From: Balanoglossus misakiensis
Lineage: Eukaryota; Animalia; Hemichordata
Assembly (NCBI GenBank): GCA_040954595.2
Contig: CM082583.2
Span: 1,374,925 to 1,438,924, forward strand
Reading direction: 5' to 3'
Length of the DNA stretch: 64,000 nucleotides
The position numbers were made by a program, and so were the translations under genes. The stretch's first letter is position 1. The number at the start of each line of letters is the position of its first letter. The notes under the pieces were generated by a model that saw only the letters and a list, made by a program, of their open reading frames with translations, was not told the origin of the DNA and did no database searches. Of this stretch, positions 1-64,000 are shown in pieces.

Positions 1-2875
1 CCTCTTGCAGCATCTTAAACCATCGGTGAAAAATTCCAAGAGAAATGTGTAACACTGGCAGAGCAACCTAAGTGTATATGAAGAAGATCATTAGAGGGAC
101 AATATCTGTAACTTTAGGCTACTTTTGTCAGTATCTTCTTGACATGAAATCACTTTTTAGCATAAACAACCATGCTCGAACTCACATATATGAGGTTTAC
201 TGAGCAAATTAATAATAAACGTTTCATATGGGGGTGGGGGACTCAAGGTACACACTTTTTAACAAAATAAAAATACTGACAAAAGTTGCTAAATGAAGCT
301 TTAAATACTAATATAATAATCTAAAGAATCTGGTTGAGAAAAAAGAAATATTAATATTGTTGATGAATGTCAATTTCACTAACCCTTTTAAGTGGGATAT
401 TGAACAATGGTTTACGTATACAGTTGTTAAATTCTTTCGCATCTTTCAGGTTTGATCCTTTCTCTGTAAACCGGGCATAGTCTTGATGAATCCGGGTGAG
501 CGTCCTCGCTGGAATGGGTGGTCTGCGCTCAGGGTCCAAAAGTGATGTTTCCTTGGTAATCAGGCACCACAGACAGAAGTACTTTCCTGTCAAACACAAT
601 TTATTTGTTGTTTTTCAAAAGATGAAATTTTGAAAGTTAGAGTATCCAACTGCAAAATGCATTATTTGACAAGACGTAAATTGAGCACCTGCCACTTGCT
701 CCAGACAACCCGTAGCTCTTACAAAGGTACTCATAGTCACTAGTAATGTGTACGCGGAGTAACCATTCCCTAAACAGTGCACATAAAAAGAATTAAATAC
801 AAAGATAATATTCATTCATGACAAAATACAGTCATTACCCTTAGCAAGTGAAACAAGATGTAAATAAAAACAGAAAGGTACTTACTTCCATTTGTGTTCA
901 TCGAGCAGATCTATTTGGCCTGAATTCACAGTCATTGCTCTGCGGAGGTTTCTGTAGCTGTCACCAGCTAGGAACAAATTCCAAACAACCGTGTTTTCAA
1001 CACTGTTAGGTTGTTCAACGTTGAGGATCTGGAAGGTTGATTTCATTGAGCCACCTCCGTGATCACCACCAACTTTAATCCAGATCTCATTTGCAGGGAT
1101 ACCCTTGTGTGAAACAAGCTTTGATGTACTAGTCAAATAAAAAGAAATCAACAAATTTATGAGACACATTTTCTGAAAGCAACTTTATATTGTAGGTAAA
1201 ATGCTTTCAATGAGTCGTTCAAAAATGGGCACCTGTGAAATATTTTAAGGTCTATTGATTTTCATGAAACATGTGTTTTGCTGACTAAACTATTGTACAT
1301 TATGCATTATGAGTATGGACTTCATGCAATAACATGTACCTTCACAGTATCAATTTCGCCTACCTTCGTAATTTCCTCAATGTTGACCAAGTGATATCAA
1401 GGTCGGTTTTCAAAAGTAACCCAGCACCAGGTGGTGCGTTAGCTGCTATGCCGAGTGATTCCAGAATCGATTCCTTATTTTCTTTGCCCATCCTTTTGAA
1501 GTCAGCACCAGCTTGTATAGTGGAGGAATCGCCTCCACCACTGACTGTCTCTCTTACTTCTTTCAAACTCTTCGACCTCTCTATTAATGTATATTTACTA
1601 CAGTCCTGGCTTGTTATACGCGGTTTGGTTATTTTTGCCATGATTAAAGGCTGCAAAGTAAATGATAGAATTTCCTTCTTTACAGTGTTTTTAAACATGA
1701 TATAGTTTTGCTATCCTTTATGTATCAATGATTGGGTTTGACTAGCAATATAATTTTGACATACACACAGTGACATGATTTCAAAGGTAAATCTTGAAAC
1801 TGCTTTTTAAACGGATCTCATACTCACTTGTCCCCCTGTCTTAAATCTAACGGTGTTGTCCTCTGCCATGCTCATATTTTCTTTCAGAATTCTGGTAGCC
1901 AGGACCTCAAACTCTCTGTATTCTCTGAACTGATGCATTCTATCCAGAATTGTAGCAGTAGCTGTGGTAGTTGACTGTAGTGGCGAAGTTTGCTCTGTTG
2001 CTTCATGATCTTAGACTATTTTACAATAGTCGTGGTCGCGATATAATGGCAATGAAAATTTGCATTGCTGCATATGTACAGATAACTCTTCCAGGGGCAT
2101 ATGAGAGGTGCACCCATACATGACATTGTCACAAGATACAACAAGGGATGACAAGACATTTGTAACTACAATTGGAACACTAACAATTGATGACACAGAT
2201 ATAGGAACACGACAAACTGGACATGTATGAGACGGAGACTGTACACGCCACTCACATAGACATTCACAACAGAAAGTATGGGGCCCCTCACATAAAACCT
2301 GTAAACAGCTATCTGTGACACTTTTACAAATCGGACATTCAAAGTCTTTTGATACAGGGCTCTTGAACCTCTCATGGCTCAGTTCCAGTTCATGGCGAAA
2401 CCGTTTGCTTGCTCTTAAGCGTGCACTGTTACACAACGCCTATGTGTCTTGTCGCTTCCTTTCGTCTTCTAATTCAACGGTCTTGCTGGTTTCTCCATCC
2501 TGTAAGCCCTTTGGCACGTTTACATATTTTGACCGTCCTTTCAATTGCCTTTTCCTGCCACCCTTACACAACACAGAACACACAGTACACCCTCCTATCC
2601 ATAATCCTGGTGTGTTTTGTCCAGTCAAATACTTTTATCTTGGTGGCATATGATCTACCAACAATCTTTGCCTTCTTGTGTTGTTCAGACACTCGCTTAC
2701 AATCCTTACATATGAAATTAGGGTGAATGGTTTCACAATCATCATCGAGGTTGACACCAAAGCCCTCGACAATTTCTGGTGTTTTCTCATACCTGGTGTT
2801 GTTCGATAGCTTCTCTGCACAAATTCGGCATCGTTTTGAAACTAAATTTCGATGAAACTCTATATTTCTGTACAT
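1..2875 (-). pseudogene. Decayed Chapaev/N-RAG-TP-like transposase with RAG1-like N-terminal zinc (Chapa) domain and RING finger
   Basis: Exons about 2875-1828, 1650-1364, ~1130-885, ~770-690, ~588-385, 67-1. Motifs: H..CRICAEKL..D..HPNFICKDC..WTKH..CTVC; RING CPICK..HTFCCEC..CPVC; FKTGGQ|P; IWIKVGGDHGGGSMK (first Asp); SDYEYLCKSYGLSGASG|KYFCLWC (second Asp plus CxxC); PVLHISLGIF. Frameshift near 2610-2630 and in-frame stops at 2440-2442 and 2011-2013. Confidence 0.85.
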
Positions 2876-3536
2876 GGTGACGCGAGCCGACCGCACAGAC
2901 GTCAAACTTCAAAAGTGGCGCACTTTTTTCTGTTTACACCGGTAGACGCCGTGTCCATAGCGACAGGGACATAATAGAACACAACACATGTATACGTCAC
3001 ACGCATACCACACATAGAGTAGGGCTTCTCACTTCCGCGTACTTCGAGAAAATACGCCAGAATAATACAAAATCCGACGACACAAAACTCACATAAAACG
3101 ATTAATAAATAGACAACAATCATGAAAAAACTTGTCTGTTGCAGTTGCAATGCGATTATTATTTCAAAATCTGCATCGAAAAATACATTACAGTTCGAAT
3201 CTCACCAAAATATGATCGCCGCCATATTAGAACTGCGCGGCCACGCATTGCGACCATTAATCGCTCGCTACTCACAAATGGTCGCACAGTTTTTCATGCC
3301 ACTGCCTCCTGGGAAGGATAGATGGTTAGTGAATCCTGTGGATACGTTCATTTTTCCCGCAAGTTCAAGCGATTCTTCACCAATCCAAGGAAATTGTACC
3401 GATTCTGAGGCATGCCGAACGAAGTCTCGTAAATTACCACAAATTCTCGCTCTATTGTAATTCTCGTTCTGTTTGTTGTTTGTTATTTCTTTCCTCAAAC
3501 CAAATCCCATTAGTCTAACACGGGGAATCGCATGTG
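1..3536 (-). mobile_element. Chapaev-type (CMC superfamily) DNA transposon, 5' part, inserted in the satellite; continues beyond window start
   Basis: Transposase motifs (next feature). Unique sequence ends at ...GAATCGCATGTG(TG), i.e. CAC... on the minus strand, and switches directly to satellite sequence TGTAGGGGGG at 3537. The other terminus and the TSD are outside the window, so the end could be 3536 or 3538. Confidence 0.72.
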
Positions 3537-4515
3537 TGTAGGGGGGGGGGGGAAACAGAGTGGTTCAATACTACATTTATTATATATCAGCTAATTTTCG
3601 ACAATCATCTAAAATGTAAATCATTTTTTCATATTTGGATATCTGATGATGTATGAAATTTCCATTATATGTAAAAATGGTGCTGATTATAAAAAATGCA
3701 CTCTGATTTAATACAAAATTGCGTTTTATTCGTTTTTGCACCAAAAAGGTCATTTTTAGGCAAAACATTCTTTATTTTTTTAATTCGGTGACCTGATCAT
3801 ATATAAACAATTGCTTGTATGTTAAAAGTTTTTATGACTTTTAAAAGCAGTGACACTGGCGGCATTCAACACGAAAATAACAATTTTAGCCACAATTTGG
3901 TCAAAATGGTAAATTTTTGAAAATTACAAAAAAATACCTGTTTTCTACATTTTCGGAAATCTGATGGAGTATAGAATGCTCTTCGTATATATATATCGAT
4001 ACAAATTCCACAAAAATCGGCCAATTTGGCTCACTGCAGACAAAATTGCGTTTTACCAAATTTTCCTTGAAAATGTCATTTTTAGAAGAAAAAAAAAAAA
4101 AAACCTTTGTTCTTCGAATTTGGTGCCCTGATCATATATGACAGGTTGATTATATGTTAAAACTTTCGACCACTCCAAAAATGCAGAGATATTGACGGAA
4201 TTCAAGAAAAAATAGCCATTTTGGCCATATTTTGACAAAAATGGTAAATTTATAAAAAATCATAAAAAATTAACTCTTTTCTTCATTTTCGGAAATATTA
4301 TGGAGCATGAAGTGTCGTTCTCTTGTAAAAAGTGCTGCAAATTCCAGAAAAGGCGGTATAATTTGAATCACCCAAGACAAAATTACCATTTTCGACTTTT
4401 TTTCGAAATATTGTCTTTTTTTCAAAATAAATTAGAATAAATTCTTTTCTTAGTTTCAAACGGGTAGAGATACTTTCCACACGGGTTTTCTAACATTGAA
4501 TTCCCATTCATCAAC

Positions 4516-5390
4516 TCAGATTTCCTACAGCATAAGTCGGCTAAAACCCTGACACTCTAGAGCAGAAACAGTTGCACACTGGTAACGTTGAACAAGTCGA
4601 TTTTTCTACGGCCTGGCTCGGCTAAATCTCCGTCACAATATGACAGACACTAGCGTACGTTAGCAACGGTGATCAAGTCAGATTTTCTACGGCATGGCTT
4701 GGATAAAGCCCCGGCACTCTAGAGCAGAAACACGCGTACAGAGACCACGTTGATCAAGTCTGATCTCCTACGGCTTGGCTCGACTAAAACCCCGGCACAC
4801 TATGACAGACACTAGCGTTCGTTAGCAACGTTGATCAAGACAGATTTCCTACGGCATGGCTTGGCTAAAGCCCTGGCACTCTAGAGCAGAAACACGCGTA
4901 CAGAGACCACGTTGATCTACTCACATTTCCTTCGGCCTGGCACGGCTGATGCCCCGGCACTATATATAGGACACAGACTGGCGTAAGTTAACAACGTTAA
5001 TCACGTCGGGTTTCCTACGGCCTGGCTCAGCTGAAGCCCCGGCACTCTAGAGCAGAAACAGGCGTACATTGACCACGTTGATCAAGTCAGATTTCCTACG
5101 GCGTGACTCGGCTGGTGCACCGGCTCTATATGACACAGACTGGCGTAAGTTATCAACGGTGATTACGTCGGATTTCCTACGGCCTGGTTTAGCTGAAGCC
5201 CTGGCACTTTAGAGCGGAAACACGCGTACATTGACCACGATGATCAAGTCAGATCTCCTACGGCCTGGCTCGACTAAAACCCCGGCACACCATGACTGAC
5301 ACTACCGTTCGTTAGCAACGGTGATCAAGTCGGATTTCCTTCGGCCTGGCTCTGCAAAAGACCCGACACTCTAGTACAAAGACGTTGGCT
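4516..5390 (+). repeat. 81-bp subrepeat array inside satellite monomer 1 (present in every complete monomer)
   Basis: Units TCAGATTTCCTACGGC...GTTGATCAAG start at 4516, 4597, 4678, 4759, 4840 and 4921 (period 81; one 85-bp variant). Confidence 0.9.
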
Positions 5391-8300
5391 AAGTCGGGCA
5401 AACCGAAGAGGGAAAGTCACAGCTGTTCAACACTTGACATTTGTTCGGGTAGGACTGCATTATTGCCTGTCAATTTATAGAGAAAGCCCGAATTTAACCA
5501 GGGCGTTTCAAACACCGACGTTAGTTGGGGGCACGGCCTGCAGTACTGCCGGGTAAGCTGACATCGGCGTACCGCATATAATGTAGGGGGGGGGGGGAAA
5601 CAGAACGGTTCAATACTACATTTATTAGATATCAGCTAATTTTGGACAATCATCTAAAATCTAAATCATTTTTTCATATTTGGATATCTGATGATGTATG
5701 AAATTTCCATTATATGTAAAAATGGTGCTGATTTTAAAAAATGCACTCTGATTTAATACAAAATTGCGTTTTATTCGTTTTTGCACCAAAAAGGTCATTT
5801 TTAGGCAAAACATTCTTTATTTTTTTAATTCGATTACCTGATCATATATAAAGAATTGCTTGTATGTTAAAAGTTTTTATGACTTTTAAAAGCAGTGACA
5901 CTGGCGGCATTCAACACGAAAATAACAATTTTAGCCACAATTTGGTCAAAATGGTAAATTTTTGAAAATTACAAAAAATACCTGTTTTCTACATTTTCGG
6001 AAATCTGATGGAGTATAGAATGCTCTTCGTAAGTATATATCGATACAAATTCACAAAAGACCGTCTAATTTAGCTCACTGCAGACAAATTGCGTTTTACC
6101 AAATTTTCCTTGAAAATGTCATTTTTAGAAGAAAAAAAAGAAAAAAACCTTTGTTCTTCGAATTTGGTGCCCTGATCATATATGACATGTTGATTGTATG
6201 TTAAAACTTTCGATCACTCCAAAAATGCAGAGATATTGACGGAATTCAAGAAAAAATAGCCATTTTGGCCATATTTTGACAAAAATGGTAAATTTTTAAA
6301 AAATCATAAAAAATTAACTCTTTTCTTCATTTTCGGAAATATTATGGAGCATGAAGTGTCGTTCTCTTGTAAAAAGTGCTGCAAATTCCAGAAAAGGCGG
6401 TATAATTTGAATCACCCAAGACAAATTTACCATTTTCGACTTTTTTCGAAAAATTGTCTTTTTTACAAAATAAATAAGAATAAATTCTTTTCTTAGTTTC
6501 AAACGGGTAGAGATACTTTCCACACGGGTTTTCTAACATTGAATTCCCGTTCATCAGCTCAGATTTCCTACAGCATTAGTCGGCTAAAACCCTGACACTC
6601 TAGAGCAGAAACAGTTGTACACTGGTAACGTTGAACAAGTCGATTTTTCTACGGCCTGGCTCGGCAAAATCTCCGTCACAATATGACAGACACTAGCGTA
6701 CGATAGCAACGGTGATCAAGTCAGATTTTCTACGGCATGGCTTGGATAAAGCCCCGGCACTCTAGAGCAGAAACACGCGTACAAAGACCACGTTGATCTA
6801 CTCACATTTCCTTCGGCCTGGCACGGCTGATGCCCCGGCACTATATATAGGACACAGGCTGGCGTAAGTTAACAACGGTAATCACGTCGGGTTTCCTACG
6901 GCCTGGCTCAGCTGAAGCCCCGGCACTCTAGAGCAGAAACACGCGTACAGAGACCACGTTGATCAAGTCTGATCTCCTACGGCTTGGCTCGACTAAAACC
7001 CCGGCACACTATGACAGACACTAGTGTTCGTTAGCAACGTTGATCAAGTCGGGTTTCCTACGGCCTGGCTCAGCTGAAGCCCCGGCACTCTAGAGCAGAA
7101 ACAGGCGTACATTGATCACGTTGATCAAATCAGATTTCCTACGGCGTGACTCGGCTGGTGCACCGGCTCTTTATGACACAGACTGGCGTAAGTTATCAAC
7201 GGTGATTACGTCAGATATCCTACGGCCTGGTTTAGCTGAAGCCCCGGCACTTTAGAGCGGAAACACGCGTACATTGACCACGATGATCAAGTCAGATCTC
7301 CTACGGCCTGGCTCGACTAAAACCCCGGCACACCATGACAGACACTAGCGTTCGTTAGCAACGGTGATCAAGTCGGATTTCCTTCGGCCTGGCTCTGCAA
7401 AAGATCCGACACTCTAGTGCAAAGACGTTGGCTAAGTCGGGCAAACCGAAGAGGGAAAGTCACAGCGGGTCAACACTCGACATTTGTTCGGGTAGGACTG
7501 CATTATTACCTGTCAATTTATAGAGAAAGCCCGAATTTAACCAGGGCGTTTCAAACACCGGCGTTAGTTGGGGGCACGGCCTGCAGTACTGCCGGGTAAG
7601 CTGACATCGCCGTACCGCATATTATGTAGGGGGGGGGGGGAAACAGAACGGTTCAATACTAAATTTATTAGAAATCAGCTAATTTTGGACAATCATCTAA
7701 AATCTAAATCATTTTTTCATATTTGGATATCTGATGATGTATGAAATTTCCATTATATGTAAAAATGGTGCTGATTATAAAAAATGCACTCTGAATGAGC
7801 TGATTTAATACAAAATTGCGTTTTATTCGTTTTTGCACCAAAAAGGTCATTTTTAGGCAAAACATTCTTTATTTTTTTTAATTCGATTACCTGATCATAT
7901 ATAAAGAATTGCTTGTATGTTAAAAGTTTTTATGACTTTTAAAAGCAGTGACACTGGCGGCATTCAACACGAAAATACCAATTTTAGCCACAATTTGGTC
8001 AAATAGGTAAATTTTTGAAAATTACAAAAAATACCTGTTTTGTATATTTTCGGCAATCTGATGGAGTATAGAATGCTCTTCGTATGTTTATATCGATACA
8101 AATTCCAAAAAAGACCGTCTAATTTGGCTCACTGCAGACAAAATTGCGTTTTACCAAATTTTCCTTGAAAATGTTATTTTTAGAAAAAAAAATAAAAAAA
8201 ACCTTTGTTCTTCGAATTTGGTGCCCTGATCATATATGACATGTTGATTGTATGTTAAAACTCTCGACCACTCCAAAAATGCAGAGATATTGACGGAATT

Positions 8301-9267
8301 CAAGAAAAAATAGCCATTTTGGCCATATTTTGACAAAAATGGTAAATTTTTAAAAAATCATAAAAAATAAACTCTTTTCTTCATTTTCGGAAATATTATG
8401 GAGCATGATATGTCGTTCTCTTGTAAAAAGTGCTGCAAATTCCAGAAAAGGCGGTATAATTTGAATCACCCAAGACAAAATTACCATTTTCGACTTTTTT
8501 TCGAAAAATTGTCTTTTTTACAAAATAAATAAGAATAAATTCTTTTCTTAGTTTCAAACGGGTAGAGATACTTTCCACACGGGTTTTCTAACATTGAATT
8601 CGCGTTCATCAACTCAGATTTCCTACAGCATAAGTCGGCTAAAATCCTGACACTCTAGAGCAGAAACAGTTGCACACTGGTAACGTTGAACAAGTCGATT
8701 TTTCTACGGCCTGGCTCGGCTAAATCTCCGTCACAATATGACAGACACTAGCGTACGTTAGCAACGTTGATCAAGTCAGATTTCCTACGGCCTGGTTTAG
8801 CTGAAGCCCCGGCACTTTAGAGCGGAAACACGCGTACAGAGACCACGTTGATCAAGTCTGATCTCCTACGGCTTGGCTCGACTAAAATCCCGGCACACTA
8901 TGACAGACACTAGCGTTCGTTAGCAACGTTGATCAAGTCAGATTTCCTACGGCCTGGTTTAGCTGAAGCCCCGGCACTTTAGAGCGGAAACACGCGTACA
9001 TTGACCACGATGATCAAGTCAGATCTCCTACGGCCTGGCTCGACTAAAACCCCGGCACACCATGACAGACACTAGCGTTCGTTAGCAACGGTGATCAAGT
9101 CGGATTTCCTTCGGCCTGGCTCTGCAAAAGACCCGACACTCTAGTACAAAGACGTCGGCTAAGTCGGGCAAACCGAAGAGGGAAAGTCACAGCGGGTCAA
9201 CACTCGACATTTGTTCGGGTAGGACTGCATTATTGCCTGTCAATTTATAGAGAAAGCCCGAATTTAA

Positions 9268-10063
9268 GATGGGTCCCTGGGATCTTTTTGCTCGTTGCTA
9301 TGGGCCTTTGCAGGACATTACACCCCGATTTGGACTAAGCCGTTTTCAGAGTCTAACAAGGGGCTGGTAACTAGTTGAAAATCTGCACGATTGTGAGCGC
9401 GCGCCCCCTGACGCCATTGATATGCAAATTAGCTAGGTCAAATTTCAAAAGCCTAAGGCTTTTTATTCCGTGACCTCAAAAACGAACTTGAGACGTATTC
9501 ATTAGTTGCTTGAACCAGGGAAGATCGTGACGGATTTTGTTTTCGAATATTATCGTTGTATCCTACGATTTCAGCATACCCGTACCACACCTGAAAAAGT
9601 CATCGATTTTGGGTGTTTTTGGACGCACTCTTCCACCGGTATCGCTTCTTAGCACGACGAAAACCGAAAAAAACGATCCGTCACACTGTGCGGAAGTGCG
9701 TTCTCAACAAGCAGGTCAAATTTGACTGGCGTACGTGGCCTATGAAAAAAGCCTTAGGGATTTTCGTGAACGGTACAAAATCTCTGTGTACAAAACATTG
9801 GATTTTAAGCGTTCGATCCAGTTACTGTGGTTACAGGACGCGCACGCTATCGCTGACCGCTGCTTTGCCGTATTAGCGTGGCGGCCTATGGCCGGGCGGT
9901 AGCTGCCGTAAACATACTCGGACAGGGGGTGTGCACACAATCGTGTGTATTTTTAACTAGAAACAAGCCCCTTGTCGGACGTTCATAACGGTTTCGATCA
10001 AAATTGAGTGTAGTGTCCTATAAAGGCCCATAGCAACGGGTAAAAAGATCCCAGGGACACATC
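9268..10063. mobile_element. 796-bp non-autonomous TIR element (MITE), Kolobok-type, copy 1
   Basis: TTAA TSD at 9264-9267 and 10064-10067; the empty site GAATTTAACCAGG is seen in other monomers. ~42-bp imperfect TIR GATGGGTCCCTGGGATCTTTTTG.../...AAAAAGATCCCAGGGACACATC. Purine-purine termini plus TTAA fit Kolobok rather than piggyBac. Confidence 0.88.
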
Positions 10064-11740
10064 TTAACCAGGGCGTTTCAAACACCGACGTTAGTTGGGG
10101 GCACGGCCTGCAGTACTGCCGGGTAAGCTGACATCGGCGTACCGCATATAATGTATGGGGGGGGGGGGGAGAAACAGAACGGTTCAATACTACATTTATT
10201 AGATATCAGCTAATTTTGGACAATCATCTAAATCATTTTTTCATATTTGGATATCTGATGATGTATGAAATTTCCATTATATGTAAAAATGGTGCTGATT
10301 ATAAAAAATGCACTCTGATTTAATACAAAATTTCGTTTTATTCGTTTTTGCACCAAAAAGGTCATTTTTAGGCAAAACATTCTTTATTTTATTAATTCGG
10401 TGACCTGATCATATATAAACAATTGCTTGTATGTTAAAAGTGTTTATGACTTTTAAAAGCAGTGACACTGGCGGCATTTAACACGAAAATAACAATTTTA
10501 GCCACAATTTGGTCAAAATGGTAAATTTTTGAAAATTACAAAAAATACCTTTTTCTACATTTTCGGAAATCTGATGGAGTATAGAATGCTCTTCGTATGT
10601 AAATATCGATACAAATTCCACAAAAGACAGTCTAATTTGGCTCACTGCAGACAAAATTGCATGTTATCAAATTTTGCTTGAAAACGTCATTTTTAGAAAA
10701 AAAAATAAAAAAACCTTTGTTCTTCGAATTTGGTGCCCTGATCATATATGACATGTTGATTGTATGTTAAAACTTTCGACCACTCCAAAAATGTAGAGAT
10801 AGTGACGAAATTCAAGAAAAAATAGCCATTTTGGCCATATTTTGTCAAAAATGGTAAATTTTTAAAAAATCATAAAAAATTAATTCTTTTCTTCATTTTC
10901 GGAAATATTATGGAGCATGAAGTGTCGTTCTCTTGTAAAAAGTGCTGCAAATTCCAGAAAAGGCGGTATAATTTGAATCACCCAAGACAAAATTACCATT
11001 TTCGACTTTTTTCGAAAAATTGTCTTTTTTACAAAATAAATAAGAATAAATTCTTTTCTTAGTTTCAAACGGGTAGAGATACTTTCCACACGGGTTTTCT
11101 AACATTGAATTCCCGTTCATCAGCTCAGATTTCCTACAGCATTAGTCGGCTAAAACCCTGACACTCTAGAGCAGAAACAGTTGCACACTGGTAACGTTGA
11201 ACAAGTCGATTTTTCTACGGCCTGGCTCGTCTAAATCTCCGTCACAATATGACAGACACTAGCGTACGTTAGCAACGATGATCAAGTCAGATTTTCTACG
11301 GCAGGGCTTGGATAAAGCCCCGGCACTCTAGAGCAGAAAAACGCGTACAGAGACCACGTTGATCAAGTCTGATCTCCTACGGCTTGGCTCGACTAAAACC
11401 CCGGCACACTATGACAGACACTAGCGTTCGTTAGCAACGTTGATCAAGTCAGTTTTCCTACGGCATGGCTTGGCTAAAGCCCTGGCACTCTAGAGCAGAA
11501 ACACGCGTACAGAGACCACGTTGATCTACTAACATTTCCTTTGGCCTGGCACGGCTGATGCCCTGGCACTATATATCGGACACAGACTGGCGTAAGTTAA
11601 CAACGGTAATCACATCGGGTTTCCTACGGCCTGGCTCAGCTGAAGCCCCGGCACTCTAGAGCAGAAACAGGCGTACATTGACCACGTTGATCAAGTCAGA
11701 TTTCCTACGGCGTGACTCGGCTGGTGCACCGGCTCTATAT

Positions 11741-11767
11741 CACTCGCCCCGATCGCCAAATATGGAA
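11741..11767 (+). repeat. Left TIR of the 8.1-kb transposon
   Basis: Exact reverse complement of 19846-19872; both ends also carry a subterminal TGAATATTCAT. Confidence 0.95.
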
Positions 11768-11862
11768 TAATGAGATCGTGAATATTCATATTAAGTTTCG
11801 CAGTATTAGCCAATCAGTACGTCGAATTTTGGGGTCAGGGGTTACGAAGTGGCGGTACTTCT

Positions 11863-13466
11863 ACAGTCGCATCGATGACCCATATTAGGAGTTGCTTATT
11901 AGCATAAAAATTAACATATCATTAATATGTAGAACGCGATCTGACCAATGACGCGCCCGGAAAGCCGCGCCTCTCACCCATTTCCCCGCCCTTTGTTAAG
12001 AAAATCACGACTTTTTCTTTTCAAATGTAAATTTTGGGGTCAAATACGCTGTTTGGGGATATCCCGTCAATTGAAAATAAGAAAGTACGAGTCAAACTTG
12101 CTACCAGGTCAATAAGAAAATTTTTCACCAGTGCTTTTGTGAAATATTTAATTTTGATTTTGGCGTCTACGCTATTTTTTGAGGATTTCGCCTGAAAGAT
12201 GGCGACCTGGTATAGACAGACCGATGCATGAAATGAAGTGACGGTGGTCACCTGACTGGTATCATTGCAACCAAAACACACGACCTTTCTTCAGGGCCAT
12301 ACATCATTCAAAAGACAAGTACCAGTAGACAGTTTTTACATTTATCTATTGATTTTAGTTATGCGACTGAATTGAATATTTTGCATCACACTGAAACTCG
12401 TCACGGAAAAAAACGGGACTCAACCGTACCCTTTGACCTATGACTTTTGATCTTCATACTGTCAGTCTGTCGATCGCTGGTAATAATTGTTTTCGTGATG
12501 GAATAAGAATTTGTCTACGTTTTCGACAATCAAACATGAGGGTTACTCTTTGAATAAAGGTAGGGAACATGACGTGACTTGGTGTATGAATTGACGACCT
12601 TGACGGATAAGGGCAAGTGGCAGTAAAACAGCGAACTGACCAACTGGAAACCGTACAGGCTGGCTGCGCTGGTGTTCAAACAATATTTTCGTCCTCAGTC
12701 GACGACGTCCCTCCGCAATAAAGAGTGACTAACGTGTTTCGACATAGTGTTTATTAGTCTGTAAGTCGCAACTCATTACTTTGCATTACTACATGAAGGG
12801 GGATTATTATTTCCAGCCCAGCCGCTCAAAGTTTAAGTTGGCTCACAACAAAATTAAAACGGTAGAGCTTATTATGATCGTGGCGAAATGACAACCTTTG
12901 ATGTTACGTAGGACGAAATAAACAATCATTTGTCCTGGCTGTAGCTACAATCATGACTGTCAGCCTGTTTGTGTGGCGACGTACATGCGGTGAGGGTGGG
13001 CAGCACGCAGTTACATGCTGAACAGTAGAGGGGAGTAGTATCGGCAAAATCAAACTTTGCACAACTATAACGCAACCACATCGTCTAGAATAAAGACAAC
13101 GGGCGTTCCTTTGGCATCTCTTAGTACCTCCATGGTTTTAGGAAATATGCGGCCATCATCTGTCTAGCGAGGGGCGAGGACACGGGCGGGCGGCACCCAT
13201 TTCAAGTGCCTGTATACTTCCCACGCGTCCGCATCATATTTCAACGGCGTTGTTTACATGTAACTGTCTAACAGTATTCTAGTACATGTATGTCTTTTGG
13301 GGGTGCATGTCCTTAAAAGGTCGCTTTTTGCTTTGGTTGCTGTGCGCGGTGATATAGACAAGTCAGGTGATCACCGTCACTAGGAAACTTTGGCTCTCGA
13401 TGAACGCCTTCAATCTACATGCTCTGTCTAATAACGCCATCTTTCATGGGTCATCGATGCGACTGT
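11863..13466. mobile_element. Possible nested non-coding TIR element or duplicated cis-module inside the 8.1-kb transposon
   Basis: Perfect 21-bp inverted repeat ACAGTCGCATCGATGACCCAT (11863-11883 and 13446-13466) with TCT immediately outside both ends; no long ORF inside. Confidence 0.5.
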
Positions 13467-13743
13467 TCTATGCATGATATGTACGTAGAACGCGACCCAG
13501 CCAATCAAGTGACCTACGCTCTCATAAATTACATGGTCATACCAAAGTGGGCGGTCTTATGTCATCAAAGTTTTTCATTGACAACATTTCAACCCAGTTA
13601 CTCGAAAAATTACTCTGAAGTTCACCGATCCTTTCTTACGTAAGAACAATTTATTTTTGCGTCTTCCGGATAAAATCCTCCCTACGCTGCCCTGTAGTCC
13701 CGATCCCATGCCCAGCCGGCCCCTGCCGTGACATGATCGGCGC

Positions 13744-13752
13744 GGCGCGAAA
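13744..13752 (-). promoter_or_regulatory. E2F consensus site upstream of the HIRAN gene
   Basis: GGCGCGAAA (TTTCGCGCC on minus), about 110 bp before ATG 13861; a CCAAT (13501) and a GGGCGG box (~13549) lie further upstream. Confidence 0.5.
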
Positions 13753-13860
13753 TTACCTGTCGTCAGAAAAATCTGACACAATGATCTGCCGTCAGCTCAG
13801 TCGCTGAGTCACCAGTGTACTACACAGTCACCAGAGAACGCCAACGTACGTCAAATCAAA

Positions 13861-14259
13861 ATGCCGAAAGTTATTATTCACGGAGTGAATGCCGTGGGAA
13901 TGGCTCACTACAGAGGAGATTTGACAGTCGGGGAAATATACTATTTGCGCCGCGAGCATGACAATCCTCACGATAGAAATGCCATCGCAATAGTGGATTC
14001 GTCGGAGCCCGGGCCGCGGACCCAAATATTTGGCCATTTGAAGCGTCGCGCCGCACGTTTAATCGCAAGAGTAATCGATGCGGGGCTTGCCTCAAATGGT
14101 GTTTATTATTTGAAGCCTAAGGCCCGCGGTTTCTTCTATTCACGACGTAGCGGTGTCGTTCAGTGGTGCAACGTAGGGTTTCTTTTGAAGAAAAGTGATG
14201 TGGATCGAGCTAGTGAAGTCCTGTTAGGCAACGGATTTAAAGTTACGTGCTCGGACTAA
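13861..14259 (+). CDS. Stand-alone HIRAN-domain protein (132 aa), intronless transposon cargo
   Basis: Intact ORF with TCAAAATG start context. VGMAHY..LTVGEIYYLRREHDNPHDRNAIAIV..IFGHLKRRAARLIA matches the HIRAN pattern (G..Y; L.REP.NP.D.NAI.V; GY/H.P...A..LA). Confidence 0.88.
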   Translation: MPKVIIHGVNAVGMAHYRGDLTVGEIYYLRREHDNPHDRNAIAIVDSSEPGPRTQIFGHLKRRAARLIARVIDAGLASNGVYYLKPKARGFFYSRRSGVVQWCNVGFLLKKSDVDRASEVLLGNGFKVTCSD

Positions 14260-14291
14260 TCGTTTTCTTCCATTCAGTTGGAAAACACAAC

Positions 14292-14333
14292 AAAAACGGC
14301 CCTTTTAAGGGCCACCAAATCCTCCAGAAAGAG
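14292..14333 (+). terminator. Replication-dependent histone-type 3' processing signal (stem-loop plus HDE)
   Basis: AAAAAC-GGCCCT-TTTA-AGGGCC-ACCAAA (stem-loop 14298-14313, 38 nt after the HIRAN stop) followed by purine-rich CAGAAAGAG at 14325-14333. Matches the metazoan consensus AACGGCYCTTTTMAGRGCCACCA plus a CAAGAAAGA-type HDE. Confidence 0.9.
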
Positions 14334-15431
14334 ATATGCCATTAGGCGTTACACGAGAATCTATTATAATGATTATATTCTTGTCACACGGTCACTCTGT
14401 GTGGAGTGACCTGGTTGTCAATGTCATTGTCGTATGTTTTGATTGTTTTGTAGATTGCACATAAGGTCGTTGACCTTTGTACCATGCACTCCAGCGTATC
14501 AGTTTGAGCACACGAGCAGTTCCTATATTTTTGGTTGCAAATACAATTTATCTCACAGTATATTAATTTTAAGGAGCCAATTGTAGAAATCACACTTGTA
14601 ATATTTCACATATTACATATGATCACCCATTTGTTTTAAATTGTCATTTAATTGCTAAGTCATTATCATGTTACACATTTCATGTTATTCTCATTCAGTT
14701 CTCCAGTGTCACTCACATCTGTTATCAGTCTCACACACAATTAATCCATATGAATGCAAGTGTCAACCATGTGTCTTGTCTATTCTGTCAAGTCCACAGT
14801 CCTCACCATTGTATTGTACATGTCACAGTGTCATTGTTACTACCCCAGTCACATACACCATTTTGTTTGTCCATTTGTAATTTATTGAAGAACAATAATT
14901 CAGCCAAAAATTATTTCTAATTAATCATGTTTCACACAATATCATTAACAATGTGTTCAATTAAGCTGTATATATTTATAACACTGAGAAGTCTAACGTC
15001 ATCTTTGTATGGAACTCAACGTTTAATATTAAATAAATATGTATTTCTACATTACACTTGTATATATTATCTATTACATTATATATTGGAAATTTCATAT
15101 TTACACATGACACACATATTTACAATATTTCTGTTAAACTGGATTTTGATAATTAAAGGAAATGTAATATTTATGTTTATATATAAATTATTAATATATT
15201 AGTATTGTAAATATTATAATATTTCTAACACTAGATTGAATGTTATTTTCCAAGCTTGAACAGGATTATTATGTATGATATTCATATTTGTCTTTAACCC
15301 CTGGGATGTTTAGATTTGTCTATCATGGAATGTGTGCAGAGCTGACTTTTCTACACTGATAGGGTGTGTAAAATGCCAAAGAACTTATCCAACACTGCAA
15401 CAGTGGATGATTCTGTAATATTGTGAAGATT

Positions 15432-18400
15432 CTATTCTATTGTAGCAATGTACTCCCTTACATCACTTAAAAGTTTAAGTAACCCATCTTTCTTATGTTC
15501 TTTTCTTAACTTGATGACAAACTTTTCTTTGTCAAAATTGCTTGGTACAACAGACAAAAGAGTGTTGATTTCATTTGTAATTTGCAGATTTGTTTTGTTC
15601 TGATCTAATTCAAAGTATTCCCTTTCTGTTGGTGTTACGAAGACTGGTAGAGGGGTTGGTCTTTTTGATGGGTATATTCCTGGCAAGAGGTATTCAGTTA
15701 TCAAATCATGTTGGCGCTGCTTTGCTATGATTGGCAAACTTAACAGTTCAAAATCTAATGGTTTGCCACAAACAGACAACAGCTTTCTGCCAAAAGTGGG
15801 CTTACAATAACTATTGCGGCGGAGTAGGATATGAAATTCTGTCAGTTCATTTTTGTATGTTGGGTATGTTCTTTGGCGTTTTTCAACATGGGGAAGTGAC
15901 AGTGTAGTTGTGACAGCATTCCTCAAAGCCACCAATGTGTCATAATTGGCTATAACCCGTTCCCAAGTTTTATAGTTTGGTTCTCCTCCAATCCATTTTT
16001 TAACTTCTTTGTTATATTCTTCAAGGACAAAATCTGTTCCTTGATGAGCTGTGGGTGAACCAGACCTTGATATGCTTTCATACCTCTGAAGAATCTGATT
16101 AAGGTCATAAGGGTATCTAATCCTGTCAAATTCATCCCAGCATTCGATGACCTGATATTTAGGGTGGTTTCTAGTAAACCATACAGGCATGAATAACCTC
16201 CTGCCTGTTCTGATCAAACAGCTGTTGTTACTCCTTATACCTTTCCTGAACAATTTCAACCCTAAACAGTGAGGTATAAGTTGATTCACAATCAACTGAA
16301 AGGTGTCATCATTACTGGTGTTAGCAAATGCCCACTCCAAAAACCTTTGAAATGATATTGACTCAGTATTATCAGTATCTTTGACATAGTTATACACAAG
16401 TTCATCAATTATACCATCACAGAATTTAAGGAAATTGTCAAATGCCTGATGGTGGTCCCCACAGCTTTTGAAGAACATGAGAGATTTCTCTGTCTTGTAT
16501 CCTTGTGTTTTAGCAAACTCTTCATACAACACATCCCAATATAATCCAATCAATGCTTTGAGCATATTCATTAATTTCCTCATGACCCAACCCAGTCCTC
16601 AGAAGTACCCAGTCAAATTCCCCTGAACTCTCAGCAATAATTTTTCTGACCAACCCTGATGGTAATCCATCACAACGAACAATTGTCCACTCCCTTTTAC
16701 CGTCAGGATTATAATATTTAATCCCTGCATGTCTACCAATTGATCTAAGTACTTCCTTAACAGCCTCAATACTACTTGGATTGACAAACACAGGAGCAAT
16801 CATTTGGATTTGAGGGATATTACATCTCTCTTTTGTGTTTTTTTCAATGGTGCTGTCACTTTCAAGAGAAGGGAAACTGTTATGGAAAACAAGGCTGCGA
16901 GATGTTGATTTTGACTTCTTTTCAACCCTTGTATTTAAGCTATCCCCTTTTTCCTGTGCCTTTCTTTCTTTTGCTATCCATGTACCACATTTTTCACATT
17001 TTTTCTTTGATTTCAGATTTCTATAATTGCATTGAGGTACAGGGCAAATTTTATACTCTTCTTGTTCTTTCCTTTTCTCCAATTCATTTTCAATGGAATT
17101 AATGTCATCTGTTTTGTTCAATCTTTCAGTTAAATATTTATCAAATTCTCCATGGTATGCCGATATCATGTCTGTTGTAAGTTCACACAAACTCAAAGCT
17201 TCTTCATCACTAGGAACAGGAAAATTACTTGGCTTATAGTTCTCATCCTCTTGAATAGTTGAAAGGGGATCTAATTGTACACATATTGAATTAGTTAAAA
17301 TCTCCAATACTTGTTTATTTTGATTACGTGACAGTCTTGTCTTCATTAATCTTTGCTCATTATCAAAACAATACTCTAACAAACCCTGTGGTGTATTACT
17401 CTCTGATTTCACTCCCATTTCTGTTAACATTGAATAAATAGTATCATAACTCCCCCCAGGACAAATATGACCAACAATATCAATTACACTCTCACTTTGA
17501 CAAATTGAATATATAACAGCTTCCACTGCACACACAAAATCACTGATATAATTTAGGTTTCTAGCATTATAAATGGACTCAACAGCAAGAAATTTCTTAA
17601 CTTTGTGTTTTTCGTTTGATTTTTTTGATACTGGCGATTTGTGGTGAGTAAATCCATTCACAGCAGCCACAACCACAGGATTTCTATTATTAACCAATTC
17701 ATCTATATTTATATTAATTTGATTTTCAAGACTTCTAGATTGCTTATTTTGTTGCATCTCCACAGAATGGTCAAAAATAGCCTCACTCTCAAGCTCTGAG
17801 ATCTTTTTAATTGCATCTATTCTTTTTCTTTGTGTATCAAACTGATTTAGAATGGATGTTTTGAGTTCAAGTCTTTCTTTATTTGAACTTTCTATCTCCC
17901 TCTTCAGCCTCCTTATTTCCTTATCTTGTTCTTCTATCCTCTTTATTAAGTCAGCCATTCCACTGCACATGTGTTGAGGTGGATCCTAAGCAAAACACAT
18001 CAAAGTAACCTTTGGTTAGATCCAAATACAACAGACAGACAGACAGACTAGGCCAGATTGACACACAGGCAGAGCAAGAGACGGACAGCAAACATACTGA
18101 AAAAAATAGCAACATATTACAGCTACTTATACTATCCCATTTGATTCTAAATGTTTGCTGAAAGTATAGCTATTTATAAGTAGAAAATGTGTGTGGGTAT
18201 AATAGGTGTATTTATTTGCTACCGACTGAACAAGATATCAAATATTTTTGCACAACACTTTTTACCTGCACATGAATTGCTCTAGTTTACCTAAACACCT
18301 GAGCTATTTGAATGCGACTCACAGGCAGCATTTTACTGGATAACAAAAACCTCTCACTGACTACTGGGTTTGTCCAGCCCAACTTCCTTAGCTTGGCTCA

Positions 18401-19498
18401 ATCCAAAGGGTTACAGTCTAGCAATTGTATGTGAACTAGGTAATCATTTCAGTGTCAGCATACCTGTAGATTCTGCACTGAAGGTTCATATCCACTACCA
18501 GTAACATCAGCAGACTCTTGATGTTCCTATTATATTGAAATAAATTTAATTAAAAATTTCGAAAATATATTCATGAAATTAATGCAAAAAATTGCAGCTA
18601 TTGGGGCTTTAAGCACTTAGGGGTGGACTTGGCGCTTTGCTGTAAAATTACCTATGCATGCTATCACAGGCGTCGGATTCACATTGCTGTGATTGCTTGA
18701 TTGAACCTGTAAATAAATAAACCTTATTTACAGGTTGAATCAAGCGATCACAGCAGTGTGACTCCGACGCCTGTGCATGTTATGATAGTGCCAGACAAAG
18801 AAGGCGAGAGCGGCTGCTGACAGACTTATTATTTGGCCCGGCCTGTACGAAAATATGTGGGACGATTTTAATTGTGTTGTTGGGACGTCGACCTCGGCCG
18901 CTCGGTCCCTGGATCTGGAGGGACCGTGTAATTAGGATGTCGGGTGCAGGCGAGACTTTCCCTGCTTGTTTCTTACTATCGTAGACCCTTTTTGACAATA
19001 ACACAGAATGAAAGTTAATGTGTAAGGCCATGAAGGAAACAAACGTACGCAAGATAAAATCACTGCCTAAGATCGTATCTAGCGTTGTTTACATTGTTGA
19101 CAGGTCATCGGTCAAACACCGAAGGTCAACTTATCGCCCTCACGAGAGAAAAGAAACAGTTGTTTTATTTTTCGGATACGTACCTGCACTGTTCGCCCGT
19201 GTCCCAGAGTTCCCGCATCACCAAAACGGGTAAATTCCCTCTTCGTCGGGGCTATTTCGATGCATTTCCTGCAGATTGTTGCGGTGCGGTGTACGCCAAG
19301 TCTAGAAAAAATGTTCCGGTACTCCTTTCTTACGTACTTGGCGATTTCTGGTCGTGTATTTGTCCCCCGGTTCCATTTTTCATGGAACGGGTTTTTACAT
19401 TGCGGTGTTTTTTGCGTGACAACTAAAATTATTACTGTGATTAAAATAAAAGTGATTGCAAACGCTGAAATAAAATAGACAACTTCCCTGGTGTGCAT
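15432..19498 (-). CDS. Spliced putative DDE-type transposase (~975 aa if repaired), one frameshift; superfamily unassigned, motif order resembles Academ/DUF6589-type proteins
   Basis: Exons 19498-19184 (105 aa, CKNPFH..ICRKC), 18526-18464 (21 aa) and 17985-15432, all GT-AG, phase 0 and in frame. Coiled coil; YCFDNEQ; zinc ribbon CPVPQC..CEKC; VNPSS; VRCDGLP; LRTGLGHEE; RNHPKYQ; QGTDFVLEEYNKEVK. Frameshift near 16571-16574 splits ORFs 16522-17970 and 15432-16583. Confidence 0.78.
18665..18775. repeat. 111-bp foldback (52-bp arms) in transposase intron 1
   Basis: CACAGGCGTCGGA...GTAAATAA / TTATTTACAGG...GACGCCTGTG with 4 mismatches; flanked by CATGCTAT / CATGTTAT (possible 8-bp TSD). Confidence 0.85.
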
Positions 19499-19845
19499 GT
19501 TTGCTCAAAGCTAGCTGGTCGAGGGTTCGAAAATCTGTTTGAAAAGTGTCGTCTGCTCACTGACGATCGGTCGTCAAGGGCGACGTATGACGTCAATCGG
19601 GAATGCACAGCGCTGATCGTGAGTTACCTGACAGCTCCAGTATAGTATATTTTACTTTTGCATTTTCATAATTTTCTGAAGAAGACTGTAATTTTCACAG
19701 TTTATTTATTACGATGATGAAAAAAAATTGCGAGGCTGCTGTGTTCATCACATGGGTGCAATGAAATTGCTAATACGATTGGCTCCATTTCTACTGTGTC
19801 CATAGAAACGTTCTATAATGAATATTCATTTATTCTAATTAATGT

Positions 19846-19872
19846 TTCCATATTTGGCGATCGGGGCGAGTG
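19846..19872 (-). repeat. Right TIR of the 8.1-kb transposon
   Basis: TTCCATATTTGGCGATCGGGGCGAGTG followed by the TATAT TSD. Confidence 0.95.
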
Positions 19873-22800
19873 TATATGACACAGACTGGCGTAAGTTATC
19901 AACGGTGATTACGTCGGATTTCCTACGGCCTGGTTTAGCTGAAGCCCCGGCACTTTAGAGCGGAAACACGCGTACATTGACCACGATGATCAAGTCAGAT
20001 CTCCTACGGCCTGGATCGACTAAAACCCCGGCACACCATGACAGACACTAGCGTTCGTTAGCAACGGTGATCAAGTCGGATTTCCTTCGGCCTGGCTCTG
20101 CAAAAGACCCGACACTCTAGTACAAAGACGTTGGCTAAGTCGGGCAAACCGAAGAGGGAAAGTCACAGCGGGTCAACACTCGACATTTGTTCGGTTAGGA
20201 CTGCATTATTGCTTGTCAATTTATAGAGAAAGCCCGAATTAAACCAGGGCGTTTCAAACACCGACGTTAGTTGGGGGCACGGCCTGCAGTACTGCCGGGT
20301 AAGCTGACATCGGCGTACCGCATATAATGTAGGGGGGGGGGGGTGGAACGGTACAATACTACACTTATTAGATATCAGCTAATTTTGGACAATCATCTAA
20401 AATCTAAATTATTTGGATATCTGATGATGTATGAAATTTCCATTATATGTAAAAATGGTGCTGATTATAAAAAATGCACTCTGAATGAGCTGATTTAATA
20501 CAAAATTGCGTTTTATTCGTTTTTGCACCAAAAAGGTCATTTTTAGGCAAAACATTCTTTATTTTTTTAATTTGGTGACCTGATCATATATAAACAATTG
20601 CTTTTATGTTAAAAGTTTTTATGACTTTTAAAAGCAGTGACACTGGCGGCATTCAACACGAAAAATACCAATTTTAGCCACAATTTGGTCAAAATAGTAA
20701 ATTTTTGAAAATTACAAAAAAATACCTGTTTTCTACATTTTCGGAAATCTGATGGAGTATAGAATGCTCTTCGTATGTATATATCCATACAAATTCCACA
20801 AAAGACCGTCTAATTTGGCTCACTGCAGACAAAATTGCGTTTTACCAAATTTTCCTTGAAAATGTCATTTTTAGAAAAAAAAAATAAAAAAAAACCTTTG
20901 TTCTTCGAATTTGATGCCCTGATCATATATGACATGTTGATTGTATGTTAAAACTTTCGACCACTCCAAATATGCAGAGATATTGACGGAATTCAAGAAA
21001 AAATAGCCATTTTGGCCATATTTTGACAAAAATGGTAAATTTTTAAAAAATCATAAAAAATTAATTCTCTTCTTCATTTACGGAAATATTATGGAGCATG
21101 AAGTGTCGTTCTCTTGTAAAAAGTACTGCAAATTCCAGAAAAGGCGGTATAATGTGAATTACCCAAGACAAAATTACCATTTTCGACTTTTTTTCGAAAA
21201 ATTGTGTTTTTTACAAAATAAATAAGAATAAATTCTTTTCTTAGTTTCAAACGGGTAGAGATACTTTCCACACGGGTTTTCTAACATTGAATTCCCGTTC
21301 ATCAACTCAGATTTCCTACAGCATAAGTGGGCTAAAACCCTGACACTCTAGAGCAGAAACAGTTGCACACTGGTAACGTTGAACAAGTCGATTTTTCTAC
21401 GGCCTGGCTCGGCTAAATCTCCGTCACAATATGACAGACACTAGCATACGTTAGCAACGGTGATCAAGTCAGATTTTCTACGGCATGGCTTGGATAAAGC
21501 CCCGGCACTCTAGAGCAGAAACACGCGTACAGAGACCACGTTGATCAAGTCTGATCTCCTACGGCTTGGCTCGACTAAATCCCCGGCACACTATGACAGA
21601 CCCTAGCGTTCGTTAGCAACGTTGATCAAGTCAGATTTCCTACGGCATGGCTTGGCTAAAGCCCTGGCACTCTAGAGCAGAAACACGCGTACAGAGACCA
21701 CGTTGATCTACTCACATTTCCTTTGGCCTGGCACGGCTGATGCCCCGGCACTCTATAGCAGAAACAGGCGTACATTGACCACGTTGATCAAGTCAGATTT
21801 CCTACGGCGTGACTCGGCTTGTGCACCGGCTCTATATGACACAGACTGGCGTAAGTTATCAACGGTGATTACGTCGGATTTCCTTCGGCCTGGTTTAGCT
21901 GAAGCCCCGGCACTTTAGAGCGGAAACACGCGTACATTGACCACGATGATCAAGTCAGATCTCCTACGGCCTGGATCGACTAAAACCCCGGCACACCATG
22001 ACAGACACTAGCGTTCGTTAGCAACGGTGATCAAGTCGGATTTCCTTCGGCCTGGCTCTGCAAAAGACCCGACACTCTAGTACAAAGACGTTGGCTAAGT
22101 CGGGCAAACCGAAGAGGGAAAGTCACAGCGGGTCAACACTCGACATTTGTTCGGTTAGGACTGCATTATTGCTTGTCAATTTATAGAGAAAGCCCGAATT
22201 AAACCAGGGCGTTTCAAACAATGACGTTAGTTGGGGGCACGGCCTGCAGTACTGCCGGGTAAGCTGACATCGGCGTACCGCATATAATGTAGGGGGGGGG
22301 GGGGGGGTGGAACGGTTCAATTCTACATTTATTAGATATCAGCTAATTTTAGACAATCATCTAAAATCTAAATTATTTGGATATCTGATGATGTATGAAA
22401 TTTCCATTATATGTAAAAATGGTGCTGATTATAAATAATGCACTCTGATTTAATACAAAATTGCGTTTTATTCGTTTTTGCACCAAAAAGGTCATTTTTA
22501 GGCAAAACATTCTTTATTTTTTTAATTCGGTGACCTGATCATATATAAACAATTGCTTGTATGTTAAAAGTTTTTATGACTTTTAAAAGCAGTGACACTG
22601 GCGGCATTCAATACGAAAATAACAATTTTATCCACAATTTGGTCAAAATGGTAAATTTTTGAAAATTTCAAAAAATACCTGTTTTCTACATTTTCGGAAA
22701 TCTGATGGAGTATATAATGCTCTTCGTATGTATATATCGATACAAATTCCACAAAAGACCGTCTAATTTGTCTCACTGCAGACAAAATTGCGTTTTACCA

Positions 22801-23257
22801 AATTTTCCTTGAAAATGTCATTTTTAGAAAAAATAAATAAAAAAACCTTTGTTCTTCGAATTTGGTGCCCTGATCATATATGACATGTTGATTGTATGTT
22901 AAAACTTTCGACCACTCCAAATATGCAGAGATATTGACGGAATTCAAGAAAAAATAGCCATTTTGGCCATATTTTGACAAACATGGTAAATTTTTAAAAA
23001 ATCTTAAAAAATTAATTCTCTTCTTCATTTTCGGAAATATTATGGAGCATGAAGTGTCGTTCTCTTGTAAAAAGTGCTGCAAATTCCAGAAAAGGCGGTA
23101 TAATGTGAATCACCCAAGACAAAATTACCATTTTCGACTTTTTTTCGAAAAATTGTTTTTTTTTACAAAATAAATAAGAATAAATTCTTTTCTTAGTTTC
23201 AATCGGGTAGAGACACTTTTCACACGGGTTTGCTAACATTGAATTCCCGTTCATCAA

Positions 23258-25370
23258 CTCAGATTTCCTACAGCATAAGTCGGCTAAAACCCTGACACTC
23301 TAGAGCAGAAACAGTTGCACACTGGTAACGTTGAACAAGTCGATTTTTCTACGGCCTGGCTCGGCTAAATCTCCGTCTGACTCACAATATGACAGACACT
23401 AGCGTACGTTAGCAACGGTGATCAAGTCAGATTTCCTACGGCCTGGTTTAGCTGAAGCCCCGGCAATTTAGAGCGGAAACACGCGTACAGAGACCACGTT
23501 GATCAAGTCTGATCTCCTACGGCTTGGCTCGACTAAAACCCCGGCACACTATGACAGACACTAGCGTTCGTTAGCAACGTTGATCAAGTCAGATTTCCTA
23601 CGGCATGGCTTGGCTAAAGCCCTGGCACTCTAGAGCAGAAACACGCGTACAGAGACCACGTTGATCTACTCACATTTCCTTCGGCCTGGCACGGCTGATG
23701 CCCTGGCACTATATATAGGACACAGACTGGCGTAAGTTAACAACGGTAATCACGTCGGGTTTCCTACGGCCTGGCTCAGCTGACGCCCCGGCACTCTAGA
23801 GCAGAAACAGGCGTACATTGACCACGTTGATCAAGTCAGATTTCCTATGGCGTGACTCGGCTGGTGCACCGGCTCTATATGACACAGACTGGCGTAAATT
23901 ATCAACGGTTATTCCGTCGGATTTCCTACGGCCTGGTTTAGCTGAAGCCCCGGCAATTTAGAGCGGAAACACGCGTACAGAGACCACGTTGATCAAGTCT
24001 GATCTCCTACGGCTTGGCTCGACTAAAACCCCGGCACACTATGACAGACACTAGCGTTCGTTAGCAACGTTGATCAAGTCAGATTTCCTACGGCATGGCT
24101 TGGCTAAAGCCCTGGCACTCTAGAGCAGAAACACGCGTACAGAGACCACGTTGATCTACTCACATTTCCTTCGGCCTGGCACGGCTGATGCCCCGGCACT
24201 ATATATAGGACACAGACTGGCGTAAGTTAACAACAGTAATCACGTCGGGTTTCCTACGGCCTGGCTCAGCTGAAGCCCCGGCACTCTAGAGCAGAAACAG
24301 GCGTACATTGACCACGTTGATCAAGTCAGATTTCCTATGGCGTGACTCGGCTGGTGCACCGGCTCTATATGACACAGACTGGCGTAAGTTATCAACGGTT
24401 ATTCCGTCGGATTTCCTACGGCCTGGTTTAGCTGAAGCCCCGGCAATTTAGAGCGGAAACACGCGTACAGAGACCACGTTGATCAAGTCTGATCTCCTAC
24501 GGCTTGGCTCGACTAAAACCCCGGCACACTATGACAGACACTAGCGTTCGTTAGCAACGTTGATCAAGTCAGATTTCCTACGGCATGGCTTGGCTAAAGC
24601 CCTGGCACTCTAGAGCAGAAACACGCGTACAGAGACCACGTTGATCTACTCACATTTCCTTCGGCCTGGCACGGCTGATGCCCCGGCACTATATATAGGA
24701 CACAGACTGGCGTAAGTTAACAACGGTAATCACGTCGGGTTTCCTACGGCCTGGCTCAGCTGAAGCCCCGGCACTCTAGAGCAGAAACAGGCGTACATTG
24801 ACCACGTTCATCAAGTCAGATTTCCTACGGCGTGACTCGGCTTGTGCACCGGCTGTACATGACACAGACTAGCGTAAGTTATCAACACTGATTACGTCGA
24901 ATTTCCTACGGCCTGGTTTAGCTGAAGCCCCGGCACTTTAGAGCGGAAACACGCGTTCATTGACCACGATGATCAAGTCAGATCTCCTACGGCCTGGCTC
25001 GACTAAAACCCCGGCACACCATGACAGACACTAGCGTTCGTTTGCAACGGTGATCAAGTCAGATTTTCTACGGCATGGCTTGGATAAAGCCCCGGCACTC
25101 TAGAGCAGAAACACGCGTACAGAGACCACGTTGATCAAGTCTGATCTCCTACGGCTTGGCTCGACTAAAATCCCGGCACACTATGACAGACACTAGCGTT
25201 CGTTAGCAACGTTGATCAAGTCAGATTTCCTACGGCCTGGTTTAGCTGAAGCCCCGGCACTTTAGAGCGGAAACACGCGTACATTGACCACGATGATCAA
25301 GTCAGATCTCCTTCGGCCTGGCTCTGCAAAAGACCCGACACTCTAGTACAAAGACGTTGGCTAAGTCGGG
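23258..25370 (+). repeat. Expanded 81-bp subrepeat block with a 490-bp (6-mer) higher-order period
   Basis: The diagnostic variant CGGCAATTTAGAGCGGAAAC recurs at 23461, 23951 and 24441 (490 = 6x81+4). Confidence 0.85.
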
Positions 25371-27190
25371 CAAACCGAAGAGGGAAAGTCACAGCGGGTC
25401 AACACTCGACATTTGTTCGAGTAGGACTGCATTATTGCCTGTCAATTTATAGAGAAAGCCCGAATTTAACCAGGGCGTTTCAAACACCGACGTTAGTTGG
25501 GGGAACGGCCTGCAGTACTGCCGGGTAAGCTGACATCGGCGTACCGCATATAATGTAGGGGGGGGGGGAAAGAACGGTTCAATACTACATTTATTAGATA
25601 TCAGCTAATTTTGGACAATCATCTAAAATCTAAATCATTTTTTCATATTTGGATATCTGATGATGTATGAAATTTCCATTATATGTAAAAATGGTGCTGA
25701 TTATAAAAAATGCACTCTGAATGAGCTGATTTAATACAAAATTGCGTTGTATTCGTTTTTGCACCAAAAAGGTCATTTTTAGGCAAAACATTCTTTATTT
25801 TTTTAATTCGGTGACCTGATCATATATAAACAATTGCTTGTATGTTAAAAGTTTTTATGACTTTTAAAAGCAGTGACACTGGCGGCATTCAACACGAAAA
25901 TAACAATTTTAGCCACAATTTGGTCAAAATGGTAATTTTTTGAAAATTACAAAAAATACCTGTTTTCTACATTTTCGGAAATCTGATGGAGTATAGAATG
26001 TTCTTCGTATGTATATATCGATACAAATTCCAAAAAGACAGTCTAATATGGCTCACTGCAGACAAAATTGCGTTTTACCAAATTTTCCTTGAAAATGTCA
26101 TTTTTAGAAAAATAAATAAAAAAACCTTTGTTCTTCGAATTTGGTGCCCTGTTCATATATGACATGTTGATTGTATGTTAAAACTTTCGACCACTCCAAA
26201 ATTGCAGAGATATTGACGGAATTCAAGAAAAAATAGCCATTTTGGCCATATTTTGACAAAAATGGTAAATTTTTAAAAAATCATAAAAAATAAACTCTTT
26301 TCTTCATTTTCGGAAATATTATGGAGCATGAAGTGTCGTTCTCTTGTAAAAAGTGCTGCAAATTCCAGAAAAGGCGGTATAATTTGAATCACCCAAGACA
26401 AAATTACCATTTTCGACTTTTTTTCGAAAAATTGTCTTTTTTACAAAATAAATAAGAATAAATTCTTTTCTTAGTTTCAAACGGGTAGAGATACTTTCCA
26501 CACGGGTTTTCTAACATTGAATTCGCGTTCATCAACTCAGATTTCCTACAGCATAAGTCGGCTAAAATCCTGACACTCTAGAGCAGAAACAGTTGCACAC
26601 TGGTAACGTTGAACAAGTCGATTTTTCTACGGCCTGGCTCGGCTAAATCTCCGTCACAATATGACAGACACTAGCGTACGTTAGCAACGGTGATCAAGTC
26701 AGATTTTCTACGGCATGGCTTGGCTAAAGCCCTGGCAGTCTAGAGCAGAAACACGCGTACAGAGACCACGTTGATCAAGTCTGATCTCCTACGGCTTGGC
26801 TCGACTAAAATCCCGGCACACTATGACAGACACTAGCGTTCGTTAGCAACGTTGATCAAGTCAGATTTCCTACGGCCTGGTTTAGCTGAAGCCCCGGCAC
26901 TTTAGAGCGGAAACACGCGTACATTGACCACGATGATCAAGTCAGATCTCCTACGGCCTGGCTCGACTAAAACCCCGGCACACCATGACAGACACTAGCG
27001 TTCGTTAGCAACGGTGATCAAGTCGGATTTCCTTCGGCCTGGCTCTGCAAAAGACCCGACACTCTAGTACAAAGACGTTGGCTAAGTCGGGCAAACCGAA
27101 GAGGGAAAGTCACAGCGGGTCAACACTCGACATTTGTTCGGGTAGGACTGCATTATTGCCTGTCAATTTATAGAGAAAGCCCGAATTTAA

Positions 27191-27986
27191 GATGGGTCCC
27201 TGGGATCTTTTTGCTCGTTGCTATGGGCCTTTGCAGGACATTACACCCCGATTTGGACTAAGCCGTTTTCAGAGTCTAACAAGGGGCTGGTTACTAGTTG
27301 AAAATCTGCACGATTGTGAGCGCGCGCCCCCTGACGCCATTGATATGCAAATTAGCTAGGTCAAATTTCAAAAGCCTAAGGCTTTTTATTCCGTGACCTC
27401 AAAAACGAACTTGAGACGTATTCATTAGTTGCTTGAACCAGGGAAGATCGTGACGGATTTTGTTTTCGAATATTATCGTTGTATCCTACGATTTCAGCAT
27501 ACCCGTACCACACCTGAAAAAGTCATCGATTTTGGGTGCTTTTGGACGCACTCTTCCACCGGTATCGCTTCTTAGCACGACGAAAACCGAAAAAAACGAT
27601 CCGTCACACTGTGCGGAAGTGCGTTCTCAACAAGCAGGTCAAATTTGACTGGCGTACGTGGCCTATGAAAAAAGCCTTAGGGATTTTCGTGAACGGTACA
27701 AAATCTCTGTGTACAAAACATTGGATTTTAAGAGTTCGATCCAGTTACTGTGGTTACAGGACGCGCACGCTATCGCTGACCGCTGCTTTGCCGTATTAGC
27801 GTGGCGGCCTATGGCCGGGCGGTAGCTGCCGTAAACATACTCGGACAGGGGGTGTGCACACAATCGTGTGTATTTTTAACTAGATACAAGCCCCTTGTCG
27901 GACGTTCATAACGGTTTCGATCAAAATTGAGTGTAGTGTCCTATAAAGGCCCATAGCAACGGGCAAAAAGATCCCAGGGACACATC
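27191..27986. mobile_element. 796-bp Kolobok-type MITE, copy 2
   Basis: Near-identical to 9268-10063 and at the same TTAA of the monomer (27187-27190 and 27987-27990). Confidence 0.88.
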
Positions 27987-28884
27987 TTAACCAGGGCGTT
28001 TCAAACACCGACGTTAGTTGGGGGCACGGCCTGCAGTACTGCCGGGTAAGCTGACATCGGCGTACCGCATATAATGTATGGGGGGGGGGGGAGGGAGAAA
28101 CAGAACAGTTCAATACTACATTTATTATATATCAGCTAATTTTGGACAATCATCTAAATCATTTTTTCATATTTGGATATCTGATGATGTATGAAATTTC
28201 CATTATATGTAAAAATGGTGCTGATTATAAAAAATGCACTCTGATTTAATACAAAATTTCGTTTTATTCGTTTTTGCACCAAAAAGGTCATTTTTAGGCA
28301 AAACATTCTTTATTTTATTAATTCGGTGACCTGATCATATATAAACAATTGCTTGTATGTTAAAAGTGTTTATGACTTTTAAAAGCAGTGACACTGGCGG
28401 CATTTAACACGAAAATAACAATTTTAGCCACAATTTGGTCAAAATGGTAAATTTTTGAAAATTACAAAAAATACCTTTTTCTACATTTTCGGAAATCTGA
28501 TGGAGTATAGAATGCTCTTCGTATGTAAATATCGATACAAATTCCACTGCAGACAAAATTGCATGTTATCAAATTTTGCTTGAAAATGTCATTTTTAGAA
28601 AAAAAAATAAAAAAACCTTTGTTCTTCGAATTTGGTGCCCTGATCATATATGACATGTTGATTGTATGTTAAAACTTTCGACCACTCCAAAAATGTAGAG
28701 ATAGTGACGAAATTCAAGAAAAAATAGCCATTTTGGCCATATTTTGTCAAAAATGGTAAATATTAAAAAATCATCAAAAAATTAACTCTTTTCTTCATTT
28801 TCGGAAATATTATGGAGCATGAAGTGTCGTTCTCTTGTAAAAAGTGCTGCAAATTCCAGAAAAGGCGGTATAATTTGAATCACC

Positions 28885-31393
28885 CACGCCACTCGCAGAA
28901 ATGCCAAGCAGAGCGAAGTCGTATTACTTGGGGATCGGTAAGTTCTCTACGTGTACGTGTGTACATGACAGGGTAATAACGCGAGACACTGTCATGTTGT
29001 GGCGAAAATATTTTAACTAAGTAGTTGTCATGTCGTATTTACTTGATATTGCACATAGGGAAAACAATAATATATGTTCGATGTACTAAATAACCATGTA
29101 AAATTGCACTTTTTATGTTCAAACAGAAGCCACAAGTGTATATACAAAGCCATTGTGACAAGGGATGACGACGAGTGCACCCAACGGCACGAAATGGGAG
29201 GTGTGAGGAGATTTTATCAATGGACAGATGATAATGGTGAGTTTTTTTACATATGTGATTTGTTTACTCTTATTTACTTTTTCAAATTTGACGTAATCTA
29301 GAATGTGATCATACATACATGTACTCTATTAACAGGCGTAGAAATAAATGTGCATGCACATGACCGCAATGCATCCGTCATCAAATACATCAGGGAGCAG
29401 AGACCCGGCGTCATCAATTCCCTTGACACTTGGCATGGTGAGTATTTCGTTTATATGTCACGCCGCGAATAAGATAAACTTATAACCGCCTGGTCAAGCT
29501 GAATTCATTGGACAGTTTATGCATACCCGATAATAATCCATCTATATTTATTACATATAACAGTGTCGAAGGAGATAGGAAAACAGGTGAAGAAATTAAC
29601 TGGTGGACCCAAAAAGAACCACGGGAAGACGTGGCATACAGAACTGTCAGACAAAGGTATTGTACATTTACTTATGATTCCCTCCATTCCATCACCAAAA
29701 AATAATACACATCGTCAATCGTTCTTCACCACATTAAATCGATGACTTTGCCTATATGTTATCATGTGACAACAAATTTTTACAATGGCAACGATTGATC
29801 TAAAATTCTATACAGGGGCATCGATAAAAACTCACTTCTATTGGTGTATGAAGCATACCCGGGAATTCTTGGACGCTAGAGAGCAAACGGAGGAAAATGA
29901 AGCCGAAGCCATTCAGCTCTTGAGGACAAGTCTTCTAAACGTGATTGATCACTTTGGGGTTAGTACAGGCATTAATTTCACCTTCACAGTAACAATTTGA
30001 CGAGCGTTTTCTTTCTCTTTTCTAAGTCGTAACGCCAACTGTATATGTAAAATGTACATGAATCATATTTTACTACAGGGAAACCATGCCCAGTGCCACG
30101 AGCAGTCTAGGTGCAAAAGGCCAGGATACAAGCCCACGCATACCCCCCATGAAAGCCCAGTTGCTATCACACTGCTCACAGATTTTATAAGGAACAGTGC
30201 ACTTTTCAAGCAAGCAGCATCATACGTTCGGGTGAGTAACAGCGCCAGTATATAGTCATCATTTCATCATAGTAATTTAAAATGGCATTCAGAATATATA
30301 AAAAACAAGCGAACCGAGAAAGAATTATTTCAGCAAAGGACCTAATTCGAAAACAATATTGTAAAGCAACAATAAAAATGCACATTTGTAATTAAAACAA
30401 AACGGAACAAAATAAAGGAGCATCCCAATAAACGATCAATAGTTCATCTTAATTTTATGTGATATTCTATTCTACAGTGTAAGGACACTCATTACGTGGA
30501 GTCTTACAACAACGTTTGCTTGCTGTACCAGGACAAGAGAGTTGTTTTCGGCAACAGGATGTTCACGATGAGAAGCAACCTTGCAACGTTAGACTGGGTA
30601 ATTAAATTATACGTAGTATAAATAATGTGCGGTCTCGCCAAGTTCATTCGAAATTGTGGTTCGTATTTGAATGACCAAATTAACACAGGCAATTGTCAGT
30701 TGCTGTGTCTTTCTAAAATAATTTTTTGACATGCAGTTTATACTTTCAAACGGGTTATTTTTGCGATATTAAAGAGGCAACTGTTACTCTTAATTTTCAC
30801 GTTTTTGAATTTAACTGCATCGTTAACATTTTACGCGACTTATTTTCACGTTTTTATTTTTGGCTCTCGCGTGTTTCGTGAAAATTTATTGCGAGCGAAA
30901 GTAACCAGTTTTACCATGTTTACAGTAGTTAGCCAGTTGATAAATCGATTGTTCAGAAACGTAAGTCTTTAAATTAATTCCCTACATTTTGAAGGATAAA
31001 AAGGAATGTTTCCTAGACATTGATTTGGTTAAAAAAATATGTTGTTTCCTGAAATGGTATCAGTTGACAAGCATTTATCGGCGAGTTTAGGATCGTACCG
31101 CACAATTTCAAGTATTGTCCTTCGTAATATACACCAGTTCATACATAGGAAACAGGCTTTTTTTGAAATACATACACATACGATTTTATTCGTTCATCAT
31201 TCATTCAATCACACTGATTTGTGTATTATTATAATTGCAGAATGAGAACGTTGATCGACCGGCAAGGTCTGTAACTCTCCGTCATGCGATGCGAGCCACA
31301 AGACGAAGGACCCCATGCCGGAACCTGGGAAATAAGACTTACCGGTGGAGAGCAGATATTTGGGAGAAATTAATGGATTCAGTTGGATTTTAG
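28885..31393 (+). pseudogene. 5'-truncated copy of the Kolobok-type transposase gene
   Basis: Exons 28885-28937 (partial), 29127-29236, 29336-29437, 29564-29656, 29816-29958, 30079-30231, 30478-30597 and 31241-31393. Starts at the H of SDARH, so the first catalytic Asp is lost; fused to the satellite by a 2-bp CA microhomology. Confidence 0.85.
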
Positions 31394-32776
31394 AATCGAT
31401 TATATGTATATATGTACAAATAAAACACTAATAATAATTGTATGTATATGCTGTTGTATAATGTTTTCTTTTGTAAGAGATAAAATCAATTATCTGAATC
31501 GTAAAATACATATAGGCTCTTAGTACAGCTTCGAAGAAACGAAACAATAGGAGTGTTCCTTCACTGACTTTCACCACGGTTGACAATCATATAAACGTGG
31601 TAAATTATGATTCCACTTTCAGAAAACATAGTCACTCTACTTCTTCAACATGTACTAGTAATATCTATGAAAAACATAACCTGATACTGTACAGTCTCGC
31701 TAAAGCTAACTTTTCGAATGTTCGTGGATAGTCCTACGTATGGCGAGAGTGTCCGAGTAGCGACCACAGCGCACGCCATGCCAGTAGGACTTCGACTAAT
31801 GACTCTCGGTTGCTGATCGTGAGATCATTCGTTGAACTTCAAGGCGCAAACTCGCATCACACTGTCGAAGACACGAGAAGGGCAACGATTACGGGAAATT
31901 GATTTACATCATTTTAGAAAAAATGGTTTTTAGTTTCCGCGAACCATTGCTGACCTGACTAGGGAGTATCGAAATCAGTCACGTGTTTGAGTGCAATCGT
32001 GACCGGGTACCTATCGAGCAATCTAACACACACCGACTCACATTTGGTCCATTGTTCTGTCATTACAATCTCATTCGACAATTCGCACGGAGGACCGTGG
32101 ACAACGATTCTGCTAGCCTATTTATTAGTCTGTGGAAAATTTAAAATCCGCCAATACTTCAAGTTTTACTCTGTCACTGGATTTTACAGCTCGTCAAACC
32201 GATGTCTGGCCAGGCTGCAGTTTATTGCAATCGCTTAGGAGGACTTCACCGACAACCCGCGAGAAAAGAACGTCGATTGCGCACTGCTGATCGCACTTCG
32301 TCGCTGAACAGTCGACTGCTAAAAACTAACCGTCGCTCACGTTCCAAGACTTTCAGAGAAGTATTGCGATAAGCCCACCTAGTCAAACAGATTACGCAGA
32401 TAAACTACCAGCGCTCCCGACCGTTAGTTATACAGTCGTTAGGGACGACGACCACCCCCAATCACTCCCAAATAAACAACTATACAAACACACGTTAATC
32501 CGAACCCCAGGACTTTCCGCACCGGCCTTTAACATATTTTGATGCCATGAAACCATTTTGTGGACAGGACAATTTATGTGGCCAAGAATTGATTTTCTGA
32601 ATATCACAAGGTTGATAGAGAATTCATTGTAATTTGTTGTCCTGTTTAAGTAGTGGGGTTATTGTAAAAAAAATCACCATTCGCTATCTTGTACTTTGAG
32701 TGATGTCATCTCGACATTGATACATTATGGCTATTGAGAGGTGTGTTTTATGCAGGCAAGTGTATATCTTGATGTA
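28885..32776 (+). repeat. Segmental duplicate, copy 1 of 48433-52242
   Basis: Near-identical at offset 19,548. An 81-bp segment near 32143-32223 is absent from copy 2 and is bounded by TTTA microhomology. Confidence 0.95.
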
Positions 32777-32780
32777 AAAT

Positions 32781-32847
32781 AAAATTTCCCTCAAGGGAGG
32801 AAGGCCGTATATAAAACTGACGGCCTTCCTCCCTTGAGGGAAATTTT
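32781..32847. repeat. Perfect 28-bp-arm hairpin at the duplication breakpoint
   Basis: AAAATTTCCCTCAAGGGAGGAAGGCCGT, 11-nt loop, ACGGCCTTCCTCCCTTGAGGGAAATTTT. Confidence 0.9.
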
Positions 32848-32964
32848 TATTTTTAAATTTGCGTCCCCCCACCAGTTTTTAAAGAAGGGTCTGACCAGAA
32901 ACATTTCCTTTTTTGGCCTAATAAGCAGACAACCACATGAAGATCAATCATGATGTGAACTTAC

Positions 32965-35900
32965 CAATACATGATGGTATTGCATCATTCCACTGTAAAT
33001 CTGATTGACAAGTCAGGTAATCAGCACCATTTAATTCATAGCCAGCATCGCAATAGAATGTGATGTTGCTGCCCATATAATATGGTCCACTATCTGGGAC
33101 AGCTTGTAAATGTTGGTCTGTTATGAGTATGTCACTGCAGTTTAATCCTGCAAGTAAAAAAAAATAAAACATCTTTATGGATTATGTGGATTCAGACTTG
33201 GTTATGGTATACCGCTATGTATCAGGTACCTGTATTGTGAAACAACTTTAACCTTTTCACCCCAAGTTCCCACTATAAAAGTCCAGATACCATAGACTCC
33301 TTTTCTTCTATTATCGACTGAATTCATGGCTCTGTATTTCAAAAACAAGCACGGTGACCCGTATATTTCATTACTGATTTTCATTATACATACAAAGGCG
33401 AATCCAAAAATCAACAATTAAAAGAAATGACCATACTTTCAATTTTAGTGAACGTACATGTCCTTAAATGACTTACGTTGACAGTATCCTGGATCTCCAA
33501 TCCAAGATCCATCTTCACCACATGTAGAGACAGTGTAGCCAGTCAGACTGTAGCCAGATGGACATGAGTAGGCAATGGTTGTTCCAAAAACCAATGAATC
33601 ACCATTAACAATTTCATAAGATAAGTAGTTGTCTACATTCGGTGGTGGACACTCACGAGCTGTTTGGGTAAGATGAACAGATAACATCACAAGCGTGTTA
33701 CTACTAGGAAAAAAGTTTAAAGGGACATTACATGTAGCTACAGTAACTTGTAATTGGCTTTATTTTAAGTACTGCAAAATGGGCTATTTTCGCGAGCAAA
33801 ACATTTCTGCGAAATACGCGAGAGCCAAAGAACATGAAAATAAAAAGTCGCGTAAAATGTTTTTTCAGAGATAACAATGCAGTTAGTGATATATGAAAAT
33901 GCGAAAATTAATCCTCGCATAACAGTTGCCTCTTTCGATATTGCGAAAATTTCCTGTTGCGAAAATAACCTGTTTTAGAGTATTTTTTGTTCTCTGTACC
34001 AAATGCAATGTTTTGTTCTACTCCAAACAGTAGGCCAATATACCCTGTAAAATCCGTCTCCTACGTGTGCACTACAATGACAGTTTAATTGTTTTCAAAA
34101 ATATCAACTTACGCTCGCATTGGGGCACAAGCGGACCCCAGACACCATCTGCTTGGCATTCCAATGAAGTCACATTATTTATAAACTGATGGCCCTCAAT
34201 GCATTGATAATAAGCAATTCCACCATACACTGTACTGGTAACATTGGTAAGAATTCCACTGCTGCACTCAGGGGGTCCACCACATGTTATTCCTAAAAAA
34301 TAAACAACAAATTAGTGTCATTCAAGTTGTTACTAACAATAGATTCAAGGGACAAATTAAGTCTATCTCGCTCCCCCTTTTTCATTAATCATCTTTGATA
34401 CAAGACACCATGGTATAGTGAAACAACATTCAACCACACACAAATTCCATCCCATTTATAGACACAAGAGTGAAAAACTCGCCAAAATGAATAATCGGTC
34501 TCTACCATTTACTCATTTTGGCGAGATTTTTACTCTCATTACTCAACAGTATGGAAGTTGTGTGTGGTCGAACGTTGATTCACTATACATGTATACCCAC
34601 ATGTAGAATAACATAAACGGTGTCTTGTATCAAACATAATTCATGGAAAAGGGCAGCGAGTGAGACTTTGTCCCTTTAAATGTTCATAAAATAAACAAAT
34701 ATAAGTTAGATTGAATCATATCTTCACATTAATAATTCCCATCACAGAAATTTTATAGCTACAAACAACATGACACCAGTACGAGAAGTCATTAATTCCT
34801 ACATGAGTTACAGTTCACATTGAGACGACTTTAGTTTTCTCCTAAACTTGACTGAACTGTGGAACAGGAAATGTAGGCTTGTTTACGCACTGGAAATCAA
34901 CAGGCAATGGGTTTCTAAAAATGTTTTTTTTTCTCCTGAAAGAGTGACCTCAAAGCTACCAAATTATGTAGAAATTAGCTGGACCCCTTCTACTGGATTC
35001 GGTCCTACCAATTCTTTACTATCAATCACGTGATCTGGCCATGTGACCCACGGTGTTGTCATTTCCAGATGACGGGCAAACAATATTTCGGCATCCAGTA
35101 AAAGTTTTTCCGAGTATGTTTTTACTTTAGAACTACCAGACACGTAACATGTATCAGGTATGGTGCCTCATCAGCCTCATGGCGTTTCATCTGCACTGTC
35201 TTTGTCTGCACCAAGTTGTTGATGTTGCCCGTCATCTGGAAATTTGAATGCCAACGGAACTGCGTCTGACGTTATTTGATATCGAAGAATAGTGCACTAT
35301 TGCCTTACTTTGACATGCTGGTAACTTGAGAGGATCCTCTTCATTCCAGTTTCCACCAAAGAGACAAGTGAGAGAAGAGACAGTACCAGACACTTTCTGA
35401 TAACCATCCAAGCATTGGAATGAGACAGTGACATCATAGCTTCTATCATCTGTACTGGTCACCACGCCCTCACCAATCACAATTTCGGGGCAGTCTGTCA
35501 GAACAAGGATCACAATGATAAGAATGCATGCAGACAAATACTTTGACTCATAAATGTGAGGGGTCGTCGTGCCGCATTTGTATGTTTATTATCCAGTGTT
35601 TCCTCTGGGTTTCAAAATCTTCTAGCAATTTGGCTAAAAGACATGAAAATTTACTAGCCAAACTTGACTTTGCATTAGCCAAACCAATCCTGCCGCAACA
35701 GCTGATTCGGAGGGGGGGGGGTGTCACAAAATGAAAAGAATCAGGGCTTCAAATTAAGCTTTGACTGATTGCCTTGGGCAACTAAAAAATGATGCACTGT
35801 ATGTTTAACTTATGTTGGTGGTTCTTGATGACAAGTTCACAAGTATTTTGTAAGGAGACTTAAGGTGTTTGCCTGCTGTTGGTCCTTGTTCGTCTTCATG

Positions 35901-38900
35901 TTTTTGTTTGTTTTGTTTTTTTGAAAATTGACCCAACAGGCAAATAGAGAATGTCTGAGTTGGATAGTGAATATTGAAGTGTATTTATTTTTTTCCTTCT
36001 CTTTATATTGAGAGATGAACTTGATATATACGCTCATAATTGAGACAAGAGATATTGTGGATACTGTTGCTGGTTGATTTTCAATAAAACAATATAAAAA
36101 AAAACTTTAAAAAAAATATTGATGCAGGGCATGTAAATTGTCAACCTAACTTGCACGTTTGGGCAGCCAAAAAATTACGTACTCCACTATGCACGGCCAG
36201 CTTTTGACGGGCAAGCCACTACACTAGCGTTTCTAAACAGAGAAACTTCCATAACAACCTGTACACTTGACGCGTTCCAGTCAAGGCAGACCTAAAATGT
36301 ATCAATTTGTAAGCATAACCCATTCAAAATATGCAAATTAGGAAAAGACGCACATGCATTCTTTGCGTCCCCAGAGACACACACAGGAAATCAAGCGAGT
36401 GCGACCACTAGCTGGAAGAGCTGAATTCAATGCATTGCCTTACGATGTTCATGATATACAGGGGGTGATGATCAATGAACAGAACAACGGTCCACTTTCA
36501 CGCATTGTAGTGCAGTGAACTCGCGCTGATCATGGCACAAGAAACGACGATGTTAGATAGCAGTGCTTCGCAAGTTTGGCTAATTTGTATGAAAATCGTC
36601 TCGCCAAACACAATTTTTTACTCGCATTTGCGATTTGGCGAGCGGGTAGCGGAAACACTGATTATCATATGCCTATATTCACGTGCCCACGTAAAGTCTA
36701 TGGGGAAAAGCGCCCTCACATCCGTGCAGTTTTTTTGCTTATCACGCCCCGGCCCGGTGACCATATTTGGAAGACGCGTTCAATATCCGGATCTAGTTTT
36801 GTGTTTATTGCGCGAGATTCGAAAGTTGTCATTGCTACGTTCGGAATTAAATTTTTCTGGTGCGGTGTCAGTGACTAGTGCACTTGCAGTGTGTGTATGT
36901 CCTATGCCGCTAACGAATCCCATCATCTTCCGTAATCGCTGCATGTTGTAGAGCTTTTTTGGAAATATGAATAGTAAAATTGATGATTTGATTTGATTAA
37001 TGTGTGACTGTCGGCGTCGATCGTCGCGAAGAAAAAATGTTTTGCTCGCGCTCGGCTCTGTGAGTTCGAGCGCGTCTATATCTCACGTGCAATAGAATAT
37101 AAACAAATGACATCGTGCATATCAATCCGCAAGAACTGGAGGAATGCGCCTCTATGCTACGGGATAGATCATTCCAAAACGATAGATAAACACATAATAT
37201 TTACATTCCAAAATATTACAGAATGTGTATTTTATTAGTTTCTTGTAGATTATCGTTCAATAAGGCATATGATAAAACCTTTATGGCCCTGATACGGGTT
37301 TTGCGGCCATCGGTCGTACGACGATTCCCGCCCTCCCTGCGGTCGGGCGCTTCCGCCGTACGACCTCGGGCCACAAAACCCGTATCAGGGCCGTAAAGAT
37401 TATAAACATTACAATTCATCCACAAGTCCCTGAAATTAGATCATTCTTAGAATGAACGAAGCATATTCAAAAATCTTTCCACCTTTCACTTAATGACTCT
37501 AAATCATAAGGAATAAAGGGAGTGCGTGTTTCTCAGAATTCTGTAACATCCTTTTCTGAAATGTTAGTAAGTTATGTATACCTGGTGAAAATTACGGTGT
37601 CTTGTATCAACATAACTAATGGAAAAAAGGCAGCGGGAGAGAGACTTTGTCCCTTTAACATGGCTGACTCCTGATCATATCTGATACTTACAATGATGTA
37701 ATCAACATCTGTGTTCCTCTCTAATCCAAAGTTGTCATCAAAGATAAGAGCTAATGGTCTTCCAGTTGGTTCCTTGATTACCCAGCTACACATAACATCA
37801 TCAGGGTAAGTGCTAACATCATAGCCTGGTGACTGAATCGTACCAAAACTACGCAGAATTTCAATTCCCTGGCAACCTTTGAAGAAAAAATACCAAACAA
37901 GAAATAATTAATTAAATCCACAGGTTTGGTGTAATCCTGGCTGCCTTTTATTTCGTGCTAGGGGATCAAATCACATAATAATTGCCTTCTGGATAAAAAG
38001 TCGTAAGCGATAGAAGAAATGACTGTTAACTGTATTTTATGACTTCCTTAGGTCAAACATTTCTGTCGTTATACATGTAGTTAGCAAATTAAACTCATTT
38101 AACTTTTTTCACATTTTGTTATTTGTTCTGTTAAAAAGTTCCATAATGACCCAGTATCAGATTAGCTTATAAACCTCCAGAAAGAATGGCAAAGGAAGAT
38201 ATATTTGTGATCCTTACAATTCTTACTGGGTTGAAATTCTTTGGGAAGGATTTTAGGTGATTTAAAGGGACAAAGTTTCTCTCTCTCGCTGCCCTTTTTC
38301 CATTAACTATGTTTGATACAAGACACTGTTTATGTTATTCTACATGTGGATATATAGTGAATGAACATTCAACCACGCACAACTTCCATCCCGTTTGTAG
38401 GATATGAGAGTAAAAATCTTGCCAAAATGAATAAACGGTAGAGACCGATTTTTCATTTTGGCGAGTTTTTTCACTCTTATGTCTACAAGTGGGATGGAAG
38501 TTGTGTGTGGTTGAATGTTCATTCACTATATATCCACATGTAGAATAACATAAATGCTGTATTGTATCATCATAATTCCTGGAAAAAGGGTAGAGAGAGA
38601 GAGACTTTGTCCCTATAAAACATTGTTCTCTTGTATCATGAATCCTTGATTGCCTCTTCATTCAAACAATATCTTGATCAATTTGAATGCGTTACCTACC
38701 TGCCCAGTAATGTGCATGAAAACCTCTCATTGTAACTGCATCATCACTCTTAAAGTCAACTCTCATCACACTTTTGGAAGATATGATGACATTGGGTAAC
38801 TCCATCCCAGAAAATAAAGCAAGTCGGAGGACGGGATTCAGTTCAGCGCCATCGTATACAGGCACTTGATCAGCCCCATCTTCTGTTGCAAAGGAGATAA

Positions 38901-41900
38901 ACTGAAAAGATGTAAAAAATAGCATCAAAGACACTGTGCTCCCATTTGATATGTACATTTAAATGTGACATACCGTACAATCATAGTGATCACAATTTCC
39001 TACGCAAAACCATTAAGGGGCAAAGTCTCTCTCTCGCTGCCCCTTTTCCATTAATTATCGTTTGATTATCGTTTATGTTATTCTACATGTGGATATATAG
39101 TGAATCAACATTCCATCCCGCTTCATTTTGGGCGAGATTTTTACTCTCATATCCTAAAAATGGTCGAATGTTGATTCACTATATATCCTCATGTAGAACA
39201 ACATAAACAGTGTCTTGTATCAAACATAATAAATGGGAAAAGGGCAGCGAGAGAGAGAGACTTTGTCCCTATAAGGGCACCTTTAGCATTGATGAGGTAA
39301 TATAAGAATAAATCTGATGAAGAATATTTTCACATCCCAATAAACCAAAATCCAAAACAACTGGAAGAGCAGTTTCTGACATAAGTGGACTTTTGGACCA
39401 AAAATGTCTAAAACTACCCACCCCCTCCTCCCCAGTATTGATATTTGACACATGTTTATGTACACCATAATAAAAATACTTGTAGGTCCTTGTAAACCAA
39501 ATTTTAAGAAATCAGAAAAGTGGCTACTGAGAATTGACCAGAAATGACAAAAATAAAATGTATTTTTAAAAATACAATTACTAATTTTTGTCATGCTGTC
39601 AAACAACTCACACGATTAATTGCATCTGAATCCACTAATAACATGAAATGAATTGTTAAAAAGAGTAAAAAAATGAGTTCATCTACATGTAGTCTCCTAT
39701 TTACCTGTAAGGTGACAAAAAATTCTGTTGTGAATGATGCTAGCTGCCAGTTACAATCTTCATTGTTGAGATAATTCTTGCCTTCAAAATATTCTGTACT
39801 GCTGAGATTTTGTTTATATGACTGTGCTATGAAATTCCCACCACACAAAGAATATACTGGAAGAAAGAAAAAGTCATCTTAACATACACACCTCACAAAC
39901 AGAACATCAGCAAGATCACAGTCAAGGTAGGGCCAATATTGCCTACACGTGCAATCTATAATGTTATACCTGGTTCACACAGGGTAAAATTTGAAACGTT
40001 TCAGAGACAGTATTTGCCTAAGGTAAACACAGAGCATTAATTTCTCGTTTTAATGTATGTACATGTACAAAACTTAGTATTACCTGCTTGCCAAGATGCT
40101 TCAAAGCCAGTAGCAGTATGCGAACTATCTGAGAGAAATTTCACCAACATTGCATTACCACTGCTAATAACTTCATCAGGCTGGTCCGGTCCACTATATG
40201 TTGCAAGAACTTTGGATTGGTCAAACACAGACCCATCGACAATGACAACAGTATCATGATAAAGTTCAGTGTCAAAATACGGAAACTGAAAAGAATAAAA
40301 ACAAAATGTTACAACACACATCATACATAGTGAGCTGTCTCAAGCCAATATACATGAAAATAAACACAGATTCATGACTTAAGCCCCATTAGCTGTAACT
40401 TCTTGCATTTTTCAGTATTTCTATTCTGTGTATCAACCATAGTTTCTTGTTCAGCTCCCCAGGGCAGAGTTAAATCCATAGTCTTAATCTTCTCATTGAA
40501 ATCTATGAGTGCACAATCGGCATTGTTGTTGTTTGAAAACATTTGTAAATAATAACAATGGTCAGTACATACACATGACTTGTTGACAAGCAGAGAGCTG
40601 CAGGGGTGTGATGGGTTACTCATAAGGACAGGAAATGTGTTTTATACACACAACAAAAATACTGATAAACTAGCCTGAAGTTATAGATAGTTTGTTATAA
40701 GGAAGAAACTTTTTAATACAGGTGTCCAGTTTATTTCATAGAGGTTCCTTTAAAATTGTGTTTGTACGACGAATGGATGGGAAAAGGTGTTCTGTATAGG
40801 CAGGTTTCCAGATTAGACAAGTTTTACTGTACCTCAAAATTTATTCTGGAAGTTGCAGGTCCCTGGATTGTCCAAATACATTCTTGTAGAATGTAATAAT
40901 TATCATCTGGGTATCCAGTGCTGTGAAAAGTCCCTGAGACACCAGTTTCCAAACCACCACATGTTCCTGAACATCATCAAAATAAAAAGAAAGGGTTTAT
41001 TTGTGTGATGAATGGTCATAAAGCTTCAGCTCTTCAAGTTGAAGAAATTTCATTGATGATAAAATTACTTCACCAACAGTGAGTATCCAATGTACATGTA
41101 TAAAACAATTTTATATTAGTATAAATCAAATGTAAAATTTTGAAACGACATTTATCACACCCGAAAATTCCAAGAACAGCATATTATTATTCTCTAAGCT
41201 CAAACTATCAGTGTGAAAGATGCCAGATTCTTAAAATACTTGACCCAGTTTTGTTTCTGATTTATAATTATGAAATACTGTAAAACAAGAAATTTTTCGT
41301 GATATCAAAAGTGACAACTTTTATGCGATGATTAATTTTCAAATTCTCATTTTTCACTGCATTGTTATCTTCGAAAAACATTTTTACACAACTTGTTTAA
41401 TTTCGTGTTTTTTGGCTCTCGCATAGTTCGCGAAATATTTATAGCTCGCGAAAATTTCCTGTTTTACAGTACGAAATTCTTTGAGGATCAGAATTTCTGC
41501 TGACAGTTCAAAAGTAGTCTGTAGTTGCAAAGGAGATGTACAAATAATTATGTTCTGGTAGTTTGAGGTTGGCACATATCAGTTGTCACGCATATTTACA
41601 AGATTCTTTTGTATAATGACTTCAAGCCAAAACTACACTATACCACACATTTATGAAACTTGGTCTCATCACCTGGGCCCACTTTGCAATGATGTTGAGG
41701 TGAGCGTAGAGAATATGATTGTTTCAGACCACTTGCCAAAAACATACCTGCACATCCAATCTCATCAGAGAAATCACCATCACCACAGTCAACTGTACCA
41801 TCACAAACCCAGTCAGGATTTATACAATTACCATTGGAGCATCGAAAGTCACCTGAACAAAAATTATTTAAAAAATAAAGATAACATTTACATTGATGGA

Positions 41901-43456
41901 TATTTTTTTAACTTTTGTCATAATACTGATATATCTTATTAATTTTCTGTATGTAGGAAAGGACATGAAAGTTTTTGTATCAAACCCATAAGCTTTTAAG
42001 TTTATGAACAATATCATACGATCAATATTGTATCTCTGCCAAAAGTAAAACTGCTTTAACAAAAAAGCATGAAAACCTGTTTCACATAAATAGTCTAAAA
42101 GTATAATTTAAAGATAACAATTCAATTAATGAGTGGAATTATCTAGCGACAAAATTACTGGCCAGAATGAAGTAACTCTCCTCCGTTTTGAATTTCAAAT
42201 ATAACACCATTCTGCACCGCAGGAGACATGATCTCATCTGATCCCCTTTTGTTTAACTTTTAGTGGTGAGCTCTTCCAAGTCTAGATGTTTAAAGTTTAA
42301 TATCCTATCACATGTATATCTTGTATGGCTTAGGGGACTCTCTCACTCTCTCCCTCCCACCCCCTCTCCCTCCCCCCTCCCTCTCTAGCTCTCTCCCTCC
42401 CCCTCTCCCTCCCTCTCCCCTCGATCCTCCCTCCCCTCTCTCTCCCCTCCCCCCTCTCCCTTTCTCTTACCCCCCTCCCTCCCCTCCCTCCCTTTCTCCC
42501 ACCCTCCCCTCGATCTCCCCCTCCCCTCGACCCCCCTCCCCTCTCACTCTCCCCTCCCACCCTCTCCCTCCCTCCCTTTTGATCTCTCTCTCTCTTTTAG
42601 TGTAGGGAAGTGACCACAGCAGTGTGAGAAAAGTAAAGACCTGATGCTAGTAAGGGCAGATTCTAGTTGATTTGAATCAGACTTACCCTCAGCACAAGCT
42701 GCTACTTCACACATTGACGGACTGACATCATCACATCTTGCATGATACCATGGGTAATTATTTTCAAAGAGGTTTAACCTCACACATTGCCCAGTGGAGG
42801 CATCAGGTTCTGTGTCTGCCCATCGACCATCAAAGACACTACCTTTCCGGCCATCTGAATAATCATATTCCACACTGCCACCTGGATTGGGTCCACTAAA
42901 TCCTATAAAATGGAAATAAAGAAAGAAGATGCATACAGCAGTGTTTCATCCAGGATGGGGGGGGGGAGGATATGTCACCCTTTGCAAGAATAGTTGCACT
43001 CTTGCAAGGAGGGGAATGAGTGACATCACCGTGAGGGGCACCAGTTCCCCCTTGACAAATTTCTAGGGGGTGCCAACATGCTGACAGTGGGCGAATTCCC
43101 CCATCCCTCCGTCTGGATGAAAAACTGCATACAGAGTCACTTGGCAAGATTTTGTGAGGTGATTGAGATGTAAAAAATAGGCTTTTCAATTACCATCTTG
43201 AGACAATTATCATTCAAGTGTTACTATGCAGTGCTCACTTGTAAACTGTCAAATTCCAAAACCAGTTATTTTTTACACTTGATACACCCACAAATTATTT
43301 GGGAACACTGAGAAACACTGTTAAAAGACACACTCACCAATCCAACCATGGTTCGCTGTTTCATTGGAAGTCTCTTCAATCTGGTTTACAATCTCTGCTC
43401 CAGCATAAAGATTTTCAGAATAACCCTCAATTACTGTCAAGTGCCCACCATAAAAT
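32965..43456 (-). CDS. uif: Internal fragment of a large extracellular/membrane protein gene, CLECT-LDLa-CUB-CUB-(half CUB)-Sushi x4, uninflatable-like architecture; probably incomplete
   Basis: GT-AG exons: ~43456-43338 and 42902-42687 (C-type lectin; GGHL..EN..WIG, EPD..C..W..C..C), 41852-41748 (LDLa; [19 protein letters not shown]), 40966-40833, 40285-40084, 39856-39705, 38901-38700, 37876-37692 (CUB), 35494-35309, 34292-34113, 33659-33477, 33147-32965 (Sushi). The symbol rests on domain order only. Confidence 0.75.
33770..33982. mobile_element. MITE of the TACTGTAAAA...TTTTACAGTA family, diverged copy
   Basis: TACTGCAAAA...TTTTAGAGTA termini and internal TTTTCGCG motifs; homologous to 41276-41471. 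Confidence 0.6.
34348..34675. mobile_element. Intronic MITE, AGGGACAAAG family (Kolobok-like, TTAA flanks)
   Basis: AGGGACAAA...CTTTGTCCCT|TTAA; largely palindromic; homologous to 38266-38614 and 39017-39270. Confidence 0.75.
37280..37397. repeat. GC-rich palindrome (~40-bp arms), probably part of a non-autonomous element
   Basis: TTTATGGCCCTGATACGGGTTTTGCGGCC..GGTCGTACG / CGTACGACC..GGCCACAAAACCCGTATCAGGGCCGTAAA. Confidence 0.75.
37596..37654. mobile_element. Right arm only of the AGGGACAAAG MITE
   Basis: GTGTCTTGTATCAACATAA...GAGACTTTGTCCCT|TTAA with no left arm. Confidence 0.65.
38266..38614. mobile_element. Intronic MITE, AGGGACAAAG family
   Basis: TTAA|AGGGACAAAG...CTTTGTCCCT|ATAA with long internal inverted arms. 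Confidence 0.8.
39017..39270. mobile_element. Intronic MITE, AGGGACAAAG family, internally deleted
   Basis: TTAA|GGGGCAAAGTCTCTC...GAGACTTTGTCCCT|ATAA. Confidence 0.75.
41276..41471. mobile_element. MITE, TACTGTAAAA...TTTTACAGTA family
   Basis: TACTGTAAAACAAGAAATTTT / AAAATTTCCTGTTTTACAGTA TIRs; related copies lie in the last Kolobok intron (~30745-30927 and ~50293-50475). Confidence 0.75.
42338..42598. repeat. Polypyrimidine (CCCT/CT) low-complexity tract
   Basis: About 260 bp almost entirely C/T. Confidence 0.9.
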
Positions 43457-46400
43457 CTGAAAATAAACCAATTTATAACACATCAAACATGTTCCAAACT
43501 AATTTCGAAATTCCAGTCCGAGAATAATACCTTTCCTCTTTGAAAACATTTAATATTGGTGAATAAGAGGTTCATAAATGTATAACATTAGATTTTTGTT
43601 TGTAAAGTCTATAATTTGTGTTACACCTTTCCAATAAGTGTGTGATTAGTGTAGATTTCGGCAGAATTTCTGGGAAAAAAGAATCTGTGAAAAATTCACC
43701 TGAATTTTGGGGAGAAAAAAATCTGCTGAACGTTTCCTTTCAATAAAAAAGTCCAGCTTAATTTTTTTAGAGAAAACATGACAATTTCCAGGAAATGGCT
43801 GTTGTTGTTTTTTTTGTTTTTTTTGGTGTGAATAAACTTAAAAGACAAATTCTGATACAGTTGCATCAAGGTGATGGAAGAAAATCCCAGATTAACAGGA
43901 TATTTGGAAAATTTATCCAGAATTCCAAAATTAGTTCGAAATGTGACATTGTGTTATCAATGATCTGTGTTGAGCAGTCGAACGATGAACGGGTAGTTGA
44001 CAATTCCCACGAGCACACCCGTACCCTTTCTCGGTAGTTGCGCCGGGCCGTCGGCAATGTCACAGAAAAAGTGGTACGATATGCCAGCTGAGTCATTCCT
44101 AGTCTAAAATTCAGAGTATACAAGGCCGTCCCTAGCTAAATATTATAATAACTATCGAGAAAGATGGCAATATCAGCGAATGTGGGGCTGCAGGCATGCA
44201 GAATATATGACCAAAGGATCCGCGTGAAAAAAAGACAATTACCTACTTTGCTACCGTGGGTCTTTGACTGATTAATACTCGATAATGTGCATCAAAGCCA
44301 GCCCTGGCTTCAGGGGCATAATATTCCCGAGTTTATATGCGAAGAAACCAAGAAATATTCATGAGTATGTCGACGGAACTTGTCTTTTAGCTCAAATTTG
44401 ACCTGGCTTGAGGTCACTGCGACAGCGCAGCCAGCGGTAGAATTGGGATAGGCATGAAGAACATTTCTACTTCAAAAACTGGAGAGGGCGGGGGGGGGGA
44501 TGGGGGGGGGGGGGGGCTTTTCAGTTTAGTCACGGTCCTTGGTTTTGGCCTTCAGCTTCACTAGAAAAGCCAAAAACCACAATGCCAAAGGCTAACTCGT
44601 CGAAGCACCTGGTACGTCTATGGCAGAAGTCAGTATTTACATGTTCTGACTCGGTACACGCGATGCAGTTGCCAAGAGATTCCCAGAGGAATACCATGAT
44701 GATGAACGGCTCGGGCGTCTTCGTGTGCACGAAGACACGAGTTTGGCTTCATTGACCCTGTCTCATTCTTTGCTTTTCATACGCATAAGGACATTTCCTA
44801 TATTTTCTACCCATTTTAATAGTTGTGTGTTTTTCCAGCTGATGAAAAGTCGACCTAAGCTTTTGTTTTATCATTTACTGTGGTTTTATAGGGATGTTGT
44901 GATTGAAAAAGTGGCACATTCGGGTTGTTACCTTATACTTAATAATTTCGCCATTTCTATTGGAGCAGGCTACACCGAACCTGAACCAATTTGCAGCCGT
45001 GATGGTCGGACAATGTCCGACAAAGTTTAGGCACGTCAAGCTTATGCCTTCCTGGGTCGCCCGACAAGAATGAACTTCTATTTTAACGATGGGGCCTATT
45101 CCAATCGATACCCGCCGTATCAGTCACGCAATAATGAACACGAAATCCAGATACCCAAAAATGATGTTTCACTAGACACGGGGAGAGTGCTGTTTAGGGA
45201 CCGTTCAGGTTTTACGGCCGGGAAAATCCAGGGGGGGGGGGTCACTTACATTTTGAAGTCCAAAAGGGGGGTCATCTGTTTTTTTTAAACGTTTAGGGGG
45301 GTGTCACATACTTTTGCCACCGAACATTTGCTTTTGAGTCCACAAAATTGCAGTTTCGCGCCCTTTATTTTACAAAATTTTCTAATGTGGGAGAGGGACA
45401 CCCTCTCCCACGCGCACCCCCTTCATTCTCCGCCACATTTCATTTTGGGCTGGTTTGTCTAGTATACCAGAGCAGACTTCTTGCCACCCCAAACCAACCG
45501 ATGATAATATTTAACAAAGTAAATACATAAAGGAGAAAAATAGTTTAAACCATTTCGCATAACTGATAGTTTCGCGCCGCATCTTCTATATACTAGAAGC
45601 TTTATAAATGATGTCATCACGAAGATGACGCCAAATCTTCTAACTTTGAGTGGAGTGGCACAAAGTAAATTGGTCCTCCCAAACATTGAGATAATATGCT
45701 TTTGAGTTCATTAAAATGCAACTTCATCATTTTTTGCTCCTGGGTGAAGGGGGGGGGGTCAGCCTGATTTTGAAAACCGATGACACAAACTTGCCGTGTG
45801 TCTAAATGTCAAGGAAGGACACTTGGGTCAAGAACGACCATGACGGAGGAAAAACCGACAAGTCATTGTGTAACCTGTTTACTTGCCAATAGTCAAACGT
45901 CAAAATTTACTCTCAACTTGGTTGCAGATCGAGTCTCCCGAATTTCCAACTTTTATGATTGGGTAAATACCGATATGCGACTGGTATGTTACGCGTTGAC
46001 GACGCGAAGATTTTGTTGAAATCAAATGGTTTGTCAAATGTCATCTCACAGTGGAGATACCGTGGTCATCTGACATGAAAGGGTTCGATTGGGTCTGACC
46101 GCCGTCGTTCATCCATGCTTAGAAAGCGGCCATCATGGTACAAAGAAAAACCAAGGTCAAACCTTACTGAACACATGCATGAAGAAATATTTCTCCCTGT
46201 CTGTGTACTGTATACGTACCATGATTGCCATGGTTACAAACGTCCACGTGAGAGAGAGTGCATTTTACATCTGTCTTTTCAATGTTGTTGCTATTTTACT
46301 ATTCGGAATGATGGAGTCGAAACGAAAACTTTTTGCTTCAGGTGGACCCAAGGGAAATACTTTTTTCATGACCCTAAAAAGACGCCGAAATTAATGTGGC

Positions 46401-46599
46401 TGAGGTCACTCAGGACGACGGAATGGTTGAGCGATTTTCTTTTATGAGCTCCCACTAGTATTTGTTTTATTGTTTCGGCAGTGTGTCGCGTTATTCGAGC
46501 AATCTGCTGTCTGAAAACGAACGGTTTTCAAAGTTTATAACAGAAGAACAGGGGTTTAAGCATAAAAGGTCCTGTTGTCTCCCTCGCTGTGTTTGTGTC

Positions 46600-46800
46600 A
46601 CTGTGTCTTTGACGTCTGACTGATTGATTAACTGGCTGACTGACTTACTGACTGTCTGTCAACGTCTGTCTGTCTGCCCCTCTCTCTGAGAGAGAGAGTG
46701 AGCGAGCGAGCGAGCGACCGATGAGTGTCTCTACTGATGACTGTCGCTCTGTCTGTCTGCCTGTGTCTGTCTGCCACTCTGCCTGTTTCACTCTGTCTCT
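46600..46800. repeat. Degenerate CTGA/CTGT/GA microsatellite
   Basis: Runs of CTGACTGA, GTCTGTCT, GAGAGA and GCGAGCGA. Confidence 0.75.
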
Positions 46801-47101
46801 CCTAATTTCTTTAAAATTAGGGATATGCTATTAATGCCATATGAACGTCAGACAAGACGGAAACTTTTTATTCTCAAAACTGTCTGTTGTTTGCTGTTAA
46901 ATATTGCAAAAGGTTAAGGGCCCTTTTCGCACGAGACACATGGCTTTGCAGCCGTAGCTCCCAATGTCATAACGATTACCCGAACTACCCTAATTTTAGC
47001 CCGCCGACCCAAAACAGTTTAGATCTTCGTAAACCGGAAGTAAAAATAACGATGTCAAATATACAACAATTCATGAAAATTGCGAGAATCACGCAAGAAC
47101 T

Positions 47102-50100
47102 ATGATGTCATTCTTCTACACTACGACGGCCAAAGATATAAAAAATTTGGTTGCGCGTGTAGGTGAACATCGCCGAGCTTGCAACGGGAAATTGCAGTGT
47201 GTGAGGAAATCCATGATGGGTCACGCTGTTCGACTCCACTTCAAGTGCGACAGCACTGTCTATGGAGCGCATCGTTTTGTGTGGCATTCTTCACCCACAC
47301 TACCAAACGGCAAACTTCTTGTCAATTACAGGTACGTTGTCGTTCTATATTTCTGCAATTGAAGTATACTTGTATTTCAAGCTGATTCTTTGCTTGGACA
47401 TTAATCGACCGAGCGGAAAATTGTGCGAAATGGCTACATTTGGCAGGGACCCTCGCGGTAGCTAGGGTGCACACTTAGCAATAGAGGCAAATGGCAGCTT
47501 CGTGCAGCGACGATTTACGCTCTAACTCCATGATTCACGTGATCAGGCTTCTTTCTGTGCCACCAAAAAGTATTTATAAAGTGTGAAGATATTGACAGAA
47601 AGTCTAGGTTTTCAACTTGAAGAAAGGCTGTCAGTTTGTAGCGAGGCAGAATTCGTTGCGGGCCGTTTCTCTCATACTTACTAGTATTTCACACATCGAG
47701 TTCCATGGCAAAATTTACATTTTCCAAACATGCACTCACAATTCTTTTTAATTTATTGATTGCAGAATGCTTCATGCTGTTACAACAACTGGTTTGCGAG
47801 AGCAGCAATATAAAACACTGTGTGATGGTGCCAACATGGGTGCAGTCAAGAAAGACTACAGAAGAACCTGTAAGTACACGTAAATTTGGCCGCCTGTTAC
47901 ATTTACATGTCGCCGCTCAATAGCACATGTAGTAATCTTATGCCGATGACCATACATACTACCAGTATAAACTGTATCTACCCAAAAATATGTATTTTCA
48001 TGGCAAATGAAGGTGATATTAATATTTAAACCCCACTGACGCAATGCAAACATATTTATTTTTCTATTTTTCCTTTCCAGTCTTTAGTCAGTATCGCCCG
48101 ATTGTGGCACAAGCTGCAGACGAAAGTAAAGAGAACGCTTTGTTGGAGGTTCGTTATTTTAATTTATAGCGTTTGGGACCAAGTGCTGAAGCAGGCATTG
48201 CCCATTGCTCCTAAATAACTACAGTATGTGCGTGATTAATGTTAATAACTGCTAGAAACACAATGAATGACAAAATGTAGTTGTTCAGCGTATTGTAACC
48301 GTGAACTGATAATAAGAGAGTGTTGCGTGCCGGCGATCGTTCTAAAATATTCAAATGTAATAACTTTAATTCCTTTAGGAAATTGCCTCTTACGAAGAAG
48401 TAGGAAAGATCGATTTCATGTCTGATGCGCGTCACGCCACTCGCAGAAATGCCAAGCAGAGCGAAGTCGTATTACTTGGGGATCGGTAAGTTCTCTACGT
48501 GTACGTGTGTACATGACAGGGTAATAACGCGAGACACTGTCATGTTGTGGCGAAAATATTTTAACTAAGTAGTTGTCATGTCGTATTTACTTGATATTGC
48601 ACATAGGGAAAACAATAATATATGTTCGATGTACTAAATAACCATGTAAAATTGCACTTTTTATGTTCAAACAGAAGCCACAAGTGTATATACAAAGCCA
48701 TTGTGACAAGGGATGACGACGAGTGCACCCAACGGCACGAAATGGGAGGTGTGAGGAGATTTTATCAATGGACAGATGATAATGGTGAGTTTTTTTACAT
48801 ATGTGATTTGTTTACTCTTATTTACTTTTTCAAATTTGACGTAATCTAGAATGTGATCATACATACATGTACTCTATTAACAGGCGTAGAAATAAATGTG
48901 CATGCACATGACCGCAATGCATCCGTCATCAAATACATCAGGGAGCAGAGACCCGGCGTCATCAATTCCCTTGACACTTGGCATGGTGAGTATTTCTTTT
49001 ATATGTCACGCCGCGAATAAGATAAACTTATAACCGCCTGGTCAAGCTGAATTCATTGGACAGTTTATGCATCTCCGATAATAATCCATCTATATTTATT
49101 ACATATAACAGTGTCGAAGGAGATAGGAAAACAGGTGAAGAAATTAACTGGTGGACCCAAAAAGAACCACGGGAAGACGTGGCATACAGAACTGTCAGAC
49201 AAAGGTATTGTACATTTACTTATGATTCCCTCCATTCCATCACCAAAAAATAATACACATCGTCAATCGTTCTTCACCACATTAAATCGATGACTTTGCC
49301 TATATGTTATCATGTGACAACAAATTTTTACAATGGCAACGATTGATCTAAAATTCTATACAGGGGCATCGATAAAAACTCACTTCTATTGGTGTATGAA
49401 GCATACCCGGGAATTCTTGGACGCTAGAGAGCAAACGGAGGAAAATGAAGCCGAAGCCATTCAGCTCTTGAGGACAAGTCTTCTAAACGTGATTGATCAC
49501 TTTGGGGTTAGTACAGGCATTAATTTCACCTTCACAGTAACAATTTGACGAGCGTTTTCTTTCTCTTTTCTAAGTCGTAACGCCAACTGTATATGTAAAA
49601 TGTACATGAATCATATTTTACTACAGGGAAACCATGCCCAGTGCCACGAGCAGTCTAGGTGCAAAGGGCCAGGATACAAGCCCACGCATACCCCCCATGA
49701 AAGCCCAGTTGCTATCACACTGCTCACAGATTTTATAAGGAACAGTGCACTTTTCAAGCAAGCAGCATCATACGTTCGGGTGAGTAACAGCGCCAGTATA
49801 TAGTCATCATTTCATCATAGTAATTTAAAATGGCATTCAGAATATATAAAAAACAAGCGAACCGAGAAAGAATTATTTCAGCAAAGGACCTAATTCGAAA
49901 ACAATATTGTAAAGTAACAATAAAAATGCACATTTGTAATTAAAACAAAACGGAACAAAATAAAGGAGCATCCCAATAAACGATCAATAGTTCATCTTAA
50001 TTTTATGTGATATTCTATTCTACAGTGTAAGGACACTCATTACGTGGAGTCTTACAACAACGTTTGCTTGCTGTACCAGGACAAGAGAGTTGTTTTCGGC

Positions 50101-50941
50101 AACAGGATGTTCACGATGAGAAGCAACCTTGCAACGTTAGACTGGGTAATTAAATTATACGTAGTATAAATAATGTGCGGTCTCGCCAAGTTCATTCGAA
50201 ATTGTGGTTCGTATTTGAATGACCAAATTAACACAGGCAATTGTCAGTTGCTGTGTCTTTCTAAAATAATTTTTTGACATGCAGTTTATACTTTCAAACG
50301 GGTTATTTTTGCGATATTAAAGAGGCAACTGTTACTCTTAATTTTCACGTTTTTGAATTTAACTGCATCGTTAACATTTTACGCGACTTATTTTCACGTT
50401 TTTATTTTTGGCTCTCGCGTATTTCGTGAAAATTTATTGCGAGCGAAAGTAACCAGTTTTACCATGTTTACAGTAGTTAGCCAGTTGATAAATCGATTGT
50501 TCAGAAACGTAAGTCTTTAAATTAATTCCCTACATTTTGAAGGATAAAAAGGAATGTTTCCTAGACATTGATTTGGTTAAAAAAATATGTTGTTTCCTGA
50601 AATGGTATCAGTTGACAAGCATTTATCGGCGAGTTTAGGATCGTACCGCACAATTTCAAGTATTGTCCTTCGTAATATACACCAGTTCATACATAGGAAA
50701 CAGGCTTTTTTTGAAATACATACACATACGATTTTATTCGTTCATCATTCATTCAATCACACTGATTTGTGTATTATTATAATTGCAGAATGAGAACGTT
50801 GATCGACCGGCAAGGTCTGTAACTCTCCGTCATGCGATGCGAGCCACAAGACGAAGGACCCCATGCCGGAACCTGGGAAATAAGACTTACCGGTGGAGAG
50901 CAGATATTTGGGAGAAATTAATGGATTCAGTTGGATTTTAG
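47102..50941 (+). CDS. Intron-rich Kolobok-type DDE transposase, open frame across 11 exons; true 5' end not resolved
   Basis: Exons ~47102-47331, 47766-47869, 48081-48148, 48379-48485, 48675-48784, 48884-48985, 49112-49204, 49364-49506, 49627-49779, 50026-50145 and 50789-50941, all GT-AG and phase-compatible. Motifs: C..H.FVWHSSP; FMSDARH..RNAK; HAHDRNASV..DTWH; HFYWC..H..NHAQC; DTHYVESYNN..YQDKR.F..R.LA.LDWNENVDR; KTYRWR. Confidence 0.85.
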
Positions 50942-52242
50942 AATCGATTATATGTATATATGCACAAATAAAACACTAATAATAATTGTATGTATATGCT
51001 GTTGTATAATGTTTTCTTTTGTAAGAGATAAAATCAATTATCTGAATCGTAAAATACATATAGGCTCTTAGTACAGCTTCGAAGAAACGAAACAATAGGA
51101 GTGTTCCTTCACTGACTTTCACCACGGTTGACAATCATATAAACGTGGTAAATTATGATTCCACTTTCAGAAAACATAGTCACTCTACTTCTTCAACATG
51201 TACTAGTAATATCTATGAAAAACATAACCTGATACTGTACAGTCTCGCTAAAGCTAACTTTTCGAATGTTCGTGGATAGTCCTACGTATGGCGAGAGTGT
51301 CCGAGTAGCGACCACAGCGCACGCCATGCCAGTAGGACTTCGACTAATGACTCTCGGTTGCTGATCGTGAGATCATTCGTTGAACTTCAAGGCGCAAACT
51401 CGCATCACACTGTCGAAGACACGAGAAGGGCAACGATTACGGGAAATTGATTTACATCATTTTAGAAAAAATGGTTTTTAGTTTCCGCGAACCATTGCTG
51501 ACCTGACTAGGGAGTATCGAAACCAGTCACGTGTTTGAGTGCAATCGTGACCGGGTACCTATCGAGCAATCTAACACACACCGACTCACATTTGGTCCAT
51601 TGTTCTGTCATTACAATATCATTCGACAATTCGCACGGAGGACCGTGGACAACGATTCTGCTAGCCTATTTATTAGTCTGTGGAAAATTTATTGCAATCG
51701 CTTAGGAGGACTTCACCGACAACCCGCGAGAAAAGAACGTCGATTGCGCACTGCTGATCGCACTTCGTCGCTGAACAGTCGACTGCTAAAAACTAACCGT
51801 CGCTCACGTTCCAAGACTTTCAGAGAAGTATTGCGATAAGCCCACCTAGTCAAACAGATTACGCAGATAAACTACCAGCGCTCCCGACCGTTAGTTATAC
51901 AGTCGTTAGGGACGACGACCACCCCCAATCACTCCCAAATAAACAACTATACAAACACACGTTAATCCGAACCCCAGGACTTTCCGCACCGGCCTTTAAC
52001 ATATTTTGATGCCATGAAACCATTTTGTGGACAGGACAATTTATGTGGCCAAGAATTGATTTTCTGAATATCACAAGGTTGATAGAGAATTCATTGTAAT
52101 TTGTTGTCCTGTTTAAGTAGTGGGGTTATTGTAAAAAAATCACCATTCGCTATCTTGTACTTGGAGTGATGTCATCTCGACATTGATACATTATGGCTAT
52201 TGAGAGGTGTGTGTTATGCAGGCAAGTGTATATCTTGATGTA
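48433..52242 (+). repeat. Segmental duplicate, copy 2, including the putative Kolobok right end (...CGCACCGGCCT|TTAA at 51995) and ~245 bp beyond it
   Basis: Matches 28885-32776. The AGG-start terminus with TTAA fits Kolobok, but no matching left TIR was found in the window. Confidence 0.85.
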
Positions 52243-52895
52243 CTTGTATAAATACACAATTATACTTAATGATTTAATTTAACAGTTTTCTTTATTTTAT
52301 TGACAGTTTTGGCTACCAAAGAGTTCTCAAGGTGAGTGTTGGTGTACATCAGTGCAAAGTATAATGTACAAACTAAGAGATCAACACACTCAAATGTGTA
52401 TTGTGTCGTGTACGAATTAGTTTCGTAAATCATTTGTAGATAACATGTTTAGTTTTGTGGTAAGTGACACTGAGGTTTCAGATCGGATAGGATGATTGTC
52501 CAGTGCCATGCATTGTGTGTTAACATGTGAAAGCACTAGCCTAATTTGTTTGAAATTTGGTATTCAGGGATGATGTAAGAAAAAATAATTTTAACAGTTC
52601 ATAGAATCAGTGTTTGTTAATACTTCAAAAAGGTATGTGACTTGAATGTGTGCAGTACATCATTGTGCTATGTGGTGTTAACACCATTGAATAGTGCCAT
52701 TACTTACAGCAATCTTACAGCAATGGCTTCAGTAAAACATTGAGTATGATTTGTGTGATTCCTGATACCCCTGTCTTGTCATTTGTGATGTTTTATTGTG
52801 TACTTTTTGAAATACAGAAACTGGTGTGTTAGTTGAATATGTCAGTGAGTGAATGTGCAATTGGACAGTGTGTTGGCAGTTAGTGGAGATAAAAA

Positions 52896-52969
52896 ATCCT
52901 CATGGTGTAATGGTTAACACACTTGTCACTTTGTGATAAGAGATCCAGGTTCGATTCCTGGTGGGGATG
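52896..52969 (+). tRNA. tRNA-Gln-like gene or pseudogene with a 2-nt-expanded anticodon arm
   Basis: Acceptor ATCCTCA/TGGGGAT; D arm GTGT-AATGGTTA-ACAC (A box TGGTGTAATGG); T arm CCAGG-TTCGATT-CCTGG (B box). Anticodon arm CTTGTCACTTTGTGATAAG is 19 nt instead of 17. Confidence 0.65.
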
Positions 52970-53135
52970 ATGAAAAAAAGAGTCCATTAGCTGTGTGCTT
53001 GAGTATGAGTGTAATATATGTATGTACGTATTTATGCATGTATGTAGCCAGCAAACACACAAAACATATTGTGTATATTCAATTCCATACAGTGTTTGAT
53101 AATAAATATGTTGCTGTTTTACAATTTGGCATTCA

Positions 53136-54230
53136 CTGCTGATAATTAGGTTTCCATAGATACAAGCGGAATGCAATAGAAGAGGGATAACCATATACAT
53201 GTATAGAAAAGGTAGGTTACCCCTTCCCCTATCATCCAAATACTACCACAGAGGGTGCTATATTATATGACCATCAACTGAGTATCATTCAAATACTCTG
53301 TGCACAGTGGGTAAATACACATTTGTTTTTTTAGGAGACTTTCATCAGTTGCAGTAAAATACAACGTGACTACACTATATACACCAATGAGAATGGCCAT
53401 GTAATTCAGAGAGTGCTTGATATTAAAACTGTTTCATAGTTGTGGCCTTTACTGCTGATAATTAGGTTACCATAGATACAAGCCCAATGCAACAGGACAG
53501 GGATAAACATATGCAAAGACAAGATTAAACCCCACCTCCATAATCAAAATACTACCACAGAGGGCGCTATACTATATGACCATCAACTGAGTATCATTCA
53601 AATACTCTGTGCACAGTGGGTAAAGACACATTTGGTTTTTTAGGAGACTTTCATCAGTAGCAGTAAAATACAACGTGACTACACTATATACACCAATGAG
53701 AATGGCCGTGTAATTCAGAGAGTGCTTGATATTAAAACTGTTTCATAGTTGTGGCCTTTACTGCTGATAATTAGGTTACCATAGATACAAGCCCAATGCA
53801 ACATGACAGGGATAAACATATGCAAAGACAAGATTTAACCCCACCTCCATAATCAAAATACTACCACAGAGGGCGCTATACTATATGACCATCAACTGAG
53901 TATCATTCAAATACTCTGTGCACAGTGGGTAAAGACACATTTGGTTTTTTAGGAGAATTTCATCAGTTGCAGTAAAATACAACGTGACTACACTATATAC
54001 ACCAATGAGAATGGCCGTGTAATTCAGAGAGTGCTTGATATTAAAACTGTTTCATAGTTGTGGCCTTTACTGCTGATAATTAGGTTACCATAGATACAAG
54101 TGGAATGGAACCGGACAGGGATAAACATACAAAGGCTAGGTTAACCCCCCCCCCAAATACTACCACAGAGGGCGCTATACTGATCATCAAGTCAGTACCA
54201 TTGAAATAAATCTGTGCAGAGTGGGTAAAT
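53136..54230 (+). repeat. Tandem repeat, ~309-bp unit, about 3.5 copies
   Basis: ACTGCTGATAATTAGGTT.CCATAGATACAAG starts at ~53136, 53451, 53760 and 54069; the central copies are near-identical. Confidence 0.92.
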
Positions 54231-54509
54231 TAGGCATTTGGTTCTTCAGATTTTCATAAGTTGCACTAAAATGCTATGTGGCCCACTACAAGGACAAATA
54301 AGTCAAAAATGGCAAATTTGACGTTTACTTTGAGGTTGGCATGGGGCAAACGAGACAATACAAGAACACTGAAACTCAATTAGTGAAACACTAAAGTTGT
54401 ACTTTATTTCTCTAACAAACTTAGAGAAAATTTACATGGCCATCTTTTTACTCAGAGACCTGATGTTGAATAGAAATGTGGTAGTGCAGGTCCACATGAG
54501 TGCCGTGTA

Positions 54510-56780
54510 CTAGCCTCTCTCTCTGCAAATCCATCCACAACTTGCATGCAGATAGTGGGAGTCTGATGTAAGCAACTACTGCAGTTAATACTTACAAAGT
54601 GTATTCCCTCCAACACCCCATGGACGGTATCATGTCATCACCAGTAGCTATATGTTCTTCTAACACCTTGAGAGAAAAAAATGGATTGTTACTGATAGAT
54701 TACAAAGCACTGACAATACAAGAGGGGGAGGGGTAAGGTTTGTTGAGAGCAATTGTTTTTTGCTAAACATTAGTGAAAATATGAAATTATTGACATGTAG
54801 GATTTCAATTTTATGATGTAAGAGTATTTTATAATATCTCACCGGGACTTCAGTTGTCGCTGTAGTATTTAACCCAAGTTTAACTGTGCCACCCATGTCC
54901 ATGCATGGCAAGGTTTTCTCTCCCAAAAGTTTCAGTTTGGTATCCCAGTTACCATCAGTTGCACTTACTCCACGCCTTCTAAGTTGAATGCGATTTACCA
55001 TCACAGGATTCATACTGTGGTGCAAAGACAATTAAAAACATCGATTGTAAGTCATTTAGTAGTGATACCATTGTGACCAAACCTCGTTTTAAAATACATG
55101 TAATCTGTCCTCGAAACTATCATTGTTTTTTTTCTAGAATATTAGAACGCGCTCAAAAATAAAAATGCGACCTGTAAGCGAGTGCCGCGTTTCAATTGGT
55201 ACTGACGATAAACACCGCCACTCGGAGATAAAATCAACGTTTTTTTTTAAATGCAAGTGAACGCATGGAGGCGGCCATATTGAATTTAGGTTACATCCCA
55301 AGACATTCCGACTGGGCTTCAGGTGGATTCGGGAAAGGTCTCTAAAACATAATCGGTCATCCAATTTTGTATACTAAATTTCTAAAAATGTAGGACATGG
55401 GAGGTTAACATACCCACAATGACTACACACAAAAAAGGGCCCAGGCGTTTCGGGGTGCGATTGTTACGTACCTTAGCTCCATCATCTGCAACCATGCAGC
55501 CAAGGCGTGGCAGTGAAATTGTGCCTCATTGAGGATACAGTCTAGATCCGGAATTCAGCCAACGGCAAACTGTTTAGCGTGCCTTGTATGCAGCAGGATG
55601 GCAACGTTCTGGAACTTAAATTCTGGAAAGAAAATCCGAAATAGCTGAACAGATAACAGAAGAGAGAATACATACAGCTCCGCAACTTTTCCACTGGAAG
55701 ATATAATACCATTTGCCTCTATGATAGAGCAAAGGTATGTTATAATCGCACCCCGAAACTTATGGGCCTTTTTTTTTGCCGTAGTCATTTTGGGTATCTT
55801 AACCTCCCATCTTCTACATTTTTAGAAATTTACTCTACAAAATTGAATGACCCATTACATTTTAGAGACCTTTCCCGAATTCAACCAAAGCCTAATCGGA
55901 AGGTCTTCGGATGTAATCCAATATGGCAGCCTCCATGCGATCACGTACATTGAAAATCCATTGATTTCATCGCCGATTACCGATGTTTATCGTCAATACC
56001 GATTCAAACGCGGCACTCGTTTACAAGTCGCATTTATTTTTGATCGCGTTCCAATATTTTAAACAAACTAGATTACTGATAAAAATGCTCAAATTTTTTC
56101 CTCCAAATGCCACCTTTACGGATTCAGTCACATAACTTACAGACTACGCCAAACGTTTTTCCAGATCATACCTTGCGGGCGAAAAGCGATGGATATACCT
56201 GAAACATTGGTAACAGAATTTTATCATCCGCCACAAATAATGATATCAGAAGTCGAGATATCTCCACAGAAGAAGAGGGTGTGCGTTGTAGGAAAAGTCC
56301 ATGATGTGAGTACTGTCAAATGTTGCACAAATAGCCGTTAAACCTGAAATATAGATTGAAAGTGGATATTGTTTTACACAATTTTTGAACATTGAGTAAA
56401 GTATTATAATGATGGAATCCGATAAAAAAGTGAGTTGGTAATTTCGGCATCCGACTTCGTTATTAAAAATGGAAAGGTTTGCGATTCGGTTCAAGTAGTA
56501 TTTGCAAGTTTGAAAGGAAATATTTCATTGAAGTACAGTGGCAACTACTGCATTATTGAGAATCTTTGAAATGTTGATGAACGGAGACTTATAATAGAAT
56601 AAATGAAAACCTACCTTTAACGGTGTTAGGGTTACTACACCTGACAGACCGCTGGTCTGCGTCCGACCGATTCTGAGCTCCTAGCTCTTGTGGAGACATG
56701 CGGAGGTACAGCGGGTTAACGGTTAGAAAGTGTTGATGAAAGCAATGATTAATTACATAGGCCAATCAGGATCCTGGAGT
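54510..56780 (-). pseudogene. Diverged, rearranged minus-strand paralogue of the OB-fold gene
   Basis: ~56335-56780 is an inverted copy of ~58580-59036 (promoter, 5' exon, intron); 55134-55472 is an inverted copy of the next intron; exon ~55020-54843 encodes RRRGVSATDGNWDTKLKLLGEKT..GGTVKLG..LNTTATTEV, homologous to 59726-59932. Confidence 0.7.
55496..55960 (+). pseudogene. Partial plus-strand duplicate of OB-fold exon 1 and its intron
   Basis: Highly similar to ~59074-59538 but lacks the ATG and has a frameshifting indel (GATACAGTCTAG) and a TGG>TAG change near 55642. Confidence 0.8.
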
Positions 56781-57482
56781 TAGATATTCGAGTGAAATGG
56801 TGGAAAAACGGGAATGCCGATTGGTTCAATTTAACCGGAGGGAAATTGCTACATTATATGACGTCAGTTGCGAACGATAATGCATATATTAAGCTAAGGT
56901 TGAATCCGGTTTTTCCATCAAGCACAACCATATTTCAGTCATATAAAAAACGAAGAAAATAACACTAAAAAAATATTTCCTTTTTAAAAACTTCACTATA
57001 GCATTATTATAATGATGTACGTCGTACATAAAATGATACACGTGACATCTTCTTGTTCAGAGTTTTAAAACAGGTAGAGAGTGCCCATGGGTAACCCGAA
57101 AACACACAAACCGGGTAAAAAAATGAAAGTCCTGCGAAGGCCAGGAGTATACACTGAAAAATTACAATAAATCTAGTACAAAAGTTTGTATCCTCACGAA
57201 TAATTAACTCTGATTGCATATTTAATTCCCACCCTTTGAACTTTCGTTTATTTATGGATAAAATTAGAGAAGTCCGCTGTGTTGAAGGTAAACTTGCAAA
57301 ATATAGAAAAACTGTAAATCAGTATGAAACAAAATGGGCAGTACTTTTGCATTGTGAGTTGTAACAAATCTTACTTTTTCTATCTTTGTAAGCGTTAATC
57401 TTTATTGACCTCGCTTGTTGTTTTGTGTTTTTGTGTTGTTTTTGTTGTGTCATTTGTTTCCTATAAAAATTAATAAAAAAAG

Positions 57483-57515
<33 letters not shown>

Positions 57516-58604
57516 GATTGCATAAGTTTATTTCCGTCTCATTACCTTCTGAAAGCAAATCACTCACTTGCCGGTAAAAGTTGAGTAAAATACTACATCT
57601 AAACTGCATAGCGATGGCGGCCCATAAAAATAATTGCCCAGTGTCCCACTTGCAATGCACAACTTTTTAGGCCAAGTGCTAATGATATTCGAATTTTCGA
57701 AGGTTACGCAATATACACATACATGTATAAATATTAATTTATGAACAATTTCCAGTGTTCACGCTGGGATTTCTTTCGTTCTAGTTTACTCGTTACATAA
57801 TGTACCAATTCCCTCCGGTAAGTTGAGCCGATTCCCATCACTTTGAGCCAATCGATATTCATGGTTTTTCAGCATTTCAGTCGACTATATTTACACCTGT
57901 TGCATGTCTTTGCAGTTTTTGACTTGACGCTTACAACCGAGTCGCACCGCACGCAGTACTATCTTGTTGTCTTCATGTTTAGTTGTTGTTTTGCGCACAC
58001 TATTTGCACAAAAATATCTGCTCGTTTTGTTATCAACGATCGAGTATATGTTAGGAAGTCCGACATAGAGAACTTTGTTCTAAATATTCAATGCCCCACA
58101 AATGATATACTAGACTGCTCGACACAACACACCCCAGCCATACTCCATTAGTACACGCCACAAACACCGTATTTATACAGCCTGAGGGATTTCAGCTTCG
58201 AACTTATTGCCCAATCATATTCGACTATTTCCAACCAATCCCCTTCTGACTAATTGACCAATCACACGCTTCGAGCATAATTTCCAAAAAAGGGAAAACT
58301 AACGAATTTGCTACATCTTTCCGGTTTCATCTTCAACAGTTTCTAACATTTTTTTGGACCCCCCCCCCCTCGATAAACACCCATACTCAAAGGGTAACTT
58401 CATTTAATTGTCAGTAAATAAAATCAATTCACAGTCTTATTACATGTACTATTTATAATATACTCAAATTTCCACTACAAAATATCTGTATATTTGCTTT
58501 AAATTCTGAAATCTTTCCACCCAAACCTCTAGTTATGCAAATTTAAATTGCTGTCTGTTGCGTTCGCCTACGGTTTCTCATTTTCGGACATTCGAATCTA
58601 ACTC

Positions 58605-58620
58605 CTGATTGGCCTATAAA
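58605..58620 (+). promoter_or_regulatory. Inverted CCAAT box plus TATA-like box of the OB-fold gene
   Basis: CTGATTGGCCTATAAA upstream of a putative non-coding exon ending AAAG|GTAGGT (~58754); the CCAAT part is kept in the inverted paralogue (~56760). Confidence 0.45.
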
Positions 58621-59039
58621 CTTATTTCTTTCATCAACACTTTCTAACCGTTAACCCGCTGTACCTCCGCATGTCTCCACAAGAGCTAGGAGCTCAGAAT
58701 CGGATGAACGAGACAAGCGGTCTCTCACGTTTAGTAACCGTAACACCGTTAAAGGTAGGTTTTCATTGATTCTAATAAGTCTCCGTTCAACAACATTTCA
58801 AAGATTCTCCATAACCCAGTAGTTGCCACTGTGCTTCAATGAAATATTTCCTTTCAAACTTGCAAATGGTAACCGAATCTCAAATCGCAAATCTTTCCAT
58901 TTTTAATAACGAAGTCGGATGCCGCAATCACCAACTCACTTTTTTATCGGACTCCATCATTCTAATACTTTACTTCAATGTTCAAAAATTGTGTAAAACA
59001 ATATCCACTCTCAATCTATATTTCAGGTTTAACGGCGTT

Positions 59040-59932
59040 ATGACATCCCCGGCTCCCGGTCCCTCATCACCAACCAGCCAAGGCGTGGCACTGAAATTGC
59101 GCGTCATGGAGGATGTCGAGATCCGGAATTCCGCCAACGGGAAACTGTTTAGCGTGCCTTGTCTGCAGCAGGATGGCAACGTTCTGGAACTTAAATTCTG
59201 GAAAGAAAATCCGAAGTGGCTGAACAGATTACAGAAGGGAGAATACGTACAGCTCCGCAACTTTTCCACTGGAAGAGATAATACCATTTGCCTCTATGAT
59301 AGAGCAAAGGTACGTTATAATCGCACCCCGAAACTTATGGGCCTGACTTTTTTTTGCCGTAGTCATTTTGGGTATCTTAACCTCCCATCTTCTACATTTT
59401 TAGAAATTTACTCTACAAAATTGAATGACCCATTACATTTTAGAGACCTTTCCCGAATTCAACCGAAGCCCAATGGGAAGGTCTTCGGATGTAATCCAAT
59501 ATGGCAGCCTCCATGCGATCACATACATTGAAAATCCATTTATATGATACAACCATGCCTTGTCAACTCACCTCGGGTCAAAATTACTGCCATCGATTCA
59601 TCATTTTGCAGTTCAAATTTTAAAAAGCAACTGACAAAAAACAACCACTCTTGCACTATTTCTCCACAACATTTACTACTCGTAATTATTAACATTCAAT
59701 GTTTTCCATTTTATTTCCACTACAGTATGAATCAGTGACACATACATCGAATTCTACAAAGAGACGTAAACTGACCATAACTGATGGCACAAGAGATGCT
59801 GAAGTCAACCTTTGGGGTGAGAAAACAGCGCTGCCACTGGATGTAGGTGCCACAGTTAAACTAGGCCCATTGGTTATCAACAGATATAAAACATCGTCCA
59901 CATTAAATACAACAGCGACAACTGAAGTGGAG
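59040..59932 (+). CDS. Putative tandem OB-fold (RPA1/SSB-like) protein, exons 59040-59309 and 59726-59932; 3' end apparently disrupted
   Basis: Exon 1 GKLFSVPCLQQDGNVLELKFWKE..LQKGEYVQLRNFS; exon 2 KRRKLTITDGTRDAEVNLWGEKT..GATVKLGPLVINRYK..LNTT..TEVE resembles the RPA1 KR.L.L.D.T..I..TLWGE strand pattern. GT-AG sites, phase 0. Confidence 0.62.
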
Positions 59933-59969
59933 GTGAGACATAAAATACTGTTCCTGATGCTCCGTGAGA

Positions 59970-61380
59970 ACTGTCAAGTAGCCACGGTTCTAGGCGACAT
60001 AGGATGGATGTCCACGGTACGGGAGGAGGCCATGCATGTATACGGGAAGGAAAAGACCGAAGCCAACCTGCCCGTACCATCCGACGCAGCCATAAAAACC
60101 TGCACACTACCTCGGGAGTTCAATCCAGGCCGCGTACGTGGGGGATTCGTTGGCCATATCTCCCCGCAAGAGCCCACAAGAACCACCACCGCAGCTGACG
60201 ACCTGGAGGAAACTTTGAGCATCTTCCGGGATCCGCAGCTGGAAAAACAGGTACTCGGTGGCGACAAGGACCAGGCGATGGAGGTGTCGGAAGGGCCAGA
60301 CCCACCCCGCACCCGTGTATCACCCCCAATAGCAGTAGCGAGAGACGGGGGAAACCAACGGCTGCTGCAGGAGCCATCACCCCCACGCCAAGAAATGCTG
60401 CCGCTGCAGTCACTGATCAACCCATTGGAGCTGGAGGCGACGTTGGAGGCGGGGGAATATCTAATCCCTTGGGAACTTCGACGCCACCCCGGCAGCCCTA
60501 CTAGGTCCAGATCCCCAACCCGGTCGCCGCGACCGGAGCGTTCTCGAGAGGAAAGGCGGGACCGCCCACCTTCCCGTGAACGACCATCCTTTTCACGCTG
60601 GGGAGATCTCAGCCCCAGACGTCGATCACCGATCCGGTATCCGACGCCGGAACCGCCCAAAGAAGACGAACGCCGCTGGAGGAGCGCCAGGCCGGCCCGA
60701 AGGAGCCCCCTATCCTCTGTTCCACATTACTCATCAGGCCCTTCTCCATGTCCGTTCCCGGGAGGCCGGAGGTCCACGCGCAAACTGAAGAAACACGCCT
60801 TTCAGTGCCACCTTCCAGTTATTTTTACTGAGAAGCCGGTAGTATTCCGCGAGCGGGACGCGGTGGAGGCGTTAGAGAAACTCACCTATACTGGCTGTGT
60901 GGTCCAGGAAATGAAATACCCGACCTGCTAGACTTCTATATCCGCAGGGGCGGACCTGGACGGATCCCTACGGAATCCTTTTGTTCACCGGAGTCCATGG
61001 TGATGATGAAGCGCCTGTGCGTCTTCCAGGGGTGGGAGGTGCCGAACAGGTTCCGACTGAGCTCCCCCACCACACCAGCGATTCTCATCCACTGGCGTGT
61101 CCTTAGCATACTGCTGAGGTGGGTATCCCAATCACGACAGGAAGAATTCCGGGAAATCCGACCTCACCGGAAAACATCATCAATCCGGACACAGCAACCA
61201 GAGAGGACGGGGGCGGAAGCAGTCGCACAGAATCCATCGACGCAGGGGGAGCGAGGACGCGCCAGGGGTTTTTGATGCATTTTTTATCCCCCAAGCGTGC
61301 GCGGAGGAGTGCCGAGTGGAAGACGCGCCCACCACCATAGATGACCTCACTGACTACGATGTTGGTGTCCCCCCCCCCCG
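59970..61380 (+). mobile_element. GC-rich insertion with a frameshifted ORF (Pro/Arg/Ser-rich region, degenerate zinc finger); probable TE ORF fragment, family unknown
   Basis: Abrupt GC rise; ORF with RSRSP repeats, CPFPGG..LKKHAFQCHLP, then after a frameshift near 60920 PTTPAILIHWRVLSILL; ends at a C-run near 61370-61380. Confidence 0.4.
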
Positions 61381-63412
61381 CATTTTTAAAGGTTTCTATA
61401 GAAAAGCATTGTTGAGGTTCACAAAACTTTGAAGAAGCTTTGCAACCCTAACTTTGGCCAAAGATTTGAATGTTAAGGTTTCACAAACGTAGTTACAGCT
61501 GAGGTTCAACTAAGACTAGTATAAGAGGCTTCAGCACGCCAAGTCTTGTAGCAAGCTTCAACACAAAGCTTTTTGCAACATTGTTCAAAGCGTTGTCAAA
61601 GGTACTGCACAACCCTGGTGAAGTAGTGCTATATTTTCAATTAAATGGCTTAAGCCATTTGTCTCTCCAACCAGAATTGCACCAGAGTTAAATACACACA
61701 GCTTGAAATTTTAAAATGTTGCAAAATCAAACGATCACATCCTTACACCTATTATTAGAACCAGAAGTTGAGTCAAAATTTTCCTACCTAGAAATTTTCT
61801 TTCCTGTGAAGTTTTTTGCTTATTGGCATTCATATGGAAGCCTAGACCTATTCCAGCTGAGTTGCCAAAATGGCAATGTTGGACAATTCTTCTAATATGC
61901 ATGATCAAAAATGGCCGCCAAATACCTTCTCTAAAATAAAACTTGGCCCTTTTTTCTCAAAATTATGTGTAATATCTAAAATTTCAGGATTTGCATCCAT
62001 ATTGGTTATGTATTGCAAATATGGCAGTGTTTGGCAACTTTTCTATTTTGCATAATCAAAAATGGCCGCCAATCACCACTAAAAGTGAAATTTTGCCATG
62101 TTTCCCAAAATGATGCGCAATGTCGTATTTTCAGGATTAGCACATTCATATGGGTACCTTTAACAATACAACTGTGTTGCAAATTTGGCAGTGTTACCGT
62201 ACTAATCATGAAGCAAGGAAGTGCAACCTCTGTATCCCAAATATATGTCTATCCCCACTGATAGGAGTCACAAAGAGCCAGCCCCTCTGCATCATCCTGT
62301 TCCTCAATCTCACGATGGGAATCCTTTTCAGAATTCCGACCTCAAAACATCCAGGGATTCACCATCATTCACCACACCCTCGTCAGTATCCACCATGTTT
62401 AGATCCAATGCCTGAACATGTTGTCTCTTTATCTATGGATTGCGTTAAAGGCCAGTGGGAGTTTCATCTCCTTTTTTTGCAATTTTGACCATTTTTATCT
62501 GGTGCATAATGCTAGAGTACATATCATCCATACAGGATGATGCATGTACAGTGATGGGAAATGTATCAATCCACTCCTGCACTAGATTTGCATACAGTGC
62601 CATCCCTTTTAGGGCTATTTTCTTGACCCTTTTGATAGTCTGCTGGCCAAAAGTGGCTGGCCAAAGTGGCCAGCAGAGACATTCTTTCAATACCCTTCAT
62701 TGTGCCAACAGACAAGGCTTGGATATACAACCTGTGTTGCTTGTAAGGCACACATCTCCAATTGGTACATTGGGCCAATTATACTGTACATGTACAGCTA
62801 GGAAAAAATATACTTCATCATAGTTTCCATGGTCAGCAGCTTCAATAACTTGTTGCCTTTTCTTACTGAACATTTAGACTTATAAAGAAGTATAACAAGA
62901 ATAAAGTTGTCCAATTAGTGTTGGCAGGGGGTGGGGGATGTGTTCTCCCATACAAAGGTGTATAGGTATGTAGTCTTTAAGAAAAACTTGGGGTAAATGA
63001 CCAGAAAATTTGACTTATAATACAAATAGGTCGGGTTTTGGGCATTTACACGTGTTGATGTTATCGACTGGGGCGACAGACTACCATCCGAAAAAATTTG
63101 AAGTACCCCCCCCCCCCCTCGGGTGCCGGCTAGTGGGATGGAGGTGATAGAAACTGTTGCAGATACAATAGAGGCCTACAACCTGAAAACCTTCTGGCTT
63201 TAACCGAGGACTTGCCATTAAAGATACCTGTAGGCCCCTATATGCTGCTCCCACATACACTCCCAGTCCTAAACCTTGCATCTGATTTGTGGTGCAGATG
63301 AAGAATTAAGATTGGCTTGACAATTAGCACACTTAATTGCCTGTTATGAGATATAATACATACAATCATGGGACAAGAATGGCAACAGTTAAATTATCCA
63401 GCAGGTGTTTGA

Positions 63413-63640
63413 ATTATGCAAATTAGAGCAGTTGTCTAATAGTGCCATGTTAACCATGTTGAAATTGTTTTAGGTACCCATATTAATGGAAACCCTGCAA
63501 ATTCGATATTACACACCATTTAAGACAAATATGGGAAATTAACATGTTAGAGAAATTTGGCGGCCATTTTGGATTATGCAAATTAGAACAGTTGTCTAAT
63601 ATTGCCATGTCAACCATGTTGAAATTGTTTTAGGTACCCA
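63413..63640 (+). repeat. Direct repeat, ~68 bp x2 with 160-bp spacing, in a degenerate repeat region
   Basis: ATTATGCAAATTAGA.CAGTTGTCTAATA.TGCCATGT.AACCATGTTGAAATTGTTTTAGGTACCCA at 63413 and 63573. Confidence 0.75.
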
Positions 63641-64000
63641 GGAGAGTTGAATGAAAATGCCATTTGCACTGCAGTTGTCTTGTTTTGGGTGCCCATATTA
63701 AGGCATTCTTGAAAACGAAACATTATTCATCATTTTGACGCAAGCAGAAAAGGTGTTCAAATGCAAATTAGAAGAGTTGCCCAACCCTGCCATATTTGCA
63801 ATACAGTTGTAGTGACTGTCAACTCGACTACTGACAGTCTCGATGAACACAAGACATGATCCCAATTTGCAAGCTGAGTTGAAACTGACTGCTGCAGTAA
63901 CTTAGCTGTGGGAATGTCTTGTGTGATTTAAAACAATGATGACCAAATTTAACACAGTTTCTCTGAGGTAACCATTTAGCTTTCGTGACTAAGTTTGTTT

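Follow-up and report, generated by a model that had tools for sequence, protein, structure and literature searches.

Analysis of a 64,000-nucleotide stretch of DNA from the hemichordate Balanoglossus misakiensis (GenBank assembly GCA_040954595.2, contig CM082583.2, positions 1,374,925 to 1,438,924 of the forward strand; hereafter, the window) demonstrated an 8.1-kb cut-and-paste DNA transposon (11741..19872) with CAC..GTG ends, a 5-bp target site duplication (TSD), and a second gene encoding a HIRAN protein. Our preferred reading, to which we assign a probability of roughly 60%, is that of a recently inserted, dead two-gene element whose DDE transposase likely belongs to a deep side branch, devoid of zinc fingers, of the Chapaev-type transposases (CMC/CMCT clade).

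Element ends and target site duplication

The element is delimited by the following features.

11736..11740, no strand: left copy, TATAT, of the 5-bp TSD
11741..11767, plus strand: left TIR of 27 bp, CACTCGCCCCGATCGCCAAATATGGAA
11779..11789, plus strand: left copy of the subterminal block TGAATATTCAT
19818..19828, minus strand: right copy of the subterminal block TGAATATTCAT, in inverted orientation
19846..19872, minus strand: right TIR of 27 bp, CACTCGCCCCGATCGCCAAATATGGAA inverted
19873..19877, no strand: right copy, TATAT, of the TSD

The two TIRs (CACTCG.../...CGAGTG) are perfect and were the sole matches to CACTCGCCCCGATCGCCAAATATGGAA in the whole window at up to three mismatches, where shuffled sequences gave an expectation of 0. 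The similarity between the ends runs on past the TIRs (52 nt at 77%), and the TGAATATTCAT block is a possible second binding site for the transposase.

The host sequence around the element is an 81/162-bp satellite, whose sister monomers served as empty sites. A query of the rejoined flanks, GGCTC-TATAT-GACACAGAC, gave seven matches in the window at up to three mismatches, compared to 0.02 expected. Four were exact (at 5122, 21828, 23871, and 24361), one had a single mismatch (7165), one had two (24851), and one was the right flank of the element itself. The empty site was also present in contigs assembled from DNA reads of two runs from the same sample and study: 5 contigs (run X1) and 14 contigs (run X2) contained a joint from 11735 to 19873 that skips 8137 bases, with five letters fitting either side. 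The perfect 27-bp TIRs and the 5-bp TSD with empty sites in sibling monomers, both described in an earlier sequence-only reading of this DNA, were thus borne out. The insertion is also young, as had been suggested, because its TIRs and TSDs are identical and the long read contigs differ by approximately 0.3–0.6%.

A nested insertion in the left part of the element had been overlooked by the sequence-only reading.

11859..11863, no strand: TTCTA, left copy of the probable 5-bp TSD of the nested element (right copy, 13466-13470)
11864..13465, plus strand: nested non-autonomous element of 1.6 kb with a perfect 20-nt TIR, CAGTCGCATCGATGACCCAT

This nested element lies near the left end of the host transposon, to which it is related, and is missing from some copies of that transposon in the reads. 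No Pfam-recognisable ORF was found between 11864 and 13465. The 1.6-kb element with its probable 5-bp TSD is newly noted here, as is a canonical histone 3′ stem-loop that ends the HIRAN gene.

Transposase gene and its frameshift

The transposase is encoded on the minus strand by ORFs in two frames (17985..16522 and 16598..15432), referred to as the upstream and downstream frames.

16570..17970, minus strand: first part of the transposase, M6 to N472 of the upstream frame
17364-17362, minus strand: first Asp, D208, in FDNEQ (upstream frame)
17046-16987, minus strand: zinc ribbon, C314..C333 (upstream frame)
16671-16669, minus strand: second Asp, D439, in CDGLP (upstream frame)
16584-16582, minus strand: H468 in GLGHEEIN (upstream frame)
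16566..16569, minus strand: 4-nt insertion causing a +1 frame shift, the sole frame-breaking lesion
15432..16565, minus strand: second part of the transposase, M12 to E388 of the downstream frame, with the stop codon
16022-16020, minus strand: candidate catalytic Glu, E193, in DFVLEEYNK (downstream frame)

The upstream frame begins with a coiled coil, and the downstream frame contains a helical insertion domain, RNHPKY, and DFVLEEYNK. All five motifs listed by the sequence-only reading (FDNEQ, CDGLP, GLGH, NHPKY, and DFVLEEYNK) were found in the window translations. Its estimate of approximately 975 aa for the repaired protein was too high; counted from the first Met, the protein is approximately 844 aa long (467 + 377 residues).

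Homologue alignments stop and resume at the 4-nt insertion. The upstream frame aligned with P0001, the closest intact homologue, at 30% identity (E value, 3e-59), and this alignment stops exactly at GLGHEEIN. Read contigs from DNA of the same organism omit 4 nt at 16570 in all covering depth; therefore, intact copies exist. A reading of the break as a 31-nt intron was rejected, since both homologues and reads show a 4-nt insertion. At G18 and H256 of the window, the read variant has the E and R that the family conserves. The window copy is dead: it carries the one 4-nt insertion and has residues substituted where the family is conserved. The two frames were analysed separately, and P0001 was folded instead of the broken protein of the window.

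Upstream of the transposase gene lies a further structure.

18665..18775, no strand: near-perfect palindrome of 111 bp with 52-nt arms, 92% complementary

Its matches to miRNA families in Rfam were far below the gathering scores and were taken as generic hairpin matches.

HIRAN gene and its histone-type 3′ end

The second gene and its 3′ end are composed of the following features.

13861..14259, plus strand: HIRAN gene, 132 codons and a stop codon, encoding a stand-alone HIRAN domain protein
14293..14337, plus strand: histone-type 3′ end signal (Rfam Histone3)
14298-14313, plus strand: stem-loop GGCCCT-TTTA-AGGGCC, followed by ACCA
14324-14334, plus strand: purine-rich CCAGAAAGAGA, downstream of the stem-loop and ACCA

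With this gene on the plus strand and the transposase on the minus strand, the two genes are convergent, in agreement with the tail-to-tail arrangement described earlier. The product was assigned to Pfam HIRAN (PF08797; E value, 4.7e-13; 49.2 bits against a cut-off of 24.7) and aligned with the HIRAN chains of HLTF (E value, 3.2e-5), including NPxDxNAI and GHLK. HIRAN sets accounted for 26 of its 30 matches in the atlas. The 3′ end matched the full Histone3 model (RF00032; positions 1-46) at 37.3 bits against a gathering score of 34 (E value, 4.1e-8) and was also folded. A full-text literature search, judged by titles and the beginnings of abstracts, returned no histone stem-loop on a transposon gene, and the full-text searches brought up no such recruitment of a DNA-damage-tolerance module by a transposon.

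It is possible, with the odds leaning against it, that the HIRAN gene is a passenger, either captured from the host or host-like and equipped with a histone-type 3′ end, which plays no role in the transposition of a one-protein transposon. Capture of host genes by DNA transposons is common. The closest transposase homologues are on record as single proteins only, a word-based search of near proteins found no close HIRAN relative, and a full-text search found no report joining a HIRAN domain and a DNA transposon. Against this, the HIRAN ORF is intact; among the differences from the read variant that were listed, at least two fall in this gene, one synonymous and one S97C. The gene also has its own predicted 3′ processing signal within the element and points toward the transposase gene, an arrangement shared with other two-gene transposons. 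The HIRAN domain of HLTF binds free 3′-OH DNA ends, which are the species created by transposition. Co-folding of the two transposase pieces with HIRAN spoke neither for nor against binding (score, 0.00; mark, 0.34).

Transposase family and predicted fold

Protein searches returned 633 relatives of the transposase at E ≤ 1e-3, 306 at ≤ 1e-10, and 40 at ≤ 1e-30, the best with 35% identity. They constitute a large eukaryotic family without a name, weakly DUF6589-like, with members of approximately 850–1250 aa from lancelet, molluscs, echinoderms, and annelids and a spread over animals and fungi. The residues D208, N209, Q211, D439, G440, P442, G465, H468, E470, and N472 of the upstream frame and H50, R143, H145, Y148, D189, E193, N196, and W212 of the downstream frame are invariant or at least 90% conserved in the family, and all are retained in the window.

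The only Pfam core family recurring in the window and 65 relatives was DUF6589 (PF20231), in line with the likeness to DUF6589-type proteins noted in the sequence-only reading, but the downstream frame itself scored 13.8 bits, below the cut-off of 27. In the first Pfam scan, 6 of 24 relatives exceeded 27 bits, and DUF6589 sets made up 19 of the 30 nearest clusters in the atlas. The Pfam scans of the window and 65 relatives gave no match to the RAG1 core, Transposase_21, hAT, P-element, KDZ, or THAP families, consistent with the earlier statement that the protein lacks RAG1/Transib core motifs. A PDB sequence search with both frames returned chance-level rows only, a word-based search of the downstream frame against longer proteins found nothing, and a literature search on DUF6589 yielded nothing relevant to TEs. 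A related-locus search from a small alignment returned one metagenome contig of 1344 bp with no neighbours.

The model of P0001 (pLDDT, 86.7; pTM, 0.82) showed a DDE core of RNase H-like fold that carries a helical insertion domain, and it matched integrases and transposases at Z 7–11. An RNase H fold with D/D/E positions had been proposed as a check, and this model together with the retention of D208, D439, and E193 in the window agrees with it. As modelled through this homologue, the window protein is an RNase H-like DDE transposase with three conserved acidic residues. The nearest solved structure to P0001 was the P element transposase (6p5a; Z 10.9; 357 residues aligned; rmsd, 6.3), followed by Hermes (Z 7.8–8.3); HzTransib (Z 6.5; 337 aligned) and RAG1 (Z 5.1) ranked below both. 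When the search with a second relative, P0026, was included, the P element scored Z 10.9 and 9.7, Hermes Z 7.8–8.9, and RAG1 Z 5.1–5.3, again below the other two. In the structure searches, RAG1 and Transib lay outside the top 50 of the wide P0001 search and were found on a second look, and with P0026 they appeared at rank 48. Foldseek against the PDB with a 909-aa model returned nothing at E ≤ 1e-3.

Probable relationship to Chapaev

The Chapaev group and the CMC/CMCT clade are reportedly treated by Kapitonov and Jurka in 2007 and by Yuan and Wessler in 2011. Our assignment follows published hallmarks and rests on a domain that, within the family, occurs solely in branches other than that of the window. 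Chapaev is placed in the CMC/CMCT clade (Zhang et al., 2014), its TIRs have invariable 5′-CAC..GTG-3′ termini (PMC4079192), its TSD is 3–4 bp (TWA in Chapaev3), and its transposases carry C(2)C, LH, and H(4)H motifs in the stretch from the second Asp to the Glu. The typical TSD of the CMCT clade is 2–5 bp. Kapitonov and Koonin (2015) report the Chapa domain from no other known TE than Chapaev, Chapaev3, TransibSU, and RAG1-like elements.

Pfam RAG1_imp_bd, which represents the N-terminal Chapa zinc finger of RAG1, was above the cut-off in 7 of the 65 scanned relatives, and, compared by eye, the N-termini of these proteins agree with the published alignment of the Chapa domain. In the P0026 model, the N-terminus matched ZAD domains at Z 5.5, and a match of Chapa/NZD to ZAD domains is described in a 2026 preprint. 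In addition, 31 of the 59 relatives that have both flanking motifs carry a C(2)C..H(4)H finger 14–17 residues past the second Asp, followed by G[LG]HxExN. Their median distances are 17 residues from the second Asp to C(2)C and 44 from C to the H of GxxH; by our own count, the corresponding spacings in the Chapaev3 transposase Garfield_BM are 19 and 49. The CxxC..HxxxxH of the relatives forms one contiguous finger, whereas Garfield_BM has H(4)H just before the Glu. H(4)H of RAG1 is also located just before the Glu.

The window protein lacks both the Chapa domain and the C(2)C/H(4)H zinc site, and, like P0001–P0003, it has GLGHxExN only. In a phylogenetic tree, the window falls in a clade of eight rows, none with a Chapa domain or C2H2 finger, while every Chapa row, as scored by regex, lies inside one clade of 24 rows that is separated from the window clade at the midpoint root; P0014, which has a Pfam RAG1_imp_bd match, was negative by this scoring. 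Since relatives share the Chapa and C(2)C..H(4)H marks, a divergent branch of a described group is more likely than a wholly new superfamily. The view of a different transposase standing outside the RAG/Transib world was therefore not upheld. Of the proposal of a poorly described or new cut-and-paste lineage, the cut-and-paste element with HIRAN stands, and a divergent branch is the more likely reading of the lineage.

It seems unlikely, though worth weighing, that the element stands for a separate superfamily of cut-and-paste transposons (DUF6589-type), related to P and hAT and not to Chapaev/CMC, with the Chapa finger as a mobile N-terminal module gained by another branch. This is essentially what the sequence-only reading had proposed. 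It agrees with the fold ranking, in which P element and Hermes precede HzTransib and RAG1, with the Pfam scans, which gave no CMC-type or RAG1 core match, with the lack of H(3-4)H near the catalytic Glu, with the position of the eight-row clade apart from the Chapa-bearing one, and with a 5-bp TSD outside the published Chapaev range. However, Transib and RAG1 are the only solved CMC structures, so the fold ranking is unable to exclude CMC. The Chapa domain, so restricted in its reported distribution, sits here on the same homologous core, the ends are CAC..GTG, a TSD of 2–5 bp is typical of the CMCT clade, and the spacing from the second Asp over C(2)C to [L/G]H resembles that of a Chapaev3 transposase.

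A more far-reaching version is speculative and rather improbable: that the element founds an undescribed deep branch, sister to Chapaev proper, of the transposase family bearing the N-terminal zinc finger of RAG1, with CAC ends, a 5-bp TSD, a P-element-like core, and a 3′-end-binding HIRAN cofactor restricted to S phase through its histone-type mRNA end.

The ends of hAT elements follow the YARNG rule, which the ends here do not fit, and Pfam found no hAT dimerisation domain; hAT membership was rejected. Membership of Academ, suggested by the resemblance noted in the sequence-only reading and by a spread over animals and fungi like that of this superfamily, is very improbable, given published TSDs of 3–4 bp (AcademX) and 9–10 bp (AcademH) (PMC10045372) against 5 bp here, a difference already pointed out correctly, and no XPG nuclease/helicase gene or domain by Pfam in the element or the 65 scanned relatives. 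KDZ (Kyakuja-Dileera-Zisupton) elements have TSDs of 7–8 bp (PMC12730594), compared to 5 bp here, and Pfam found no KDZ transposase domain.

Proposed mechanism and implications

In the mechanism that we propose, multimers of the transposase would attach to the 27-bp TIRs and to the TGAATATTCAT block in the subterminal regions, and excision would be catalysed by D208, D439, and E193. The 3′-OH ends of the element would then be joined to target phosphates staggered by 5 bp, and gap repair would produce the TATAT duplication. By analogy with HLTF, the HIRAN protein is predicted to bind free 3′-OH DNA ends, which may be those of the excised element or lie at the 5-nt gaps in the target. Histone-type 3′ processing would confine the production and stabilisation of the HIRAN mRNA to S phase, so that transposition would be timed to replication, when the sister chromatid can restore the donor site. 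The HIRAN gene is thus predicted to tie transposition to DNA replication.

Chapaev-type elements are the only known transposons outside the RAG/Transib line with the N-terminal zinc finger of RAG1, and their biology is almost unstudied. The combination of CAC ends, a 5-bp TSD, and a P-like core makes this lineage suitable for testing how the length of the TSD and the chemistry of the ends changed during evolution of the CMC/Transib/RAG assemblage, and for checking whether Chapaev truly belongs beside Transib. The intact copies in a living genome provide material for a transposition assay. HIRAN together with the histone stem-loop suggests a testable coupling of the transposon to S phase and 3′-end handling; if true, an S-phase HIRAN cofactor would make this the first transposon to borrow the mRNA pathway of histones so as to transpose in step with replication.

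Comparison with known systems

The 3′ end of the HIRAN gene, 39 nt past the stop codon, resembles that of replication-dependent histone genes in having a stem of 6 bp, a loop of 4 nt, ACCA, and a purine-rich element further downstream; it differs in that the product is not a histone and the 3′ processing site is a predicted one. In its alignment with the solved HIRAN domain of HLTF, the 132-aa protein retains NPxDxNAI and GHLK. Unlike HLTF, it stands alone, lacking both a SWI/SNF ATPase and a RING, and it is transposon-encoded with a predicted histone-type mRNA end.

With the P element transposase (6p5a), its best structural match, the transposase shares an RNase H core, a helical insertion domain, and upstream helices, but the identity is 9%, there is no THAP domain, and the ends are different. 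The P element TSD is 8 bp, compared to 5 bp here, and the GTP dependence of the P element has no sign in the window element.

CAC-starting TIRs and a 5-bp TSD are shared with Transib and ProtoRAG, and two convergent genes with ProtoRAG; relatives of the window protein share the N-terminal zinc finger of RAG1. In contrast, Pfam gave no RAG1/Transib core match, the structural scores were only Z 6.5 (HzTransib) and Z 5.1 (RAG1), the window protein is without the C(2)C/H(4)H zinc site, and the partner is a HIRAN protein instead of the kelch/PHD RAG2-like protein of ProtoRAG.

Compared to Chapaev, the element has a TSD of 5 bp against 3–4 bp, its clade lost or never had the Chapa domain and C2H2 finger, the N-terminus of its transposase is a coiled coil, its second gene encodes HIRAN, and P element and hAT rank ahead of Transib and RAG1 in closeness of fold. 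It resembles Chapaev in its CAC..GTG ends, its short TSD, and its large DDE transposase family, in which relatives carry the Chapa finger, C(2)C just past the second Asp, and the [L/G]H motif.

Element Ends and Target Site

The 8.1-kb DNA transposon at 11741-19872 of the window (the element) is a young but no longer functional copy of a cut-and-paste transposon with two genes. Its TIRs were identified by sequence match, and empty sites by a search with GGCTC-TATAT-GACACAGAC.

11741-11767, + strand: TIR, 27 nt, CACTCGCCCCGATCGCCAAATATGGAA
19846-19872, - strand: TIR, 27 nt, CACTCGCCCCGATCGCCAAATATGGAA
5122, 21828, 23871 and 24361: empty sites, exact
7165: empty site, 1 mismatch
24851: empty site, 2 mismatches

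With up to 3 mismatches allowed, the TIR sequence matched nowhere else in the window, and shuffles gave 0 matches. Arm-to-arm similarity extends to 52 nt at 77%, and a second common block, TGAATATTCAT, lies approximately 40 nt inward of each end. TATAT adjoins both ends, and the host sequence is an 81/162-bp satellite. Under the same limit of 3 mismatches, the empty-site query returned seven matches versus 0.02 expected, the seventh being the right flank of the element itself. A 3- or 4-bp target duplication was ruled out because it is irreconcilable with these uninterrupted satellite sites. DNA contigs from X1 and X2, two sequencing runs of a single sample, joined 11735 to 19873 with 5 letters that fit either side (5 contigs in X1 and 14 in X2), and contigs of the element begin exactly at 11741 and terminate at 19872 (records 9 and 8). 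The 27-bp TIRs and the 5-bp TSD with empty sites, as proposed in the sequence-only reading, were thus confirmed by window matches, empty sites and contig joints.

The satellite was a target of the transposon. Its arrays occur about every 2 kb, at 4510-5374, 6548-7421, 8682-9143, 11114-11722, 19876-20095, 21296-22079, 23248-25346 and 26531-27067, and 23387-25312 holds a higher-order unit of 490 bp (94% matches). Satellite contig depth in the runs was 1e5-1e6, and the satellite is therefore very abundant.

Transposase and HIRAN Genes

The genes and associated features of the element are as follows.

17985-16522, - strand: transposase, upstream frame (with D208 and D439), by translation
16598-15432, - strand: transposase, downstream frame (with E193), by translation
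16566-16569, - strand: 4-nt insertion breaking the frame, from homologue alignments and read contigs
13861 (ATG) to 14259 (end), + strand: HIRAN gene, 132-codon ORF, by Pfam HIRAN
14298-14317, + strand: stem-loop GGCCCT-TTTA-AGGGCC then ACCA, 39 nt past the HIRAN stop codon
14324-14334, + strand: purine-rich CCAGAAAGAGA, 3' of the stem-loop

Residues 6-472 of the upstream frame aligned to P0001, the best and closest intact homologue, with 30% identity (E value, 3e-59). The frame break was assigned to the 4-nt insertion because this alignment halts exactly at GLGHEEIN and the homologue alignment of the downstream frame resumes at about residue 10. At 16570, the contigs leave out 4 bases in full covering depth (172.8/172.8 in X1 and 542.5/542.5 in X2). 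Counted from the first Met, the repaired transposase has approximately 844 residues, and the earlier estimate of about 975 aa was not upheld. The window diverged from long contig pieces by about 0.3-0.6%; contig record 6, for example, showed 10 substitutions and the 4-letter gap across 3,053 bases. Seven transposase differences between the window and the reads were listed, six altering a residue and one silent, and at G18 and H256 of the downstream frame the reads instead have the family-conserved E and R. From the contig divergence, the 4-nt gap and the residue differences, therefore, the window copy is young but dead, and the same organism has one or more intact versions. The low divergence also agrees with the young insertion that had been proposed.

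The HIRAN ORF is a stand-alone domain (Pfam 49.2 bits, cut-off 24.7; E value, 4.7e-13) that matched the solved HLTF HIRAN domain (E value, 3.2e-5) with NPxDxNAI and GHLK preserved, and 26 of its 30 nearest clusters in the protein atlas were HIRAN sets. Translations and Pfam thus substantiated the proposal of two genes on opposite strands, a transposase and a HIRAN partner. Downstream of the ORF, the Rfam Histone3 model matched over its full length (37.3 bits, gathering 34; E value, 4.1e-8), and the histone-type hairpin is present in the minimum-energy fold. The purine-rich CCAGAAAGAGA presumably resembles the histone downstream element of sea urchin genes. A literature search turned up no HIRAN gene carried by a DNA transposon, and a second one, judged by title and start of abstract, showed no histone stem-loop on any transposon gene.

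Several other features were observed. A near-perfect palindrome of 111 bp (18665-18775; 52-nt arms, 92% complementary) lies approximately 700 bp upstream of the transposase start; its DNA fold has -55.9 kcal/mol (z -15.9), miRNA precursor models match it far under their gathering scores, and the run contigs break near 18550, close to this region. Bases 13311-13338 show 79% complementarity to those around the HIRAN stem-loop (14283-14310). Elsewhere in the window, three long ORFs at 58815-60931 (238, 412 and 250 aa), the sole other ORFs of at least 150 aa, had no Pfam match, and at 53127-54272 a 309-bp unit is tandemly repeated (3.7 copies, 90% matches).

Nested Element

A perfect inverted repeat (11863-11883 and 13446-13466) delimits a nested segment whose ORFs had no match in Pfam. 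In both runs there are contigs that go from 11858 straight to 13466, omitting 1607 bases, with 5 letters (TTCTA) that fit either side; some copies are therefore without the nested segment. Ends of CAG...CTG (11864-13465) with a 5-bp TSD are favoured. In this register, 10 of the 13 outermost positions are the same in the nested and the parent end (CAGTCGCATCGAT vs CACTCGCCCCGAT), and the motif CASTCGCNNCGAT occurs in the window solely at the four termini of the parent and nested elements. Ends of ACAG...CTGT with a 3-bp TSD (TCT) also fit the joint. Because the ends align with those of the parent and CASTCGCNNCGAT is confined to the four termini, the sequence favours the CAG register, in which the nested segment would be a non-autonomous relative whose 5-bp duplication is a second and independent one. 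Contig depth of the nested element was 2-3 times that of the parent body (350-550 vs approximately 170 in X1), and a further deleted form joining 12194 to 13165 was found among the contigs. A CCAAT-containing stretch (ATATGTA..TAGAACGCGA..CCAAT.A) is common to the nested element and the parent (11915-11950 and 13476-13510), lying similarly far from each left end; it may be a promoter or binding site that both share.

Conserved Residues and Fold of the Transposase Family

A HMMER scan with the downstream frame retrieved 633 proteins at E ≤ 1e-3; of these, 306 passed 1e-10 and 40 passed 1e-30. The best family match was 35% identical, full-length members have approximately 850-1250 aa, and the named members, from Gigaspora, Lytechinus, Owenia, Branchiostoma and Crassostrea, are all annotated as uncharacterized or hypothetical. 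DUF6589 was the family's only Pfam match, mostly below the cut-off (13.8 bits for the window; more than 27 bits in 6 of 24 relatives of one scan), and 19 of the 30 nearest atlas clusters were DUF6589 sets. Residues invariant or at least 90% conserved in 36- and 45-row alignments and kept in the window comprise, in the upstream frame, D208-N-x-Q (FDNEQ), three zinc-ribbon Cys (C314, C330 and C333), FVNP, D439-G-x-P (CDGLP) and G465-x-x-H468-x-E-x-N472 and, in the downstream frame, H50, R143-x-H145-x-x-Y148 (RNHPKY), D189-x-x-x-E193-x-x-N196 (DFVLEEYN) and W212.

P0001 was modelled with a 67-row alignment in place of the window's own broken protein (mean pLDDT 86.7; pTM 0.82). In that model, strands 251-256 and 486-490 and helix 698-710 hold or adjoin the three conserved acidic residues. 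A Foldseek search returned no match at E ≤ 1e-3. VIA-align comparison against 48,161 chains matched the P element transposase (Z 10.9, 357 aligned, rmsd 6.3, model 170-736), retroviral integrases and Tn5 (Z approximately 8) and Hermes (Z 7.8); a second look gave Z 6.5 for HzTransib (337 aligned) and 5.1 for RAG1. A model of P0026, a lancelet homologue bearing a Chapa domain (the zinc finger at RAG1's N-terminus, Pfam RAG1_imp_bd), had a pLDDT of 78.7 and the same ranking (P element 9.7, Hermes 8.9, RAG1 5.3), and its N-terminal domain matched ZAD domains (Z 5.5). At the level of predicted structure, the matches of both models show the family to be an RNase H-like DDE transposase with a helical insertion domain. 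The RNase H fold and D/D/E residues called for by the sequence-only reading were thus recovered in the homologue model, with the conserved acidic residues present in the window.

The core folds of Chapa-bearing transposases (P0026, P0008 and other relatives) were most like those of the P element and Hermes. If these proteins are the Chapaevs of Repbase, the placement of Chapaev beside Transib merits re-examination.

Proposed Mechanism

The ends, TSD, empty sites, conserved D/D/E residues, homologue fold and intact variant are established. We propose that the transposase would bind the TIRs and the subterminal block, excise the element through flank hairpins (hAT, Transib and RAG type) or staggered cuts (P type), and reinsert it with a 5-bp stagger. 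The HIRAN domain of HLTF binds free 3'-OH DNA ends, and by analogy the HIRAN protein of the element may do likewise. The histone-type mRNA end, a predicted processing site, might limit this protein to S phase and could thereby couple transposition, or its repair, to replication.

Relationship to Known Transposon Groups

Pfam RAG1_imp_bd was found above the cut-off, N-terminally, in 7 of 65 different relatives scanned (P0008, P0014, P0021, P0026, P0070, P0053 and P0091). A regular expression for a Chapa-like N-terminal motif selected 14 stored proteins, 9 of them from one oyster cluster, whose N-termini match by eye the published Chapa alignment (LCRxCG ... IHPxxxCxxC ... CxxC ... GRGK; Additional file 5 of Kapitonov and Koonin, 2015). 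That paper places Chapa in Chapaev, Chapaev3 and TransibSU/RAG1-like elements and in no other known transposable element; a 2026 preprint gives the same restriction and links Chapa/NZD to ZAD. For Chapaev, Zhang et al. (2014) name as hallmarks CAC..GTG ends, TSDs of 3-4 bp and C(2)C, LH and H(4)H motifs, and Kojima (2025) gives CA..TG ends and 2-5-bp TSDs for the wider CMCT clade.

Among the best 150 hits, 59 have both DGxP and GxxHxExN, and 31 of these 59 carry CxxC..HxxxxH between them. In RAG1, a His pair lies directly ahead of the Glu. The Cys and His pairs of the relatives form one local finger, whereas in the Chapaev3 element Garfield_BM the His pair is directly ahead of the Glu. Spacings in the 31 relatives (median 17 from D to C and 44 from C to H) compare with 19 and 49 in Garfield_BM by our own count, with the second Asp chosen by our own reading (Zhang et al., 2014, supplement). 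Because of the Chapa domain in relatives, this spacing and the published Chapaev and CMCT hallmarks, the family is filed on this basis, with reservations, as Chapaev-type, an assignment made from motifs, ends and published descriptions.

A midpoint-rooted tree of 45 rows, built from the C-terminal half with SH-aLRT as its only support measure, places the window beside P0001-P0003 (SH-aLRT 98). The sister of this group consists of the Gigaspora proteins plus two long branches, and the 8-row clade (98) so formed contains neither a Chapa domain nor a C2H2 finger. All rows scored as Chapa-bearing by the regular expression sit in a separate 24-row clade (95), together with P0014, a Pfam RAG1_imp_bd hit despite its negative regular-expression score. 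From the tree position, the absent Chapa domain and C2H2 finger and the other reservations, therefore, the element fits best as a lineage sister to Chapaev proper, and we put the probability that it is a divergent relative of Chapaev at about 0.6. The less likely alternative is that the whole DUF6589-like family is a separate P/hAT-like superfamily. The sequence-only reading had called the element a poorly described or new lineage with a transposase different from RAG/Transib; it is probably not a wholly new superfamily, given the Chapa finger in relatives. The element itself is judged not to be of the RAG/Transib group, and other folds lie nearer to the family than those of Transib and RAG1.

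What sets this element apart is its 5-bp TSD, the HIRAN partner with its histone stem-loop, intact copies among the reads and the related element nested inside it. Compared with Chapaev proper, it has a coiled-coil N-terminus where the zinc finger stands and a TSD of 5 bp.

Follow-up and report, generated by a model that had tools for sequence, protein, structure and literature searches.

A transposon-borne HIRAN gene with a histone-type 3′ processing signal in the hemichordate Balanoglossus misakiensis

Why would a gene carried by a DNA transposon end in the 3′ processing signal of a replication-dependent histone gene? Such signals consist of a stem-loop bound by SLBP and a histone downstream element (HDE), and the histone pre-mRNA is described as cut 4–5 nt after the SLBP-bound stem-loop once U7 pairs with the HDE, with intronless genes and with processing factors that gather at histone locus bodies (PMC10730174). 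Histone mRNAs are apparently the sole mRNA clients of SLBP/U7 processing (PMC5054213). In the 64,000-nt stretch of the Balanoglossus misakiensis genome analysed here (hereafter the window), the original prediction had nonetheless placed a 132-aa HIRAN ORF inside a transposon bounded by terminal inverted repeats (TIRs) and a target-site duplication (TSD), with a stem-loop and HDE behind it.

The element spans positions 11741–19872 (8.1 kb) and carries two convergent genes with ~1.2 kb between them. Its boundaries, and an insertion nested within it, are as follows:

11736–11740: left 5-bp TSD (TATAT), within a unit of an 81-bp satellite whose empty sites carry one TATAT
11741–11767, + strand: left TIR, 27 bp, perfect, starting CAC
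11864–13465: nested non-autonomous element with CAG..CTG ends and a TSD of TTCTA, missing from other copies
19846–19872, − strand: right TIR, 27 bp, the two ends reading CAC..GTG
19873–19877: right 5-bp TSD (TATAT; direct repeat)

Six empty-site-like satellite units occur in the window, four of them with a single TATAT, and with its TIRs, TSD, empty site and further copies the element has the properties of a TIR DNA transposon. It is hosted by a large array of the 81-bp satellite, arranged in ~2-kb higher-order blocks (4400–11700 and from 19900 onwards), which also holds other inverted-repeat inserts at 9264–10067 and 27187–27990. The nested element is seen at high depth, with a 5-bp TSD and CAGTCGC ends that resemble the CACTCGC ends of the element hosting it, and some contigs skip its inner part (12195–13164). 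Two look-alikes of a stem-loop plus AAAAGAC, lying in the arms of the nested element at 12283–12320 (+) and 13285–13323 (−), were rejected as decayed and without a Histone3 score. Elsewhere in the window we noted host gene exons with Sushi and CUB domains and a lectin-like exon with no Pfam match (35232–42945, −), a tRNA-like sequence (52896–52969, +; Rfam 51.4 bits), and ORFs of 238, 412 and 147 aa with no Pfam match beside long inverted repeats of 90–98% identity (58815–61275, +; 56334–56746 and 58624–59036), which are probably another mobile element.

Contigs covering the element came from two sequencing runs (X1 and X2) of one sample. The main form in these contigs lacks the nested insert and is ~0.3% divergent from the window, one 3053-nt contig showing 10 substitutions and a gap of 4 nt; in the insert-free copies the contig joint passes from 11858 to 13466, skipping 1607 nt with five shared letters. 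Letters private to the window are absent from the sample contigs, which suggests that the window holds one of many young copies (contig depth not being a copy number).

The leftward of the two coding directions belongs to a putative transposase gene:

15432–17985, − strand: putative large transposase exon, DUF6589-like, CpG observed/expected (o/e) 0.18, read here as two ORFs with 4 extra nt near 16570
18464–18526, − strand: predicted in-frame transposase exon of 63 nt (AG/GT ends, open frame)
19184–19498, − strand: predicted first transposase exon with a Cys/His cluster, its start codon uncertain
14886–14891 (approximate), − strand: AATAAA on the transposase coding strand, probably the poly(A) signal of that gene

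Other copies lack the frame-breaking 4 nt near 16570. Evidence for the DUF6589 assignment is weak, one piece reaching an Atlas value of 0.95 with a low recognition score of 1150 and the other piece 0.80, and the Pfam DUF6589 match (E 0.023) falls below the cut-off. A word-indexed search of a transposase piece against longer proteins confirmed none of 2093 candidates, the viral_contigs collection confirmed none of nine, and the PDB held no meaningful match; the literature searched returned only unrelated work on DUF6589. This domain is presumably linked to Academ transposons, which reportedly carry RecQ helicase and XPG nuclease helper genes. That group shares with the window element a DUF6589-like transposase and a second DNA-processing gene, whereas here the helper is HIRAN, the ends are CAC..GTG with a 5-bp TSD, and there is no helicase or nuclease ORF: none of the four ORFs scanned had a Pfam match to RecQ helicase or XPG nuclease, and the element has no other long ORF. 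The hAT5 group was considered on the strength of its 5-bp TSD, but a hAT Pfam domain is absent from both large ORFs. The ends and TSD of the element agree with the definition of the CMCT clade (EnSpm, Mirage, Chapaev and Transib), which is based on CA..TG ends and a TSD of 2–5 bp (PMC12730594). The ORFs of the element matched neither RAG1 nor Transib in Pfam or the PDB, and by eye no C(2)C motif follows the presumed second D, the catalytic residues being guessed. The predicted intron 1 of the transposase gene also contains a 111-nt hairpin with 52-nt arms of 92% identity (18665–18775) and an AT-rich 58-nt motif common to ~30 contigs (18555–18612), both probably MITE remnants.

Facing the transposase gene is the gene that prompted the question:

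13861–14259, + strand: stand-alone HIRAN gene, one ORF of 132 aa, CpG-rich (o/e 1.42)
13745–13752, − strand: weak E2F-like site, noted post hoc, ~110 nt before the HIRAN start codon

The ORF matches Pfam HIRAN (PF08797) at E 3e-13 and 49.8 bits (cut-off 24.7), which, with the 27-bp TIRs and the TATAT TSD, confirms the first part of the original prediction. Its AlphaFold model (pLDDT 95.6) finds HLTF HIRAN domains as its best PDB matches (TM 0.70, to 6kcs; 23% identity), and the Pfam profile, the PDB profile and the fold together place it in the HIRAN domain family. It shares with the HLTF/Rad5 and the bacterial and phage HIRAN domains a conserved NPxD loop; pocket position N35 is kept in 49 of 50 aligned sequences and D38 in 47 of 50. 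It differs from HLTF in standing alone and in having histidines (His16 and His37) aligned to both of the stacking tyrosines, Y72 and Y93, described for HLTF HIRAN (PMC4666394). The same source describes HIRAN as recognising the 3′ ends of ssDNA, and the window protein is predicted to bind free DNA 3′ ends. The domain apparently originated in phage replication systems (PMC3417536). Among 1.84 billion representatives the protein had 97 matches, mostly stand-alone and about 120–135 aa long, with Mytilus the source of both named cluster members, and a word-indexed protein search with the ORF confirmed none of 25 candidates. The window HIRAN belongs to a separate animal clade of ~125–130-aa proteins found beside transposases.

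Behind this gene lie the two parts of the histone-type signal:

14298–14313, + strand: histone 3′ stem-loop, 6-bp stem and 4-nt loop (Rfam, folding and pattern scan), with predicted cleavage after about 14317–14318
14325–14334, + strand: HDE, its AAAGAG core at 14328–14333 starting 14 nt after the stem

The 16-nt stem-loop begins 38 nt past the HIRAN stop and is followed directly by ACCAA. A scan with Rfam Histone3 (RF00032), proposed along with the original prediction, returned a match above the gathering cut-off at 14293–14337 (37.3 bits against 34; E 2.7e-07), the sole Histone3 match in the window. The claimed stem-loop and HDE, in sense orientation and at histone spacing, are real. The canonical stem-loop pattern likewise has a single match in the window, against none in 100 shuffles. 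Among 2.9 million viral contigs a 19-nt version of it had one match, a chance one within a long ORF of unrelated kind, and the hairpin is the minimum-energy fold of its sequence (z −2.42; 3 of 200 shuffles folded as well). Likeness to the histone mRNA 3′ end extends to the AAAGA core, which could pair with UCUUU, a conserved box of U7 (PMC5054213). The ORF is also single, with no splice acceptor before its ATG (an intron in the 5′ UTR would be compatible with this), and no sense A(A/T)TAAA occurs for 770 nt after HIRAN, the first being ATTAAA at 15028 and a further one lying at 15152. The missing acceptor and the CpG-richness of the gene suggest that its likeness to histone genes reaches beyond the 3′ end. 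The difference is that a replication-dependent histone gene encodes a histone, whereas this ORF is HIRAN and belongs to a mobile element with no histone cluster around it in the window; as had been claimed, no histone ORF is nearby, in that none of a set of short motifs of the core histones (not H1) appeared in the six frames of the window. By every sequence test available, then, the 3′ end of the HIRAN gene is one expected to work like that of a replication-dependent histone mRNA.

A signal of this kind might be a histone 3′ end captured by the element and without function, the HIRAN message being silent or polyadenylated further downstream. Multicopy histone genes would be ready donors. The relatives of the window gene bear on this reading. 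Among the close relatives, P0002 (58% identical to the window HIRAN) reads through the stop position, and its tail matches the translated stem-loop, spacer and HDE (14294–14338) in exact register. In a codon-distance test over 58,062 stretches of 158 proteins, the P0002 tail required a minimum of 7 changes in 45 nt, with 14 for the next best; this test was used in place of an earlier, weak whole-tail chance test (score 63; 0 of 2000 shuffles, with an unrelated window stretch scoring 62). The sole P0002 change within the hairpin falls on the variable last loop base, and its last residues, R-E-L-P, are those encoded by the downstream consensus of other stem-loop loci in the sample. Of the 4608 codon choices for its RPFSGP peptide, eight give a canonical stem-loop, and the peptide is therefore compatible with the hairpin and does not force it. 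The spacer from stop to stem would be 16 nt in P0002 against 38 in the window, so that register was kept in the block although its flank had altered.

In a quick tree of 71 rows, the window gene and P0002 fall in a four-member clade (SH-aLRT 99) on opposite sides of its basal split, separated by a path of 0.8 changes per site; the stem-loop/HDE block would therefore predate that split. The proteins P0001 and P0003, which do not extend past the stop, are uninformative on the signal, the tails of the sister-clade proteins P0004 and P0140 read like AATAAA repeats, and an alignment scan for the DNA of the three closest relatives confirmed none of 59 candidates in genome_contigs and none of 30 in viral_contigs. 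On the read-through of one relative's protein, P0002, the signal was very probably present in the ancestor of the subclade and retained. The original prediction had held that a recent one-off capture would count against it; with the block kept in the same register by a 58%-identical relative across the basal split, the signal does not look like one.

Other contigs of the same sample match the window from 14282, 14284, 14291 or 14294 only as far as 14334, with no similarity continuing in either flank and with nine loose ends at 14334 in X1 and nine in X2. In two of these contigs a Lys-Lys-stop precedes the stem by 33 and 27 nt, the arrangement expected of host histone genes; from 30 letters, we tentatively read them as H1/H2A ends. 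After AGA, the window HDE departs from the ACTACC common to these other loci, and its pairing with U7 would therefore be shorter. Drift of the HDE away from the downstream consensus is what a functionless captured end might show, as is the absence of the signal from most relatives (0 of 9 distant loci, below). Against this, the similarity is confined to the functional block and takes in neither histone coding sequence nor further flank; orientation and spacing are correct; and the block also follows the HIRAN gene of P0002, from which the window gene is separated by 0.8 changes per site, more than would let neutral DNA preserve an unbroken stem in the same register. A functionless relic is accordingly the least probable of the readings that we weighed, and a quite improbable one.

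The same sample contains a diverged subfamily of the element, with 68 substitutions in 566 nt. Of its 37 listed substitutions between 13930 and 14150, 20 affect the third position of a codon (p 0.007); none of the listed rows places a gap in the HIRAN ORF, so the HIRAN gene looks to be under purifying selection. Its 32 gap letters lie at 14280, 14292, 14340–14380 and 14428, with none in 14293–14339, a pattern that is suggestive around the signal and not significant alone; the substitution list lacks 33 rows, those inside the stem-loop/HDE block among them. One X2 contig, a decayed family variant, skips 39 nt that include the HIRAN stop (14223–14261).

Beyond the subclade, 10 of 78 candidate HIRAN loci were confirmed, one of which (L010, a 13-residue match) was spurious and dropped, leaving nine; one of these nine, with a stop inside the ORF (L009), was excluded from counts made on the eight with an intact motif. 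None of the nine had a Histone3 match and none a near-canonical hairpin. All eight loci with an intact motif have a splice acceptor ahead of the start codon, a pyrimidine tract and AG lying within 3 nt of the ATG, and AATAAA within 35 nt after the stop in five of the eight. In five loci (L004–L008), HIRAN stands directly before the HTH_psq exons of pogo-type transposases (four of the five above the Pfam cut-off, with DDE_1 in L006), a superfamily to which the window element does not belong; CpG o/e is 0.14–0.29 in these five, 0.78–1.01 in L001–L003 and 1.42 in the window gene. HIRAN helpers therefore work without the histone signal, given its absence from all nine loci and the AATAAA-like tails of the sister-clade proteins, and their occurrence beside pogo-type and non-pogo transposases marks HIRAN as a helper common to unrelated transposon types. 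Several features of these loci were also noted: HIRAN before pogo exons (L004–L008, noted together with P0062 and P0072) has an acceptor of its own and mostly AATAAA, and so resembles an alternative terminal exon placed within intron 1; in L003 a sequence that by eye looks like a transposase C-terminus, without a Pfam match, comes ahead of HIRAN; in L001 (941–1100) a truncated HIRAN ORF precedes a stretch that by eye resembles tRNA boxes and a SINE; and two long hairpins lie upstream of the broken gene of L009 (5038–5170 and 5989–6069). The original prediction had counted absence of the signal from homologous elements as evidence against it; outside the subclade that absence is what we found, and inside it P0002 carries the block. 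The simplest history appears to be that one subclade switched from a spliced, polyadenylated helper gene to a histone-like one.

What the switch brought need not be timing. A functional, U7-processed signal could serve as a compact, intron-independent terminator that stops transcription 55–60 nt after the stop codon, prevents an antisense run into the message of the transposase gene, and perhaps lets the HIRAN message escape surveillance linked to poly(A). The convergent arrangement of the two genes fits such a role: the first HIRAN ATTAAA (15028) lies beyond the transposase AATAAA (near 14886), and a polyadenylated HIRAN message would therefore overlap the transposase message, while the co-oriented relatives in pogo-type elements use AATAAA. 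However, AATAAA would serve equally well as a terminator and is much more readily gained where DNA is AT-rich, the lack of a 5′ acceptor and the high CpG content of the gene suggest that more than the terminator was remodelled along histone lines, and P0002 is known from protein alone, with convergence seen in the window element. We regard a benefit of this kind, separate from timing, as unlikely, though it is the strongest of the alternatives.

The reading that we favour is that the element likely borrows the histone pathway, such that its HIRAN helper is made while DNA is copied. For a cut-and-paste element, copy number rises when it moves while DNA is replicated or when the donor gap is repaired from a template. 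Under this reading, the host U7/SLBP machinery would cut the HIRAN pre-mRNA near 14317–14318 with no poly(A) added, and such processing in vivo is probable. With a stem-loop end in place of poly(A), the level and translation of the mRNA would follow SLBP, and the message would be abundant mainly in replicating cells; histone-type mRNAs are described as following SLBP in S phase and as also being stored and used in eggs and early embryos. That the benefit lies in coupling to S phase or to the egg and cleavage stages is somewhat better supported than its opposite. The HIRAN protein would then occupy 3′-OH ends at the donor break or fork and compete with host HLTF/Rad5 and with end joining, so that refilling with the sister chromatid as template, or else fork insertion, would be favoured and the element would gain copies through a replication-timed helper. 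By analogy with TnsE of Tn7, it is conceivable, at slightly less than an even chance, that HIRAN caps 3′-OH ends and competes with these host pathways in this way. Taken whole, a two-gene transposon with a U7/SLBP-cut, non-polyadenylated HIRAN mRNA whose product binds 3′ ends and aids copy gain is, on balance, the best explanation. Against it, histone factors concentrate at histone locus bodies, and the window contains no histone gene. The E2F-like site upstream of HIRAN would fit an S-phase role but is weak, matches to it showing no enrichment in the window (4 against 5.5 expected).

Heritable transposition requires expression in the germline or early embryo, and a related reading gives this the leading part: the message would have a dual 3′ end, or would be stored and translated in eggs, with S-phase control secondary. 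The ATTAAA sites at 15028 and 15152 could provide the second end. This overlaps the favoured explanation, which itself allows cleavage-stage use, and as a separate account we judge it improbable.

A bolder form of the favoured explanation, which we hold only tentatively, is that this lineage rebuilt HIRAN as a histone mimic, intronless and with stem-loop and HDE, which would be a non-histone client of SLBP/U7, and that a 3′-end binder made solely in replication or cleavage divisions steers transposition or donor repair to forks, as a eukaryotic counterpart of TnsE. TnsE of Tn7 is a transposon-encoded 3′-end binder that links transposition to replication; the analogy is functional only, protein and element being unrelated and no shared sequence expected. 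U7 has been linked to mobile elements in another way, through the repression of HERV1/LTR12, which like the window element carries U7-complementary sequence; there, HDE-like motifs mediate transcriptional repression, and the abstract mentions no stem-loop or 3′ processing, whereas in the window a bipartite signal ends a coding gene (10.1101/2023.08.25.554787). Among the matches listed, this is the nearest case. The literature searched, which covered sources other than Repbase Reports, most subscription journals and supplements, held no transposon with a histone-type stem-loop on HIRAN and no non-histone mRNA with a stem-loop processed through SLBP; a Repbase entry for the element family may exist. 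Among the matches listed for HIRAN with transposase, none concerned such elements by title or the start of the abstract, and HIRAN does not occur in the main text of a survey of the pogo superfamily (Gao et al. 2020, PMC7386202).

At least two unrelated transposon types carry this small HIRAN gene, on which we found no paper in the literature searched. If the explanation given here is true, a coding gene of a transposon breaks the histone-only rule of SLBP/U7 processing, as that rule stands in PMC5054213, with the signal kept over ~40% protein divergence. It would provide a natural test of U7 processing away from the histone locus body, and it would mean that a cut-and-paste element ties itself to replication, the stage at which copies are gained.
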